DNA of 64,000 bases from an uncultured Gammaproteobacteria bacterium (GTDB lineage Bacteria; Patescibacteriota; Microgenomatia; UBA8517), in NCBI GenBank assembly GCA_964635715.1, contig CAZWNZ010000001.1, positions 74,358-138,357 on the forward strand, written 5' to 3'. Positions 1-64,000 of the stretch are shown here, piece after piece. The translations under genes and the position numbers were made by a program. The first letter of the stretch is position 1. Every line of letters begins with the position of its first letter. The notes under the pieces are model-generated. The model was not told where the DNA came from. It saw only the letters and a program-made list of their open reading frames with translations, and ran no database searches.

Positions 1-91
1 AAATCCGTCTGCAGCAAGATTATTGCTCCAAGCAATAAAAGTTCCCTGATCAAGCTGTAAAGTTCCAAAAAAAGAAAGTACAATTCTTAAT

Positions 92-1285
92 ATGAGAGCA
101 ATAAAAAGAATATATAAAATATTGAGTGAAAAAAAATTGGTTTTTGCTTTCTTCGCTTTAGCTCTCATAGTTTATTTCATAACTTCGGCAGGTAAAACTC
201 CTTACGACTATTTTACCCGACTTTCCGATTCATTTCTCCAGGGAAAATATTATCTCACAGTAAACCCACCATGGCTTTCTGAATTGATACCGGAAGGAAT
301 AAATAAATTTTATGTTGTCTATCCTCCTATGCCGGCAATTTTAGCAATGCCTTTCCGTCTTGTACTGGGAGAGTTATTTGAGCAACAATTTTTGGCTCAT
401 ATTTTAGGCGCAGGTATCGTTGCTCTGACAATGCTTACTTCATGGAGTGTTAAAAAAGACAAAAAATTGATGGTGTGGATAGGTCTTCTGACTGCTCTTG
501 GAAATATAATTTGGTTTTTATCCGCCACCGGCTCTTCATGGTATCTGGGACAAATTTCTTCAGCTTTTTTCTTGTCATTTGCATTATATGAAGCACTAAC
601 TAAAAAGCGGCCATTCATCACAGGATTGTTGTTTGGTGCAGCTTTCTTGTCTCGGATAAATATCTGCGTTTCCATACCGGTTTTCTTGTACGCATATTGG
701 AATAAGGAAAAATGGTTTGTAAACTATCTGAGGTTTGGACTGGGGATGCTGCCATTTATACTTTTCAACTTCTTTTATAACTACATCAGATTTGAAACTA
801 TTTGGGATCAGGCTTACTACTTATTGCCAAGCGTATTAAACGAACTTGACAAACCCTGGTTTATTAAAGGGGTAATGAATGTTGCTTACATTCCCAGTAA
901 TCTAATTGCTGCCTTTTGGTCTTTTCCCAAAATTTTGAAAGTGCCTCCTTATATTGAGCCTTCGTGGGCGGGGCTTGCCATTTGGATAACAACCCCAGCT
1001 TTTATTTTTTCGCTCCGTGCGCCTATTAAGGAAAAACTGACACGGTTTTTATGGATCTCCGTTCTTCTTACTTTTTTAACGGTTTCCATGCATGGCGGGA
1101 CGGGTTGGGCGCAGTTCGGTTATAGATTCGCTGTTGATTTTTACCCTTTCCTTTTTTTGCTCGTCATTAAAAGTGTTGCCAAAACCGGAGTCAGGTGGAA
1201 CCATTGGTTCTTGTTGATTCTATCTATCGTAGTTAATCTCTGGGGAGTTATCTTTATAAACAAATTTGGATGGGTCAGTTTTTAA
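92..1285 (+). CDS. Polytopic integral membrane protein, GT-C-like (ArnT/PMT-type) glycosyltransferase candidate
   Basis: 397-aa ORF with many hydrophobic helices; resembles membrane glycosyl/mannosyltransferases; no precise family assignable by eye. Confidence 0.45.
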   Translation: MRAIKRIYKILSEKKLVFAFFALALIVYFITSAGKTPYDYFTRLSDSFLQGKYYLTVNPPWLSELIPEGINKFYVVYPPMPAILAMPFRLVLGELFEQQFLAHILGAGIVALTMLTSWSVKKDKKLMVWIGLLTALGNIIWFLSATGSSWYLGQISSAFFLSFALYEALTKKRPFITGLLFGAAFLSRINICVSIPVFLYAYWNKEKWFVNYLRFGLGMLPFILFNFFYNYIRFETIWDQAYYLLPSVLNELDKPWFIKGVMNVAYIPSNLIAAFWSFPKILKVPPYIEPSWAGLAIWITTPAFIFSLRAPIKEKLTRFLWISVLLTFLTVSMHGGTGWAQFGYRFAVDFYPFLFLLVIKSVAKTGVRWNHWFLLILSIVVNLWGVIFINKFGWVSF

Positions 1286-1286
1286 A

Positions 1287-2366
1287 ATGAAAAAGATTAC
1301 TCTTTATCTAATTCTTAATAGGGTTGCACTTTTTCTGATTGCTTTTTTTCTTTCAAAGATAGAGACTTTTAGTAAATTCTTACTTACCTTCGGTCACAGA
1401 TGGGACGGCAATAGTTACATATTTATAGCAACGCATGGTTATGTAACTACCGGTCCCGAAAAAAATTTTTTGGTTTTTCCGCCTCTTTATCCATTATTTA
1501 TCAAGTTCGTCTCCTTCTTAGGAATTAATCCAATATTGGGCGGTGTAATCATTTCAAATATCTTTTTTATATTGGCTATACTTGTTTTATATAAACTGAT
1601 CTGTCAAAAATGGAGTAAAGAGATTGCCCTTACTACCATAATTTTAATTTCAGTTTTTCCGACCACATATTTCTTTTCAGTTGCGTACCCGGAGTCTCTA
1701 TTTGTGTTTCTCTTTGCTTTATCATTTTATTTCTCCAGCAAAAATAAATTTTTCCTTTCAGCCCTGGTGGGTGGTTTTGCAGCAATTACCCGCCCTTTCG
1801 GATTGGTTATTTTTCCATCAATTCTTCTCTTTATGTTGAATGGTAAAAAGACAGACTTGAAAAATCTATTTATTACCGGCGCCTTATTTATCCTACCTAC
1901 AATTCCCTACCTTTATATAAATTATTCATTGTTTGGTAGCCATCTGGCCTTTGCAACACTCTTAAAAGAAAATTGGCAAAAAAGTTTAGACTTTCCATGG
2001 AATGGGATTCTTGCATGCTGGAAAGTGGGAATTTTTACTCAAGATTCTTTCATCTACAAATACTTAGTGGGCTATGCCGAGGCAATTGCTTCTACGGTTG
2101 CCTGGATCTTCACAATGATAGGAATTAAGAAATGGAAATTTAAGTCACCATACCTACTTTACTTATTTTTAGGAACTCTCTTATTTACCTCAACCGGCTT
2201 TATATTAAGCTCGCCCCGATACCTTCTTTCAATACCGCCATTTTTCATTCTCTTTGCCGAACTTATTTCTAAAAAGAAGTTAATTTTATTTATCTGGATA
2301 CCGATTTCTTTAGGTTTGCTTTGCCTATTTGTGAAAACATTTACTTCGGGAAGTTGGGCTTTTTAA
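1287..2366 (+). CDS. Polytopic integral membrane protein, second GT-C-like transferase candidate
   Basis: ORF 1266..2366; the MKKITLYL start at 1287 lies 2 nt after the upstream stop; more than 8 predicted TM helices. Confidence 0.4.
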   Translation: MKKITLYLILNRVALFLIAFFLSKIETFSKFLLTFGHRWDGNSYIFIATHGYVTTGPEKNFLVFPPLYPLFIKFVSFLGINPILGGVIISNIFFILAILVLYKLICQKWSKEIALTTIILISVFPTTYFFSVAYPESLFVFLFALSFYFSSKNKFFLSALVGGFAAITRPFGLVIFPSILLFMLNGKKTDLKNLFITGALFILPTIPYLYINYSLFGSHLAFATLLKENWQKSLDFPWNGILACWKVGIFTQDSFIYKYLVGYAEAIASTVAWIFTMIGIKKWKFKSPYLLYLFLGTLLFTSTGFILSSPRYLLSIPPFFILFAELISKKKLILFIWIPISLGLLCLFVKTFTSGSWAF

Positions 2367-3451
2367 TTAGTAAGTACTGAGGCAAACCACTTTTGAATTT
2401 CGCTCCAGTTTCCATTTCCGGCTTTCGGAATAAAAACATATAAGTTATCATATTCCGCCGTTGCTTTAGGATTTTCTAAAAATTCTTCAGGCAAAGTAAA
2501 CTGCTCTATATTACTGCTATCCCAAACTTTTCTAACCAAAATTCCGGCCGTAGGATAATCAATATCTGTCTCGACATATTTTTCAACAATGGACAAAAGC
2601 ACTGAGATATTACCTGGCGACAAATATTTTAAAGGGTTAGTCAGTTTGTTTTTTATCGCTTCAATCACCTTCTGTTGTCTGGCTTCACGGGCGATATCTG
2701 TACCCTCATCACCCTCTGCATGACGCGAGCGGACAAATTTTAGGGCGGTTTCTCCGTTCATGGTCTGGACACCTGAATAAAAAGTTACTGCTTCATAACG
2801 GCAAGCATACGATATGTCTCCGTTACAAGTGTCGTTTTCCTTTCCCTCGATTGGGTACAAAGTGTCCGTAAAATCATTCTCCACATTAACCTCAATTCCG
2901 CCGAATGCATCGACAATTTCTTTAAACGCCGAAAAATCTACAACAACCGCATATTGTATGGGTTGACCCACAACATCTCCCACAATTTTTTTGGTAAAAG
3001 AAATTCCGCCACCAGTTTCCTCCTTAGTAAAATAGGCTGTTCCTTCATTACCCCAATAGTAAACAGAATTAATTTTTGATTTCAAATTCGGAAGCCAGAG
3101 ATCTCTTGGAATCGATATGGTTTTGGCCATACCGTCGGAGACCGGAATTGAAACCAAAATTATGGAATCTGTGAGATCCGCACCCTCATGATTTCCGCCG
3201 GATTTGCCCATCACTAAAATATTTATTCTTCCGTTAGTGGTATTAACTTGATCGGAGGGGGAGGCAATAAAATTGTAAGCTGCCCGGGCAACTAAAGGAA
3301 ATTTGCATACAAAAATACCAAGTCCCGAAATAAATAAAAGTGTCAAACCTAAAAACACCAAAAGGAACACTTTCCAAGGTTTATTTTTTGATTTTTTAGC
3401 CTCTTTTGCCGGTCGCTCCACTACATCTTCAGTGTTAGAATTATCAGACAT
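2363..3451 (-). CDS. LytR-CpsA-Psr (LCP) family cell-envelope phosphotransferase
   Basis: N-terminal TM anchor then LCP core (INILVMGKSGG...ADLTDSIILVSIPVSDGMAKTISIPRDLWLP). The ORF runs to 3517, but the internal start MSDNSN at 3451 avoids a 68-nt head-to-head overlap with the helicase. Confidence 0.7.
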   Translation of the reverse strand: MSDNSNTEDVVERPAKEAKKSKNKPWKVFLLVFLGLTLLFISGLGIFVCKFPLVARAAYNFIASPSDQVNTTNGRINILVMGKSGGNHEGADLTDSIILVSIPVSDGMAKTISIPRDLWLPNLKSKINSVYYWGNEGTAYFTKEETGGGISFTKKIVGDVVGQPIQYAVVVDFSAFKEIVDAFGGIEVNVENDFTDTLYPIEGKENDTCNGDISYACRYEAVTFYSGVQTMNGETALKFVRSRHAEGDEGTDIAREARQQKVIEAIKNKLTNPLKYLSPGNISVLLSIVEKYVETDIDYPTAGILVRKVWDSSNIEQFTLPEEFLENPKATAEYDNLYVFIPKAGNGNWSEIQKWFASVLTN

Positions 3452-5417
3452 GTCAGATTCTAGTATAACAGGCCAGAGCCCCCATTCGACAGAGAATGTT
3501 GTAACCGGCTTAAACAAACAACAACAGGAAGCCGTTACCTATACCGACGGGCCACTTTTGGTCTTAGCGGGTGCAGGGTCCGGAAAGACCAAAGTCTTGA
3601 CCCACAGGGTAGCTTATTTTATTTCCAAAGATTTAATAAAACCTGAAAATGCACTTCTTTTGACATTCACCAACAAAGCTGCTGCCGAAATGAAAGAGAG
3701 AATCTCAAAACTTCTAGATTCTAGATTCCAGATTCTAGCTTCTACTTTTCATTCTTTCTGTGCCAAAATTTTAAGAATCGACGGCGAGAATATTGGAGTT
3801 CCCAAAAACTTCATCATTTACGACGAAGCTGATCAAAAAGACTCCGTCAAAGAAATTATGGATACCCTCGGTCTTTCTACCGATCAATATGCCCCGTCCT
3901 CAATTCTCAATGGAATAAGTGAAGCAAAAAATCAAATGCTTTCCCCGGCAGAATATATTAACTTCGTCAGAAGTGACTGGCAGGAAGTTGCAGCTAAAGT
4001 TTATCTGGAATATGAAAAGAAATTAAAAGAAATTGGGGCGTTGGACTTTGACGATCTTCTTATTAAAACAGTAAATCTCTATCAGGAAGTTCCTGAAATT
4101 TTGAAGAAATGGCAGGAGCACCTAACTCACATCTTCGTTGACGAATGGCAGGATACCAATAAAATTCAATATACCCTGACCAAACTCCTGGTTGGACAAA
4201 GAAACAATATCACGGCGGTAGGGGATGCTTCCCAATCTATCTACTCGTGGAGAGGCGCCGATTACCGAAATATTAATTATTTAACGCGCGATTATCCAAA
4301 TATAAAAATAGTTAATTTAGAACAAAACTATCGCTCAACGGAAAATATTCTTAATGCTGCCAATTTGGTTATTTCCAAAAATACTAGCCATCCGATATTA
4401 AAACTTTGGACAGAAAAAGAAAAAGGGGGAAGGATTAAGCTTTATGCCGCAAGAAATGGTTTTGATGAAGCGGACTATGTCGTGAGCGAAATTGAACGAC
4501 TAGCCCGATCCAAAAATTACGGGTACAAAGACATCGCCATTTTATACCGTACAAATGCCCAATCCCGTGTCTTGGAAGAAGCCTTCCTGCATACAGGTAT
4601 TCCCTATGTTCTCGTCGGTGGAGTCAAGTTTTATGACAGGAAGGAAATTAAAGATGTTATCAGCTTTATCAGATATATAGTAAACCCTAAAGATTCTGTT
4701 TCCAAAAGAAGAATTGAAAAAATAGGCATAAGGAGATTTGAAAAGCTAGATACCTTCAGGGTCGAAAGTCCGGACCTAACCGGACTTACAACTCTGGATC
4801 TACTCGATATTGTAATTCAAAAGACTGACTATCTGGCGCTTTTTCAAAAAAACACTGAAGAGAATCTGACCAGACTGGAGAACTTAAAAGAATTAAGAAG
4901 CGTGGCGACTGAATTTCCGGTTGTCAACGATTTTTTGGAAAATGTCACGCTAGTGGAAACCTCACAGGATTCGAATAAGCACATTACCCCAAATTCTCAA
5001 CTTAAAGACTGTGTATCACTGATGACTCTACATGCTGCCAAAGGTTTGGAATTCCCGATTATTTTTATAGTCGGAATGGAAGAAGGGCTTTTTCCACACA
5101 GCAGGTCTCTAATGGATAATAATCAAATGGAGGAAGAGCGCCGTCTTGCCTACGTCGGCATTACTCGTGCCAAAGAAATTCTTTACCTTACATATGCCAA
5201 CTCCCGTCTCTATTTTGGAGAAAGAATCAGCAACCCTCCAAGTCGTTTTATTATGGATATCCCCGAAGACCTTTTGGAGAACGTAGGTGATAAAATATGG
5301 AGAGATGACGCGTCCTCCAAAGCTTTGGCGTCGGAGGATTTAAAATTAGATTCAGTTGATGACATTAAAGGAACTTTTGATGACATTATCGAGAAATATT
5401 TAGAACATGACGAATAA
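3450..5417 (+). CDS. UvrD/PcrA/Rep-family ATP-dependent DNA helicase
   Basis: Q-motif and Walker A (LNKQQQEAV...GAGSGKTKVLTHRVAYF), DEWQDTN Walker B-type, C-terminal GLEFP/VGITRAK motifs. The ORF opens at 3303, but ATG 3450 gives a canonical N-terminus. Confidence 0.85.
   Translation: MSDSSITGQSPHSTENVVTGLNKQQQEAVTYTDGPLLVLAGAGSGKTKVLTHRVAYFISKDLIKPENALLLTFTNKAAAEMKERISKLLDSRFQILASTFHSFCAKILRIDGENIGVPKNFIIYDEADQKDSVKEIMDTLGLSTDQYAPSSILNGISEAKNQMLSPAEYINFVRSDWQEVAAKVYLEYEKKLKEIGALDFDDLLIKTVNLYQEVPEILKKWQEHLTHIFVDEWQDTNKIQYTLTKLLVGQRNNITAVGDASQSIYSWRGADYRNINYLTRDYPNIKIVNLEQNYRSTENILNAANLVISKNTSHPILKLWTEKEKGGRIKLYAARNGFDEADYVVSEIERLARSKNYGYKDIAILYRTNAQSRVLEEAFLHTGIPYVLVGGVKFYDRKEIKDVISFIRYIVNPKDSVSKRRIEKIGIRRFEKLDTFRVESPDLTGLTTLDLLDIVIQKTDYLALFQKNTEENLTRLENLKELRSVATEFPVVNDFLENVTLVETSQDSNKHITPNSQLKDCVSLMTLHAAKGLEFPIIFIVGMEEGLFPHSRSLMDNNQMEEERRLAYVGITRAKEILYLTYANSRLYFGERISNPPSRFIMDIPEDLLENVGDKIWRDDASSKALASEDLKLDSVDDIKGTFDDIIEKYLEHDE
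3712..3741. repeat. Heptamer tandem array (AGATTCT/AGATTCC units) inside the helicase CDS
   Basis: ttctagattctagattccagattctagcttc; encodes LLDSRFQILAS. Confidence 0.6.
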
Positions 5418-6405
5418 AATTGACGAAATTGCCACACATCCTTTACAGACAACTTATTGGGAGGATTTTAGAAAAGCTTGGGGAAATGAAGTTTTAGAAA
5501 CTCCCTGGGGGATTCTCACGGTTCACAAAATTCCGGCAACTTCCTACAAATTAGCCATTTTTGAAAAAGGACCGGCACCCAGCCGAGAGATGTTAATAGG
5601 ACTAAGGGATATTGCGCAAAATAATAATATTATATTCATCAAATTAGAACCTAATGTTGGCTGGGAAATTCTAAATTCTAAATTCCAAATTCCAAATAAA
5701 TCCGAATTAATTAAAATTCTAAAAGAAAACGGAGCCGTTCCAGGAAAGCGTTTTTTTACCCCAACAACTTTTTGGATTGATTTAACTAAGTCCGAGGAAG
5801 ACCTGCTAAAAAGTTTTACAAGTAAAACCCGCTACAACATCAGACTCGCTGAGAGAAAAGGAGTAAAAGTGAAAGAAGATAATTCCGAGAAAGCTTTCCA
5901 AAGCTATCTCGATTTAACCCGAGAGACAACTCAAAGGCAGGCTTTCTTTGCACATACAGAAAAATATCACCGGCTTATGTGGAAGTACCTGGGTGAAAGC
6001 CAAGAGATAAAAGATAAAAGAATTGCACATCTAATGACAGCAACTTATCGGGGCAAAATTATCACAACATGGATACTTTTTACCTGGAAAAACTTTTTGT
6101 ATTATCCCTACGGGGCTTCAACCAATGAACATAAAGAGGTCATGGCCAATAACTTAATGATGTGGGAAGCGATAAAATTCGGTAAGAAACTCGGACTTAC
6201 CACCTTTGATCTCTGGGGGAGAGAGGAAGGTAAAGGATTCACAAAATTTAAGGAAGGTTACAATCCCAAAGTAATTGAGTTTCTAGGCACTTGGGATTTG
6301 GTGGTGAATAAATCAATTTACTGGATTTATAGAGTAGCGGAGGGAATTCGTTGGAAAATCTTAAAAACTTCAGCAAGAATTGGTTTATCCCGCCATAGAT
6401 TTTAA
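5407..6405 (+). CDS. FemAB-family peptidoglycan interpeptide-bridge peptidyltransferase
   Basis: KTRYNIRLAERKGVKV and overall FemX/FemAB-like layout; ATGA overlap with the helicase stop. Confidence 0.65.
   Translation: MTNKIDEIATHPLQTTYWEDFRKAWGNEVLETPWGILTVHKIPATSYKLAIFEKGPAPSREMLIGLRDIAQNNNIIFIKLEPNVGWEILNSKFQIPNKSELIKILKENGAVPGKRFFTPTTFWIDLTKSEEDLLKSFTSKTRYNIRLAERKGVKVKEDNSEKAFQSYLDLTRETTQRQAFFAHTEKYHRLMWKYLGESQEIKDKRIAHLMTATYRGKIITTWILFTWKNFLYYPYGASTNEHKEVMANNLMMWEAIKFGKKLGLTTFDLWGREEGKGFTKFKEGYNPKVIEFLGTWDLVVNKSIYWIYRVAEGIRWKILKTSARIGLSRHRF
5667..5701. repeat. Heptamer tandem array (AAATTCT/AAATTCC units) inside the FemAB-like CDS
   Basis: aaattctaaattctaaattccaaattccaaataaa; encodes EILNSKFQIPNK. 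Confidence 0.6.
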
Positions 6406-6407
6406 AG

Positions 6408-7259
6408 ATGATAGATATCAGACAAAGTGGATCCTACGCCAAATATTTAAGAAGTCTTGGCTGGACTGTCGAGCGAATAGGAGGAATAAACTACTTCATT
6501 AAAAAGATGCCCATTTTAGGTTCAATTTTAAAGCTTCAAAGACCTGAGGAAATCAGAATGGACACGATCAAGGAATTATGCCAAAAATACGGTGTTTTTC
6601 AGATAATTATTGAGCCCAAAAACAACTTAGATGCTAAATATTTGGAATTTTCTGGCTTCAGGCTCTCAAAATCCACATATTTACCAAGTAAAACCTTACA
6701 AATTGACTTAACCCAAAGTAAGGAGGAGATTTTGAAACATTTTAAAAAAGATGCCAGGGCCGCAATTCGAAAGGGAAGTGATATAAAAAACGCAGAACAC
6801 ATAACCCCCGATGAAATAAAAATATTCCGGGAGGAGTGGAAAAAATCTGTAAAAACGTCACGATATGTACCGTCAGCCGAGCAACTAATTAAACTTAAAA
6901 AAAGTTTTCCACAATCACACTCGATGTTCCTTACGTCGCACAATATTTCTGGCAGAATTATAGGTGGAGTGATTTTCACGACTTCTTTCCACGAAAGATC
7001 AAACCATATCACATATTACTGGCAAGCATTCACAAATAAGGAGGGACGCACTTCCCTATCCCAGTACTTTCTCCTCTATCAAGGTATACTATGGGCCAAA
7101 AAGAAAGGCTATAAGGTTTTTGACTTTGAAGGAATATTCGATCCCCGATTCCCCAACAAGAGCTGGCTTGGTTTTTCCCACTTTAAACGCTCTTTTGGAG
7201 GCTACGAAGTTGATTATCCGGGGTGCTATACTATGTTTAGATTTCCATCCAAAATATGA
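6408..7259 (+). CDS. FemAB-family protein, shorter paralog
   Basis: C-terminal GFSHFKRSFGG matches the FemAB C-terminus; tandem with the preceding paralog. Confidence 0.55.
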   Translation: MIDIRQSGSYAKYLRSLGWTVERIGGINYFIKKMPILGSILKLQRPEEIRMDTIKELCQKYGVFQIIIEPKNNLDAKYLEFSGFRLSKSTYLPSKTLQIDLTQSKEEILKHFKKDARAAIRKGSDIKNAEHITPDEIKIFREEWKKSVKTSRYVPSAEQLIKLKKSFPQSHSMFLTSHNISGRIIGGVIFTTSFHERSNHITYYWQAFTNKEGRTSLSQYFLLYQGILWAKKKGYKVFDFEGIFDPRFPNKSWLGFSHFKRSFGGYEVDYPGCYTMFRFPSKI

Positions 7260-7525
7260 AAACCATAACAGAACTAGAGAAAGACATTGAAGAAATTAAA
7301 AAAAGAAACAATAAGGTAGAAATTGATAAAGCTTGGGAGACTTCATTTATTAGAAGATTACTTTTAATGCTTTTTACCTACTTTGCTATCGCCATTTACC
7401 TTAATGTAATTAAAGTTGATTCCCCATGGTTAAATGCAATTGTACCAGCTGTTGGTTTTATGCTTTCAACTCTTACCCTTCCTTTTTTTAAGAAGATTTG
7501 GATAATACTTTCTAAAAAAAATTAG
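7256..7525 (+). CDS. Small membrane protein, hypothetical
   Basis: ATGA-coupled to the upstream gene; one or two hydrophobic helices. Confidence 0.3.
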   Translation: MKTITELEKDIEEIKKRNNKVEIDKAWETSFIRRLLLMLFTYFAIAIYLNVIKVDSPWLNAIVPAVGFMLSTLTLPFFKKIWIILSKKN

Positions 7526-7906
7526 TCTGTATTTTTCAGTTTCTTTCAAACTTTCCTCTAGGAAAAACAAGTTTATCTTATCCCCATTACTCATTTCTTT
7601 TGGTGCAGTAGTAATTTTGATCAATTCCTCTGTTGTTCGACTACCAATTGTTTCATATCTTCCAGACATATTACCTATTACACCAGACACTATAATCAAA
7701 AATCTCCCTGGTCCATCATCTGCCAAAGCGTGTGCTAGTTCATGTTCTGCCTCAGATTTAGCAACATATTCGTAATTACCTTCCGTCATAACTTTATAGA
7801 AATCATCAATGGCTCTTATTTTCTCGTCTGCACTTGATAAAACATCACTTTGCCAATGGGTGTGTGGAAACCATTTCTGGGATTCAATGTTTTCTATCAT
7901 TTCCAC
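7466..7906 (-). CDS. Hypothetical protein with HEXXH (HELAH) motif, possible small metallopeptidase-like
   Basis: AEHELAHALADDG motif; no other recognisable domain; 60-nt convergent overlap with 7256..7525. Confidence 0.3.
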   Translation of the reverse strand: MEMIENIESQKWFPHTHWQSDVLSSADEKIRAIDDFYKVMTEGNYEYVAKSEAEHELAHALADDGPGRFLIIVSGVIGNMSGRYETIGSRTTEELIKITTAPKEMSNGDKINLFFLEESLKETEKYRLIFFRKYYPNLLKKRKGKS

Positions 7907-8001
7907 GAATTATATACCACAAGTAAATCTAAACAGCTTACAATTGATTATTGAGTGATTAATAAGGTATTTTAAATCAATTCTAATATATAATTATTGC
8001 C

Positions 8002-8262
8002 ATGGTTATTGAAAAGAAGGTTTGGCCTGAATATTTTAAAAAAATTAAGTCTAGTGACAAAACATTTGAACTAAGACTTGCTGATTGGAAATGTAAAACT
8101 GGTGATATCTTGATACTTAAAGAATGGGACCCAAAAACCAAAGAATACACAGGTCAAGAGATTGAGAAAAAAGTTACCTATGTGATTAAAACAAAGGATC
8201 AAAAATTTTGGAGCAAAGAAGAAATTGAAAAATACGGTCTTCAAGTAATTGGGTTTAAATAA
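8002..8262 (+). CDS. DUF3850/ASCH-like small protein
   Basis: MVIEKKVWPEYFKKIKSSDKTFELRLADWKCKTGDILILKEW matches the DUF3850 pattern (KxWPEYFxxVxxGxKTFExRxND...GDxLxLxEW). Confidence 0.55.
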   Translation: MVIEKKVWPEYFKKIKSSDKTFELRLADWKCKTGDILILKEWDPKTKEYTGQEIEKKVTYVIKTKDQKFWSKEEIEKYGLQVIGFK

Positions 8263-11199
8263 TTATTCTTCAGATTTACAAAATAGTGAGAATTCACAAC
8301 CCATCTGACAAAACATGTGGCTACTACACTTGAAATCACTTTTCTCTATTTCATCACGTACTTTATAGATTTCCTTAACTGCATCTTCTAATTGTTTTGC
8401 GGTTCTAACTGTTGAAATCTTTTCTTGAGAATCTAGATAATACAAAGATAGTTTAATTTTATCTGGAGTTTTCCCAAATGGTGGTTCTTGTATCTTTGTT
8501 GCAGCTAAAGCGTAGAAAGAAAGTTGTAGGTTTTTATCTACTTCCGATTGACTTGGGATTGTTGCCCCAGTTTTGTAGTCAATTATTTCAATTGATCCAT
8601 CAGAGAATGTATCCACCCTATCCACTTTCCCTCCAATCTTTAAGTCTTTACCGAGGGGAATCACAAATGGTTGCTCGAGTGCAATTGGTAAGTTCTTTGG
8701 ATCAAATCCTGTTTTAATAAATCCTGAAAGATATAATTTTCCTTTATTGAAAAACTCAGTCTCGTGTTTTTTTGATGAGTACCCTTCTTTTATCCAATTC
8801 TTTTCTAATAGTTCGAATATCAATTTTTCGTTCGTGTTTTTGGAATTTGGAATTTGGAATTTGGAATTTAAGATTTCTGAATAGAAATCTTTTAGGGCCG
8901 CATGCATAGCAGTTCCAAATGATTGACTGGCAGAAGGTTTTGTTGGAACTTTTAAGATGTATCTTAATTTGTAATGCATTGGACACGTTTCAAAAGTTTC
9001 GATTTGGGAGAAACTCAAGTAGTCAATCTTGAGTTTCGGAATCTGGAATTTTGAATTTTGAATCTTGTGAGGTTCATAATCAAGAAATGACAACTGTTTT
9101 GTTTTATCTGAATTCGAGATTCGAGATTCGAGATTCTGCCCGAGCGCTTCAAAAATAAACGGTGAGAGTTTCTTCTCACGCTTTCCTTCACCATAATAAT
9201 CAGCTGCTGTTAGGTATAGTCTTTCTTTTGCACGAGTCATTGCAACATAAAAAAGCCTACGTTCTTCTTCCAGGTGGAAATCCCCCACTGGAAGAACTTC
9301 TTTTATTATCTCTTCCGGAATTGGAATTTGTTCACGGCGTTCCATTGAAGGAAATCTTTGCGAGACAAGGTTCGCTATAAATACCACTGGGAATTCCAAA
9401 CCTTTTGCTGAATGAACGGTCATAATATTAACAGCATTTACTTCCGTCCAGTCCTCATTAGTAGCCAATGGGCTTTCCCCTAGTTCCATTGATAGGTCCA
9501 GCCAGTCAACTACGGCAGGAACTGTGGCGTCTTCATTATCGACTTCGTAGGTTTTCAATTTATCAAAAAACTTTGAAATATTTTTGGCCCGGCTTTCCGC
9601 TTCGACAGATGACGGAGACAGTAGTTTTTGAATTAGACCTGTGTCTTCCAAATAGTAATAAAGAATTTGACCAGCAGTCTCTTTTTTAATTAAGGAAAGA
9701 TGTTTTTTAATTATCCCAAGTAACTTTTTAACTTTTTCTTTTGTTTCATCACCCACCACTACTTCGTCAATCTTTTCTGAAGTCTCAAATAAACTAATAT
9801 TGTATTTTCTTGAGAAGTTACCCATTGCAGCAATGTCACGAGAATTAATGTCAAAATAGTCATTGGAAAGAACTTTATAAAAAGCGACTGAATCTTCAAA
9901 GTCATAAAGAACTTTGAGGTATGAAATCAGGTCAATTATTTCAGGTTGTTTAAATAGTCTTCCCGGACCCAAAAATTGATATGGAATTCCGTTTCTGCCC
10001 AAGGCTCTCGTAATTGGTTCTGCGTGATTATTTGCACGTACTAGTATGGCAATATCTCCCCATTTGTAACTATCGTCCGAATTAAGTTTTACAATTTGTT
10101 TGGCAATTTGGTCGGCTTCGTTTTCAACCCTATCTGCATGAATGAACTTAATTTCGTTTCCATCTTTAGTAATTTGGGATTTTAACCTCTTGTCAATTTT
10201 TTCCACCACCTCAAGTCTATCGGGGTCATTAAACTTTATAAGATCATGACTTCTGTCCAATATTTCCTGAGTGCTTCTATAATTTTTAGTTAGTACTACA
10301 ACCTTTGTTTTTGGATAGCTACTTCTAAATTGAATTATGTTAGATACTGCTGCGCCACGGAAACGATAGATACTTTGGTCATCGTCCCCTACCACATTTA
10401 TGTTTCCATTCTTCCCTGCTAGAAGTTTTGTCAATTCATTTTGTGCATAGTTAGTATCCTGGAATTCATCAACCAAAACATACCTAAATTGTTTTTGATA
10501 TTCCGAGAGAATGTTGGGTCTATCTCTAAATAGTTTTAAAGTTTTTATAATGAGGTCTCCAAAGTCCATTACCCCTTCTTGAACTTTCAACTCATCATAA
10601 GCTTTATAGACTTTTGCCAGTTCCATAAATTTTCCCCTTTCGACCTCGTACTCTTCAGACAATTTGGAATTTGTAATTTTGAATTTGGAATTTACCCAAG
10701 CGTTATATTCGCTTGGGTTTATGTCTTCATCTTGAAGTCGGCTAAAGTGTTGTAAGAGTCCACTAATAAATTTTGTAGGATTTCCTAAAGGCCTAAAATA
10801 ATTTAGATCCAGTTTAAAAAGATTTTTACGAAGCAGCTGAATACTTTCTGCCTCACTCATTAATTTATAACGAGGGTCCAGTCCGATATGAAGCGCCTCA
10901 CGCCGGAGTACCCGATCGCAGAAAGAATGGAAGGTCATTATCCACATTTGCGTGTATCCGTAGGGCAAGCCTATATCCACTCTTTCTTCCATCTCACGTG
11001 CGGCTTTTTCCGTAAAAGTTAGTGCCAAAATTTCAGACGGCTTGGCGTGTTTTCCCAGAATTAAATATTTGATTCTTTCGGTGACAACTGTGGTTTTTCC
11101 TGTTCCGGCGCCGGCAATTATAAGAAGGGGGCCTTTGCCAAATTTAATGGCATCAATCTGCTCTTTGTTTAGCTTAAGATTTGAAGTTTTGTCTGTCAC
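8263..11199 (-). CDS. UvrD-like helicase fused to a C-terminal PD-(D/E)XK (RecB/Cas4-like) nuclease with a Cys cluster (AddB/helicase-nuclease type)
   Basis: N-terminal GAGTGKT Walker A and DEFQDTN; C-terminal CPMHYKLRYILKV...VDRVD...IIDYKTG nuclease motifs; terminal CSSHMFCQMGCEFSLFC suggests an Fe-S cluster. Confidence 0.8.
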   Translation of the reverse strand: MTDKTSNLKLNKEQIDAIKFGKGPLLIIAGAGTGKTTVVTERIKYLILGKHAKPSEILALTFTEKAAREMEERVDIGLPYGYTQMWIMTFHSFCDRVLRREALHIGLDPRYKLMSEAESIQLLRKNLFKLDLNYFRPLGNPTKFISGLLQHFSRLQDEDINPSEYNAWVNSKFKITNSKLSEEYEVERGKFMELAKVYKAYDELKVQEGVMDFGDLIIKTLKLFRDRPNILSEYQKQFRYVLVDEFQDTNYAQNELTKLLAGKNGNINVVGDDDQSIYRFRGAAVSNIIQFRSSYPKTKVVVLTKNYRSTQEILDRSHDLIKFNDPDRLEVVEKIDKRLKSQITKDGNEIKFIHADRVENEADQIAKQIVKLNSDDSYKWGDIAILVRANNHAEPITRALGRNGIPYQFLGPGRLFKQPEIIDLISYLKVLYDFEDSVAFYKVLSNDYFDINSRDIAAMGNFSRKYNISLFETSEKIDEVVVGDETKEKVKKLLGIIKKHLSLIKKETAGQILYYYLEDTGLIQKLLSPSSVEAESRAKNISKFFDKLKTYEVDNEDATVPAVVDWLDLSMELGESPLATNEDWTEVNAVNIMTVHSAKGLEFPVVFIANLVSQRFPSMERREQIPIPEEIIKEVLPVGDFHLEEERRLFYVAMTRAKERLYLTAADYYGEGKREKKLSPFIFEALGQNLESRISNSDKTKQLSFLDYEPHKIQNSKFQIPKLKIDYLSFSQIETFETCPMHYKLRYILKVPTKPSASQSFGTAMHAALKDFYSEILNSKFQIPNSKNTNEKLIFELLEKNWIKEGYSSKKHETEFFNKGKLYLSGFIKTGFDPKNLPIALEQPFVIPLGKDLKIGGKVDRVDTFSDGSIEIIDYKTGATIPSQSEVDKNLQLSFYALAATKIQEPPFGKTPDKIKLSLYYLDSQEKISTVRTAKQLEDAVKEIYKVRDEIEKSDFKCSSHMFCQMGCEFSLFCKSEE
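8841..8882. repeat. Heptamer tandem array (TGGAATT x4 plus two degenerate units) inside the helicase-nuclease CDS
   Basis: tggaatttggaatttggaatttggaatttaagatttctgaat; encodes ...NSKFQIPNSKFQ. Confidence 0.65.
9037..9066. repeat. Heptamer tandem array (GGAATCT/GAATTTT units) inside the helicase-nuclease CDS
   Basis: cggaatctggaattttgaattttgaatcttg. Confidence 0.6.
9109..9136. repeat. Heptamer tandem array (GAGATTC, 3 perfect copies plus TGAATTC) inside the helicase-nuclease CDS
   Basis: tgaattcgagattcgagattcgagattc; encodes LESRISNS. Confidence 0.65.
10661..10695. repeat. Heptamer tandem array (AATTTGG/AATTTTG units) inside the helicase-nuclease CDS
   Basis: aatttggaatttgtaattttgaatttggaatttac; encodes NSKFKITNSKL. 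Confidence 0.6.
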
Positions 11200-11220
11200 G
11201 ATCAGATTGTAGCACGAAAT

Positions 11221-12216
11221 TTATTCCAACTCCTTCGTTTCTTTTTTTATACCACTTCCCAACTTTCCGGCACCTGCAATTTTTTGGCCCAACGTCCCAA
11301 AACTATTAAACACATTATTCATCATATTAAAAGCGTTAGTTAAATGTTTTTGTAAAACTCCTAAATTTTCTTCCGTCTTTTCATAATCTTTTTGAATTGC
11401 CCTTAAAGAAGAAAGAATTTCTTTGGCTCTGCTTTCGATTTTTTGTCCCTCAAAACTCATAAGAATTGCCCGAAGATATGCATAGAAAGTTGTCGGAGAA
11501 ACAGGTAATACTCTTTTGCCTTGGGAGTAATCAAACAAATCCTGATTATTTACGACTTCGTAATAAACTCCCTCAGAGGGAATGTACATAAGAGCATAGT
11601 CAATAGTTCCCTCCTCCGTCAAAATATATTTTTTACCGATAGAGTCGATGTGAGTTTTGACATCTTTTACAAATTCACGTTCATATATTTTCTTTTCGGC
11701 GTCAGTTCCCGTAGTTGTCATCTTTCTAAAATTCTCCATAGGAAACTTGGAGTCCACCGGAATAATTCCTCCTGAAGTTTTGATTGCAGCATCCACTTTT
11801 TCTCCACTTTTAAAAGTGTATTGAAGGTTAAAAGATTCTTTCGGCAGAAATTGACCAAGCATTTCTTTTAAGACCTGTTCCCCTATATTTCCACGGACTT
11901 TAGGGCTCCTTAAGAAATCTTGCAGGTCTTTCATCCCTCTTCCGATTTCACTAAACTCTCCAATATTCTTTTGGACCTGAGAAATAACCCGAGCAGCATT
12001 GTCCAGGCGCTCATTCATAGCTTGAGTATTCTGCTGAAGAGAGCTCAAAAGGGTACGCCTATCTTCCTTACTTCCGGTTTGAAGCATTTTAATTACTTCC
12101 AAAAGCTCTTCTGAAGGCTTTTGGGACTGTTTTAAATCAGAGAGTTTTCGATTAATAAAAATGGTCAGGATTACAAGTGCCGCTAATACTATAATGAGAA
12201 TTACTATTGGATCCAT
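11221..12216 (-). CDS. rmuC: DNA recombination protein RmuC
   Basis: N-terminal TM, long coiled coil, C-terminal RmuC-like region (YALMYIPSEGVYYEV). Confidence 0.7.
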   Translation of the reverse strand: MDPIVILIIVLAALVILTIFINRKLSDLKQSQKPSEELLEVIKMLQTGSKEDRRTLLSSLQQNTQAMNERLDNAARVISQVQKNIGEFSEIGRGMKDLQDFLRSPKVRGNIGEQVLKEMLGQFLPKESFNLQYTFKSGEKVDAAIKTSGGIIPVDSKFPMENFRKMTTTGTDAEKKIYEREFVKDVKTHIDSIGKKYILTEEGTIDYALMYIPSEGVYYEVVNNQDLFDYSQGKRVLPVSPTTFYAYLRAILMSFEGQKIESRAKEILSSLRAIQKDYEKTEENLGVLQKHLTNAFNMMNNVFNSFGTLGQKIAGAGKLGSGIKKETKELE

Positions 12217-12223
12217 ATAACCA

Positions 12224-12251
12224 ATTCTAAATGATAAATTCTAAATTACAA
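12224..12251. repeat. Heptamer tandem array (AATTCTA/AATGATA units), intergenic or at the 5' end of the next ORF
   Basis: aattctaaatgataaattctaaattaca. Confidence 0.5.
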
Positions 12252-12587
12252 ATGAAACGAAAGGACAGAAAAGAACAGGTTTTGAAACGTAAAAACTTTC
12301 TCCCCACCCTTCTTTTGACGATTCTTTTTTGGATTTTACTTGCCGCTTTAATCTATTTTGTAGATCCGGGAACCTTTGGTGTTGTCCCACTATTTTTCAT
12401 TACATTCTTTGTAGCTCTGCTTTTTACTTTTTCTCTTATCTTTGCCAACTCCAGACGTGGTCTTCTCATCTCTCTATCTATATCTCTCTTCTTGGTTCTC
12501 ATGTATTTAGGAATCGGCAACTGGCTAAATTTGGCTTTAATAGTTGCAATTGCCTCATGTATCGAGATATATTTCAGCTTGAAATAA
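12231..12587 (+). CDS. Small polytopic membrane protein, hypothetical
   Basis: Three predicted TM helices; first 21 nt are repeat-derived, so the real start may be 12252 (MKRKDRK). Confidence 0.35.
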   Translation: MINSKLQMKRKDRKEQVLKRKNFLPTLLLTILFWILLAALIYFVDPGTFGVVPLFFITFFVALLFTFSLIFANSRRGLLISLSISLFLVLMYLGIGNWLNLALIVAIASCIEIYFSLK

Positions 12588-12591
12588 CAAA

Positions 12592-12924
12592 ATGAATTCA
12601 TCGCTTAAAAGAGGGCTCCTCCGAACTTTTGTCCAAATGCTCGAGGACCTGGAAGACAAAAAAGAGACAGAAAAATTTTTAAAAGATTTTTTTGATGACA
12701 AAGAATTAGAAATTTATATAAAAAGAATTTCTATCGCCTACTGGATCAAAAAAGGCAGAGACGAAGAAAATATTAAAAGGAATCTTCTTGCTTCTCCTAA
12801 AGAGATAAAATTGGCCCGTGAGATGTTAAAAAAAGAAGGAGTAAAACTTGCTATCAAAAAGATTGAGGCAGAAGAATGGGCAAATCAGTGGGTAGAAAAA
12901 ATAAAAAAATTTAAGAAAAGCTAG
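12592..12924 (+). CDS. Hypothetical small basic protein, possibly TrpR/YerC-like helix-turn-helix
   Basis: 110 aa, K/E-rich; weak resemblance only. Confidence 0.3.
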   Translation: MNSSLKRGLLRTFVQMLEDLEDKKETEKFLKDFFDDKELEIYIKRISIAYWIKKGRDEENIKRNLLASPKEIKLAREMLKKEGVKLAIKKIEAEEWANQWVEKIKKFKKS

Positions 12925-12957
12925 CTTCAAACCCTCCTTACGCTGTACAATACACGT

Positions 12958-14382
12958 ATGGACAAGAAAAAATACTACTTAACTACAACTTTGCCCTATG
13001 TAAACGCGGATCCACACATCGGCTTTGCGCTTGAAATTGTGCAGGCGGACACCTTAGCCCGTTATCACAGGCTTTTGGGAAAAGAAGTTATATTTAATTT
13101 CGGTACGGATGAACATGGCCAGAAAATTTATCAAAAAGCACTCGACGCTGGCCGCGATCCTCAGGAATATTGCGATGAATATGCTAAAAAGTTTGATGCA
13201 CTTAAAAAAGCATTAAATCTTAGTTATACAAATTTTATTAGAACCACCGACCCCAAGCACATTGAGGCGGCTCAGGAATTTTGGAAACTTTGCGATAAGG
13301 CTGGAGATATTTACAAAAAAACTTATAAAACAAAATATTGTGTTGGCTGTGAATTAGAAAAAACCGACTCGGAGTTGGTTGATGGCCGATGTCCCCTTCA
13401 TCCCAATCAGGAGTTGGAAATAATTGAGGAGGAAAATTATTTCTTTAAGTTCTCTAAATATCAAAAGCCTTTGCTTGATTTTTACGAAAGAAATCCAGAC
13501 TTTGTAATTCCTGCAGGTAAATTTAAAGAAATAAAAACTTTTGTTGAAAATGGGTTGTCTGATTTTTCCATCTCCAGACTAAAATCCAAGATGCCCTGGG
13601 GAATCCCGGTTCCCGGTGACGACTCTCAGGTAATGTATGTTTGGTTTGACGCTCTTGTAAATTATATTTCTACTCTAGGCTGGCCAAAAGATTTAAAAAA
13701 CTACAAAGATTTTTGGCCGGGAATTCAAGTTGCCGGAAAAGATAATTTGAGACAACAAACTGCCACATGGCAGGCAATGTTAATGTCTGCAGGGCTTCCC
13801 AATTCCAAACAGGTTTTTATTCACGGATTTATCACCGTTAATGGACAAAAAATCAGCAAGAGCCTAGGAAATACAATTAATCCAATTGAAATTACCGAAA
13901 AATACGGGACTGATGCTTTACGCTATTATCTTTTAGCAAAAGTAAATCCAGCTGAAGATTCCGATTTTACTTTTGAAAAATTTGAGGAAGTTTACAACGG
14001 CGAACTTGCAAACGGACTTGGAAATTTGGTAGCACGCATTATGCAGCTCGCACAAAATAATTTGGAGGAAGGAACACGTCCAGAACCCGTGGGTTTCCCA
14101 GAAGAATATACTGACGCAATTGAAAATTATGAATTTAATAAGGCGTTGAGTTTTGTATGGGAATTGATTCAAAAATTAAATGAGAAAATCACAGAAACCA
14201 AACCATTTGAACTCATAAAATCAGATCCAGAATCCGGCAAGAAATTAATTTTTGATCTAACTCAAGAGCTGTATTTTATTGGCCGTTTATTAAATCCATT
14301 TTTGCCTGACACAAATAAAATTATAAAAGATGCAATTGTTTCAAATAAAAAACCAGAATCTCTTTTCCCCCGCCTAAGCTAA
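12958..14382 (+). CDS. metG: Methionine--tRNA ligase (short form)
   Basis: Class I aaRS: YYLTTTLPYVNADPHIGFALE (HIGH region), Zn knuckle CVGCELEKT...GRCPLH, KISKSLGN (KMSKS). Confidence 0.9.
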   Translation: MDKKKYYLTTTLPYVNADPHIGFALEIVQADTLARYHRLLGKEVIFNFGTDEHGQKIYQKALDAGRDPQEYCDEYAKKFDALKKALNLSYTNFIRTTDPKHIEAAQEFWKLCDKAGDIYKKTYKTKYCVGCELEKTDSELVDGRCPLHPNQELEIIEEENYFFKFSKYQKPLLDFYERNPDFVIPAGKFKEIKTFVENGLSDFSISRLKSKMPWGIPVPGDDSQVMYVWFDALVNYISTLGWPKDLKNYKDFWPGIQVAGKDNLRQQTATWQAMLMSAGLPNSKQVFIHGFITVNGQKISKSLGNTINPIEITEKYGTDALRYYLLAKVNPAEDSDFTFEKFEEVYNGELANGLGNLVARIMQLAQNNLEEGTRPEPVGFPEEYTDAIENYEFNKALSFVWELIQKLNEKITETKPFELIKSDPESGKKLIFDLTQELYFIGRLLNPFLPDTNKIIKDAIVSNKKPESLFPRLS

Positions 14383-14385
14383 TTT

Positions 14386-15876
14386 ATGCGTAAATTTATT
14401 GAAAAACACGACAAAACAATTCAGCGTCTTTTGGAAATTCTTCCGGGTTTTTGTTCATGGAATTTTATTCTTCTCCCTTATTGGGGAATCTTTGTTTTTC
14501 CTGAGTTTATTGCTTACATTATTCTCTTATTTAATATTTATTGGCTTTTCCAATCAATTCAGATTGCCGTATCTTCCGTTATCTCCCATACTAAAATTCA
14601 AGCAGCTAAAATTTACGATTGGATGGGAGACGTCAGGGGTTTCCCGGATTGGAAAAAAGTTCGGCATATTGTGATTATTCCCACTTACAAAGAGCCTCTT
14701 TATATTCTTGACCGTACTTTGAATTCTCTTGCATCCCAAACGCTTCCGACTAAACAAATTATCCCCGTCCTGGCTATGGAAAAAAATGAGCCGGAAAATG
14801 ATCGGGAAGCTAAGTGGAAAATCCTTAATGAGAAATACGGTAAACTTTTCTGTAATTTATTTAAAACAGTTCACGAGCTTAAACCCGGTGAAGCCGCCGG
14901 AAAATCTTCAAACGAAAAATACGCAGCAGTTTGGATGAAAGAAAACTATATTGATGCTAAAAAAATAAATATCGACTATTACACGGTTTCCTCCTGCGAC
15001 GCTGACCACAAATATCATCCCCAGCACTTTGCCTGTCTTACATACAAATTCCTGGATGATCCTGAAAGATACACAAAATTCTGGCAACCGGCAGTTATGT
15101 TTTATAACAACATTTGGGAGGTTCCGGCAATAATAAGAGTTTTCAATACTTTGATGAGCATTTACAACCTGTCTCAACTTCCCCGCCGCGATCGACTAAT
15201 AAACGCTCAGAATTATGCGCTTTCATTTAAATTGTTGGACAAAGTTGGATATTGGGATGCCGACAAAATTCCGGAAGATTGGGGAATATTTTTTAAATCG
15301 TTTTATAAATCCGGTGGTGGAATCGAGGTAGAACCGATTTTTCTACCTCTTTGGGCAGATGCGGCACAATCAACTTCTCTTTGGAAAACACTAAAAAACC
15401 AGTATCAGCAAATCAAAAGATGGGCCTGGGGTGCAAGCGACGACCCTTGGATTATCAAAAGTTACTTTTTAACCAAAGGTGTTCCGTTTTGGGATAAAAC
15501 CATGAGGCTTATTCAGGCGCTTTGGTCTCATTTTCTTTGGCCGGTTAACTGGTTTACTATTACTATTGGTCTTTCAATTCCGACTCTTCTTAACCCAGCC
15601 TTTGGGAGAACCGCCCTCGGATATACTGTTCCCAAACTTTCATCTTTAATTTTGACCATATCACTTGTTTTCCTTATTGTGACAATAGTTATCGACAACA
15701 TTCAAAAACCAAAAAGGCCAAAACATTTTTCATTTTTCAGATTTCTTCTTACACCGCTTGAATTTGTACTAATGCCTGTTGCAGGATTCTTCCTTTCAGC
15801 AATCCCCGGCTTGGATGCCCACACCCGCCTCATGCTCGGAAAATATATTGAATACAAGGTCACCGAGAAAGTGTAG
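14386..15876 (+). CDS. Family 2 processive beta-glycosyltransferase (CesA/chitin-synthase-like) membrane protein
   Basis: HIVIIPTYKEP, DADHKYHPQHF (DxD region), QQIKRWAWG (QxxRW), N- and C-terminal TM helices. Confidence 0.75.
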   Translation: MRKFIEKHDKTIQRLLEILPGFCSWNFILLPYWGIFVFPEFIAYIILLFNIYWLFQSIQIAVSSVISHTKIQAAKIYDWMGDVRGFPDWKKVRHIVIIPTYKEPLYILDRTLNSLASQTLPTKQIIPVLAMEKNEPENDREAKWKILNEKYGKLFCNLFKTVHELKPGEAAGKSSNEKYAAVWMKENYIDAKKINIDYYTVSSCDADHKYHPQHFACLTYKFLDDPERYTKFWQPAVMFYNNIWEVPAIIRVFNTLMSIYNLSQLPRRDRLINAQNYALSFKLLDKVGYWDADKIPEDWGIFFKSFYKSGGGIEVEPIFLPLWADAAQSTSLWKTLKNQYQQIKRWAWGASDDPWIIKSYFLTKGVPFWDKTMRLIQALWSHFLWPVNWFTITIGLSIPTLLNPAFGRTALGYTVPKLSSLILTISLVFLIVTIVIDNIQKPKRPKHFSFFRFLLTPLEFVLMPVAGFFLSAIPGLDAHTRLMLGKYIEYKVTEKV

Positions 15877-15880
15877 AACC

Positions 15881-15901
15881 AGATACCAAATTCTAGCTAC
15901 T
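15881..15901. repeat. Short heptamer array (AGATACC AAATTCT AGCTACT) between convergent gene ends
   Basis: Shares the TCTAGCTACT core with the array at 49899..49930. Confidence 0.4.
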
Positions 15902-16846
15902 GGACATTAGTTCTTTGTAGTATCCAATCGTTTTCTGAAGTCCTTCTTCTAAACTAATTTCTGGCTCCCAACCAAGAACTGTTTTTGCTTTTGTAATATC
16001 CGGCTGTCTTCTCATTGGATCGTTCTCCCTAAACTTTCCTGTAAATTCAATTAAAGATTTTGAACCGGTAATTTTGATAACCAAATCGGCAAGTTCTTTC
16101 ATTGTAAACTCGCTAGGATTTCCTAAATTAAATATCTCCCCTTTTGTCCCCTCCGTAAACATCGCTTTGACGATTCCCTCGATTAAATCGTCAACGTAGC
16201 AAAACGATCTGGTTTGAGATCCGTCGCCATCAATTTTAATAGGAGAGCCAAAAAGGGCTGCCATTATAAAATTAGAAACAACTCTTCCGTCGTCCTTTTG
16301 CATCCTCGAACCGTAGGTGTTAAAAATTCTAATAATCCTGGCATCTATATCATATTTTCGAAGATAAATGTATGTAGCTGTTTCTCCGTATCTTTTGCTT
16401 TCATCATAACAACTCCTTGGTCCAAAAGTATTAACATTACCAAAATAAGTCTCTTTCTGAGGATGCTCCAGAGGGTCTCCATATACTTCAGATGTCGAAG
16501 CCAAAAGAAACTTAGAACCCATTTTTTTGGCTAGTTTAAGCATATTTAAAGTTCCCATAGAATTGGCTAAAAAAGTCTCTTCAGGGTAATTTTGATAATC
16601 AATTGGAGATGCAGGAGAAGCGAAGTGAAATATATAGTTAAAAGGTAAAAGGTTAAAGGTAAAAGGTTGGGTAACATCGGCTTCTATAAACTCAAAATTG
16701 GGATTTGCCATCAAGTGTTCAATATTCTTTTTTGATCCGGTCAAAAAATTATCCAAACAAATCACTTTATAACCATCTTTTATTAATCTGTCACATAAAT
16801 GGCTGCCAATGAAACCTGCACCACCCGTCACCAAAACATTTTGCAT
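15893..16846 (-). CDS. NAD-dependent epimerase/dehydratase, UDP-glucuronate decarboxylase (UXS)-like
   Basis: VLVTGGAGFIGSHLCDRL Rossmann motif, YDESKRYGE catalytic YxxxK. Confidence 0.85.
   Translation of the reverse strand: MQNVLVTGGAGFIGSHLCDRLIKDGYKVICLDNFLTGSKKNIEHLMANPNFEFIEADVTQPFTFNLLPFNYIFHFASPASPIDYQNYPEETFLANSMGTLNMLKLAKKMGSKFLLASTSEVYGDPLEHPQKETYFGNVNTFGPRSCYDESKRYGETATYIYLRKYDIDARIIRIFNTYGSRMQKDDGRVVSNFIMAALFGSPIKIDGDGSQTRSFCYVDDLIEGIVKAMFTEGTKGEIFNLGNPSEFTMKELADLVIKITGSKSLIEFTGKFRENDPMRRQPDITKAKTVLGWEPEISLEEGLQKTIGYYKELMSSS
16640..16667. repeat. Heptamer tandem array of a different unit (AAAAGGT x4) inside the UXS-like CDS
   Basis: aaaaggtaaaaggttaaaggtaaaaggt; encodes the inserted-looking FTFNLLPFNY segment. 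Confidence 0.55.
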
Positions 16847-16851
16847 ATAAG

Positions 16852-18405
16852 ATGATTATATCTTACACTAGGTATAATATGAAATCCTTTTGGAAGATTA
16901 GGACCCTTTGGGATAAGCTTCATAGGGTCGGTGATTTTCTTCATTTGCCAGATATACCCAATTGGTTAATTGCAATTCTTTTTCTGGTTTTCCTTTTAAG
17001 AGTCCCCTCTTTCTTTGAACCTTACTACTACGGAGACGAAATGATTTACATGGCTTTGGGTCAAGGTGTTCGACAGGGAGAAACCCTCTACCAGGATTTA
17101 CACGACAATAAGCCGCCTCTTTTATATTTGACCGCTGCTTTATCGGGAAATTTATTCTGGTTTAAAGTAATTTTGACTTTCTGGGTTCTGGCTACTATTG
17201 TACTTTTTCACAAACTAACTGAAACCTTGTTGGAGAAAAATAAAAAAGCCCAGAAGATTGCCACTTCCATATTTGCACTTCTGACCACTTTACCATTACT
17301 GGAGGGCTTAACTGTAAATTCGGAGTTGTTTATGATCGGATTTACAATTTTGGCATTTATTATCCTTTTAAGAAAAAATGTTACCAAAAAGAATGTTTTT
17401 TTTGCAGGCATGCTCTTCGGGGTCGGAACACTTTTTAAAGTTCCTGCAGCTTTTGACGCACCGATAATTGTTTTCTATTGGGTAATCACGAGGGGTTTTA
17501 AAGATTGGAAAAAAATCCTTGGAGATACTTTTATTTTGATTATTGGATTTTCCCTTCCCGTACTTGCTACTTTTATTTGGTATTTCACCAAGGGTGCTCT
17601 TCCGGAATATATTAAGGCTGCCTTTATGCAAAATGTCGGTTACTTAAGCAGTTTCCGTCCGGGAGATGTGCAAAAATCATTTCTGGTCAGAAATGCCCCA
17701 CTTTTGATACGAGGTAGTGTTGTTCTTATCTTTTCGACACTCCTGTTTATTTTCAGAGATAAACTTTCAAAAAGATTTGTACTTTTATCACTCTGGGTGA
17801 TTTTTGCTCTTTTTGCAATCACTCTTTCGGAGCGTCCTTATCCACATTATTTAATCCAAGCCATAGCACCTGTTTCAATTTTGATGTCCGTATTCTTTCT
17901 TGAGAAAAGTATTGAACAGTCCTTAGTCGTTCTCCCTTTAGCGGTTTTTCTTTTTGTACCGATTTATTACAATTTTTGGGTTTACCCGACAACAACCTAC
18001 TATGTAAGATTTATTAAATTCGTTTCCGGTAATGAGAGTAGGGAGACATATTTCAATAGTTTTTCTTCAACCACAAACAGAAATTATCAAATAGCCGAGT
18101 TTTTATCACAATCGAGCCTTCAGAACGATCACGTCTTTATGTGGGATCCGGATTCATCTGCTGTTTATTCCCTAGCCAAGCGTCTTCCACCAATAAAATA
18201 TGTGGCAGATTATCATGTAAATGATTACTCAACAAAAGCAATTGAAGCAAAAAATATTGCCGCAAACCCACCTAAATTCATTATTCTCACCGATTCGCAC
18301 CCATACCCGGAACTAACTCAACTCCTAAAAAGTAATTATTTATTAATTAACCAAATAGATGACGCCAATATCTATTCCCGAATTGATTTTGCTCCTGCGA
18401 AATAG
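16852..18405 (+). CDS. GT-C fold membrane glycosyltransferase (ArnT/PMT, GT39/GT83-like)
   Basis: YYYGDEMIYMALGQ...LHDNKPPLLY motif region, 10 or more TM helices, C-terminal periplasmic domain. Confidence 0.6.
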   Translation: MIISYTRYNMKSFWKIRTLWDKLHRVGDFLHLPDIPNWLIAILFLVFLLRVPSFFEPYYYGDEMIYMALGQGVRQGETLYQDLHDNKPPLLYLTAALSGNLFWFKVILTFWVLATIVLFHKLTETLLEKNKKAQKIATSIFALLTTLPLLEGLTVNSELFMIGFTILAFIILLRKNVTKKNVFFAGMLFGVGTLFKVPAAFDAPIIVFYWVITRGFKDWKKILGDTFILIIGFSLPVLATFIWYFTKGALPEYIKAAFMQNVGYLSSFRPGDVQKSFLVRNAPLLIRGSVVLIFSTLLFIFRDKLSKRFVLLSLWVIFALFAITLSERPYPHYLIQAIAPVSILMSVFFLEKSIEQSLVVLPLAVFLFVPIYYNFWVYPTTTYYVRFIKFVSGNESRETYFNSFSSTTNRNYQIAEFLSQSSLQNDHVFMWDPDSSAVYSLAKRLPPIKYVADYHVNDYSTKAIEAKNIAANPPKFIILTDSHPYPELTQLLKSNYLLINQIDDANIYSRIDFAPAK

Positions 18406-18433
18406 ATATCGTAAAATAAAGTCCTTAATAAAT

Positions 18434-18769
18434 ATGTTGCTTAATAAAGTAGTGTTTCGTAATCTCTTTATAGTTGCCGGGGTACTGAGTATTCTAGATA
18501 TTATAGGTGTGCTTGTCATTAGAGATTTATTACCCCCACTATTGCCTGTATTCTATGGAAAACCTACAGGGACGGAGCAACTAGCCCCAACCTATTTTAT
18601 TTTTGTTATTCCAAGTGTATCTATTTTGATTACAGCTCTAAATTTATTTATTAATACTAATGCTAAAGACATTTTTATAAAGAAAACTTTAGCCATGGTG
18701 TCACTTGCGGTTTCTCTTATGGCAACAATAACTGTATTCAAAATTATTTTATTAGTTGGTTTTTTCTAA
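18434..18769 (+). CDS. Small polytopic membrane protein, hypothetical
   Basis: ORF 18359..18769; the internal start at 18434 avoids overlapping the upstream gene. Confidence 0.3.
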   Translation: MLLNKVVFRNLFIVAGVLSILDIIGVLVIRDLLPPLLPVFYGKPTGTEQLAPTYFIFVIPSVSILITALNLFINTNAKDIFIKKTLAMVSLAVSLMATITVFKIILLVGFF

Positions 18770-19862
18770 AATGGATAGTTTACGAAATCTTTTTCTATTA
18801 CCCTGGATTGTCTCGGCTGTAATTGCTTTTCTAACAACTCCTCTGGCCATAAAATTTGCCAAAAGAATAGGTATTATCGATGATCCTGCAAAAAACAAAC
18901 ACCCTAAGGTAATTCACACTTACCCTATTCCGCGTGGAGGAGGTATTCCCATTTTCCTTGCACTTCTGGCATCAAGCTTAGTATTTTTACCTATTGATAA
19001 ACATCTCATAGGGATTCTGATTGGAGCCATAGTTCTGGTAATCATGGGTGTATTGGATGATAAATATAATCTCAATCCCTACTTAAGACTTATAATTGGC
19101 ATGATCGCTGCAGCAATACCGATAGCGTTCGGCATTGGAATCTCATTTATATCCAATCCAATAGGTGGAATCATTAATCTGAGTCAGCCCCAAATCAGTT
19201 TTGACTTATTTGGTCAAACTCACAGTATTTGGATCATTTCCGATTTGTTTGCAATTCTTTGGATCACTTTCCTCATGAATATCGTCAACATGGGTGCCAA
19301 AGGTGTTGACGGACAACTAAGTGGTGTTACTGTTATCGCAGCCTTGACTATCGCTTTTTTGTCGTTAAGATTTTCTGCTGACATAACCCAATGGCCTGTG
19401 ATTATTCTCGCTGCAATAACTGCAGGTGCCTACTTTGGATTTTTACCTTGGCACATATTCCCTCAAAAAATAATGCCCGGATACAGCGGAAGTACCCTGG
19501 CAGGATATTTATTAGCCATCCTTTCGATTCTTTCAACAACAAAAGTCGGGACTTTAGTTGTTGTTTTGGGTATCCCCCTTATTGACACTGGATATACAAT
19601 CATCAGACGCATTCTCAACCACAAATCTCCTGTATGGGGAGATCGGGGGCATTTACACCACAAACTTCTGGACGCTGGATTAAGTAAGACTCAGGTTGCA
19701 GTTTTTTATTGGATAATAACTGCAATTCTCGGATTTATGGCACTCAATTTGAATACTGCCAACAAGATATATACAATGGTTGGAATAGCCATGTTTTTAG
19801 GTGGCTTAATACTATGGCTGACACACAATCCCAAAAAGAAAAACTCTCAAAAGCATCCATGA
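18756..19862 (+). CDS. Polyprenyl-phosphate N-acetylhexosamine-1-phosphate transferase (WecA/MraY, GT4 family)
   Basis: VLDDKYNLNP and MNIVNMGAKGVDGQLSG (NxxNxxDGxDG) motifs; 10 TM helices. Confidence 0.8.
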   Translation: MVFSKMDSLRNLFLLPWIVSAVIAFLTTPLAIKFAKRIGIIDDPAKNKHPKVIHTYPIPRGGGIPIFLALLASSLVFLPIDKHLIGILIGAIVLVIMGVLDDKYNLNPYLRLIIGMIAAAIPIAFGIGISFISNPIGGIINLSQPQISFDLFGQTHSIWIISDLFAILWITFLMNIVNMGAKGVDGQLSGVTVIAALTIAFLSLRFSADITQWPVIILAAITAGAYFGFLPWHIFPQKIMPGYSGSTLAGYLLAILSILSTTKVGTLVVVLGIPLIDTGYTIIRRILNHKSPVWGDRGHLHHKLLDAGLSKTQVAVFYWIITAILGFMALNLNTANKIYTMVGIAMFLGGLILWLTHNPKKKNSQKHP

Positions 19863-20788
19863 TATTAGCGGCAATAAAAGTTGCCAGACCCGTTCATTGG
19901 ATCAAAAACCTCTCCGTTTTTGCAGCTATTTTCTTGTCAGGATATTTATTTGACACAATCCAATTTAGAAATACCGTCTGGGCTTTCATTGCTTTTTGTT
20001 TTATATCTTCAGCGGCTTATATCGTTAATGATATATTTGATAGAAAGGCAGATCGCCTTCATCCAACCAAAAAATTCAGACCGATCGCGTCAGGTGTTTT
20101 ACCTGTACCTATTGCAATACTGGAAGCAATTTTTTTTATTGTTATTTCTATATCCACCTATCACATCGGTAAGTTGGATCCGATATTTTTGACTATAATT
20201 CTTACCTATCTAATTTTACAACTATTGTATAGCTTAAAACTGAAAAACATTGCCATACTCGATATCATCATTGTTGCTACAGGCTTCATCTTGAGAGTTT
20301 ATGCCGGAGCTTTTGTAATCAACGCTCACCTTTCAGTCTGGTTCCTTCTTTGTGTAATCTCTGTTGCTTTATTCCTGGCTTCCGGCAAAAGAAGGGCTGA
20401 GCTGAATTTGATTCAGAATTCGGAAGAACTGACGAGAAAAAGCCTACGCAATTACCACAAAGATCTTTTAAACAGCTATGTAACCATGTTCGGAAATGCC
20501 TCATGGCTATCATGGTCTCTTTTTACCTTCTTTGAAAGTCCGAAAGCTTCTCTTCCTTTCTGGTTGGTACTGGCTGAGCTCTCAAAAACAACAGCTATCG
20601 GAAAACTTTTAATGCTTACCATTCCGATAACTATTTTTGGAATCATGAGGTATGAATCACTAATTTTCCAGGGAAAGAGTGAAACGCCGGAAAAACTTCT
20701 TTTAACCGACAAGGCATTAATAGCAGCAGTATTCCTTTGGGTCATAATTGTATATTGGGTACTTTATAGTGGAATAGCAGTTTTATAA
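19859..20788 (+). CDS. UbiA-family decaprenyl-phosphate phosphoribosyltransferase (DPPR synthase, Rv3806c-like) homolog
   Basis: NDIFDRKADRLHPTKKFRPIASGVL closely matches the DPPR-synthase signature; ATGA overlap with the upstream stop at 19859 (ORF opens at 19709, alternative ATG at 19814). Confidence 0.7.
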   Translation: MILAAIKVARPVHWIKNLSVFAAIFLSGYLFDTIQFRNTVWAFIAFCFISSAAYIVNDIFDRKADRLHPTKKFRPIASGVLPVPIAILEAIFFIVISISTYHIGKLDPIFLTIILTYLILQLLYSLKLKNIAILDIIIVATGFILRVYAGAFVINAHLSVWFLLCVISVALFLASGKRRAELNLIQNSEELTRKSLRNYHKDLLNSYVTMFGNASWLSWSLFTFFESPKASLPFWLVLAELSKTTAIGKLLMLTIPITIFGIMRYESLIFQGKSETPEKLLLTDKALIAAVFLWVIIVYWVLYSGIAVL

Positions 20789-20794
20789 CAAATT

Positions 20795-21640
20795 CTACTC
20801 AAGAATGGAACTTACAGTAGCATATTTACCTGATACCCAGCCTGTTATTCCGGACGGCAAACCGGATTTTGAAGCCTGATATTGAATTTCTATCCATCCT
20901 GTTGCAACATCAGTATCCAAATAAGCAAAAGAGCTTCCCGAATCAACTTGTGCTATTTCTTCTCCATTCTCACCAGGTAAGGTGCGTACTCTCAAATATC
21001 CTGTTGGTGTATCCAGAATAGTAACTTTTTGAACAACTTTTTTGTCTAAAGCCATGGATTCTTCGGAAATTCCCTTTCCCAGCTTTACATAAAACGTTAA
21101 TCTATAACCATCAAGCGTTTTGACAGTTGATGAAAAATCAGAATAGCCTGGAGATTTTATTGTAATTGTGTGCATCGCAGGTGAGATCGTTGAAGATATG
21201 TAAGGAGAAAAACCACGCGAAACGCCGTCAATTAAAACTTGAGCATTTTCAGGCTGAGATATTGCAGCCAACCCGGCAACACCGCTACCACTCTCGTCAA
21301 AAGAAATTACATAACCTGAAGACTTGTCCTCTGTAGACGCGAAATTTCTTCCTACAGCAGTTTCTACTCCTGATATTAAAGTAATTGATGTCTCAAATGG
21401 AATGAGGTTTTCACTCGAGCCTTGCGGCACAAGTCTTAAAAGAATTTTTCCTGCGTCGTGTGTACCCTGAAATGGTGTTTCTCCAACAAGTAAATCATCT
21501 ATATAAACCGAGGCTGTTGGTGTGGTTTCTATTCTTATTCCTCCCGGTTTGGGATTTAAATAGCCTATCAGAAAAAAACCGGCTATACATAAAGCCGTTA
21601 AAGAAATCACTACAATTATGATTGTTTTTAATATCTTCAT
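20795..21640 (-). CDS. Secreted/anchored PEGA-domain protein
   Basis: Signal/TM MKILKTIIIVVISLTAL, then PEGA-like repeats (VLIDGVSRGFSPY...HTITIKSPGYSDF). The ORF track extends to 21796, but that extension is antisense to tRNA-Cys. Confidence 0.55.
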   Translation of the reverse strand: MKILKTIIIVVISLTALCIAGFFLIGYLNPKPGGIRIETTPTASVYIDDLLVGETPFQGTHDAGKILLRLVPQGSSENLIPFETSITLISGVETAVGRNFASTEDKSSGYVISFDESGSGVAGLAAISQPENAQVLIDGVSRGFSPYISSTISPAMHTITIKSPGYSDFSSTVKTLDGYRLTFYVKLGKGISEESMALDKKVVQKVTILDTPTGYLRVRTLPGENGEEIAQVDSGSSFAYLDTDVATGWIEIQYQASKSGLPSGITGWVSGKYATVSSILE

Positions 21641-21684
21641 TAGTGAACGAGTGTAGCAAATGAATGTGTTAAAATACAAGCATT

Positions 21685-21756
21685 GGCCACGTGGTGAAGT
21701 GGAAACACGGGAGTCTGCAAAACTTCTATGCACCAGTTCGATTCTGGTCGTGGCCT
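21685..21756 (+). tRNA. tRNA-Cys (anticodon GCA)
   Basis: Cloverleaf folded by eye: acceptor GGCCACG/CGTGGCC, anticodon stem GGAGT/ACTTC with loop CTGCAAA, T-arm ACCAG-TTCGATT-CTGGT, discriminator T, no encoded CCA. Confidence 0.75.
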
Positions 21757-21846
21757 CTCGTAAACTCGAGTCCACTTCTTCGTCGATGCCGGACACAGCC
21801 CTGGAAACTTGACTTTTAGGCTTTTCATGCTGTAGAATTGCGACTT

Positions 21847-21871
21847 ATCCCGCATAAAGCGGGATTTTTTG
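21847..21871 (+). terminator. Rho-independent terminator-like hairpin downstream of tRNA-Cys
   Basis: atcccgc-ataaa-gcgggat followed by TTTTTT; a second hairpin ccggtc-ttaaaa-gaccgg lies at 21891..21908. Confidence 0.45.
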
Positions 21872-21982
21872 TGCTCCTGATTGGAGCCAGCCGGTCTTAA
21901 AAGACCGGTTTAGTTATATCACGGCTAGTTGAACATTTAGCCGAAAATATGACCCCTCGTGCCAGGGTAAAAATGGCACATT

Positions 21983-22663
21983 ATGAGAAAAATCAGTATT
22001 GAACTGCCAAAGTACCGCCTTCAGCTTGACATTAAAACAAAGCTAATTAAAAGGCGTAAACCTTTGTTGGAAGAACCCATTATACCCAAATCTTCCACTA
22101 TCAAAAGAAAATACAGGACGGGAAGTCATCCTGCAAAAGTAGTCAGATATCTTGTTGACCATAAAAATATAAAAAAGATTTTTGCCTCAAGCTTTGTCTT
22201 TATTACCGTTTCAACAATATTTGTCCCCCATTCTGAAAGTTTACAGGCTCAAGAGGCTGAAAATGTAGTTATAGAATCCCAAACAAATCTAGTTACCGAA
22301 AAGTCGATAACATATCCCATAGAAAAGATTGTTGTTAACCAAGGATATGGAGTTTTTCATAGAGCAATTGACTTTGGAGGAAACACAAATACTGATATCT
22401 ATCCTATTGCTAACGGAATAGTTGCTTATGCAGGCTGGGATCGTACAGGATATGGTAATCTTGTTGTGATCCAGCATAAAAATGGCATCGACTCTTACTA
22501 TGCCCATTTATCAAAAATTTATGTCTCAACAGGAGAAACTGTAACTACAAGCAGGGTAATTGGAAAAATGGGAGCCACAGGGCGTGCCACAGGAGTACAT
22601 CTTCATTTGGAAATTCACCAAAACGGAGTTTCCCTAAATCCCCTGACTGTTTTGTCGAAGTAA
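21983..22663 (+). CDS. M23-family (LytM-type) peptidoglycan endopeptidase
   Basis: HxxxD and HLH motifs (ANGIVAYAGWDRTGYGNLVVIQHKNG...GVHLHLEIHQNG). Confidence 0.8.
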   Translation: MRKISIELPKYRLQLDIKTKLIKRRKPLLEEPIIPKSSTIKRKYRTGSHPAKVVRYLVDHKNIKKIFASSFVFITVSTIFVPHSESLQAQEAENVVIESQTNLVTEKSITYPIEKIVVNQGYGVFHRAIDFGGNTNTDIYPIANGIVAYAGWDRTGYGNLVVIQHKNGIDSYYAHLSKIYVSTGETVTTSRVIGKMGATGRATGVHLHLEIHQNGVSLNPLTVLSK

Positions 22664-22880
22664 ATATAACTCGAACAATTCTAAAGCTTTCTGTGCAACC
22701 GGATGAATACAAATCTCTTTCGCTTTCTTTAAATCCGCAGAGACGTGAATACTTTTGTTTTCCAGATTGCCAAGTTTTTTCCCCCATTTTTCGACCAGAT
22801 ATACGTGCTTACAACTAACAATATTGTCCTCCTCTTCAACAACAATTAATCCAAGTTCTTCACCTTCAATATTGGTTAGA
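22664..22880 (-). pseudogene. Start-less ORF fragment resembling the C-terminal two-thirds of a NUDIX hydrolase (possible gene remnant)
   Basis: Open frame EFGLTNIEGEELGLIVVEEEDNIVSCKHVYLVEKWGKKLGNLENKSIHVSADLKKAKEICIHPVAQKALELF with no in-frame ATG/GTG/TTG and a stop immediately upstream; the Nudix-box N-terminus is absent. Confidence 0.3.
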
Positions 22881-22998
22881 CCAAACTCTTAAAAATAATA
22901 AAAATTACACTATTTTTTGAAGTAGCTTCCTCACGTTCAACCATATACTGACAATTTAGCACTATTAAGCTTTATTTCAAGTGAAGATCCTGAGATAT

Positions 22999-24627
22999 CT
23001 AGTAATCCATTCCGCCCATTCCTCCGGGCGGCATCATGGGCTCTTTTTTGGGTTCGGGAATATCGGTAACTAGCCCTTCGGTTGTCAGAACCATCATGGC
23101 TACACTTGCAGCGTTTTGGAGTGCACTTCTGGTTACCTTAACAGGATCTATAATTCCCATTTTGAGCATAGATCCGAATTCTCCCGTGAGAGCGTTGTAA
23201 CCGAAATCCACATCCTTTTGTGCCAATATTTTCTTAAGAACCACATCCCCATCTTCTCCGGCATTTTTCGCAAGCCATTTAATCGGTTCCTCCAGAGTTT
23301 CCTTAACGATATCTACACCAACCTGTTCGTCTCCCTTTTCTACCCTAACACTCTTGATTACTTCCGCGGCCCTAAGAAGTGCTGTCTCACCTCCCGGAAC
23401 GATTCCCTCTTCAATTGCGGCCTTTGTTGCTCCCACCGCATCTTTAACTCTTTCTTTTTTATCATTCAGTTCTATTTCTGTAGCAGCACCCACATTAATT
23501 TGAGCAACTCCACCGGCAAGTTTTGCCAATCTTTCCTCAAACTTTTCCTTATCAAAATCTGAGTCAGAAGCTTTAATTTGACTCTTAATAGACTCAACTC
23601 TGGAATCTATAATTTTTTTGTCGCCTTTTCCTCCAATTATTCTAGCGTTGTCTTTGTCTGCCCAAACTTTATCCGCCTGTCCTAAATCAGTTATTTCGAT
23701 TGATTCAAAATTACGGCCGGTATCTTCAGAGACAACAGTTCCACCTGTAAGTATGGCTATATCCTCAAGCATCTCTTTCCTTCTGTCTCCAAAGCCGGGG
23801 GCTTTGACTGCCAAAACATTAAACGAACCCCTGAGCTTATTTACTACCAGTGTAGCCAAAGCTTCTCCTTCAATCTCATCGGCAATAATTACTAAGTTCT
23901 TAGAGACTTTTACAAATTTTTCTAAGAAAGGTAGAAGATCCTGAATTGAAGAAATCTTTTTGTCGGTTAAAAGAATGTAGGGTGATTCAATCTCAGCCTC
24001 CATTTTATCAGGATTGGTTACAAAGTAGGCAGAGGCGTATCCCTTATCAAACTCCATACCTTCTTTATATTCAATATCAATCGTCAGACCTTTTCCTTCT
24101 TCGACAGTAACAACTCCATCACGACCGACCCTGTCGAGTGCCTCAGCGATTTTTGCCCCTATTGCATCATCCCCTGCTGAAATAGTGGCCACTTGAGCAA
24201 TTTCTTCTTTTCCTTTAATCGGCTTTGCCATTCTTTTCAGTTCTGCTGTCACAGCCTCGACTGCTTTTTCCATACCCTTTTTAACAATCATGGGGTTTGC
24301 TCCTGCATCAATTTTAATCATTCCTTTTTGAGTCATCACTTGAGCGAGAAGTGTCGATGTTGTTGTTCCATCGCCTGCGTTATCGTTGGTCTTACTGGCT
24401 GCTTCTTTGACCAATTGGGCTCCCATATTCTCAAAAGGATCGGGAAGATCAATCTCCTTGGCAACACTGACTCCATCATGAACAATGTTTGGGGCTCCCC
24501 ACTTTTTATCCAAAGCTATATTGCGTCCTTTGGGACCAAGTGTTGTAACAACAGCTTTAGCAACAATATCAATTCCCTTAAGCAGGGATTCCCTGGCCTC
24601 ATTTGAAAATTTTAATTGTTTTGCCAT
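22999..24627 (-). CDS. groL: Chaperonin GroEL (60 kDa)
   Basis: Unmistakable GroEL sequence ([22 protein letters not shown]...) with C-terminal GGM repeat tail. Confidence 0.97.
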
Positions 24628-24639
24628 ATTTGGTATTTA

Positions 24640-24936
24640 TTACTTTGTCTCAACTGCCAAAATATCTTCAAATTTAACAAACATATATTCCTTACCTTCT
24701 ATCTTTACCTTATTCCCTCCCCACTCTTTATAAAAAACAACTTCATTAAGTTTCGCGGGAGACCTCACCTCGCGGCCATCGTCAAAAATAGGCTCACCTA
24801 CTGCAATTACTTTTCCTTTCTGGGGTTTTTCGGAAGCAGTATCTGGAAGATAAATTCCGGAAGCGGTTTTGACTTCTGCCTCCAAAGGTTCAACTAAAAC
24901 GTATCCCGGAGTTGGTTTTAGATTCAGTTTTGTCAT
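24640..24936 (-). CDS. groS: Co-chaperonin GroES (10 kDa)
   Basis: LKPTPGYVLVEPLEAEVKTASGIYLPD... Confidence 0.95.
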   Translation of the reverse strand: MTKLNLKPTPGYVLVEPLEAEVKTASGIYLPDTASEKPQKGKVIAVGEPIFDDGREVRSPAKLNEVVFYKEWGGNKVKIEGKEYMFVKFEDILAVETK

Positions 24937-24980
24937 CGAATTTATATTTTAAAAAAATAGAGAAGGTTGTCAACTACCAA

Positions 24981-25007
24981 TTAGCATTCCAACCTTCTGA
25001 GTGCTAT
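24981..25007. promoter_or_regulatory. CIRCE operator (HrcA site) upstream of groES
   Basis: TTAGCATTC-N9-GAGTGCTAT against consensus TTAGCACTC-N9-GAGTGCTAA; 45 nt upstream of the groES start. Confidence 0.7.
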
Positions 25008-25030
25008 TTTAGGAATTATCGAAGGTGATG

Positions 25031-25879
25031 TCAATAGCCCAATTTATTAAGAATTTTTTTACTCAAATCATTGGGGTGAAAGATCGCCCTTGTCGGCCCA
25101 ACCGTCTCTCTTGTAATTTTACCTTTCATATATAAAGCCTGAAATTTGAATGCCAGGGTTTCAAGCACGTTGAATTTAAATTGTTTCGTATATTTTAAAC
25201 TATTAGTCTTGGGTTTTATTTCAATTGCGTTAGGCCAAAAATCCAATGCCCATTTATTTTCACTTAAGAAGTGTTCGTATATATGGTCTTTGTCAACCAA
25301 TGGAATTATCTGTAGAATCTCATGTGCCGTAAAAAAATTTCTTTCTTTACTCCCCCATTTGAGATTACTTTGATCAAGCCAGATATTTAGACATAGTTCA
25401 CCCCGTTCCTTTTTACCCGGTTTTCTGACCTTAAAATTCATTAATTTCAATACCATGTATGTCATAATTCTTGTTAACCATAATTTTCCTTCTTTTGTGA
25501 TAATTATCAAATCTATATCACTACCCTTACTCGCGTTTTTCATCGCAAGCGATCCTGTTATACCCACCATTTTGACTGTCGGAACCAGAGCAATTATCTT
25601 TGAGGCATTTGACGCAATCTTAATTTTTTTTTGAGAAATCCTTTCTCTTACCAAATGTTTATAAACTAATCCACTACGATTTCTGACAAAATAAAACCCA
25701 TTTTTGCAATCAACATCAACTTTTACAGTCGGCGGATTGTGGGGCGTCCATTTAATTAACTCTGGAAAATTCAAAGGGTAGTCAAAAATATTATGATAAA
25801 ACACGGAAAATGTTTCATTGGGACTTAGATCTTTACAAAACAAATCTTTTTTGTAGACAAAATCACGAAGATGAGACAT
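25031..25879 (-). CDS. Hypothetical protein, possible Pol-beta-fold nucleotidyltransferase
   Basis: GITGSLAMKNASKGSDIDLIII resembles the GS...D.D nucleotidyltransferase motif; weak. Confidence 0.35.
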   Translation of the reverse strand: MSHLRDFVYKKDLFCKDLSPNETFSVFYHNIFDYPLNFPELIKWTPHNPPTVKVDVDCKNGFYFVRNRSGLVYKHLVRERISQKKIKIASNASKIIALVPTVKMVGITGSLAMKNASKGSDIDLIIITKEGKLWLTRIMTYMVLKLMNFKVRKPGKKERGELCLNIWLDQSNLKWGSKERNFFTAHEILQIIPLVDKDHIYEHFLSENKWALDFWPNAIEIKPKTNSLKYTKQFKFNVLETLAFKFQALYMKGKITRETVGPTRAIFHPNDLSKKILNKLGY

Positions 25880-27348
25880 TATTTAACAGAAATTCCATAT
25901 TGCGACAGAACTTGGGATACACCTTGAGAAACTGTAGTCAAAACCTCATCTGCCGAGTCATCTCCATCAGCAACGGCATTGACAGCATCTCGGAAGTAAT
26001 TTGAAATTTGAGTGTTTATTCCGGTAGCTCCGTCAAATGTACGGCTGGCAAGATACCAGCTCTTTGCACCCGAAGCTTGACTGATCAAAGAACCTATAAT
26101 CAGATGGTCACTAAGTAGCTTGGCCATTTCGATTCTGGGGTAAGGTTCTCCAAAGGATCTTACCTTTGATTGATTTAAATAAAGCTTTTGTAAGGAATCC
26201 GATGTCGAAAGAAAGCCTAAGAAATCCCAGGCTGTAGATTTGCTTGAACTTTTTGACCAAACACCCTGAGCCCAATAGGTGGCATATGTCACGTCGGGAT
26301 CGTTGGGATTATCCTTGGAGACTTGAGGAATTGGAACGGTTTTGAAATTCAAGTTCGGATTTTTTGATTGAATTTCAAATGCTCGCCAACTAGGTGCTAT
26401 ATACATTGCTAATTTTCCGGCTGCAAAAGCCTGCGTTGACGGCGGTAAAGTTGTATCCCAAACACCGTCGCTTGATGAGAAAAGGGTAAAAAATGTCAAC
26501 GCGTCTTCAGCAATCTTTCCCTCAGGGTTAGACAAGTCTACCCCATTTTGAATCATTAAAAGTGCCAGAATTTCCTGCCAATGATCAACATTTTCCGTTC
26601 TTCCCATAGCAATCCCCGATTGAACAACAAGGCCATTTTCATCCTTTATGGTCAGCTCTTTTGCTAAACTTCTAAGGCCATCCCAGGTGGTAGGAGGTGT
26701 TTTTCCCTCCTTGTCAAAAATATCCTGATTTATATATAAGGTTAAGGCATCATATCCCAATGGAATACCGACAATGGAATTGCCATAAGAAAAATCGGAC
26801 AACATTACCGGGTAGAAATTCTTAGAATAATCGGCGGCAGTCATAACTGAAGAAGGTAAGGCATCCAAATTTGATTTCATCATCGGAACCCAGGTGTTAT
26901 GAAAGGTAAAAATATCAGGACCTTGTCCTTTTGATAGTGAATTTGCCAGTCTTTCTCTATAATCTTCCTTTGATTGCTCAACGTAGGTAATTGTTACTCC
27001 GGGATGAGATGCTTCATACTCAGAAATTAACGGTTCAACAGCAGATGAATCCTCCCAAAGACCCCACCAAATTATTTCACTCGTCTTATTTCCTTTATCT
27101 TTAAAAAAGATGCTCAAAATTGAAACAGCAATACCAATTACCAATACTAGTATTCCAACCATAATTAACACTTTTGAGAATTTTTTTCTGGTAGGAGTTT
27201 GGGGCGCCACCGGGGATGAAACAACGGGAACTTGTGTCTCTTGGGTTTGAGGAGAAACAACTTGAGTAGTATCAATTACAGGAACAGAGGATGTATCCTG
27301 TACAGGCTCCTGTGTTTTATTTCTATTAAAAATGTTTATAGGTGACAT
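25879..27348 (-). CDS. ABC transporter extracellular solute-binding protein (family 1, sugar/oligosaccharide type) with N-terminal membrane anchor and P/T/Q-rich linker
   Basis: IWWGLWEDS...GQGPDIFTFHNTWVPMM SBP_bac_1-like; 1-nt stop/start overlap (TAATG) with the downstream gene. Confidence 0.65.
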   Translation of the reverse strand: MSPINIFNRNKTQEPVQDTSSVPVIDTTQVVSPQTQETQVPVVSSPVAPQTPTRKKFSKVLIMVGILVLVIGIAVSILSIFFKDKGNKTSEIIWWGLWEDSSAVEPLISEYEASHPGVTITYVEQSKEDYRERLANSLSKGQGPDIFTFHNTWVPMMKSNLDALPSSVMTAADYSKNFYPVMLSDFSYGNSIVGIPLGYDALTLYINQDIFDKEGKTPPTTWDGLRSLAKELTIKDENGLVVQSGIAMGRTENVDHWQEILALLMIQNGVDLSNPEGKIAEDALTFFTLFSSSDGVWDTTLPPSTQAFAAGKLAMYIAPSWRAFEIQSKNPNLNFKTVPIPQVSKDNPNDPDVTYATYWAQGVWSKSSSKSTAWDFLGFLSTSDSLQKLYLNQSKVRSFGEPYPRIEMAKLLSDHLIIGSLISQASGAKSWYLASRTFDGATGINTQISNYFRDAVNAVADGDDSADEVLTTVSQGVSQVLSQYGISVK

Positions 27349-27403
27349 ATAATTATATAAAGATTAAGCGGAGTATATTTAAATGTTATCATATGCCTGA
27401 AAT

Positions 27404-29185
27404 ATGACAAGATATTTTAAAAAAATAGGTTCCTACTTTAAGAAAAACGAAAGAGTGTTTGAACACTTTCTTTTGTCCCTAGGTGTTCTGGTCTTAATAC
27501 TTTTTGCATGTCTTGCTTCATATTTTATTTCTTATTCAGGAAAGATTTACCCAAATATCTATATCAGCGGAATAAGTATTTCCGGCAATAATTATGAAGG
27601 CGCCACCTCAATCATTACAGAAAAAATTTCCATACTTAATGAACTAAATCTCATGTATCAAGATCGAAAATTTCCAATTAAATTAATCGACATTGGTTTT
27701 TCTTATAACCTACCTGAATCTATCAATCTTGCTTATAATTATGCCAGGACCGGAAACTTCTTATACGATTTAAAAACGCGGATTTCACTTTTATTCTCAA
27801 AACAAAATCTTAATTTAAAATATAACCTGAATGAGGATGAACTGAAAAAATCAATCGCTTTTATTTCAGAGGATATTTCTGAGGAAGCGTTAGAACCATC
27901 CATTACTATTAACGGCGAGGATATTGTAGTCAGTAAAGGCAGTGTGGGTAAAGAGGTCGACCAAAGTTTATTGATAGAAATTATTAAAGAGAACTTGGCT
28001 TTAAACAACCAAAATGACATAACAATCCCGGTCAAGATAATTGACCCCACATTAACCCCCGATCAAGAAACCGCATATGTCGCACGCGCATCCAAATATT
28101 TGGGTAAGGAAATTAATATTACTTTTGAATATAACACTTATAATTTCAAGGGTCCCGAAATTATTCAACTGCTGGACCCTTCCTCCGGTTATCGCAATAA
28201 AAACATCTCTGATCTTATTAATAATATAGCGGCTTCGGTTGAAAGAGATCCTCAAAATTCCAAATTTAATTTTGCAGGTGGAAAAGTAGTTGAATTTCAA
28301 GCATCTCTCGATGGAATATCTGTAAACGATCAGGAATTTAAAAGTGTTTTGATTGAGAATTTGGAAAAATTGGCTGATTCTGACGAAAAATCAATAAATT
28401 TCAGCGTACCTGTTAATAAAACACCACCCCAGATTACAACCGATGAAGTTAATAATTTGGGAATTGAAAAACTTATCGGTAGAGGTTCTTCTACTTATTA
28501 TCATTCGATAACTTCCCGTGTCCACAATGTTGCCCTTGCCGCTTCCCGTATTAACGGGACATTAGTAAAACCAGGTGAAACATTTTCCTTTAACCAAGCC
28601 TTAGGTGAAGTATCTGGAGCTACAGGGTATCAACAGGCTTATATTATTAGTGAAGGTAGAACAATTCTCGGTGACGGAGGTGGAGTTTGCCAGGTTTCAA
28701 CAACATTATTTAGAGCACTACTTGATGCAGGACTTACAATAACTGAAAGACAATCTCATGCATACCGCGTGAGTTATTATGAACAAGATTCTCCGCCAGG
28801 GTTGGATGCAACAGTATACAGCCCATCTCCGGATCTAAAATTTATAAACGACACGCCTGGCCATATTTTAATTCAAGCCATAGCCGATACCAAAAACTAT
28901 TCTTTAGTGTTCGAACTTTACGGAACAGATGACGGTAGAATTTCAACAGTTTCAAAGCCTATTGTTTCCAATGTTTCTTCTCCACCGGAGGACTTGTATC
29001 AAGATGACCCAACTCTGCCGGCAGGAACAATCAAACAAATTGACTGGAAGGCCTGGGGAGCAAAGGTTACATTTAATTACAAGGTAACCAAAAACGGCAA
29101 AGAAATAATAAATAAGACTTTTATCAGCAATTACAAACCCTGGCAGGCAATCTATTTGAAAGGCACTGGGCCGATAGTCCAGTAA
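27404..29185 (+). CDS. VanW-domain protein with N-terminal TM anchor
   Basis: GGGVCQVSTTLFRALLDAGLTITERQSHAYRVSYY is a VanW-domain signature. Confidence 0.7.
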   Translation: MTRYFKKIGSYFKKNERVFEHFLLSLGVLVLILFACLASYFISYSGKIYPNIYISGISISGNNYEGATSIITEKISILNELNLMYQDRKFPIKLIDIGFSYNLPESINLAYNYARTGNFLYDLKTRISLLFSKQNLNLKYNLNEDELKKSIAFISEDISEEALEPSITINGEDIVVSKGSVGKEVDQSLLIEIIKENLALNNQNDITIPVKIIDPTLTPDQETAYVARASKYLGKEINITFEYNTYNFKGPEIIQLLDPSSGYRNKNISDLINNIAASVERDPQNSKFNFAGGKVVEFQASLDGISVNDQEFKSVLIENLEKLADSDEKSINFSVPVNKTPPQITTDEVNNLGIEKLIGRGSSTYYHSITSRVHNVALAASRINGTLVKPGETFSFNQALGEVSGATGYQQAYIISEGRTILGDGGGVCQVSTTLFRALLDAGLTITERQSHAYRVSYYEQDSPPGLDATVYSPSPDLKFINDTPGHILIQAIADTKNYSLVFELYGTDDGRISTVSKPIVSNVSSPPEDLYQDDPTLPAGTIKQIDWKAWGAKVTFNYKVTKNGKEIINKTFISNYKPWQAIYLKGTGPIVQ

Positions 29186-29194
29186 TATTAGTAA

Positions 29195-30286
29195 GTGATC
29201 GGCCAAATGTCGTATAATAGCTTCATGAAAATAATAAAATGTGACGAAAGCTCGGTCAAAATCGCCGTTGATGTTTTGAAATCAGGAGGTTTAATAATTT
29301 ATCCTACCGAAACACTTTATGGAATTGGGGCTGATGCAACAAACCCAGATGCCATTAAAAAACTTACAGAGTATAAAAATAGGCCATTTGGAAAACCGTA
29401 TTCTATTGCTGTTGCTAATAAAAAAATGGCAGAAAAATATGCAGAGATTAATAACACTGCTAAGAGTTTGTATGAAAATTTTTTGCCCGGTCCTTTGACA
29501 ATTATATCGAGAGGAAAGCACACACTTGCGCCGGGAATTGAAAGTGAAGATAAAACTTTGGGAATAAGGATCCCTGACTACAAGCTGGTATTGGAAATTA
29601 TAAAAGCATTTGGAAAACCGATAACCTCCACATCAGCTAATGCCAGCTACAAAAAGCGCCCATATAAAATTTCTGACGTCCTGGAAAATATTAGTGACAA
29701 ACAAAAAAAACTGATAGATCTTATCATCGATAATGGTGAGCTTCCTCATAACGAACCGTCAACTGTTGTTGATACAACACTTGACGATCCGGTTATACTT
29801 CGTCAAGGGAAAATTAAGTTTAATAAAAAGAATCAGATTCTTTCCAAAAATGAAGAAACGACGCAAAACTTGGCTAAAGAAATTTGGCAAAAGTACGAAG
29901 CACACAAAGGTCGTCGTGCAATTGTTTTTGCTTTGGAGGGTGAAATGGGGGTCGGCAAAACTCAATTTACCAAAGGTTTGGCACGCTCCATGGGGATTGA
30001 AGATTTGGTGACCTCCCCCACTTTTGCTTTAGAAAACGAATACAAAATACCAAACACCAAATATAAATTGTACCATTTTGATGCGTGGAGGCTTGAAAAC
30101 TCAGAGGAAATGAAGGCTTTAGGCTTTGAGGATTTAATCAAAAATAAATCCGTTGTTTCGATTGAGTGGGCTGAAAAAGTTGCCGATTTGATTCGTGAAT
30201 TTGACGATGAGGCGATAATTATTTGGATAAACATAAGGTTCGGGGATATGGAAAATGACAGAATAATCTCATGGGGAAATATATGA
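29195..30286 (+). CDS. Fusion of threonylcarbamoyl-AMP synthase (TsaC/YrdC) and P-loop TsaE
   Basis: N-terminal YrdC fold (LIIYPTETLYGIGADATNPDAIKKL); C-terminal TsaE (ALEGEMGVGKTQFTKGLA...SPTFALENEY...YHFDAWRLE). Confidence 0.75.
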   Translation: MIGQMSYNSFMKIIKCDESSVKIAVDVLKSGGLIIYPTETLYGIGADATNPDAIKKLTEYKNRPFGKPYSIAVANKKMAEKYAEINNTAKSLYENFLPGPLTIISRGKHTLAPGIESEDKTLGIRIPDYKLVLEIIKAFGKPITSTSANASYKKRPYKISDVLENISDKQKKLIDLIIDNGELPHNEPSTVVDTTLDDPVILRQGKIKFNKKNQILSKNEETTQNLAKEIWQKYEAHKGRRAIVFALEGEMGVGKTQFTKGLARSMGIEDLVTSPTFALENEYKIPNTKYKLYHFDAWRLENSEEMKALGFEDLIKNKSVVSIEWAEKVADLIREFDDEAIIIWINIRFGDMENDRIISWGNI

Positions 30287-30292
30287 AAGTTA

Positions 30293-30320
30293 ACTCAAAT
30301 ATCAAATCTCAAAACTCAAA
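30293..30320. repeat. Heptamer tandem array (AACTCAA/ATATCAA/ATCTCAA units) between the TsaCE stop and the canonical tsaD start
   Basis: aactcaaatatcaaatctcaaaactcaa. Confidence 0.5.
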
Positions 30321-30327
30321 GCTGACA

Positions 30328-31368
30328 ATGTTGGCGATAGATACCAGCTGCGACGAAACTTCCGCTGCTGTAACTGAAGGTACAGCAATTCTTTCAAATG
30401 TTATTTGGTCACAAGCTTCTGCACACGCAAAATTTGGCGGAGTTATGCCGTCCCTTGCTAAAAGAATGCATGAAGAAAGAATTAATTTCGTTGTTGAAAA
30501 GGCCTTAAAAAAAGCATTCCCCAAATCCCCATCTACCATCAACCATCTACTATCTACCAAAATTGATGCCATTGCCGTCACTGTCGGGCCCGGCCTTTCC
30601 ATAGCTTTAGGCGTTGGCATTAATAAAGCCAGGGAAATCGCCGAAAAATATAATAAAAAGCTTATTGCAGTAAATCATCTGGAGGCCCACTTATTCTCCC
30701 CATTCGCGAATTCTAAATTCGAAATTCTAAATTCTAAATTCCCAATGCTTGGCTTGGTAATTTCAGGCGGCAATACAATACTAGTTAAGATTAACAAAGT
30801 TGGGTCCTACAATATTCTTGCACAAACCACCGATGATGCTTTAGGGGAAGCTCTTGATAAAGCTGCTAGAATGCTCGGACTTGGCTATCCGGGAGGTGCA
30901 ATTTTGGAAAAGATGGCTAAGCTTGGAGATTCTAAAAAATATAACCTTCCTGTTCCTATTGTCGGTCAGGAAAAAAGAATGATTTTTACCTACTCCGGTA
31001 TTAAAACCTCTTTCTCGCGACTTGTTGAATCTGAAAAACCATTAACGAAAGGGGAAGTTGAAAATTTAGCAGCATCATTTCAAAATGTTGCCTTTAAACA
31101 TATCGAGCGCGTGCTACAGTATTACTTAATTCACAATTCTCTATTCAAAATTCAATATTTATTGGTCGGTGGCGGCGTTTCTGCCAATGTCGAAATTCGA
31201 AAAAGGTTGAGAAATCTATGTAAAAAATATTCAATAAATGTAGTATTTCCGACAAACAAAAAACTATATGGAGATAATGCAGCAATGATTGGAATAGCTG
31301 CTTATTTAAATCAAAATTTTGTAAAACTGGAGGAAATTGACCGGAAGCCTAACTTAAAATTAGCCTGA
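30328..31368 (+). CDS. tsaD: tRNA N6-adenosine threonylcarbamoyltransferase TsaD (Kae1/Gcp family)
   Basis: MLAIDTSCDETSAAV canonical N-terminus; the ORF could instead start at 30283 (ATGA overlap with TsaCE); carries the heptamer-encoded insert ANSKFEILNSKFP. Confidence 0.88.
   Translation: MLAIDTSCDETSAAVTEGTAILSNVIWSQASAHAKFGGVMPSLAKRMHEERINFVVEKALKKAFPKSPSTINHLLSTKIDAIAVTVGPGLSIALGVGINKAREIAEKYNKKLIAVNHLEAHLFSPFANSKFEILNSKFPMLGLVISGGNTILVKINKVGSYNILAQTTDDALGEALDKAARMLGLGYPGGAILEKMAKLGDSKKYNLPVPIVGQEKRMIFTYSGIKTSFSRLVESEKPLTKGEVENLAASFQNVAFKHIERVLQYYLIHNSLFKIQYLLVGGGVSANVEIRKRLRNLCKKYSINVVFPTNKKLYGDNAAMIGIAAYLNQNFVKLEEIDRKPNLKLA
30709..30743. repeat. Heptamer tandem array (AATTCTA/AATTCGA, 5 units) in-frame inside tsaD
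   Basis: aattctaaattcgaaattctaaattctaaattccc. Confidence 0.65.
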
Positions 31369-31402
31369 ATCGTGGTACAATGTGAGGCATATACATCTAA
31401 AT

Positions 31403-33469
31403 ATGGACAAAGCATACGAACATTCAAAATTTGAGACAAAAATATATGAAAAATGGGAAAAATCCGGCGCTTTTACTCCGAAAGTAGATAAAAAGAAAAA
31501 ACCATTCACCATTATCATGCCGCCCCCTAACGCTAATGATCCTCTACATATAGGTCATGCCAGATTTGTAGCAATTGAAGATGTTTTAATCCGCTACCAC
31601 AGAATGAAAGGTGAATCTACATTATGGCTACCCGGAGCAGATCATGCCGGTATTGAAACCCAGTATGTTTTTGAAAAAAAACTCAGAGACAAAGATCAAT
31701 CGAGGTTTGATTTTGATCGCAACACACTTTACAAAATGATTTGGGATTATGTGGAAGACAATACCGGACTTATGGAGAGCCAGTTGAGGAGACTTGGTGC
31801 ATCGTGTGATTGGACAAGATTTAAATTTACCCTTGATCCGGACATTGTTACCTTAGTTCAAAAAAGCTTTAAGAAACTTTTTGATGAAGGGCTTATTTAT
31901 CGTGGCAAAAGGTTGGTTAATTACTGTACTCACTGCGGAACTGCTTATTCAAATCTTGAAGTTGATTATGTTGAAAGGAAAGACCCTCTTTACTACATGA
32001 AGTATGGACCGTTTATCCTTGCGACAACGAGACCGGAAACAAAATTCGGCGATACGGCTGTTGCGGTCAACCCCAAAGACAAAAGGTATAAAGATTATGT
32101 AGGTCAGGAAATTACTGTTAAAGGTTTAATTGGAGATTTTAAAGTTAAGGTGATAGCCGACGACTTAGTTGACCCCGAATTTGGTACAGGTGTTGTTAAA
32201 GTTACCCCAGCGCACGATTTTAATGATTTTGAAATGGGAGAGCGCCACAATCTTGAGATTAAACAGGTAATTGACTTAGATGGAAAACTAAATGAGCTGA
32301 CAGGAAAATACAGAGGTCTTTATGTCAACCAAGCAAGAAAACAAGTTGTTGAAGATCTTGAAAAAGCCGGACAGATGGTGAAGGTAAACAATGACTACAA
32401 CCATGTGGTAGGAACATGTTACCGCTGCAAAAACACAATTGAGCCCATGCTTCTTGATCAATGGTTTTTGAAAGTCAAACCGATGGTTGATAAATCTATA
32501 ACCGCAATAAAAAAAGGTGATGTTAAATTTGCTGCTAAAAAGTACGAAAAAATTGCCAAAAACTGGTATAAAAACTTAAAGGATTGGAATATAAGTCGAC
32601 AGATTGTTTGGGGCATAAGAATACCGGCATATCGATGCGAAAAATGTCTTGAGTGGACTATCACTGAAGGAGAGGTTCCAACCACGTGCGATAGCTGTGG
32701 GCACAACAAACTTACTCAGGACACCGACACTTTTGATACCTGGTTTTCTTCAGGACAATGGCCGTACGCAACACTTAAAACTACCAAACCCGGAGATTTT
32801 GAGCACTTCTACCCCACATCTGTTATGGAAACTGCTTATGACATTCTCCCCTTCTGGGTTATAAGGATGATCATGTTTGGAGTTTATATGGAAGAAAAAG
32901 TTCCTTTTAATGAAGTATTAATCCATGGACTTGTACGGGATAAAAACGGCTTAAAGATCAGTAAATCAAAAGGTAATGTCATAGACCCAATTGAAATGGC
33001 CGACAAATACGGCGCGGACGCTCTTCGTATGGGTATTCTCTGGGGAGCACTTGTAGAAAATGATATTGCTCTTTCAGAGGAAAATATTAATGCACAAAAG
33101 AAATTCTGCAACAAAGTTTGGAATGCGGCTAGATTTGTCCAAGGTTTTGAAGGAACCAAATCAAATCCTAGTGTTATTAAAAGCTATGACATGTTTATGA
33201 AAACTTTAACTAGTGACGTAACAAAACTGCTCGATAAATTTAAACTTAATCAGGCAGCTGAAATTCTATACAAAAGATTCTGGAATAACTTTTGTGATAT
33301 GCGCATAGAGGATGCTAAAAAAGGCCTTCTATCAAAAACGGATCTAAAGAGAGGGCTTTTTATTTACTTGAAACTTCTCCATCCATTTATGCCCTTCGTG
33401 ACAGAACAGATTTGGGAAGAGTTGGGAGAAAATGAACTTCTAATTACCTCACCCTGGCCTGCCTCGTAA
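31403..33469 (+). CDS. valS: Valine--tRNA ligase (compact form lacking the long C-terminal coiled coil)
   Basis: IIMPPPNANDPLHIGHA (ValRS-type HIGH region), KISKSKGN (KMSKS); ORF opens at 31382. Confidence 0.7.
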   Translation: MDKAYEHSKFETKIYEKWEKSGAFTPKVDKKKKPFTIIMPPPNANDPLHIGHARFVAIEDVLIRYHRMKGESTLWLPGADHAGIETQYVFEKKLRDKDQSRFDFDRNTLYKMIWDYVEDNTGLMESQLRRLGASCDWTRFKFTLDPDIVTLVQKSFKKLFDEGLIYRGKRLVNYCTHCGTAYSNLEVDYVERKDPLYYMKYGPFILATTRPETKFGDTAVAVNPKDKRYKDYVGQEITVKGLIGDFKVKVIADDLVDPEFGTGVVKVTPAHDFNDFEMGERHNLEIKQVIDLDGKLNELTGKYRGLYVNQARKQVVEDLEKAGQMVKVNNDYNHVVGTCYRCKNTIEPMLLDQWFLKVKPMVDKSITAIKKGDVKFAAKKYEKIAKNWYKNLKDWNISRQIVWGIRIPAYRCEKCLEWTITEGEVPTTCDSCGHNKLTQDTDTFDTWFSSGQWPYATLKTTKPGDFEHFYPTSVMETAYDILPFWVIRMIMFGVYMEEKVPFNEVLIHGLVRDKNGLKISKSKGNVIDPIEMADKYGADALRMGILWGALVENDIALSEENINAQKKFCNKVWNAARFVQGFEGTKSNPSVIKSYDMFMKTLTSDVTKLLDKFKLNQAAEILYKRFWNNFCDMRIEDAKKGLLSKTDLKRGLFIYLKLLHPFMPFVTEQIWEELGENELLITSPWPAS

Positions 33470-33538
33470 AATCGCTCCTTGAACCGCATTTGAATAAAAT
33501 TGAAGAGGTAAAAGGAAAGATTTACTGGGGCCAAAAGA

Positions 33539-34426
33539 TTAAGGCTTAATTGTAGCGGAAGGAGAACTTGTAGAGCTTGCTTTGGGGCTCGCTGTAGCTG
33601 TTGCCTCAGTAAATTTAAAAGACTCATAAAAACTATCAAAATTACTGTCTACAATGGCCCCATTACTAATGGCGATTATTTTATTATCACTATTTATCAT
33701 TATTTGCTCAAGGACCCAAGTTGCTAAGGATGAGGTTGTAACAGTAACCTTTGTGGCAGGAAGACCACTAATGGTAATCTTTTCCTGTTGTACCTTTCTA
33801 TCAGTACCAAACTGTTTACCCATATCAGCAATAATTTGATCGGCAGTTTTATTGTTATAAATATTTATTACCCATTGGACATCTTCTCCAACACTTGAAG
33901 GACCAAAACCGATTGTGTCGGCAGAAGTTTCTGTCCCTACCAATCGCCAATCTGAGGGGTATCTGACTGAAAAGCCAACTGCAGTATTTGTATAAGTCTC
34001 CCAATTCGCAGTCGGATCTGCGGTCGGAGTCGCCGTTACTACTGCAACAGGTGACGGTGACGGAGTTGGAGTTGGCGTAGAAACGGCAAAATATTTTGTC
34101 CATAGCAGATAGCCGCCTGCGCCAAGAATCGTAAGTAACAATATTATTATTGCAACAACAATGAGAGGTGAGCTTTTCTTGGGAGCTTCATCTGTTGAAT
34201 TTTGTTCCATTGGTGGTGTGGGTGGTTGATCGGACGGTGGACTGGGTATTACCGAAGGGGCGGGAGTTTCCGGCATAGGGGGCTGAGGAGTTGGCTGCGT
34301 CATAGGTTCGGACGGCGAAATAACATTGGTTGTTTCTTCCAATGGAACTGATACCTGAACTTCAGGTTCACCAGGTTGATTAGAAGATATACTTTCCCCT
34401 TGTGGGACAGGCACATTTGGGTCCAT
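33539..34426 (-). CDS. Pro/Thr-rich membrane-anchored hypothetical protein
   Basis: Pro-rich N-terminus, single TM (LIVVAIIILLLTILGAGGYLLW), C-terminal globular domain of unknown function. Confidence 0.4.
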   Translation of the reverse strand: MDPNVPVPQGESISSNQPGEPEVQVSVPLEETTNVISPSEPMTQPTPQPPMPETPAPSVIPSPPSDQPPTPPMEQNSTDEAPKKSSPLIVVAIIILLLTILGAGGYLLWTKYFAVSTPTPTPSPSPVAVVTATPTADPTANWETYTNTAVGFSVRYPSDWRLVGTETSADTIGFGPSSVGEDVQWVINIYNNKTADQIIADMGKQFGTDRKVQQEKITISGLPATKVTVTTSSLATWVLEQIMINSDNKIIAISNGAIVDSNFDSFYESFKFTEATATASPKASSTSSPSATIKP

Positions 34427-34441
34427 ACTTTAGACTAACAC

Positions 34442-34708
34442 ATGGATAACCGTATGGTCAATAAAGACATTAACCATTTGATTTTTATAGTCGGTGTTTT
34501 CGTCTTACTTCTTTTAAGTCTGGTTAATATCAAAACCGTTTTCTCTAAGAAAGAGGTTTTGGGACTGGAAACCCAAATTCAATCTGACGACAAATTTTGG
34601 AATGATTTTTTAATAAAAAACCCAAATTACTTACCAGGCTGGGTCGAATTGGGTAAAGCAGACGTCGCTTCAAAGATTGATCCTAATTACTGGGGCTTGG
34701 AACACTAA
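34442..34708 (+). CDS. Small membrane-anchored hypothetical protein
   Basis: 88 aa with an N-terminal TM helix. Confidence 0.3.
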   Translation: MDNRMVNKDINHLIFIVGVFVLLLLSLVNIKTVFSKKEVLGLETQIQSDDKFWNDFLIKNPNYLPGWVELGKADVASKIDPNYWGLEH

Positions 34709-34710
34709 TA

Positions 34711-35391
34711 TTATTCTTTTGAAGATTCTTCAGTAGGTGTCGCACCCTCAGCAGGAACTTCTCCCTCAGTAGGTGTCGCACCCTCAGCAGGAACTTCTCC
34801 CTCAGTGGGAGCCGGGGCTTCTACAACTTCCTCTTTTTGAGGAGGTTCTACTTTAGCAAGAATCGCTTCCAGATCGCTTTTAATTTCAACCTTTGACTTA
34901 TCATAGTTGAGATCCTTTACGAAAACTGACTGATCAACCTCTGCAAGTGCGCTTACGTCTATTTCAAATTTTTCAGGAAGATCGCCGGGCAATGCCTCCA
35001 CCTTAATTTCATTAAGATATTGGACAACTGTTCCGAGGGCTTGTTTCTCCGCGGGTGATTCGCCTGATAGCTCAACAGGAATATCCGCTTCAACTTTCTC
35101 CTTAAGGTCAACCTGCAAAAAGTCAACATGGACAGGCGCATCTGTGATTGGGTTGTATTGAAGATTGTGAATTAAAACTGGCTTTTCCTCATTTTCCACA
35201 ACAAGCGTTAAAAGACCGGTCTCACCTATTTCCTTGAATATTTTTTCAAAATCTTTAAGGTTAACCTGAACCGATTGAGATTTAACTTTTTTTCCATAAA
35301 CATTGCCAGGAAGAATTCCTTCCTTGCGAAGGTTTTTTACTTTCCTACCCTCCAATGTCCTTTTGTCTGCTTTTAATATCGTTTTTGCCAT
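34711..35391 (-). CDS. rplY: 50S ribosomal protein L25 / general stress protein Ctc with acidic repetitive C-terminal tail
   Basis: MAKTILKADKRTLEGRKVKNLRKEGILPGNVYGK; tail contains tandem EGEVPAEGATPTEGEVPAEGATPTE. Confidence 0.8.
   Translation of the reverse strand: MAKTILKADKRTLEGRKVKNLRKEGILPGNVYGKKVKSQSVQVNLKDFEKIFKEIGETGLLTLVVENEEKPVLIHNLQYNPITDAPVHVDFLQVDLKEKVEADIPVELSGESPAEKQALGTVVQYLNEIKVEALPGDLPEKFEIDVSALAEVDQSVFVKDLNYDKSKVEIKSDLEAILAKVEPPQKEEVVEAPAPTEGEVPAEGATPTEGEVPAEGATPTEESSKE
34736..34808. repeat. Tandem ~36-nt direct duplication inside the rplY 3' tail
   Basis: aggtgtcgcaccctcagcaggaacttctccctcagt repeated twice. Confidence 0.7.
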
Positions 35392-35392
35392 T

Positions 35393-38017
35393 TCAATATT
35401 TCAACCTTACATATAAATCACGTACCAATGTCGTATTATATAGGTAAGAGCCCGCTTCGGTCAAGGAAAAGGCTGGATTTGAGTTTTGCATTTTTGAATC
35501 GGACCAAACATTAATCGCCACCGGATATTCACCGATCCCTGCTTGTTTTCTAAAATACAAATTATATTCTTCAAAAGCCTTTTCTTTTTTTGTACTCCAT
35601 GTAAACGAAAACTGTTTTGTTTCGCCAGCTAAAACCTCGACAATTACACCTATTTCCTTTCGCCCTTTTGCACTAGTTATATCAGGTGTCAGCGACTCCA
35701 GATCCTGCCCAAACGAACTTGTTATTGATACACCTTCCACCGTCTCGGGAACAACAAGTCTTATATAGGATTTATATCTACCGGAAAGACCTAGATTTAT
35801 ATTAGCTGAATTATTTAAAGTCAGTGTCAATGTTCTATCGATCGTTTCATTTTTGATGTCAACATTCAAAGATACGTCTCTATTTACAAAATAATTAGCC
35901 TTGTTTACACCAACGTTTGCCTCCACAATTCCTATCAGATCAGAATAGCAATTTACCTCACATACCGGAATAAACACAGATCCGTCCCAATTCAGGTTAC
36001 TTATCACTCGCTGGGTGTCAGCATTATGTAAAAACAATTGAATATGTCTTTGGTCTAAATTTTCGTATGCGTACTTTAAAAGCAAATTTTTCTGTGAATA
36101 GGATAGATTGTCCATTTCACTTAGGATACTTCTGGAAAGTGCCGTTAAAAAACTTGCTTTTTTATGGGTCCCGGGGAAAAAATTATCTTGCACCTCAGAT
36201 TGAACTTTTTCGTATAGATTTTCTGCGGTGATATTAATATCGTAATCAGATAAATAAATAGCGCCACTAACATTTAAAAAATCTTTTATTGGATATAAGT
36301 CGATAGCAAAAACTCCGTCGACTTGCTGATCAACTTCTTTATCCAAAAACCATTCGGCGCGCTTTGCTGAAGTCGGAAAATCCGGATCCCAATTTGAATC
36401 CCTAAGCCACCAGTTCGCTTCTCCTAAATATTTGTTAATTGGAGTTGGTGGTTCAACGTGTCCATTTAACTGTCCATCGGCAGAATAAACATCGCTAATT
36501 GTAAAATCCGAAAGCCTTCCACGATCAAATGTTAAAAGTCCATAAGAACCGATGAACCCTCCTGTTGGTCGAAGTTCCATGTTGTTTTGAAACAAAACAA
36601 GATATGTCTGAGTGTTTGCAGATCCGAGAATTTCCGGGGCTTTTCCGGCTAAAACGGTCAACTGGGATACAAGCTGCTTATATTTATTTAGGTCTATTTT
36701 TGACATTAAATATCTGGCAGCAAAAGAATTATCGTCTACACCTTGAGTACTTACCTTATCAAGAACGGCAACATAATCACCAATCGACTGCAACTTCTTT
36801 TCTGAATCATACAGGACTTCCTCTACAGAATAGGGAGTTTGTCCGAGGATATTACCAACTAAATTACCGGCTGTTCTCGCCAGTGGAATACCTGAAATTC
36901 CTATTTTAGAAATATTTGTAAGTACTAGTGATAAATATTCTGTTTCAATATATATTCTACCCACCAAGGGGATATTTTTTAATATTTTGCTTTCGGCATA
37001 ACCTACCTCTGAAATCGTGTTGCTTGCCCGAAACAAATTTATTGCAGTGTCGTCACTACCCTTTTTAAATTGACTGTATGAAAAATAACTAAGACCTGCA
37101 CTGGTTAGTACAAAAACAAACGGCATTAAAAAAATAATCAGCAATGACAGCAAAAATGGTTTAATAAATTTTTGTTTGCTGGATATTTTGGATAAGTTGC
37201 CGGTTTTTACAGTTTTGGATTTCTTGACTGATGATGGTTTTGTATGCCCTTCATTAATCCATCTATAAGTTTCTGATAACATAAATTCCACACTTCCTTT
37301 TAATTGGAAACGTTCTGCGTTTCGCGGTAAGATGTCTGTATTTTTGTTTGAAGTGGTTACTAGTTTAACGTTACCAAGCAAACGCACATTTTCTTTCCAA
37401 AACTGTGTTGACAATGTTTCAGCTCCCAATAAAAACATTTCTTTTCCATATGGACCGAAGGCAAAAAGCCATTTTACAATTTGCCTGGCAGCATCGCTTA
37501 CGAAAAGCGGATATATAATTTCACCTACGCAAAAATCTATTTGTCTTCGGGAAATCATGGAGTTTAAGTAAGCAGACATTTTCAAATCGCTTTCAAGATC
37601 TATTCGCGGACCCAAAAGATCACCAACATATATCACACCAAGGTTTTCCTGAAGGTTTTTAAAAAAAACGTTTGCTTCCGAATAAATTTCTTTTGGTAAT
37701 ACAATGAATGCTTTAGTTTCACTAATATCAACGACTCGTAAAAAATGTTGAACAAAACTAATAGTTGATTGGATTTTTAAAAAACCCGATAAACACATAA
37801 TGTACCTGTATGAAATGTTATTGTCATATTTACTTGTATGGGAAACATTAAACCTGTCTTTAGCTGCAATGTGTGAAGTTTTAATAACCCATTCATCAAC
37901 ATTGTCTGTAAATATGTTAACCAGACAATTATTTGCTAAAAGATTTTCAAGTAAGTTAATTGCTAAAAAACTTGGTTCAGAGTAAAGACATACTAAAAAT
38001 TTGGTCGACGAGTTCAT
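35393..38017 (-). CDS. Large membrane-anchored DUF4012-domain protein with an N-terminal Rossmann-like region
   Basis: Central TM (FIKPFLLSLLIIFLMPFVFVL); YLVLFQNNMELRPTGGFIGSYGLLTFDRGRL matches the DUF4012 signature. Confidence 0.5.
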   Translation of the reverse strand: MNSSTKFLVCLYSEPSFLAINLLENLLANNCLVNIFTDNVDEWVIKTSHIAAKDRFNVSHTSKYDNNISYRYIMCLSGFLKIQSTISFVQHFLRVVDISETKAFIVLPKEIYSEANVFFKNLQENLGVIYVGDLLGPRIDLESDLKMSAYLNSMISRRQIDFCVGEIIYPLFVSDAARQIVKWLFAFGPYGKEMFLLGAETLSTQFWKENVRLLGNVKLVTTSNKNTDILPRNAERFQLKGSVEFMLSETYRWINEGHTKPSSVKKSKTVKTGNLSKISSKQKFIKPFLLSLLIIFLMPFVFVLTSAGLSYFSYSQFKKGSDDTAINLFRASNTISEVGYAESKILKNIPLVGRIYIETEYLSLVLTNISKIGISGIPLARTAGNLVGNILGQTPYSVEEVLYDSEKKLQSIGDYVAVLDKVSTQGVDDNSFAARYLMSKIDLNKYKQLVSQLTVLAGKAPEILGSANTQTYLVLFQNNMELRPTGGFIGSYGLLTFDRGRLSDFTISDVYSADGQLNGHVEPPTPINKYLGEANWWLRDSNWDPDFPTSAKRAEWFLDKEVDQQVDGVFAIDLYPIKDFLNVSGAIYLSDYDINITAENLYEKVQSEVQDNFFPGTHKKASFLTALSRSILSEMDNLSYSQKNLLLKYAYENLDQRHIQLFLHNADTQRVISNLNWDGSVFIPVCEVNCYSDLIGIVEANVGVNKANYFVNRDVSLNVDIKNETIDRTLTLTLNNSANINLGLSGRYKSYIRLVVPETVEGVSITSSFGQDLESLTPDITSAKGRKEIGVIVEVLAGETKQFSFTWSTKKEKAFEEYNLYFRKQAGIGEYPVAINVWSDSKMQNSNPAFSLTEAGSYLYNTTLVRDLYVRLKY

Positions 38018-38154
38018 GTTAACTACTATTTTACCGCAATTGAAAAAATTTTATTTACGCTAATTACTGCAGTAAAAAAGTTTTCAAGTTTACAAGTTTA
38101 TCAAAAGAATAAAAACACTCGGAACGTGAAATTTTCACAGAAGTTATCCCGAAG

Positions 38155-38577
38155 TCAAACGTGCCGATCCAATTCCTCGTTGACTAATCCATCTGCGATT
38201 TTATTTTTCTCACGCGGGACGTTTTTAAAAAAAATTTTCATTTTACTTCTTGCCATTAGCCGTCTAATTTCCAAATTCAAAATTATCAATTCATTTTTCT
38301 TTACTTTATAAATGCCATTTAACTGTCTAACCACCAACTCTGAATCAAGAATAAATTGAATACTGTTGTTGGCAAATTTATTTTCATTTTCAAGCAACCA
38401 TTCAAGGGCCAAAATAACAGCATTATACTCTGCCACATTATTTGTTGTCGTATTTAAAAATTTAGAATTTTTAAATATAACCCTGTCGTCAAAAACAACA
38501 GCAAAACCGCAAGCAGCCGGTCCGGGGTTTCCACGGGAGCCACCATCTGTAAATATCAAAATCGGTTCATTTTGCAT
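38155..38577 (-). CDS. rnhA: Ribonuclease HI
   Basis: IFTDGGSRGNPGPAACGFAV...AEYNAVILALE...ELI...DSELVVRQL...REKNKIADGL carries the RNase H catalytic-site pattern. Confidence 0.85.
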   Translation of the reverse strand: MQNEPILIFTDGGSRGNPGPAACGFAVVFDDRVIFKNSKFLNTTTNNVAEYNAVILALEWLLENENKFANNSIQFILDSELVVRQLNGIYKVKKNELIILNLEIRRLMARSKMKIFFKNVPREKNKIADGLVNEELDRHV

Positions 38578-38601
38578 GCAATTAGTTTAACAGAAATTAA
38601 A

Positions 38602-39852
38602 TCACTTTTCTCTGAAGAAAATTCCAAGTAAAGTAGCTAGTAGTAATAAATTTTGTTGAATCGTAAACCAATAGTGATCAAAAAGTCCGGTAATTAAAAC
38701 AAACAACACAACGAGTGTCCACCATATTTTTTTCCTTTCGATATTCACACAAATTGTTTTATAAAAAATAATACATAAAAACAACAGACCAATTAATCCT
38801 GTCTCTGCGGCTATCAATAAAAAGATATTATGAACGGGTTGTAAAAGCCATACGTCACTTGTGTGGTAAATATTTGTCGCCGCACTCGGTATGAAATTAT
38901 TCAATCCCCTGCCACTAAACCAGTTTTGTGAAAAAACTCCACCGGCAATTTCTGCCAACACAATTCGCTCGGAAGTACTTTGGGAAATACTTATGTTATT
39001 AACTGAAATTCGTTTAGAAAAGAAGGCAAAACAAAAACTAATTAAAACACAAGCAAATATAATAAATACTATTGTTTTGCGCCCTAAAATATTATTTCTG
39101 AAAACATACACCAATGCACAAGCAATAATTCCAATAAAAGCGGATAATGAAAAGGTTGTTAAGAGAGCTACTAATATTATAAACAGCCCCACACAAAGCC
39201 CAATCTTTTTTTTGTTGAGGTATTGGGAAAACATAAATAATAGTGATGCATAGTAGTACCCCGCTAAAGAATTAGGATGGGAAAAAGTTGAGTAAGCCCT
39301 TAGGTGATTTATACCCAAAAAATTGTTCAGAGCTATCCCCGGAGTATGTAATGTAAATGATCTTTCACCAAGCAGATAAAAAATCTTACCCGACGTCTCC
39401 CCTCTCACAACTTGAAGTATCCCGATAATAGAAAAAAACACTAGAGAGTAAAACAGGGTTGAGGATACGTCTTTGACACTAAAGATATCTCTCCGAGATT
39501 TTACATAATAAGCAAGTAAAATCAACTCAAAAAATTTTAACCATCTAATAAACGTTATCGGAATGCTAAATGAAAAAAAAGTATTGATTAAGCAAAATGC
39601 AAAAATAATATAAATATATTTTCTGTACATTATCCAATCTTTTTTTATTATTCCGGAGTTTCTAATTGCCCAATAAATAAACAGTAGTAGAAACAAAATA
39701 TCTGTAAAATAAATTGAAGGAGACAGATAATCGACCCTTATTCCAAAAACAAAAGCAAACTTTGGCCAGAAATGTACTGCCAATTGTGTCGGAAAAAGAA
39801 ATATAAGTAGAAGATTTAAATATTTATCAAGAAGCTTGATTTTGGAAATCAC
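38602..39852 (-). CDS. O-antigen ligase/polymerase (Wzy_C) family polytopic membrane protein
   Basis: About 11 TM helices and a YSTFSHPNSLAGYYY Wzy_C-like loop. Confidence 0.55.
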   Translation of the reverse strand: MISKIKLLDKYLNLLLIFLFPTQLAVHFWPKFAFVFGIRVDYLSPSIYFTDILFLLLFIYWAIRNSGIIKKDWIMYRKYIYIIFAFCLINTFFSFSIPITFIRWLKFFELILLAYYVKSRRDIFSVKDVSSTLFYSLVFFSIIGILQVVRGETSGKIFYLLGERSFTLHTPGIALNNFLGINHLRAYSTFSHPNSLAGYYYASLLFMFSQYLNKKKIGLCVGLFIILVALLTTFSLSAFIGIIACALVYVFRNNILGRKTIVFIIFACVLISFCFAFFSKRISVNNISISQSTSERIVLAEIAGGVFSQNWFSGRGLNNFIPSAATNIYHTSDVWLLQPVHNIFLLIAAETGLIGLLFLCIIFYKTICVNIERKKIWWTLVVLFVLITGLFDHYWFTIQQNLLLLATLLGIFFREK

Positions 39853-40310
39853 TTTTTCGGATTAATTATTAAGTATCTATCTTCCCCTTCCCCCTCTGAA
39901 GTTGTCTCCACATCCTTGTTGTCTGCTAATGCCAAATGAACAACCCTTCTCTGCCAGGCTTTAAGGTTATAAAGGTTTTGCGCATTACCTGTTTCAATAG
40001 CTCTTTGCGCTGTCGTTTCTGCAAGGTCTCTTAAGTAATCTTCTTCCTTTTGTCTGTAATCTCCAATATTAACAACGATCTTTCCCCACTCCCCGGTTTT
40101 CTGTTTAAACAATAAGGATAAAATGCTTTGTATACTCAGTAAGGTTTCGCCGCGTTTTCCTATTAAAAGACCTGTTGCTTCTCCGCCTTCGATATTAACA
40201 ACCATATAATCACTTTCTTTGTCATAAACCACTTCAACGCCTGTGTCCACTGACATCAACTTAAGTAATTTCTCCGCTATTTCTTTTAAGATTAAAGCAT
40301 TTTCTTTCAT
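39849..40310 (-). CDS. jag: Jag/KhpB RNA-binding protein (KH + R3H)
   Basis: R3H motif region RRVVHLAL; conserved position downstream of yidC. Confidence 0.75.
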   Translation of the reverse strand: MKENALILKEIAEKLLKLMSVDTGVEVVYDKESDYMVVNIEGGEATGLLIGKRGETLLSIQSILSLLFKQKTGEWGKIVVNIGDYRQKEEDYLRDLAETTAQRAIETGNAQNLYNLKAWQRRVVHLALADNKDVETTSEGEGEDRYLIINPKK

Positions 40311-41152
40311 TTTGTTTGTATAATTTTAGACTTTACACTGCTAAGTGAAGATTTTATCAGATTTACAGCTGGCGTCAAACTCCCCCATCCTGACATAGAT
40401 ACTTGTTGGACAACATTAAATACTGAATAGACAAGCCAATATAAAGCTAAACCGGAAGGAAGTTTCAGTCCAAAAATTAGAGTCATGAGAGGCATCATAT
40501 AAATCATGGACTTTTGCATTGCTACCTGCGTATCATCTAAATCCCCTTTAGTTTTCTTGGCAATTTTCTGCTCCTGTGTTATGTATGGAGTTGTGATTTT
40601 CACAGATAAAAACTGCGCAATTGTTGCAAGAATTAAGAATAATCCGGGTAAGGCGAATGGAATTCCCGGAATTTTAAAAGTATCGGGCATACTGATATCC
40701 ATATAGAAAAAATCCGTATTCAAGGTTTGTTCTTGGCTAAATTTAAGCGGATTATACAAAAGTTCATTCAATTTACCCGAAGCAATTTCTTCACCGGAAA
40801 GAGCAGTTGTAAAAACCCTAAAAAGAGCAATTAGAACAAGAAACTGTAAAATATATGGGAGGCATCCAGCTGTGGGATTAATCTTATTTTGCTTATAAAG
40901 TTCAGCTTGAGCTTGAGAGAGTTTAACTTTATCACCACTGAATTTCTTCTTCAGTTTTTCTAATTGTGGATTAAGATCTTTTATCTTTTTCATCGACTCG
41001 AGATAAGGCTTTGTTAGAGGTCTTAAAGCAAAAATCAAGAAAAGACTGAAGAAAATAATCGCCACACCCAGATTTTCACCCAAGTATTTGTAAAACAAAA
41101 TAAGGCCGTTTGTTAACGGTTGAACCAGTATTGTTGTAAAAATATTTCCCAT
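40307..41152 (-). CDS. yidC: Membrane protein insertase YidC
   Basis: YidC/Oxa1 core with 5 TM helices; the ORF extends to 41185, but the start at 41152 avoids overlap with yidD. Confidence 0.85.
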   Translation of the reverse strand: MGNIFTTILVQPLTNGLILFYKYLGENLGVAIIFFSLFLIFALRPLTKPYLESMKKIKDLNPQLEKLKKKFSGDKVKLSQAQAELYKQNKINPTAGCLPYILQFLVLIALFRVFTTALSGEEIASGKLNELLYNPLKFSQEQTLNTDFFYMDISMPDTFKIPGIPFALPGLFLILATIAQFLSVKITTPYITQEQKIAKKTKGDLDDTQVAMQKSMIYMMPLMTLIFGLKLPSGLALYWLVYSVFNVVQQVSMSGWGSLTPAVNLIKSSLSSVKSKIIQTK

Positions 41153-41153
41153 G

Positions 41154-41375
41154 TTATTTGACAGGGTCCCACCCAGGTTTTCCAAATGGGTGACACCGGC
41201 TCACTCTCATAATTCCTAAAAGCATGCCTTTCTTAAATCCGTATTTATTCAAGGCTTCTATTGTATACTCAGAACAGGTCGGTGTAAAACGGCACGCATT
41301 TCCTAACATCGCAACCAAAATCGGGGATATGTATTTCCGATATAAACGAATCAGGTAAATAGATATCTCTTTCAT
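41154..41375 (-). CDS. yidD: Membrane protein insertion efficiency factor YidD
   Basis: YRKYISPILVAMLGNACRFTPTCSEYTIEAL...GIMRVSRCHPFG. Confidence 0.8.
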   Translation of the reverse strand: MKEISIYLIRLYRKYISPILVAMLGNACRFTPTCSEYTIEALNKYGFKKGMLLGIMRVSRCHPFGKPGWDPVK

Positions 41376-41716
41376 TTCATTATTCCTGCATTTTTTAACG
41401 AGGTTCGCACCTCCTTCATTAATTCTACCGTTGAGACTCTGGAAATTGTTGTCTTAGCTAAAAAAACAACATCGTAGCCTACATTTAAATTTATACTATC
41501 AAGCCTGACTGCTTCACTCATTGCTCTTTTAAATCTATTTCTGTCAACGGCTTCCTTTGCTACTTTTGTAGAAACAATAAAACCGAATCTACAAGGTTCT
41601 TCGTCGGTTCTTTTAAAAAAGGCAACACCAAAACTGTTTGATTGCAAGACTTTACCCTCATTTTGGATTCTGGAAAAGTCTTTCGCCCCTGTAATTCTAT
41701 ATTTTTTAGCAAGCAT
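41372..41716 (-). CDS. rnpA: Ribonuclease P protein component
   Basis: RITGAKDFSRIQNEGKV...RFGFIVSTKVAKEAVDRNRFKR. Confidence 0.85.
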   Translation of the reverse strand: MLAKKYRITGAKDFSRIQNEGKVLQSNSFGVAFFKRTDEEPCRFGFIVSTKVAKEAVDRNRFKRAMSEAVRLDSINLNVGYDVVFLAKTTISRVSTVELMKEVRTSLKNAGIMK

Positions 41717-41796
41717 TGTTTTGTTTTTGTTCAGTTTCCATTACTAAAGCAGGAAAAAACACATGGAGTTCGGTAAATAAACTTTAAGATTAACTA

Positions 41797-41937
41797 TTAT
41801 ACCGCAAGCTTTTTTCGTCCCTTCGCCCTCCTCAATCCCAAAACTTTTCTTCCTGACTTAGTACTCATCCTGGATCTAAACCCGTGAGTCCTGACTCTCT
41901 TGATTTTGCTCGGTTGATATGTTCTTTTTGTTGACAT
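41797..41937 (-). CDS. rpmH: 50S ribosomal protein L34 (46 aa, too short for the ORF track)
   Basis: Translated by eye: [46 protein letters not shown], stop TAA; canonical rpmH-rnpA synteny. Confidence 0.85.
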
Positions 41938-42013
41938 GAGTAATATTATATCAAAGAAATTATAAATTAGGAATTAGAAATTCGAAGTTAATTAAAATGG
42001 GGCTTGACGAATT

Positions 42014-42123
42014 GTGGATAACTCATTAAAAGTACATAGTACAAAGTACCTAGTACTTAGATTCCTAACTTCTGTCCTTGCCCTAATTTTTAGCTTCGTA
42101 CTAAGTACTGTGTACTAGGCACT
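42014..42123. promoter_or_regulatory. dnaA upstream control region: perfect DnaA box plus GTAC-rich imperfect inverted repeat
   Basis: TTATCCACA on the minus strand at 42014..42022; arms AGTACATAGTACAAAGTACCTAGTACTTAG (42031..42060) and GTACTAAGTACTGTGTACTAGGCACT (42098..42123) are mutually reverse-complementary at CCTAGTAC and AGTACTTAG. Confidence 0.5.
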
Positions 42124-42130
42124 ATTTTAT

Positions 42131-43492
42131 ATGAATAATGAACAAATTTGGAAAGATTCTTTAGAAATAATTAAAGTAACTGTTTCGCCGGCAATTTTTT
42201 CCACATGGTTTTCTCAAACACATCTTATATCTTTGAATGATTTAGATGAAAGGGTGATTGTGGAAGTGGGGTGCCCAACCTCTTTCGCAAAAAATACTAT
42301 TGAAGCAAGATATTTTGGACTAATTCAAGACTCATTGTCAAAAGTGGTTGGCAAAAAATGTGATTTGTCTTTTATCGTAAAATCAAAACCAAAAGTTGAT
42401 AAAGCTCCAATTGACGACACGTCCCCTCTTTTCTCAACTGAAAAAGATGAAAAAACTACTTTAGAAATACTTCAAAGGTCACGAATTAGACCCAGTTTTA
42501 CCTTTGAGAATTTTGCCGTTTCAGGAAGTAATCAAATGGCCCACGCAGCCGCGGAGGCTGTATCGAGAGATTTGGGATCCGCTTATAACCCTCTTTTTAT
42601 TTGGGGTGGGGTAGGGGTCGGAAAAACACACCTCATGGTCTCTGTAGGAAATTATGTTTTACGAAATGATTCTGGAAAAAAAGTTCTTTTTTGTACGGGA
42701 GAAGATTTTACAAACGACATTGTAGAGGGGATTAGAAACAAGACAACGCAGGCATTTAGAAATAAATATAGAAAACTTGATCTGTTACTAATTGACGATA
42801 TTCAGTTTATTGCAGGTAAAGACACTGTGCAGGAAGAATTTTTCCATACATTTAATGCCGTCACTTCTGTCGGTGGTCAAATAATCCTTACTTCTGATCG
42901 ACCACCTTCTGAGATATCCAGACTCGAAGAAAGACTTAGAAGCCGCTTTGAAGCAGGATTAATTGTGGACGTAGCACCACCGGATTTTGAGTTAAGATGT
43001 GCAATAACTCAAATTAAATCCAGAGAGAAAGGAATTGATCTTTCATCAGAGCAGGTTCAAATGATTGCAGCCAATTCCGAGGCGGCTAGAAAAATCGAAG
43101 GGGTTCTAACAAGAATATTGACAGAGATTCATCTCAAAAACATTGTTGTCACCAATGAACTCATTGAATCTATGTTTGCTAAAAGCCTTGATACCTCCGG
43201 TAAAATCACCAAAAGCTCACCGGAACAAGTAGTTGAGGCGGTTTCTAAGTATTTTCAGCTTGGCAAGAGACTTCTTTTGGGAGATAGCCGGGCAAGACCA
43301 ATAGCCCGACCCAGACAAATTTTAATGTATCTTTTGAGAACACATCTCGGCCTTCCCCTCGAAGAGATTGGAAGAATAGTCGGAGGAAGGGACCATACAA
43401 CAGTGATGCATGCTGTGGAAAAGATTACACAACTAGCCACAAACGATGTGCAAATCCGTGAGGATATTTTGAAGATAAAAAGTGTAATTTGA
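42131..43492 (+). CDS. dnaA: Chromosomal replication initiator DnaA
   Basis: AAA+ Walker A GGVGVGKTHL, Walker B LLLIDDIQF, C-terminal DNA-binding helix ...DHTTVMHAVEKI. Confidence 0.95.
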   Translation: MNNEQIWKDSLEIIKVTVSPAIFSTWFSQTHLISLNDLDERVIVEVGCPTSFAKNTIEARYFGLIQDSLSKVVGKKCDLSFIVKSKPKVDKAPIDDTSPLFSTEKDEKTTLEILQRSRIRPSFTFENFAVSGSNQMAHAAAEAVSRDLGSAYNPLFIWGGVGVGKTHLMVSVGNYVLRNDSGKKVLFCTGEDFTNDIVEGIRNKTTQAFRNKYRKLDLLLIDDIQFIAGKDTVQEEFFHTFNAVTSVGGQIILTSDRPPSEISRLEERLRSRFEAGLIVDVAPPDFELRCAITQIKSREKGIDLSSEQVQMIAANSEAARKIEGVLTRILTEIHLKNIVVTNELIESMFAKSLDTSGKITKSSPEQVVEAVSKYFQLGKRLLLGDSRARPIARPRQILMYLLRTHLGLPLEEIGRIVGGRDHTTVMHAVEKITQLATNDVQIREDILKIKSVI

Positions 43493-43740
43493 GGATATTT
43501 TTCTAAAATTCTAACTTATCAACAGCAGTATTAAACTTATCCACAAATTTATTCACAAATTACTACGCATAATATCAACACAAAAACATCCCGAAAAACG
43601 AATTCGAAAGTGGTTTCTTTTCAACTTATCAACCCTTTCTACTACTAGAACTACTAGTATATATATGATAAATACAAGAAAACCGAAAACAAATAAATAT
43701 TGATTTTTGAGTGTTTTCCTTTTACCCTTAACCTACTGTT
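43493..43740. promoter_or_regulatory. Putative oriC segment in the dnaA-dnaN spacer (DnaA boxes plus AT-rich unwinding stretch)
   Basis: TTATCCACA perfect at 43537..43545; one-mismatch boxes TTATCAACA 43516..43524, TTATTCACA 43549..43557, TTATCAACC 43626..43634; AT-rich tatatatatgataaata near 43660. Confidence 0.6.
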
Positions 43741-44862
43741 ATGAGAGTACAAGTACTACAAGAGAACTTAGAAAAAGCTATTGGCATAACAACAAGATTT
43801 GCCAGTGCCAAAGCACAACTTCCCATTCTTGGTAATGTACTCATATCAACCCGCAAAAGTAAAATTTATATTTCTTCAACAAATTTGGAAATTTCGGCTT
43901 CTGTTAAGATTGGTGCAAAAATTGAAGAAGATGGTGAAATTAGTATTCCTGCAAAAATTATTTCGGAATTAGTACCAAATTTACCCAAGGAAACGATTGG
44001 TCTACAATCGGAAAAGGAGCAGCTGAAGATTTCCACAAACGGCTTTACTTCAACTATTCTGGGAATGGATTCAACAGACTTTCCCAAAATTCCGAATGCT
44101 TTAAATGAGAAAAACACAATCAGTTTTTCTAAGAAGCTACTTTCTGAAAGTTTAGGTAAAGTCGTATTTTCAACTTCTACAGATGAAACACGTCCCATTT
44201 TGACAGGAGTTCTTTTTATTCTTAAAGATAATTCTTTGTCTTTAGTAGCAACTGATGGCTTTCGTCTTTCTAGAAAAAATGTTTTACTAAAGGATTTTAA
44301 AGGAGAGGAAAAATCTGTTGTAATTCCGAAAGGAATCCTGGGGGAGATAATTCGAGGTGTTTTTGAAACAGACGATATTTTGTTTGATCTTGAAGAGTCT
44401 GAAAAACAAGTTCTCTTTGAATTGGAGGATACGGTACTTACATCCAGACTTCTGGAGGGGGAGTATCCGGATTTTGAAAAGATTATTCCAAAAGAATCAA
44501 ACATAAAAGTGTTTTTAGATAAGGAGGAATTTTTAAGGGCAGTAAAATTGGCTTCGATATTTGCCAAAGAGGCTGCAAATGTTGTGAAACTGAAAATTTT
44601 GAAGGATTCCATAAAAGTTTCTGCAGAAAGCGGACAGGCGGGGAGCCAGGAAACAAAAGTCGATGCGAAAGTTGAATCCGGAATTTCGAATTTTGAATCT
44701 GGATTTGAGATTGCTTTTAACTTCCGGTATTTGGAGGATTTTATTCATTCGGTTACAGGCGAAGAATTATCTATGGAGTTTGTAAGTTCTACTTCTGCCG
44801 GGGTGTTTAAGGACACAAGCGATGAAAATTATCTTCATCTAATTATGCCGGTTAAGATGTAA
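43741..44862 (+). CDS. dnaN: DNA polymerase III beta sliding clamp
   Basis: Three-domain clamp pattern (MRVQVLQENLEKAIGITTRFAS...) directly downstream of dnaA. Confidence 0.9.
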   Translation: MRVQVLQENLEKAIGITTRFASAKAQLPILGNVLISTRKSKIYISSTNLEISASVKIGAKIEEDGEISIPAKIISELVPNLPKETIGLQSEKEQLKISTNGFTSTILGMDSTDFPKIPNALNEKNTISFSKKLLSESLGKVVFSTSTDETRPILTGVLFILKDNSLSLVATDGFRLSRKNVLLKDFKGEEKSVVIPKGILGEIIRGVFETDDILFDLEESEKQVLFELEDTVLTSRLLEGEYPDFEKIIPKESNIKVFLDKEEFLRAVKLASIFAKEAANVVKLKILKDSIKVSAESGQAGSQETKVDAKVESGISNFESGFEIAFNFRYLEDFIHSVTGEELSMEFVSSTSAGVFKDTSDENYLHLIMPVKM

Positions 44863-44868
44863 AAATTC

Positions 44869-45321
44869 TTATTTTTGTGGAACTTCATCCATCGGGGAAT
44901 TTTTAAGTATATTTGGTTTGAAATTTAGTTCTATTGGGGGAATTACTTCTCCTGTTGAAGACTTTGCTTCGATAGTCATTTTGTATGAAACTTCATATTG
45001 CCACCCCTCCATTGCTCGTACAAAGAGAGACGTGTTGTTGTCATCGGTTTCAATAATTGTGTCTGTTTGGGGATTAGTGTTAATAACGAGAGAACTGATA
45101 TCGATCGGTTTTGAAAAATAGAATTCTATAGAAGAAGTGCTTAAAAGTGAACCTGAAGAGTTATTTTCCGGAACTGATTTTATAAGTTTAAATTCTACAT
45201 ACGGGGTAGGTGTCGGTTTTTGTCTAAATCCGACGCCAGACTTAGAAAGGATCCAAACTATTGACAAGACAGATAGAACAAGAAGAATAAAAACTGGTAC
45301 AATTTTTTTGTTTTTTAGCAT
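44869..45321 (-). CDS. Small exported/anchored beta-rich protein, hypothetical (last gene of the T4SS-like operon)
   Basis: N-terminal TM/signal (IVPVFILLVLSVLSIVWIL), Ig-like-looking remainder. Confidence 0.35.
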   Translation of the reverse strand: MLKNKKIVPVFILLVLSVLSIVWILSKSGVGFRQKPTPTPYVEFKLIKSVPENNSSGSLLSTSSIEFYFSKPIDISSLVINTNPQTDTIIETDDNNTSLFVRAMEGWQYEVSYKMTIEAKSSTGEVIPPIELNFKPNILKNSPMDEVPQK

Positions 45322-45335
45322 AACTAAATTATAAC

Positions 45336-48023
45336 TTATTTGCAGAAATAGTCTTCCGGTTTAACCCAGCGACCGTTCATTTGAAACTCAATGTGTAAAT
45401 GAGTATTTGATCCTTGGTTAAAAAGAGTGGTAATCTTTTGCCCCGACGTTACTGTTTTTGGAACTATTTTACTTGCAACGTGAGTAAGGACAATTGAATA
45501 TGAACCTGTAGTATCTTTATATATAACCGAAAAACCAACTCCGTTGTTGTTGAAGCTTCCGTCATAATTCCATACTACTTCTTTTCCTAAAACTGTCGGA
45601 GCATAGACGGTATTTATTCCAGAGGGGAATACGTCGAATGCATATCCGTAATACGAGCAGGCTGGAGAGTCGCAACCTGTTTGTTGAGGTAATGAGTATC
45701 TATAAGGGATTCCTCCCATCATATTCCAATAAGAAGTACTTCCATGGCCCGTGTTGGTGGCTGGATTGTAGGAAAAATTGTTTTGATTAAGAGGTACGGC
45801 TGCCGGGACAGGGCATGAAATGGGTGGGGTCCCAAAAGTAACCGACGCGCTTGTTTCTGCTGTTGTGCCGGTTACTTCTCCCGTATCCGCTGTCACAGTA
45901 ACAGTATCTATTATTGCCGAATTTGTAAAACTGTTGTCGTAAGTTGAAGTATAGGTAAACACATATGGAAGGGATGGTGATATTGAGTCTATCGTAGTTG
46001 GAGCGTCACTAATTGGAGGACAGTTTTTATTGGCCGTACTAATTACTTTGCAGTCGTATTTAATAGATATGTTTGTAAGGGCACTTCTCTTAGCCCTGAT
46101 TGTTATTTTATAAGTAATTGTCTTCGGAAGTTCTTTGTTTGTAAAAGGTCCGGGCGGCTCCGGAGTTTTAATAATATCAATATACGGATTAGACGTTCTT
46201 CCAAAAGTACTTTCAGACACGGGGACTACATAGGCTCCGGAGTTGATTATAAAAAGAATTAAGGCAACCACAATAGGCAAAGCAAATATGGTTATTAAAA
46301 TTGGCATGCCAATGGAAGAAAAGACTGCTCCCCCCAGAGCTGTAAAAAATCCCCCTATGCTTCCACCCACTACACCAAGAGAAGAAATTCTACCGGAAGC
46401 AAAACTTGCAAGAAAACCGGTGCCCACACCTAGGGCAACCGCTCCCGCTAAACCAATAAAAGGAGCTGTAATTAAGGCAATAACGGAACCTACTATGTAA
46501 GGAGCTGCTTTCTTAACTTTACTCCAATCAATTTTACTTGCAATAAAACCAATCACTGCTCCAATGGCTGTTCCAATAACTGGAACCACACTACCAGCAG
46601 CGGCGCCGGTGCCTGCGCCAGCCGCTCCTCCTGCGGCAGTTCCGACAGCTTTTCCTGCAAATGAACCAGCCAGCTTACCTGCTGTACTTGTGACAGCTTT
46701 TTTCCCAATCTTTTTACCGGCTACAGAGACTATCTTTTTTATTCCAAAATTTATACCGGTTTTCCCTCCGATAAAATTCAAAATCGGTCCGAAACCATTT
46801 TGTACAGCAATTCTTCCGAAAAAAGTTGTCCCTTCCCACGCAACAGCAGAGGTGCCCATTCCAAAATAGGACAAAGCACCCTGAACAGGTATAGAACTGT
46901 ATGTTTTGGCCAGTAAACTATCAACAGGTAATTTATCAATTAAACCATCCAGTCGCACAGAGGCCCTCCGTAAAATACTTGTTTTTATTTTGTCTATACC
47001 GAATTCTTTTACTTCCCCAAGGAAAGAACCTTGGTTATTAAGCAGGTCCAGATTGGTTTGAGGAATCTGGGACAAATTGTACTCATGGAAATCTGTCTGC
47101 GGTGAGTCAGAAAAGGTTATTTGTAGTTTATCGATCTCTTTGGGTCCAAAAACCACATTGGTAAAATTTTCTCCAAAAGTGGAAACAATCAGTTCACGAT
47201 TGAAAGAATACTTGGCAAAGTATTGATCCGAATTCTCTAAAGCAACGTTAATAAAATTTTGTCGGAGATTGATATCTGGTAATGTTTTTGTAATTAAGTC
47301 TTCATTTGTGGCAAATGCACTAGTAATAACAGTTTCTTCGGCCAGTGATTTGCCTTGGAGATTTTTTACCGTTTCGTATGCAGCCTCTTTGGCCAGAATG
47401 CGCATTTCTTCTTGTGTGGTGTTTTGCGGATTAGACAAAGAAATTTTGTTTTCGATTGTCTCGGTTATTTGGTCGACCAATCTTTTGGGGTCTGCTTTTG
47501 CGGCCTCTTTAAGTACGTCAATTTGTTTTGCTTGCTCATCGGATATTGGTGGGATTTCAGTACCCTCAACTTTTACATATGTCTTCGTGTTTTTTAGTTG
47601 ATCAAAAAGTTCTTGCCTTCTTTTAATTGAGGCCTCGACTTCTTTTTGAGCTTTTTGGATGGTTTCTTTAATCTCCGCCTCGCGTTTCTGTTGCTCCATT
47701 TCTTGGAGCTCACGCGTTTCTTTGTCGGGTAAATTGGACTCAACTGGTTTTTCTTCGTTTTGAGATCCTGAGACAATCCCTACCAAGGCTTTTTGAGCAT
47801 CATGAACTGTTAGCAATCTTTTTTGGGCGTCTTTTGCACTCAAATCTATTTGTACACCCGTCAGATTTTTAATAAAATTTACAAAAGATTGTCGATTTTT
47901 CCAATTGTATTCTCCAGAATAAAATGGCGTATCGGATGAATATATGGCGTCTTCCGGAAAAAAATGTCCAAAGGCCAACATTAAATCGTCCAGATTTTTT
48001 TGTGTAATACTAATTTTTGCCAT
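45336..48023 (-). CDS. Giant bifunctional protein: cytoplasmic coiled-coil N-domain, Gly/Ala-rich multi-TM block, extracellular M23 peptidase domain (candidate T4SS cell-wall hydrolase, VirB1/PrgK-type role)
   Basis: E/K-rich coiled coil; about 6 TM helices in a GAGTGAAAG-rich region (aa ~470-600); C-terminal M23 motifs (...AFDVFP... and SNTHLHIEFQMNG); 2 nt downstream of VirB4. Confidence 0.6.
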   Translation of the reverse strand: MAKISITQKNLDDLMLAFGHFFPEDAIYSSDTPFYSGEYNWKNRQSFVNFIKNLTGVQIDLSAKDAQKRLLTVHDAQKALVGIVSGSQNEEKPVESNLPDKETRELQEMEQQKREAEIKETIQKAQKEVEASIKRRQELFDQLKNTKTYVKVEGTEIPPISDEQAKQIDVLKEAAKADPKRLVDQITETIENKISLSNPQNTTQEEMRILAKEAAYETVKNLQGKSLAEETVITSAFATNEDLITKTLPDINLRQNFINVALENSDQYFAKYSFNRELIVSTFGENFTNVVFGPKEIDKLQITFSDSPQTDFHEYNLSQIPQTNLDLLNNQGSFLGEVKEFGIDKIKTSILRRASVRLDGLIDKLPVDSLLAKTYSSIPVQGALSYFGMGTSAVAWEGTTFFGRIAVQNGFGPILNFIGGKTGINFGIKKIVSVAGKKIGKKAVTSTAGKLAGSFAGKAVGTAAGGAAGAGTGAAAGSVVPVIGTAIGAVIGFIASKIDWSKVKKAAPYIVGSVIALITAPFIGLAGAVALGVGTGFLASFASGRISSLGVVGGSIGGFFTALGGAVFSSIGMPILITIFALPIVVALILFIINSGAYVVPVSESTFGRTSNPYIDIIKTPEPPGPFTNKELPKTITYKITIRAKRSALTNISIKYDCKVISTANKNCPPISDAPTTIDSISPSLPYVFTYTSTYDNSFTNSAIIDTVTVTADTGEVTGTTAETSASVTFGTPPISCPVPAAVPLNQNNFSYNPATNTGHGSTSYWNMMGGIPYRYSLPQQTGCDSPACSYYGYAFDVFPSGINTVYAPTVLGKEVVWNYDGSFNNNGVGFSVIYKDTTGSYSIVLTHVASKIVPKTVTSGQKITTLFNQGSNTHLHIEFQMNGRWVKPEDYFCK

Positions 48024-48025
48024 AA

Positions 48026-49894
48026 TTATTTGTCAGCGTATGGATTGGTGTTTACCTTCACAACTTCCTGTGGTTTAGTTGTAATTAATCTGTTTTCTTC
48101 TTCCGAAGCAACAATTCTAATTGGGGCATGGTGTGGCCCTGCAAAGAAAATGCCTTCTCCAACATTGGCTGCAAGAAGAAGCCTTTTTTCTCCTTGGGAC
48201 AAATAGAAGACCTCGCCAATCTTATCAATTGCGGCAGGGGATTGCTTTAAGAGAAGCTGCATGGCGCTATTTGTGACAATAGCCTTTCCAATGTCCTGTC
48301 CGAGGAAGTCCTCGACGTCCTGAGTGATTGTAGTGAGTCCTAGATAGTATTTACGGGCCCTTTTAACAACACTCCATAAAAATTGGGCAGTATCGGGATA
48401 TCTCATCATGTGCCAAGCTTCATCTACAATCAAAATTCTTCTCTTGAGATTCTTTTTAACCCTAGTCCAAATATAGTCGAGAATAATAAACATGGCGATT
48501 GGGCGAATGGCGTCCTGCATATCTTTAACAGAAAACACAGTGAAGGGATTGATAATGTTAATGTTAGTTTGTTGATCGAAAATTCCTACAAAGCTTCCTC
48601 TAACAAATTTTTCAAGTCTGGCGGCAAGATCCAGAGCTTCAGGTGATTCCATGCCGATCAGGGTTTTGTAAAGATCTTCCATGAGAGGGGGTTCTTTGCC
48701 TTGGGTCTCGGGATCCATAGTAATTCCTTTGGCCCGATAAGTCATTATTAAGGCACGGTCAAGCAATGCCTCCTGAATTGGGGTGATTGCCCCCATAATC
48801 ACTTTCATTAGGGAATGAAGAGAAAGTATTTTTAGTCCAAGCTGATTTTCACCCTCTTCACGGATTTGGGACAGATCAAAAGGATTAATTTTTGCCTGGG
48901 AATTGTAGGAGAATGATATATATTCACCACCCACCGCTTCGGCTATAGATTTATATTCGCTTTCAGGATCAATAACTATTGTTTCGACCCCTGTCATGAG
49001 CGACCTTAGCGCCTCAAGTTTAACAAAATAGGATTTACCGGCTCCCGATGTTGCAAAAATTGTCATGTTGGCATTTTGCAGGCTAAACCTATCAAAAATA
49101 ATAAAAGATTCGTTTTGAGAATTCATTCCATAGAGAACACCTCTGTCACTTGAAAGTTCGGTTGAGGTTAGGGGAAAAGTTGTGGCAACCGATGTGGTAT
49201 CCATATTTCTGGTGATGTTAAGGCGGTCGATGCCAAACGGGGCAGTTGCCAAAAACCCCTCTGACATATTTAGCATGGCATGTTTGCTGACAATCATAAG
49301 GGATCCAAGTTGAGATTCGACCTGTTTAGTTATTTGATTCAGTTCCTCAACGGAATTTGCAGGGATTGTAATGTAAAAACCAAATTCGTAAAATCTTTCA
49401 ATTCCTTTAACTAATTGTTCCTGCAGCGCCTGAGCATCCTCTAATTTTGCCTGTGTCACCGGATCAACCAGTTTTCCCCGTTCGATATCTGTGGTCATTT
49501 CAGCTTCCATTTCGGCGATTTTTCGCCTTAGATCATCAAGAACGCTCTTTCCGTCGACTGGATAGATATAAAAAGAAATATCCAAAGAGGTATCAATATT
49601 GACTACGGGTTCGAGCCACCCCGGGGCGACAAATCTTGGATATCCACCGACAAAAATTGTCCTGAAATAGACATCGTTGACTTTGATATAGTCAAAATCA
49701 ACCTCAACCGATTGGGGTGAAATTACATCAAGTAGGTTCATTCCCTGATTCATAACCGAATAGGCGGCTGAAACAACCGGAGGCTTAACCTCCGTATTAG
49801 AATCTTGAATCTTGAATCTTGAATCTTGAGACGTGGAGCCTAAATCCTGATCTGCAGGTTTTATATTTGGTGTTTTTGTAATATTGTTTTGCAT
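48026..49894 (-). CDS. VirB4/TrbE/CagE-family T4SS ATPase, C-terminal ~620 aa (middle plus ATPase domains)
   Basis: Walker A IFATSGAGKSYFVKLE, Walker B ILIVDEAWHMM (the hhhhDEAW typical of VirB4), mid-domain KVNDVYFRTIFVGGYPRFVAPGWL. Confidence 0.8.
   Translation of the reverse strand: MQNNITKTPNIKPADQDLGSTSQDSRFKIQDSNTEVKPPVVSAAYSVMNQGMNLLDVISPQSVEVDFDYIKVNDVYFRTIFVGGYPRFVAPGWLEPVVNIDTSLDISFYIYPVDGKSVLDDLRRKIAEMEAEMTTDIERGKLVDPVTQAKLEDAQALQEQLVKGIERFYEFGFYITIPANSVEELNQITKQVESQLGSLMIVSKHAMLNMSEGFLATAPFGIDRLNITRNMDTTSVATTFPLTSTELSSDRGVLYGMNSQNESFIIFDRFSLQNANMTIFATSGAGKSYFVKLEALRSLMTGVETIVIDPESEYKSIAEAVGGEYISFSYNSQAKINPFDLSQIREEGENQLGLKILSLHSLMKVIMGAITPIQEALLDRALIMTYRAKGITMDPETQGKEPPLMEDLYKTLIGMESPEALDLAARLEKFVRGSFVGIFDQQTNINIINPFTVFSVKDMQDAIRPIAMFIILDYIWTRVKKNLKRRILIVDEAWHMMRYPDTAQFLWSVVKRARKYYLGLTTITQDVEDFLGQDIGKAIVTNSAMQLLLKQSPAAIDKIGEVFYLSQGEKRLLLAANVGEGIFFAGPHHAPIRIVASEEENRLITTKPQEVVKVNTNPYADK
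49800..49827. repeat. Four perfect GAATCTT heptamers at the 5' end of the VirB4 ATPase ORF
   Basis: gaatcttgaatcttgaatcttgaatctt; encodes QDSRFKIQDS at codons ~23-32. Confidence 0.7.
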
Positions 49895-49898
49895 ATTT

Positions 49899-49930
49899 TC
49901 TAGATTCTAGCTACTAACTACTAGATTCTT
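49899..49930. repeat. CTAG-rich heptamer array (TCTAGAT TCTAGCT ACTAACT ACTAGAT) in the 19-nt gap separating the two VirB4 ORFs
   Basis: Provides TAG stops on the coding (minus) strand between 49914..50648 and 48026..49894. Confidence 0.6.
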
Positions 49931-50648
49931 GTTTGTCCAATATAACTTCCGGTTCTTTTTTAACAGCCGGCTTCTCGGGATTGTAAATGGAATAGTAAAG
50001 ATTGATAAGCTCAGGTGTGGTAAGTTGTTTGAATTTCAGTCCCAATCTCCCTGCCTGGCGGATCAAGTGGTCGCGTCTTGGATAAAGGGTGATTTTTGCT
50101 TTCTTAATAACGTACGATTTCGGAAATGGCAGGGGTCCTCCTCCTTTGGTAATCGCGGCTACAGATTTGGCAATACCAAGTTCAAGGGGGGATAAATAAA
50201 GGATAACAAAAAATCTTTTACCCAAAACATTTTTCTTTTTAACGGATTCACTGATAAAGTTCCGGTAGTTTTGCATCAAGTTGGAGAGTAGCGGTTGGGT
50301 CATTTTTTTTGCCTGTTCATCGAGAAAATTCAGATAGGATGAAATATCTTTTTTCTGTGTCAGAACTACAATCTGTGTAGAAAAAGTCAGAGAGTTTATC
50401 ATGGCTGCATAGGCTGCAATTACCGCCTCTTGTTCTTTTTCTGAAAGGAGACCAAAGTTTAAAGAAGTAGATTCCATAATGAGTGAGGCGCCGCCATCTT
50501 TATAGATAACAATGTCGTTTGTTATATCCGCAACCGGCACGAAATCCTGTGTTGTGGCCGTAAGCGGTTTGTCGGGAACACTCAGGAAAGGAATCTTAAG
50601 TTTAGAATTTTGAATCTTGAATTTTGAATCTTGAATTTTACTATTCAT
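49914..50648 (-). CDS. VirB4 N-terminal-domain-like protein (separate ORF; apparent split of the VirB4 gene)
   Basis: DITNDIVIYKDGGASLIMESTSLNFGLLSEKEQEAVIAAYAAMINSL resembles the N-terminal region of monoderm-type VirB4 ATPases (tentative, by eye); 244 + 622 aa equals the usual VirB4 length; 5' end carries the heptamer-encoded MNSKIQDSKFKIQNSKLKIP. Confidence 0.5.
   Translation of the reverse strand: MNSKIQDSKFKIQNSKLKIPFLSVPDKPLTATTQDFVPVADITNDIVIYKDGGASLIMESTSLNFGLLSEKEQEAVIAAYAAMINSLTFSTQIVVLTQKKDISSYLNFLDEQAKKMTQPLLSNLMQNYRNFISESVKKKNVLGKRFFVILYLSPLELGIAKSVAAITKGGGPLPFPKSYVIKKAKITLYPRRDHLIRQAGRLGLKFKQLTTPELINLYYSIYNPEKPAVKKEPEVILDKQESSS
50591..50639. repeat. Seven-unit heptamer array (GAATCTT/GAATTTT alternating) at the 5' end of the VirB4-N ORF
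   Basis: gaatcttaagtttagaattttgaatcttgaattttgaatcttgaatttt. Confidence 0.65.
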
Positions 50649-51016
50649 TTTATTAGTTTTGATTTTTTAATCAGCCCATTTAATATTTTCAAAGTAATTA
50701 CGGATTGATCATATAAATGATCGAACTCCTTTTGTCCAATAAATTTGACATCTCGGGATATGATTAGTTGGTTTTGCAATTCGGTAATAGACCCTGCTGA
50801 GATTCTAAAGAACTGCAATTTTTCTTTATAGGAATATCTACTAAATCCTTCAGCAATATTGCTTGTTATTGAAACTGCACAACGCCTCATTTGATTTGTA
50901 ATTCCAAACATCTCAGATTTCGGAAAATTACCAGTCACTTCGTAGATGCCAATAACAAGTTGATGCCCTTCTTTCCAGGCATTTAAATCAGTAAAATTAA
51001 TAATTTTATTTTCCAT
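50645..51016 (-). CDS. Four-helix-bundle protein (TIGR02436 / 23S rRNA-IVS protein / Avd family)
   Basis: ITNQMRRCAVSITSNIAEGFSRYSYKEKLQFFRISAGSITELQNQLIISRD is a textbook family signature; ATGA-coupled to VirB4-N and abutting the stop of the upstream gene. Confidence 0.8.
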   Translation of the reverse strand: MENKIINFTDLNAWKEGHQLVIGIYEVTGNFPKSEMFGITNQMRRCAVSITSNIAEGFSRYSYKEKLQFFRISAGSITELQNQLIISRDVKFIGQKEFDHLYDQSVITLKILNGLIKKSKLIK

Positions 51017-52108
51017 TTAATTTAATGGTGTTCCACTAGATTCGAGATTCAAGATACTAGATTCTACTTGTAGTCTTTTTCCTGTAACAAGTATTGGTGG
51101 AATTATCTCTCCCTTAGCCTCAAAATTGACGGGCATAAATTGATAACCGTCCTTTTCGCTGATAATGCTGTATTTCCCGTTTTCGAGAGGTGTGACTGCC
51201 ATAAAATGGCCAAGCTTGTTGCTTCTGAGAGCCCTTATTGGTCTTCCATATTCATCTCGTATTTCGATTATTGCGCTTTCTATTATTCTTCTGGCCTCAT
51301 CGACAACTTGTCCGACAATAACATTTGGACTGGTTGGGGGATTGGGCGGTGTGGCATCGATCGAGAATATCGCCTCTTTTGTAGACACTATTTCCTCACC
51401 GACGACTGTCGGATTGACTTGCTGAGTTTGGAATTGTGCTGTTTGGTCAATGATTTTTGGTTTTTCCTCCACAACAAGATGGGAGGTCTGTGGTGAAACA
51501 ATTTTAACAGGGTTGCTTACCGGAATTTCAAGTTTTTTAGGTTCAGTAGAAGCTACAGGTTGGTTGGTTGGTTGGGCTACTGTCGTAGCCAGTGGTGTTT
51601 TAATACCCGCAAGTATGCCGGCTAGTTTGGAAAAAAAACCTTGTTCAGCAACCTCGAGTTTGGCAAGTGGTCCTTGCGGAGACCTGGAGCTGTCAAGATA
51701 GTTTTTAACAGCCGCATCCTGATTTTGTGTTTGAGAATTTGGGATGTTTGAGGACGGACTTTCGTCCTGAAAAAATTTCCGGATACCTGTTGTTTTTTTC
51801 CAGTGGAAAGTAGTAGGAGAATAAATTGCTTTAAAGAAAGCCAGGATCCACTGTTCCAGTGGGCGTTCCTCAAGAGGAACAAAAGCCATAGCAGCTCCAA
51901 GAATGACAAATATAATTATAAAAGGCCATTTAATAATTCCCGGAAGGGGGGTTGCGTAAAATATCAAACCAACTAATACGCCCCCCGCAAGTTCAAAGAA
52001 TTGCTTAAGAGTCATATCTCCAACCAATTTGAATTGGTAAGAACTTACGTTTTGTGGTATCGGATGTTGTTCCATGCTCTTGAGCAGGGCGAAAGAGCAC
52101 AAAAGCAA
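51017..52108 (-). CDS. VirB3/PrgI-like two-TM membrane protein with a long Q/P/T-rich extension and C-terminal beta domain (tentative)
   Basis: TM hairpin FFELAGGVLVGLIFYATPLPGIIKWPFIIIFVILGAAMAFVPLEERP in the position VirB3 usually occupies upstream of VirB4. Confidence 0.4.
   Translation of the reverse strand: MLLCSFALLKSMEQHPIPQNVSSYQFKLVGDMTLKQFFELAGGVLVGLIFYATPLPGIIKWPFIIIFVILGAAMAFVPLEERPLEQWILAFFKAIYSPTTFHWKKTTGIRKFFQDESPSSNIPNSQTQNQDAAVKNYLDSSRSPQGPLAKLEVAEQGFFSKLAGILAGIKTPLATTVAQPTNQPVASTEPKKLEIPVSNPVKIVSPQTSHLVVEEKPKIIDQTAQFQTQQVNPTVVGEEIVSTKEAIFSIDATPPNPPTSPNVIVGQVVDEARRIIESAIIEIRDEYGRPIRALRSNKLGHFMAVTPLENGKYSIISEKDGYQFMPVNFEAKGEIIPPILVTGKRLQVESSILNLESSGTPLN
51038..51065. repeat. 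Heptamer array (AGATTCG AGATTCA AGATACT AGATTCT), opposite orientation to the array at 50591..50639
   Basis: agattcgagattcaagatactagattct; lies in the 3' end of the upstream CDS. Confidence 0.55.
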
Positions 52109-52193
52109 AGCTTTTTGAGTCTTACCCTATACTTTTAAGACTATCCCGTGAAGGGGGTAATTCAAGGGGAAACCTTTTTCACAAGGACTAAAC

Positions 52194-52784
52194 CTAGTTG
52201 GCACTACAACAACAGCAACCCACATCACTATCATGATCGCTGCTACTATAGCTAGAATTGCTGTCATACACTTTTCTAGAAGGATCTATGTATGCCTTGG
52301 CCAACACCTCTTCAAGTTTATTAGCATTTTGCCAGTCTTGTTTTTGTAGACAAACCAATGCCTGTGCGTTAATGGATATGGATTCGTTGTCGGGAGCAAT
52401 TTGAATCTCTATAGATGAATAGTCATAACTACCCGTATGGTTTGAATCAACCTTTCCGTCGGCCCCAATTTTAAAAGATGTTCCCCAAACAAGTGCGATT
52501 CTACCTGTAGATGCAACATATTTTAGTTGATGGCTTTTAACATTACCATCAAGCATCTCTTTATCTATTCTTTCAAGGCAGTGAAGGATATTACTACTTC
52601 CGACAATTTCATTATTTTTAGAAATTACAAATTGAAGTCTTCTTTCCTCAGCTTCCTTTTCAAGCCTCTTCTTTTCTTCGTTAGCCAACCTTTCTTTTTC
52701 GAGGACCTCCTGACGGGCTTTTTCCTGTCTGGCAGCCTCCTCAGCTCTTTCCTGTTGAATACGCTTTATTATTTCAATTGGCAT
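52194..52784 (-). CDS. Hypothetical protein with coiled-coil N-terminus and Ser/Cys-rich C-terminal tail; candidate YcaO/SagB substrate
   Basis: Ends ...YDSNSSYSSSDHDSDVGCCCCSAN; lies immediately downstream of the SagB-type dehydrogenase in the same operon. Confidence 0.4.
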   Translation of the reverse strand: MPIEIIKRIQQERAEEAARQEKARQEVLEKERLANEEKKRLEKEAEERRLQFVISKNNEIVGSSNILHCLERIDKEMLDGNVKSHQLKYVASTGRIALVWGTSFKIGADGKVDSNHTGSYDYSSIEIQIAPDNESISINAQALVCLQKQDWQNANKLEEVLAKAYIDPSRKVYDSNSSYSSSDHDSDVGCCCCSAN

Positions 52785-52818
52785 ATTTGGCTGTATTATA
52801 TGTCTACAACAATAAAAG

Positions 52819-53451
52819 TCAAGCTCCTATAGCCAAATAGTATATTGGATATTCCTCACGGGGATTTATGTCGAGGAGTTTAATTAGCGGCTTTTCGTTT
52901 AACATTCCAATTGCACAACATCCGATTCCAAGACTCGTTGACAGTAAATATATATTTTGCGCAACATGCCCAGCTTCAATATAAGGAAAATACATCCCTC
53001 TTTCTTTATATTTATCTGTGGTTCTATGAAATACAGAAGTAAGAATTATCAAAACAGAAGCTTTTTTGAACCATAACTGTTTTGTCATCCAGATCTGATC
53101 AATATCCTTGGTTGCCATTTTTCTGTGTAGAATTTCTAACCCATGACTAATTGGATTGTAGTGATATAAACCTTGCCTAATATTTCCGCCTTTCATGACA
53201 AGTATATAAGCCTCGAGCGGATATTTTGCGCCAGCAGATGGATAAACACGAAAGGGGTTTTTTTCTTCATAAGGATTTTGTCTAATTGCCGCTAGACTGT
53301 GGTATAGAATATCAGACAAAGTCTTTTTGCCCACCGTTTTTCCTGTAAAGTTCCTAGATGATGTTCTACTTTTTATGATTTTTCTTAATTCTCCGGCCGT
53401 ATTTGTTCGGGGGAGTGGTATTTTTTCTAACCTGGAATAAGTTTTGTGCAT
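52819..53451 (-). CDS. SagB-type (nitroreductase-fold, FMN) dehydrogenase of azoline/azole RiPP pathways
   Basis: RTSSRNF...YPSAGAKYPLEAYILV...GLYHYNP...KYKERGMYFPYIEAGHVAQNIYLLSTSLGIGCCAIG matches the TIGR03605 SagB-type pattern. Confidence 0.7.
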   Translation of the reverse strand: MHKTYSRLEKIPLPRTNTAGELRKIIKSRTSSRNFTGKTVGKKTLSDILYHSLAAIRQNPYEEKNPFRVYPSAGAKYPLEAYILVMKGGNIRQGLYHYNPISHGLEILHRKMATKDIDQIWMTKQLWFKKASVLIILTSVFHRTTDKYKERGMYFPYIEAGHVAQNIYLLSTSLGIGCCAIGMLNEKPLIKLLDINPREEYPIYYLAIGA

Positions 53452-53453
53452 AC

Positions 53454-54812
53454 TTAAAAAGGATGAATTTTTGATAGCTCATTAACATTCATATTTAGAT
53501 TTACATCAATATTCCTATTTTTTGGAACTTCAGTGAGTCTTTTTATGCCAAAATATGGATATCTTTCGTCGTGCCATAGAGGTACCATTTCTGGGACAAG
53601 AACCTTGACAACTTTCAAACACACTTTTTCAATTTCAGGAGTCGTCATGTCGATATAATATGCGGTGCACCCAATGTTTTTAAGCTTTGAAAGAGTGTAC
53701 TTAAGATATTCTTCATCTGTCTTGAACATTGTTGTTTTAGTCAACGAAACTTGCTTGGAGCTCTTAATAAAATTTTCGACCTGCCCTATCATATGCGGAG
53801 CTGACCACTCACGATGTTTCTGCCAATTAAACCATTCAAACGATCCTTTTGGGGGCGGAGGGTTGTTCACATAAAAATATTTTTTTCTATTTGTTACATA
53901 TCTTCTGAGCGCCTCAATCGCCGATATCTTTAACACATTAGCTGTGTCTAGGCCGGCCCCCAGGCCACAACACACCGCAGGGCCCACGCCCGTTCTGTCT
54001 ACAAGAAGGCAAACAACTGAAAATATTCCAGTGTCTAGCGTGGTATCAAAAAAATAAATCTCAAAATTATATCTGGCGAATTTTTCTACAAGTTCTTTTA
54101 ATTCTTTATTTGACTTGTCTAGCGAAATCAAGCGTTTTGGTATTTCTGGAAGAAACGAAATTACATACCCATCCCTCTCAATAATTTCACAAAGCCCCCT
54201 ATAAACAGCAAAATCAATGTTTGGACCGCAGGCGGCCCCCGTACTTATAGGCATTCGTATAACTGGTTCATTGTGTTGTTTGTGGGAATAATTTGCGTAT
54301 GCTAAAGAGGCAGGTATTAGTTTTTTCTCATGACTTATTAGATTATGCCCCATCAGCCAATTAATCTGCGAGTTTCTGGATATATTAAACTTTTTGTACT
54401 TTTTTGTGGACAGCTGTTTGGGTGTAAAAGGAACAAAAACTGTTGGATCAATGGCATTATTTTTTAACTGTATATATGATCCATGTACAAACTTTTCCGG
54501 AGTTTCGTTCAAGATACAATAATGTTCTATAGCTTCGGTTATTGAACGTTCGATGGATGTTCTCTCGTTGTCGCTTCCACCATAACCATAGGCAGTGTTA
54601 ACTTTGTTTCCTTTTGAATATCTTTCACAGGAATATATAAAAAACTGGGGAATGTCTGGCCATGTTTTACTTTGAGTTAGTTGTCCAAGTATTTTATGGG
54701 ATTGCAGGTCATTGTGGATTTTTTTAAAACGAGAAGACAATGGTAATTTTGAAAACGGAAATGTCCTTACTGCAGGGTCATGGGGCAGAGCGATTCGAGC
54801 ACCGTTTTTCAC
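53454..54812 (-). CDS. YcaO-domain protein (ATP-dependent cyclodehydratase family)
   Basis: GYGGSDNERTSIERSITEAIEHY (G-GxG-S-ERS-EA-ER motif) and PISTGAACGPNIDFAVYRGLCEIIERDG (PxSxGxAxG...E..ERD) are YcaO ATP-binding signatures. Confidence 0.8.
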   Translation of the reverse strand: MKNGARIALPHDPAVRTFPFSKLPLSSRFKKIHNDLQSHKILGQLTQSKTWPDIPQFFIYSCERYSKGNKVNTAYGYGGSDNERTSIERSITEAIEHYCILNETPEKFVHGSYIQLKNNAIDPTVFVPFTPKQLSTKKYKKFNISRNSQINWLMGHNLISHEKKLIPASLAYANYSHKQHNEPVIRMPISTGAACGPNIDFAVYRGLCEIIERDGYVISFLPEIPKRLISLDKSNKELKELVEKFARYNFEIYFFDTTLDTGIFSVVCLLVDRTGVGPAVCCGLGAGLDTANVLKISAIEALRRYVTNRKKYFYVNNPPPPKGSFEWFNWQKHREWSAPHMIGQVENFIKSSKQVSLTKTTMFKTDEEYLKYTLSKLKNIGCTAYYIDMTTPEIEKVCLKVVKVLVPEMVPLWHDERYPYFGIKRLTEVPKNRNIDVNLNMNVNELSKIHPF

Positions 54813-54886
54813 AAGGATATTTTAGCACGGGTTAGCAATTTTTAACTGTATTTCAATTCACCCTGATCATGTTATATAATTAGCCT

Positions 54887-57622
54887 ATGCCAGAAACATT
54901 AGGAAGACCGGGCATTCCTTCACAATTGGAATCAAAGGGATTCTATCATACACCACACAAAGACGATGGTTCTGGCTTGCCCGAAATTGATCCAGCAGAC
55001 GCAGCTTTGAATGATGCAATAAATCGACAGATTGGAAGAGAATTTGAGGTCAATGCAGAGATGGCAACAAATCCGGAAACTTCAGCTGATTTTTTTGAGG
55101 GTCTTAGGGGAGTTGAAGAATTACAAGAGGATGGGAACGTTCCGAAGGAAGCTCAAGATCGTTGGACTCCGTCAAGACTTCATTCGGCAATGTATTACAA
55201 TGCCAAGGCACTTGGTGTTTCTATAAATGAGCTTCTTAGGAAAGGAAGAATTGAGCCAACAAAGATTACTGAGCTCATAGATGGAAAGGCGGTAGTCACT
55301 GATGGATACAAACCAACTAAACCCAAGTTTGCATCCTTCGCAATATCATATGAGCCATTTAAGGCTGGAAATGTCAAATTGGGTAATGGCTTTAATCGTG
55401 ACGAAATTGATTATAAATATGATTTTGGAATACCAACAGAAAATTCAAATAAGAGGCTTGAGATGGCTCTTGCAGTCAAGAAGGGTATAACTGAATATCA
55501 AGCACGCTTGATCCTGGGTGAACATATTTCCGTAAGGACCAGTCTGAGATTTCGCGACTCTTTAGAAGACTTGGTGGGTATTATGCATAGTGGTAGTGTT
55601 ACTTATTTTAAGGGTGATCATTTGAAGGGATTGTTTAATTTGCCTAGCGTGCGGGAATTAGAAGGCGGTATAAAACTGTCCGATACAAATAAAGAACAAG
55701 TTAGGACGAGAGTAGAAGAAGAAAACGCAAAACAACTTTCAAAAGAAAACAGACCACTCACAGATGAACAAAGAGAAATTGTCACGGCATCAATTAGAGA
55801 CCCTCTAATATCTAAAGAATTTGAAAACAGACACGAATTTGGTGATCAAGTTGAAGAGGCAATTTTTCTTAATATGATAATGTTAAATTCCTCAGGAAAA
55901 ACCAGAATGCAGGAGTTTCTCAAAAGACCAGGAGTAATTAAATTAATGTCGAGGTTGGCAGATAAGGATGTCAGTTTACAAAATTTATTAAACAAGAAAG
56001 ATTTAGAATTGATGACAAATGAGCAGGTGATGCTGAGCAAGGCTAAACAGTGGCAACTTGCACACATTGGGGATGTCGATAATTGGATAGATGACAAAGA
56101 TAGATATTTGGAAAACACCACAGTCAGAATGAAAAATGGAGTTGAGGTAAAAGAGGGTGGAACAAAGGTAAGAGTGAAAGCAACTTGGAGGGAAGAATCA
56201 GAAATAGGTCTCCGTAAAGAGTTAACTAAATGGGCAAATATTTCCGCCTGGGGCGGAAACCCTTCTGAGTTTAGTGCAGATAAAGAAATTCGATTTATTG
56301 AAGGTGCTATTGGAGATGTTGTTGGAAGCAAGGAAGCTGCTTGGCTTGCGGCAACATTTTTGAGATCAATCGGTGCATATGCCTCCGAGGGATATGCGGT
56401 TCTTCCACCAAAGGATGGGGGAAGCGTGAAAGGTAGATTTTTATTACCATTAGGAGAAGGTCGATATATAAGCGGGGACGATACAGGAAAATTTTATGCA
56501 AATCTGTTTAACTTAAAAGAAGGGCTAAAAGGTCGCGCATCTGGCCTGAAAGATATGATAGGTAGAGTTCCCGACATGGCAATGAACCTTTTTGATTGGG
56601 CTGGAGTTGAGGTGGGTAATGCAGACGGCACCGACCCCGAATATCCTCTTAATTGGGATGGAACAATGCAAAAAAGATCTGTATGGGATGCCTGGCTTGG
56701 GACAGCGGAGCAGCCATTGAGAGATATATTAACTGGTGGAGATGTGGTGGAAGTTGCTAAGATAGATGGGAATATTCTTAACAAACTTAGTGATGAAGAT
56801 AAGGAAACGGTTACAGCTAACAAAATGGGATTTGTTGAAGTCAAAAGAAAAACAAATAACAGTGGTAAGGAAGAAGTGGTTTATAAAGTTCTAGATTTAG
56901 ATACAAATGACAGAATCTCTTCGGGGAGAGTTTTAATAAAAGGAATTAAAAACAAACACGGGCTGCCGCTTATCGATAAAAACAATCAAGAAAAAATGTT
57001 TTTGTGGGTTGCTGAGGAAAAAGGTAAAAGATTAGGAGATCTGAATTTCAAAACACTTGAAAGAGAATTCCATGGAACTTTCACAATTATGCAGTGGCTT
57101 ATGGGGAACGGGGAGGGACCAACAGGCGTTTTTGTTGATGCTCTAAAGACAAATTTCAGGCCTGAGGATTTTGAAATGAATGAGCTCAAAAAGAAAATTA
57201 AGTATATCGGAATTGTCATGAATCCGGTAGTTCTAACAAAAGGTTCTCAACACCTATATAAAGATGCGGGCGGGGCTGCTGGAGTAGTCCAAAATGTATT
57301 TTTTGATAATTTAATGAATGCAAGAAAACGCAGCAATTGGTTTGCTCAGAATATTTTAGGCAACTTTGTAAAACTATTTAATCCTGATGGTGGAGTAACA
57401 ACCACCTCCTCAGCAATGCTTGTTGATGCGTATATTACTGAAGCAAAAAAGAAATCTGGCATGGAATCAGTATCCGACCTGGTCAAACATTATATAGACG
57501 GAAATGGGGATATGAGAACGATAGCTGGAGAAAAAACTAACACTGTTGTTAAGCAAGTTATCGAAAGTGCGAGTCTTACAGATAAAAATATTGGCATGAT
57601 TAGGGGTAAAAATACCTATTAA
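54887..57622 (+). CDS. Large (911 aa) hydrophilic orphan protein, no signal peptide or TM; GC-richer than its surroundings
   Basis: Long uninterrupted ORF, divergent from the YcaO operon; TATAAT-like box at ~54868; no recognisable motifs by eye. Confidence 0.5.
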   Translation: MPETLGRPGIPSQLESKGFYHTPHKDDGSGLPEIDPADAALNDAINRQIGREFEVNAEMATNPETSADFFEGLRGVEELQEDGNVPKEAQDRWTPSRLHSAMYYNAKALGVSINELLRKGRIEPTKITELIDGKAVVTDGYKPTKPKFASFAISYEPFKAGNVKLGNGFNRDEIDYKYDFGIPTENSNKRLEMALAVKKGITEYQARLILGEHISVRTSLRFRDSLEDLVGIMHSGSVTYFKGDHLKGLFNLPSVRELEGGIKLSDTNKEQVRTRVEEENAKQLSKENRPLTDEQREIVTASIRDPLISKEFENRHEFGDQVEEAIFLNMIMLNSSGKTRMQEFLKRPGVIKLMSRLADKDVSLQNLLNKKDLELMTNEQVMLSKAKQWQLAHIGDVDNWIDDKDRYLENTTVRMKNGVEVKEGGTKVRVKATWREESEIGLRKELTKWANISAWGGNPSEFSADKEIRFIEGAIGDVVGSKEAAWLAATFLRSIGAYASEGYAVLPPKDGGSVKGRFLLPLGEGRYISGDDTGKFYANLFNLKEGLKGRASGLKDMIGRVPDMAMNLFDWAGVEVGNADGTDPEYPLNWDGTMQKRSVWDAWLGTAEQPLRDILTGGDVVEVAKIDGNILNKLSDEDKETVTANKMGFVEVKRKTNNSGKEEVVYKVLDLDTNDRISSGRVLIKGIKNKHGLPLIDKNNQEKMFLWVAEEKGKRLGDLNFKTLEREFHGTFTIMQWLMGNGEGPTGVFVDALKTNFRPEDFEMNELKKKIKYIGIVMNPVVLTKGSQHLYKDAGGAAGVVQNVFFDNLMNARKRSNWFAQNILGNFVKLFNPDGGVTTTSSAMLVDAYITEAKKKSGMESVSDLVKHYIDGNGDMRTIAGEKTNTVVKQVIESASLTDKNIGMIRGKNTY

Positions 57623-57636
57623 TTGAAGATTAAATT

Positions 57637-59511
57637 TTAAGTACCACCCTCAACTTTGGGTTTTTTGTTTTTCAAAGCTTCCTTTACCCTGGTTGTCCAG
57701 TTGGCAAGTTTGTCTTCCAGAGCCACCTTTCTGGCAGTTTCTAAATATGGAGCCCCTGTTTGTCCCCAGGCCCACTTGGCTGGTCCAAATGCCTCCCCAA
57801 TTGCACTACCATAAGCAAACGGCTTACCTGTAATGAACCCTTGGACAATTTCAGTGGCCTTGGGAATTAAAGTAAAAACAACGAAACTTACTGCCATAAA
57901 AATCAATCCAACAACCAAGGAATTATTACTCAGACCCAAAAGAGGAAGTTGTACGGAGCTGGATAACGCTTGGTTGGTTGTTCCCAAAATGGCATCTGCA
58001 ATACTTGATCCAGTAATTAGTCTCAAAAGTCCTGCCCCAAAACCGTTTGGGAAAGCATTTTCGATCCCTAAGAGAAGAAAAATGTATGCCAACAAAAATA
58101 AAACTCCAGTAATTACAAAAACAGCAAGAGACGAAACAAAGCTTTTTAGCCACGAAGCAAAACCTAAATTAGAAATAATTATACCAGCTGTTATTTGAAG
58201 CGGAGCGGCTATTGTTAATAGAAATATTTGGGCACAAGCTTTGGTGAGTTTCCATACAATTTTAATAGAGGTGACAAGTGTCATAATAGTAATTATTATT
58301 AGCAAAATAATGTAAACAATCACGCCGACTGAGAGTATGTCTCCAAATCCTTTAAGAACGTCTTTAATGTAAATAGCTAGGCCAAATGAAAAATATTTTG
58401 AAAATTGAGTCAAATAATTGGCGACTAAGGCAAACACACCTTTTCCGTCTGGACCGTTAGTTAGCCAGCTGAATACATAAGCAGCGCTAGTATCTCCATA
58501 TTCCGATCCTGGAACAGCTTTGACGATTGGGGCAGCAAAAATACTAATCAATCCTATTACGACATACATGAGATCGATTAGAAATCCAGCTATTGCATAC
58601 GAAAAAGTTACCAGAACTAAGGCAATCAATATTTTAGGGATGGCTGATTGAATGGTGATTACAACTTGTGGTGATATTTTAACTCTGAACATTACCATGA
58701 ACGACAAAACAATGGCGGCAATCACAAAAAGAATGTAAGCCATGTTTCGCACAGCGACCCACATATTTTGGACTACTTCTAAAAACTGAAAACCGACACC
58801 CATATCGTTTGTTTGCGCTTTTACACTTTTAACAGGTTGAAGTTTTTGAAAAACACCCTTTGTATAAGAAATTCCTGAAAAAGGGCGATCGTCGGCAAAA
58901 ACTGCTGCTAATAAAGGAGTATTGGCATGATCCGAACCTGCAATTATATTGTTTTTAATTTTCAAAAAAGATTCAGAATTGGAAACGTCCTCCAGTATAC
59001 ACGTATCTTCAGTTCCACCATTTAATAAACATTGGATAGCCGACACAGAACCCTCACCTGATGTTGAGTTTATAATAAAGCTGTAAATACTATAAAATAT
59101 CCACTGAACCTGTGCTGCAGTATATCTTTCTCCGAAAATCTCATTGGGGTTGGAGTTGTCATATACTTTACTTGACCATTCCTGAAAAGATTGGTTGTAC
59201 CAAGTTCCGGATGAAGCCGTTGTTGATGATGTTGTTGTAGAGTCACCACTGACACACGCTACATCTGTCGCGCTTTGACAAGATTCTTTATCAGTTATGG
59301 CAGTGCAATAATCGGAGTCGACCTCATAACCATCATTACAATCGGCATATGATTCTGCTTCCGCCCTACATGAAGTTAAGTTCCACTTACATTCAAAAGT
59401 GTTGGTTGCCGCTTGTATTTTGGAAACGGGTGCGGCAATGAAATAAAACAAGCCAAAGATAAAAAAAGATGCGAGCAGTTTTTTCATTTGATTTATCCTT
59501 AATCTTATCAA
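57637..59511 (-). CDS. VirB6/TrbL-like polytopic T4SS membrane protein with Cys-containing extracellular N-domain
   Basis: Signal peptide (MKKLLASFFIFGLFYFIAAPVSKIQA from 59487), 6 or more TM helices, hydrophilic C-terminus; located between the pilin array and the VirB3/VirB4 genes. Confidence 0.45.
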   Translation of the reverse strand: MIRLRINQMKKLLASFFIFGLFYFIAAPVSKIQAATNTFECKWNLTSCRAEAESYADCNDGYEVDSDYCTAITDKESCQSATDVACVSGDSTTTSSTTASSGTWYNQSFQEWSSKVYDNSNPNEIFGERYTAAQVQWIFYSIYSFIINSTSGEGSVSAIQCLLNGGTEDTCILEDVSNSESFLKIKNNIIAGSDHANTPLLAAVFADDRPFSGISYTKGVFQKLQPVKSVKAQTNDMGVGFQFLEVVQNMWVAVRNMAYILFVIAAIVLSFMVMFRVKISPQVVITIQSAIPKILIALVLVTFSYAIAGFLIDLMYVVIGLISIFAAPIVKAVPGSEYGDTSAAYVFSWLTNGPDGKGVFALVANYLTQFSKYFSFGLAIYIKDVLKGFGDILSVGVIVYIILLIIITIMTLVTSIKIVWKLTKACAQIFLLTIAAPLQITAGIIISNLGFASWLKSFVSSLAVFVITGVLFLLAYIFLLLGIENAFPNGFGAGLLRLITGSSIADAILGTTNQALSSSVQLPLLGLSNNSLVVGLIFMAVSFVVFTLIPKATEIVQGFITGKPFAYGSAIGEAFGPAKWAWGQTGAPYLETARKVALEDKLANWTTRVKEALKNKKPKVEGGT

Positions 59512-59537
59512 ACCAATGCAAAAAATGTTAGTAGGTT

Positions 59538-61949
59538 TTAATAACAGTCAGCGCTAAAGGGATACCCAGTAAAGTTGCAGCTTGTCATTGTGTTCCAATG
59601 GATATCCATAAGTTCCATATATTGTTCTGCTTTAGGTGGTAACTCTTTCTTGTCTATATTACAGTATCCGTAATAGTAAATAGAAAAGAACATTTCGGTG
59701 TCGCGCCCCTTGCCGAAACATGAAGCATACTGAGGAGCGGTTTTATAATATTCCATAAGTTCGAAAAACTCATTAATTTGTGCAGTAAAACCTCTGTACT
59801 TGGAGCTGTTTATCCCAAAGTCCTGATTGGAAATTTCATAATTACTTGCACCGCTCTCATTTACCCATAGGAGTAGTGTAAATGCAGGGTTTACGTTAGC
59901 TGCAATAGATTTTCTGACAACATCGTTATAGCATTCCAGAACATGATCACCCTCGCGTCCTTCCCAAGCGATTGCAAACTCATGCAAGTCTTCCTTTGAA
60001 ATTAATTTTGGTGCTAAAGAAGATACATCGGCAGCCGTTTGGTCGCAATCGATCCCTGTATTTGTTATATCTTCGATGATGTCATTTTCTGCAAAAGCAA
60101 TTTGTTCCCCATACCCCTTTGGTCTGAGAGCTGTTTGGATTCCCTTTAGGAAGTACTCCGAAACTCCTCCGACGTGGGGAATTTTAAGGTCGGTATTAGA
60201 CTCACTCATATCCGTGCCGGAGTATGTGATGTTGGAAGAACCTGCTATGTCAATTATTTTCCCGACGCCTCCCTCAGTGTTTGTTTTTGGAAAAATTCTC
60301 TTAAAAACTGACATGGATCCTGCCACAAGACGCGACCAGACATCATCCACAAGGGGAATGTTGGACTGAGTGGAAAGATTTATATAAACCTTTTTACTGC
60401 ATTTTTGCCTGACAATTTGAGGAATACACTCCTTGTCTATAAGCGAACCACAACGTTCGCCGACATAATGACCGTTATAGCACATGCAATCAAGAGGCTC
60501 GGTATCGCAAGGTTTGTCTATCAGAGAACCACAGCGTTCGCCGACATAATTTCCGTTAATGCACATACAGTCGAGAGGGTCATCTTCCGTGGTAGGTTCG
60601 TTAAATATGCAGGTAAAGCCGGCGGTATAAGAAAGGTCTCCTGTTAGTTGATTGGCAAAGAGGTCGTCTCCTGCATTTGAACGTACTTCCACGGTGCTGC
60701 ACGATGTATCTGAAATATTCGTAGGACTACTTACTTTCTCCTCTCCTTGCGGTATATAAGTATCCTGTAAAAGCGAACCTAACTCATCGGCTTCGACCAT
60801 GTGAGGCAGAAATAGAGTGGAAGGCAATTGGTTGGAAAAAGTGATGTTTTTAACCGTAACCCCGGTAGTATTTAGATTGGTTGATGAGGAAACGTTATCT
60901 ATTTTAATATTTCCCTCCACATCTTCTGTTGATGAGAGGGAAATATATGGAAAAAGTTCCGCATATTTGCTTTTAACAAGAGGATTTTTTACACAAATGA
61001 GTTGATTGATAACAGGTATTAGGGCACATGTGTCTCCCTGCCATTCTCTATATGCTTTAAGATATTCTTTTTCATTTTCAAATTGTTCATTCCAGGGGAG
61101 AGGAGGGGTTCTTTTGTTCCAAGCTACACCAACATATCGATTGATTTCTTCGGATGTAGCATTCGGTAAAAGATTTAGGATGGCTCTCTTTAAAATATTG
61201 GAAATACCTCTGGTGATACCAAGACCGCCACTTTCCCATTCTGTAAGGCGATATGTATTGGAAATGACACTATTTTCATCATGACACCCAACAGGATCTC
61301 CACTTAATGAAGTACAGACGACAACTTTATCGTGCTGCGTCTCCTTAGCTGATTCTATCATTTCAATTTGCTGAGCTTGTTGGATAGCTTGAGGCAGAAG
61401 TTTTTTTAGTGGCCCGGAATAATTTACAAAATTCTGATCAGTGTCATTGGCACTGCCATATTCAGTGCGGTTTGTGACACCGTTTAAGTACCAGCTGACA
61501 TATTCATTCATTTTTTGAGCGTCATCAAAACTCTCCTCGGAACTTTGCGAATTGATAACATCCTCAGTATTGCCCATAATAGGCAACTCAGCTCCGCTTA
61601 GGTTGATAGTCACGCTTTTGTTTACGTCTATATTGTATGTGCAGTAAATTTTGCCGTTTTTGGTCGTGCAGTCACCGGGAGTTCCGGGATAGTAAATATC
61701 AATGGTATTGGTAAGCGTTAAATCAGTTCCACAGTATGTTGCATAGTCTGAGACGCTGCTGGAACATTGTGTGTTTGCTTGATAGGGTCTAAGAGAGTGA
61801 AACTCTTCATCGTCGGCCAGTGTGCTATCGGTTGTTTCATCGCACTTTATATTTGTATTTGACGGAATCTGGGAGTGAACAGATGTTGGATCAAACAGGG
61901 ATAGAAAAAGAAACAAGGGAATTAGAAAGAGAACATGCAGTTTATTCAT
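59538..61949 (-). CDS. Large secreted Cys-rich protein with tandem EGF-like ~24-aa repeat; candidate surface adhesin or T4SS-associated surface factor
   Basis: Signal peptide MNKLHVLFLIPLFLFLSLFDPTSVHS; PLDCMCINGNYVGERCGSLIDKPC / PLDCMCYNGHYVGERCGSLIDKEC tandem. Confidence 0.5.
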   Translation of the reverse strand: MNKLHVLFLIPLFLFLSLFDPTSVHSQIPSNTNIKCDETTDSTLADDEEFHSLRPYQANTQCSSSVSDYATYCGTDLTLTNTIDIYYPGTPGDCTTKNGKIYCTYNIDVNKSVTINLSGAELPIMGNTEDVINSQSSEESFDDAQKMNEYVSWYLNGVTNRTEYGSANDTDQNFVNYSGPLKKLLPQAIQQAQQIEMIESAKETQHDKVVVCTSLSGDPVGCHDENSVISNTYRLTEWESGGLGITRGISNILKRAILNLLPNATSEEINRYVGVAWNKRTPPLPWNEQFENEKEYLKAYREWQGDTCALIPVINQLICVKNPLVKSKYAELFPYISLSSTEDVEGNIKIDNVSSSTNLNTTGVTVKNITFSNQLPSTLFLPHMVEADELGSLLQDTYIPQGEEKVSSPTNISDTSCSTVEVRSNAGDDLFANQLTGDLSYTAGFTCIFNEPTTEDDPLDCMCINGNYVGERCGSLIDKPCDTEPLDCMCYNGHYVGERCGSLIDKECIPQIVRQKCSKKVYINLSTQSNIPLVDDVWSRLVAGSMSVFKRIFPKTNTEGGVGKIIDIAGSSNITYSGTDMSESNTDLKIPHVGGVSEYFLKGIQTALRPKGYGEQIAFAENDIIEDITNTGIDCDQTAADVSSLAPKLISKEDLHEFAIAWEGREGDHVLECYNDVVRKSIAANVNPAFTLLLWVNESGASNYEISNQDFGINSSKYRGFTAQINEFFELMEYYKTAPQYASCFGKGRDTEMFFSIYYYGYCNIDKKELPPKAEQYMELMDIHWNTMTSCNFTGYPFSADCY
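60405..60560. repeat. Tandem ~72-nt duplication inside the secreted-protein CDS (encodes the Cys-rich repeat)
   Basis: gaaccacaacgttcgccgacataatgaccgtt... vs gaaccacagcgttcgccgacataatttccgtt... Confidence 0.65.
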
Positions 61950-61973
61950 GACAATTCATTATAACAGTAGAAG

Positions 61974-62270
61974 TTAATTGGGGAGTACGACGTTAAAATC
62001 GGTAACATTTGCTCCGGTCAGATTCTTTATAAGTAAAAGAATTAAATAAGAGACAAGGATAATAACAAGCCCTGTAATCGCAGAAGTTAATGTTTTTTTG
62101 GCTCCCTCCGCAGCTTTCGGGTCTCCTCCTGATGTAATAAATTTAAAGCCACTAATTATTAGAAGAAAGAACAGAACTATTCCTGCCAAACCTAACGCAT
62201 AGCCAATTATGTTTTTAAAAACATCTCCCAGGTCGGCGATTGTAGCAATAGAATCACTAGCCATAAGCAC
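61974..62270 (-). CDS. VirB2/TrbC-like T4SS pilin, paralog 1
   Basis: Two hydrophobic helices flanking ITSGGDPKAAEGAKKTLTSAITGL. Confidence 0.55.
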   Translation of the reverse strand: MLMASDSIATIADLGDVFKNIIGYALGLAGIVLFFLLIISGFKFITSGGDPKAAEGAKKTLTSAITGLVIILVSYLILLLIKNLTGANVTDFNVVLPN

Positions 62271-62307
62271 ATTCTAAACTAAAAAAAGTTAGCGGGCAAT
62301 AAGACGG

Positions 62308-62643
62308 TTAAATTGAGGGGATAGCCAAAGAGAATATGTCAACACCGAAGAAGGTATTGATAAGGGCTACAATTGCCCATGCGGCGAAGACTATTACAAG
62401 GCCGACAAGAGCTGCTGTAATTTGGTTTCTGGCAGTTTCAGTTTTGACTTTATCTCCACCTGACGCAATCCATTTGATACCACCAATAACCAAAATGAAA
62501 AAGAAAATAATTGCAGCAACTATGACAATCAACCTGATACCACCCGAAATAATTTCAGGAATGGTCAAATCTCCTAATTTCTCAAAATTGGAATCACTTG
62601 GTTGAAGTTCAATTGTATCGGCTGCTAAAAGTAATTTTTGCAT
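62308..62643 (-). CDS. VirB2/TrbC-like T4SS pilin, paralog 2
   Basis: IKWIASGGDKVKTETARNQITAALVGL; the ORF runs to 62763, but the start at 62643 (MQKLLLAADT) avoids overlap with paralog 3. Confidence 0.5.
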   Translation of the reverse strand: MQKLLLAADTIELQPSDSNFEKLGDLTIPEIISGGIRLIVIVAAIIFFFILVIGGIKWIASGGDKVKTETARNQITAALVGLVIVFAAWAIVALINTFFGVDIFSLAIPSI

Positions 62644-62656
62644 TTGTATACAAGTA

Positions 62657-62983
62657 TTATCGAATAAATAGTTTACTGATGTCAAGAGCCAGTAGGTCAA
62701 TATTAAAGAAATGCTCCAACAATTCAAGTACTGCAAACGATGCGAAAAGAATAATAAGTCCAACCAAAGCGCTGGTTATTTTCCCGCGTGCGGCTTCGAC
62801 AGCTTGCTTGTCTCCACCGGAAGTGATCCATTTGATTGCTCCCATAACTAATGTAAAAAAGAAAATCACTACACCGATGATTAAGGCTAGGGTTATAAGT
62901 TTGGGGACAAAGTTTTGGAAAAAAGTTACACCATCAGAACCCAGATCTGATGTTATTGGATTAATTATTGTACTGCCTCCCAT
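62657..62983 (-). CDS. VirB2/TrbC-like T4SS pilin, paralog 3
   Basis: IKWITSGGDKQAVEAARGKITSALVGL. Confidence 0.55.
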   Translation of the reverse strand: MGGSTIINPITSDLGSDGVTFFQNFVPKLITLALIIGVVIFFFTLVMGAIKWITSGGDKQAVEAARGKITSALVGLIILFASFAVLELLEHFFNIDLLALDISKLFIR

Positions 62984-62985
62984 AT

Positions 62986-63354
62986 TTATTTGTTTAAATT
63001 AGTAATATTGCCAAATAGGCTGGTAAGATTCAAGATATCCGCTATACCCAGGATCTTTCCGATCAAACTTACTATCAAAACAGCCAAAAGTACGACAATC
63101 AAACCAATGATACCTGTTGTTATTCTTTTCCTCGACCCTTCCAAAGCCTGTTTGTCTCCGCCCGCACCGATCATGCTGATGGCTCCTGTTATAAATACAA
63201 ACAAAAACCAGATAATTGCAACAACAGTCATTACCCCGATTGCCATAGAAATAATAGAAGAAAGCTTACTAACACCATCACCAACATTTTCTCCCAAAGT
63301 TCCGATTCCCACAAAACCGTCTTTTGGTGCAATTGATAAAGCTAGTGTTTTCAT
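62986..63354 (-). CDS. VirB2/TrbC-like T4SS pilin, paralog 4
   Basis: ISMIGAGGDKQALEGSRKRITTGIIGL. Confidence 0.55.
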   Translation of the reverse strand: MKTLALSIAPKDGFVGIGTLGENVGDGVSKLSSIISMAIGVMTVVAIIWFLFVFITGAISMIGAGGDKQALEGSRKRITTGIIGLIVVLLAVLIVSLIGKILGIADILNLTSLFGNITNLNK

Positions 63355-63866
63355 AGTTCCGGTATTGTCGGGTTAAGTATATATGTTGCGTCGCCAAAAA
63401 TTAATCGTCCAAAAATAGCTGCCAAGACTAACGCTCCTGCTGCAACCAATAGACCAACTGCCGTTTGCCAGATTTTTGCCCAAGCTCCGGCGACTTTTTT
63501 GGGATCATCACCTGCAGAGAGGAAAGAGTATCCTGCAAGAATAAAATTAATAAGTGCATAGACTCCGGCGCCGGCTATTAAGATCCAAATAGCATACTGG
63601 ATTACTGTCCCAATAGCCGTACCCGGATTATCCCCATATTTGGATAATGCCGCTGGGGTGTCAATTTTTCCAAATGGGTTGTTGCTGGTGCCGCCTGAGC
63701 CAGTGTTTGATATACAACAATGTGCACTACAATAATATCCGGAGCCACACTCAGAAGAAGTGCTGCATTCGTATGGATAACATGCCGCCCGAATACTATT
63801 AGTCTGCAGTAATAGGAAAAAGCCAAAACTTAAAAGTATATAAAGGAATTTGGTTGTTATTTTCAT
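63351..63866 (-). CDS. VirB2/TrbC-like pilin, paralog 5, with signal peptide and extra Cys-rich N-terminal module
   Basis: AACYPYECSTSSECGSGYYCSAHCCIS followed by the pilin core FLSAGDDPKKVAGAWAKIWQTAVGL. Confidence 0.5.
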   Translation of the reverse strand: MKITTKFLYILLSFGFFLLLQTNSIRAACYPYECSTSSECGSGYYCSAHCCISNTGSGGTSNNPFGKIDTPAALSKYGDNPGTAIGTVIQYAIWILIAGAGVYALINFILAGYSFLSAGDDPKKVAGAWAKIWQTAVGLLVAAGALVLAAIFGRLIFGDATYILNPTIPEL

Positions 63867-63870
63867 TTGT

Positions 63871-64000
63871 TTAGATAATATCAGGCATTCCTAACAGTTG
63901 TCCGATCAATTTTACTATCCAATAGGATGCAAACACAACAACAAGGCCGATTACAGCAGAGGTAATAGTCTTTTTGGCTTGTTCATTCTTTTGAGGATCG
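63871..64000 (-). CDS. VirB2/TrbC-like pilin, paralog 6 (3' part only; truncated by the window edge)
   Basis: Reverse translation DPQKNEQAKKTITSAVIGLVVVFASYWIVKLIGQLLGMPDII*. Confidence 0.45.
   Translation of the reverse strand, partial: DPQKNEQAKKTITSAVIGLVVVFASYWIVKLIGQLLGMPDII

Follow-up and report, generated by a model that had tools for sequence, protein, structure and literature searches.

Patescibacteria carry tandem arrays of 2–11 divergent genes for VirB2-like pilins of type IV secretion systems (T4SS), which are 'especially abundant in Microgenomatia' and whose products have a mean mutual identity of 25%, with a maximum of 54% (Quinonero-Coronel et al. 2025, PMC12102498). Antigenic or host-range variation has been suggested for these arrays by analogy with the VirB2 arrays of Bartonella and Anaplasma (PMC12102498), and a pilus-like structure has been raised as a possibility in a review (PMC12857230). 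In Southlakia epibionticum ML1, a pilin series together with the T4SS (SEML1_0006-0019) is essential for epibiotic growth as shown by Tn-seq (Wang et al. 2023, PMC10633639), and a relaxase or coupling protein is not recognizable in this organism (PMC10633639). Few systems have been shown to be essential for epibiotic life in Patescibacteria; the T4SS with its pilin series is one of them.

The array described here is another member of this published group, and its finding in itself is not new. The published arrays, like this one, consist of tandem PF18895/VirB2-like genes with ~25% mutual identity, have PrgI and VirB4 nearby and are located near dnaA; nothing essential separates the two. What is new compared with the published work is the fixed order of eight classes in Woesebacteria, the purifying selection acting on each class, and the Cys-rich terminal modules.

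The array lies at positions 61974-64000, on the minus strand, of the window, i.e. the whole 64-kb stretch of DNA analyzed, and consists of five complete genes and one cut by the window edge, all for two-helix hairpin proteins. The last gene of the array, W1 (61974-62264, 96 aa), adjoins the gene for an 803-aa protein; upstream of W1 lie W2 (62308-62643, 111 aa), W3 (62657-62983, 108 aa), W4 (62986-63354, 122 aa), W5 (63351-63866, 171 aa, with an N-terminal graft) and W6 (63871-64000), of which only the C-terminal 42 codons and the stop fall within the window (translation DPQKNEQAKKTITSAVIGLVVVFASYWIVKLIGQLLGMPDII). These six consecutive minus-strand ORFs, including the truncation of the sixth, are as described in an earlier sequence-only reading, except that the 98 aa given there for W1 correspond to an upstream GTG start, whereas the ATG start yields 96 aa. 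An extended, 151-aa version of W2 with a TTG start was rejected, as it overlaps W3 and lacks orthologue support. With spacers of 2–43 nt or overlaps (ATGA) between genes, the layout is operon-like. An HMM built from the family retrieves exactly these six ORFs in the window and no others, with E values from 6e-19 to 7e-39 (2.6e-36 for W4, 5.6e-31 for W5 and 5.9e-19 for W6). The shared core, a helix, an S/A-G-G/D-D-x-K loop and a second helix, is real, but the regular expression proposed for it earlier fits loosely, with only D, G and L invariant across the six proteins. Pairwise identity is 22–43% among W1-W5, and 26–49% relative to W1.

All five complete proteins match the Pfam family PF18895 (T4SS_pilin) in an HMM search: W1 (38.9 bits, E 9e-10), W2 (33.3 bits) and W3 (32.0 bits) score above the gathering cut-off of 26.6 bits, and W4 (21.1 bits, E 3e-4) and W5 (19.8 bits, E 8e-4) below it. 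Classes 4 and 5, being below the Pfam cut-off, are probably the 'non-pilin genes' that interrupt the published arrays. Among the members of the eight classes discussed below, PF18895 is matched at E<=0.1 by 142 of 149. The AF2 model of W1 is a hairpin, with helices at residues 9-44 and 49-83 joined by a loop (pLDDT 79.7), and W1-W4 each contain two uncharged runs of at least 17 residues. The inter-helix loop carries a charge of +4/-2, and the termini are acidic or neutral.

The earlier assignment of these proteins as VirB2/TrbC-like pilins holds at the level of the T4SS pilin-like family and of the locus, but is only weakly supported in the strict sense of PF04956 (TrbC/VirB2), which no protein of the window matches at E<=1. 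PF04956 is matched by seven of the 149 relatives (best E 5.9e-5), the NCBIfam TrbC model PRK13871 by W2 only (E 0.047), and an hhalign comparison with the VirB2 profile, which aligns 60 columns with the register correct, gives a score of 21.8 (P 0.0038, probability only 8.8%), with lower scores for the controls (12.3 for the reversed profile and at most 16.9 among 40 shuffles). The diderm VirB2/TrbC/TraA pilins share with the window proteins the small two-helix hairpin, the short basic loop, the VirB3/VirB4 neighbors and weak profile similarity; in contrast to them, the window proteins fall below the PF04956 thresholds, most copies have no long cleaved leader, there are eight paralogs instead of one, and the host is a monoderm without VirB7-10. 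In W1-W4, no hydrophobic leader of the VirB2 type, which is cleaved at A↓Q, precedes helix 1, and a Sec signal peptide is found only in W5 and in class 8 of the relatives. The class III signal (G↓F/M-x3-E) occurs in none of the six sequences nor in the class consensus sequences.

The hairpins might instead be stoichiometric subunits of an inner-membrane or channel platform of a T4SS that makes no pilus, comparable to the small proteins with two TM segments in conjugation systems of Gram-positive bacteria, with the Cys modules decorating the cell-surface face of the platform, a possibility that we regard as rather unlikely but serious. The monoderm MPF-FATA systems, which are the closest to the T4SS of Patescibacteria, form no pilus (PMC12102498, PMC12857230), and searches of the window proteins against solved pilin structures gave no match. 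The best NCBIfam model for all six proteins, the Mycoplasma ICE 'Mbov_0395 pilin-like conjugal transfer protein' (NF045849), likewise comes from a monoderm MPF-FATA-type element, where, unlike in the window, it is represented by a single gene; the matches (E 1e-7 to 1e-2) cover about 65–70 residues of the 80-residue model at 15.6–31.5 bits, below the 40-bit cut-off. PrgF of Enterococcus pCF10 is also a two-helix hairpin, of 75 aa, with an S-G-x3-D-D-P loop, and is encoded just upstream of VirB6/VirB3/VirB4 homologs; it matches Maff2 and DUF4134, weakly. However, the hhalign score against the PrgF profile (16.1 over 24 columns) is no better than that of the reversed control (19.4) and lends no support to homology with PrgF, whose own homologs are all close Enterococcus relatives, whereas the VirB2 profile score exceeds its controls and some relatives do match PF04956. 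Furthermore, eight conserved paralogs with adhesin-like terminal modules resemble sets of major and minor pilins more closely than platform subunits. Sequence-profile matches to the PDB were confined to de novo designed helical repeats, via a 'GDPKA' loop, and were dismissed as spurious.

The genes that follow the array are those of a T4SS. Directly downstream is the gene for the 803-aa secreted protein (59538-61949, minus strand), with a signal peptide and Cys-rich repeats, for which no Pfam family was found; in 49 related loci, the array is likewise followed by a homolog of this protein. Next comes a 624-aa polytopic membrane protein (57637-59511, minus strand) with a Cys-rich N-terminal ectodomain and many hydrophobic segments, which has no Pfam match, is conserved at the same position in 59 related loci and is a candidate VirB6 analog. 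The same strand encodes, in addition, a PrgI (VirB3-like) family protein (51017-52108; PF12666, E 1.2e-7), a TraC-like protein (49914-50648), a VirB4-type ATPase (48026-49894; PF19044, E 9.7e-27, with AAA_10, DUF87 and a weak CagE_TrbE_VirB match) and an 895-aa protein (45336-48023) with a C-terminal M23 peptidase domain (PF01551, E 5.9e-4, below the cut-off), a candidate for the cell-wall hydrolase of the system. The TraC-like protein, which has no direct Pfam match, is assigned by orthology: its counterpart in L004, with 86% identity, matches PF26593 (TraC-like). VirB4 and PrgI are thus encoded 10–14 kb downstream of the array, and dnaA and dnaN adjoin the locus at 42131-44862. In the part of the locus that was scanned, neither a relaxase nor a coupling protein was seen. 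Homologs carry Woesebacteria or Microgenomates names; the host genome is Woesebacteria-like (Microgenomatia, Patescibacteria), and the T4SS is of a monoderm, MPF-FATA-like type.

In 37 other species-level loci, the array consists of exactly eight genes, in the order 8-7-6-5-4-3-2-1, and the window contains classes 1-6, the six at the 3' end, so that the count of six is most likely an artefact of the window edge, given the eight genes of the relatives. For each gene of the 37 loci, the best class score is typically 1.3–3.5 times the second best; in a neighbor-joining tree, seven of the eight classes are monophyletic, and class 3 is not strictly so. Each class has a conserved signature, and the mean identity within classes is 46–66%, compared with 22–43% between the paralogs of the window. 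Class 2 is the most conserved, with a mean identity of 66% over 38 species. The orthologs of W1 in other Woesebacteria are 63–84% identical, and relative to the L001 locus, identity is 96% for W2, 87% for W3, 85% for the core of W5 and 90% for W6.

Every class is under purifying selection, and the copies are an ancient, fixed orthologous set that is not recently diversifying. The synonymous sites of the paralogs are saturated; among the orthologs, dN/dS is within 0.008–0.15, with values of 0.036 for W1, 0.008 for W2, 0.14 for W3 and 0.056 for the W5 core in comparisons with L001, and 0.10–0.14 for W4, all of which are approximate because several pairs approach saturation in dS. The proteins are identical between samples that represent one species (L001 and L002, L004 and L005). 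Lineage-specific duplications occur occasionally, in L060 and L039.

These observations bear directly on the notion, raised in the sequence-only reading as antigenic or functional diversification, that the paralogs are interchangeable variants, expressed alternatively or as a mixture, for antigenic variation or host range. The VirB2 arrays of Bartonella and Anaplasma phagocytophilum likewise comprise several divergent pilin genes in a row, in T4SS that interact with the host (as cited in PMC12102498), and identity within the window array is low, class 8 has hypervariable N-terminal modules, the N-terminus of W5 is swapped compared with a relative with a 95%-identical core, and duplications appear now and then. 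But whereas the Bartonella and Anaplasma arrays are read as antigenic or host-range variants, the genes here form eight orthologous classes in an identical order in 37 species, each with its own conserved signature and under purifying selection, and the two same-species pairs show no strain-level difference. The tight spacing and overlapping stop and start codons imply probable co-expression, and the variation affects the terminal modules only and not the choice of paralogs present. Antigenic diversification of the paralogs is, therefore, quite improbable.

Far less plausible still, to the point of being negligible, is an origin of the array by recent replication slippage or by misassembly, or its membership in an unrelated family of small membrane proteins such as holins. 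Other parts of the window do contain heptamer tandem arrays, which had led to the suggestion that the same slippage multiplied these genes, but no tandem array is present in 61900-64000 and the nearest one, at 50605, leaves no heptamer array within 11 kb of the genes. Slippage is unsupported because the classes are ancient, keep a fixed order and evolve under purifying selection, with saturated paralog dS and positional orthologs across species. The best DNA repeat between genes reaches only 62–76% over 66 nt; hence, these are not identical assembly duplicates. The holin alternative fails too: no PHROG matches at E<=0.01 or holin matches were obtained, PF18895 is matched instead, and the gene context is that of a T4SS.

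The variable parts of the array are Cys-rich modules. W5 has a Sec-type signal peptide (residues 1-27, 63786-63866, minus strand; MKITTKFLYILLSFGFFLLLQTNSIRA↓A, i.e. ...SIRA↓A, read from sequence), followed by a mini-module of six cysteines, CYPYECSTSSECGSGYYCSAHCC (63714-63782, minus strand), with the pattern C-x4-C-x5-C-x5-C-x3-CC; both had been described correctly before. The same Cys pattern is present in L010/P0156 (ACDPPECTLDTECGMGERCVAHCC), P0157 and P0218, and the n-h-c/AxA architecture of the W5 signal peptide recurs in four database orthologs that bear the Cys module. The module is missing from 35 of the 37 class-5 orthologs and from P0153, the core of which is 95% identical to that of W5; this combination of signal peptide and module is a rare graft, found in about five orthologs. 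The usual carrier of hypervariable modules is class 8, whose N-terminal modules range in length from 115 to 374 aa and in Cys content from 2 to 33 between species. The modules either follow a signal peptide at the N-terminus, in class 8 and W5, or lie at the C-terminus, in classes 3 and 4 of L029 and L057, but never in the loop. Two other ideas were rejected: the Cys/Ser/Thr-rich module of W5 as a TOMM-like substrate of the nearby YcaO/nitroreductase genes, given that L010 has the module without YcaO there and L009 has YcaO without the module, and a diversity-generating retroelement (DGR), prompted by a bAvd-like gene, given that 40-64 kb contained no pair of template and variable repeats.

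The best reading of the array, and one that seems fairly probable, is a heteromeric set of specialized, non-redundant subunits encoded by the eight PF18895 genes. Ancient duplication, fixed order and purifying selection together suggest non-redundant subunits of one structure. Under this heteromeric-set reading, the array would open a chromosomal, dnaA-proximal, MPF-FATA-like T4SS operon, and each product would be a helical hairpin of ~95–125 aa, the eight classes having apparently arisen by ancient duplication. Most likely, both termini of the hairpin would be extracellular and the basic S-G-G-D-x-K loop cytoplasmic (or on the lumenal side, if there is a filament); this presumes export of N-terminal tails of 20–45 residues, which we assume, most classes being without a signal peptide. 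The charge of the loop and the placement of the Cys-rich modules at the termini favor this topology. A VirB4-powered machine would then assemble the eight subunits into a single heteromeric structure, envelope-spanning or extracellular, and the disulfide-rich modules, which vary and sit at the exposed termini, always in class 8 and, in the lineage studied here, in class 5 as well, would contact the host cell.

A parallel may be drawn with major and minor (pseudo)pilins. The analogy with T2SS pseudopili and type IV pili is functional only: these also have conserved, co-transcribed paralogous subunits with distinct roles, one of them with an adhesive or tip module, but the proteins here lack the class III signal (G↓F...E5) and any prepilin peptidase logic, are hairpins instead of lollipops, and are associated with a VirB4 ATPase.

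A more specific version can be offered tentatively, as possible although short of probable: in Woesebacteria, eight specialized VirB2-like subunits might form a heteromeric pilus or pseudopilus of the T4SS, in which disulfide-knotted modules on exposed termini, open to rapid exchange, would determine host specificity, and the short N-terminal M-x-x-L-L-A motif of classes 2-5 would be a dedicated signal for export or processing, for which a Sec signal peptide could substitute. We know of no filament or complex observed for any T4SS of Patescibacteria. T4SS usually have one pilin plus VirB5, and an eight-subunit heteromeric T4SS pilus, if real, would be unprecedented. A fixed set of eight subunits with variation in terminal Cys modules provides a testable alternative to the published idea of versatility or antigenic variation, namely a single heteromeric structure whose host-contacting tip would vary, and points to the parts to mutate or swap. 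On the opposite strand of the array, the antisense ORFs at 62598-63002 and 62990-63376 (plus strand) are probably by-products of the hydrophobic coding strand.

Between 61974 and 64000 the minus strand encodes six small ORFs, of which five are complete and one is truncated at the window edge: W1 at the 3' end of the array (61974–62264, 96 aa), W2 (62308–62643, 111 aa, with the start chosen from orthologues), W3 (62657–62983, 108 aa), W4 (62986–63354, 122 aa), W5 (63351–63866, 171 aa) and the last 42 codons of W6 (63871–63999). The six-paralogue array of the sequence-only reading is thereby confirmed. A 151-aa version of W2 with a TTG start, which overlaps W3 and lacks support from the orthologues, was rejected as spurious. 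The tight spacing (2–43 nt), with an ATGA overlap of W5 and W4, points to an operon layout. In the aligned proteins, two hydrophobic helices flank an S/A-G-G/D-D-x-K...A...I/T...G-L loop, an arrangement modelled for W1 by AlphaFold2 as a two-helix hairpin (pLDDT 79.7), and a family HMM run over the 64-kb window matches exactly these six ORFs and nothing else. Given the mutual protein identity of 22–49% and a best DNA repeat between the genes of 62–76% identity over 66 nt, assembly duplicates are ruled out.

The array proteins belong to PF18895 (T4SS_pilin), which is matched by all five complete proteins (W1–W3 exceed the gathering score, W4 and W5 fall slightly under it) and by 142 of the 149 members of the wider family; the closest NCBIfam model, NF045849 (‘pilin-like conjugal transfer protein' of Mycoplasma ICE), scores under its cut-off. 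Homologues bear Woesebacteria or Microgenomates names. No phage or holin family matches the array proteins, which removes the holin-like assignment. The earlier label, VirB2/TrbC-like pilin, holds for the pilin part. PF04956 (TrbC/VirB2) matches none of the window proteins and 7 of the 149 relatives (best E 5.9e-5, clear of transmembrane noise), so that membership in PF04956 is not demonstrable. When the family was compared by hhalign with a profile of seven authentic plasmid VirB2/TrbC proteins, 60 columns aligned in register with a score of 21.8 (P 0.004, probability just 8.8%), against 12.3 for the reversed control and a maximum of 16.9 among 40 shuffles. PrgF of pCF10 resembles the array proteins in architecture, and its profile scored no better against the family than the reversed control. 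Plausibly, the array proteins are distant relatives of VirB2 with a putative VirB2-like mode of working.

On contigs with W1 orthologues at 75–84% identity, eight consecutive small genes precede a gene of ~800 aa. Scanning of GTDB species representatives yielded 80 loci. Detection with a family HMM and assignment to classes showed that 37 loci have neither more nor fewer than eight genes, all on one strand and ordered 8-7-6-5-4-3-2-1, and that each gene is clearly nearest its own positional class. In a neighbor-joining tree, seven of the eight classes are monophyletic (class 3 not strictly so). Within-class mean identity is 46–66%, and every class has its own conserved signature. The window holds classes 1–6, and classes 7 and 8 of this genome are expected beyond its edge. 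Lineage-specific duplications are rare (loci L060 and L039); more distant Microgenomates have 3–6 genes, typically a long class-8-like first and a class-1-like last. Classes 4 and 5 mostly have no precomputed PF18895 match (e.g. 8529–9274 in L001 and 8452–9609 in L004). These divergent classes are probably the ‘non-pilin genes' scored as array interruptions by automated surveys, so that published array sizes may be underestimates.

The sequence-only reading also proposed antigenic or functional diversification, or serial duplication through the slippage that spreads heptamer arrays. Such arrays (7 nt x 3.6–4.7 copies of A/T-rich units such as GAATCTT, TTTGGAA and AATTCTA) lie at 3712, 5666, 8839, 9112, 10661, 16639, 30709, 49800 and 50605, none near the pilin genes; two GAATCTT arrays occupy the 5' ends of the ORFs for VirB4 and the TraC-like protein. 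There are no tandem repeats within 11 kb of the pilin genes, and synonymous sites between paralogues are saturated. By NG86, every class has a dN/dS of 0.008–0.15 when the window is compared with two relatives. Arrays of the same species recovered from different samples, compared in two pairs, do not differ in number or sequence. Together with the fixed class order, these data reject recent slippage duplication; with neither duplicate-level DNA identity nor a phage or holin match, slippage, artefact or holin as the origin of the array is scarcely credible. The comparative data likewise make diversification through interchangeable copies improbable. Antigenic or host-range versatility was proposed for the pilin arrays of Patescibacteria by Quinonero-Coronel et al. 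2025, who searched 3,035 genomes with PF18895 and PF04956 and found arrays of 25% mean identity near a dnaA-proximal MPF-FATA-like T4SS (PMC12102498), and a pilin series and T4SS are essential in Southlakia (Wang et al. 2023, PMC10633639). The window array is thus a further instance of a known system, refined here by the fixed eight-class organisation, purifying selection and mobile Cys-rich modules.

A Sec signal peptide is present throughout class 8, whose N-terminal region is hypervariable (115–374 aa, 2–33 Cys). Class 5 is usually Cys-free (32/37). At the N-termini of classes 2–5 a motif recurs (28/37, 12/37, 9/37 and 14/37, respectively; in W2 at 62626–62643) that reads M-x(1-3)-L-[LI]-A and then an acidic or polar residue (e.g. 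MQKLLLAAD, MNKLLA); it may direct export or processing. W5 and four orthologues have a Sec signal peptide and a Cys module in place of this motif. The W5 framework, C-x4-C-x5-C-x5-C-x3-CC, recurs in the class-5 orthologues P0156 (locus L010), P0157 and P0218, and P0187 has a Cys module of a different kind; P0153 has a core 95% identical to that of W5 yet a short MNKLLA... N-terminus, so the module noticed earlier on paralogue 5 is a real, occasionally exchanged graft. Classes 3 and 4 bear C-terminal Cys-rich modules in L029 and L057. This terminal placement, with an inter-helix loop charge of +4/-2 and acidic termini, supports an N-out/C-out, loop-in topology, as is known for VirB2-type pilins.

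The best overall reading, moderately probable, is that eight specialised hairpin subunits would be co-expressed and built by the VirB4 machine into a single heteromeric structure, which would span the envelope or be extracellular and display variable disulfide-rich host-contact modules on its exposed termini. The identity of the subunits is highly probable, and the filament falls a little short of an even chance. A pilus in a monoderm has been raised as a possibility (2025 review, PMC12857230). The main rival, in which the same eight proteins are membrane-embedded platform subunits without a pilus, is rather unlikely. The original interpretation is supported in part, as regards the pilin-like paralogues.

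Downstream of the array, on the same strand, follow genes for an 803-aa secreted Cys-rich protein and a 624-aa polytopic protein, separated by an opposite-strand 911-aa gene (54887–57622, plus strand, mid-locus, without a Pfam family) from a minus-strand insertion at 52194–54812 that encodes a YcaO cyclodehydratase (53454–54812; PF02624, E 7.5e-51), a nitroreductase-family protein (52819–53451) and a 196-aa ORF. Relatives have a gene similar to the 911-aa gene in size and orientation and poorly kept in sequence (tblastn matches in only 3 loci, 34–39% identity). Further downstream lie PrgI (VirB3-like), a 23S_rRNA_IVP/bAvd-like four-helix-bundle gene (50645–51016, minus strand), a TraC-like gene, VirB4 and an M23-domain protein. 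The locus converges on the abutting plus-strand dnaA and dnaN (42131–44862), in agreement with published accounts that place the T4SS of Patescibacteria near the origin. The insertion, which L001, L004 and L010 lack at this position (L009 has YcaO there, 70% identical), is a possible azoline/TOMM-type peptide-modification cassette, in which no precursor peptide was identified; coupling of the W5 Cys module to the nearby YcaO genes was rejected from comparison of related loci. The bAvd-like gene has two copies in relatives (L001, 17991–18377 and 19468–19881), and a search over 40–64 kb found no DGR-like template/variable repeats. A direct repeat of 68 nt inside the 803-aa gene (60433–60581; 84% identity, 81 nt spacing) gives the protein two copies of a Cys-rich peptide, DPLDCMCxNGxYVGERCGSLIDKxC. 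The 803-aa and 624-aa proteins and the pilins of class 8 have Cys-rich ectodomains in common.
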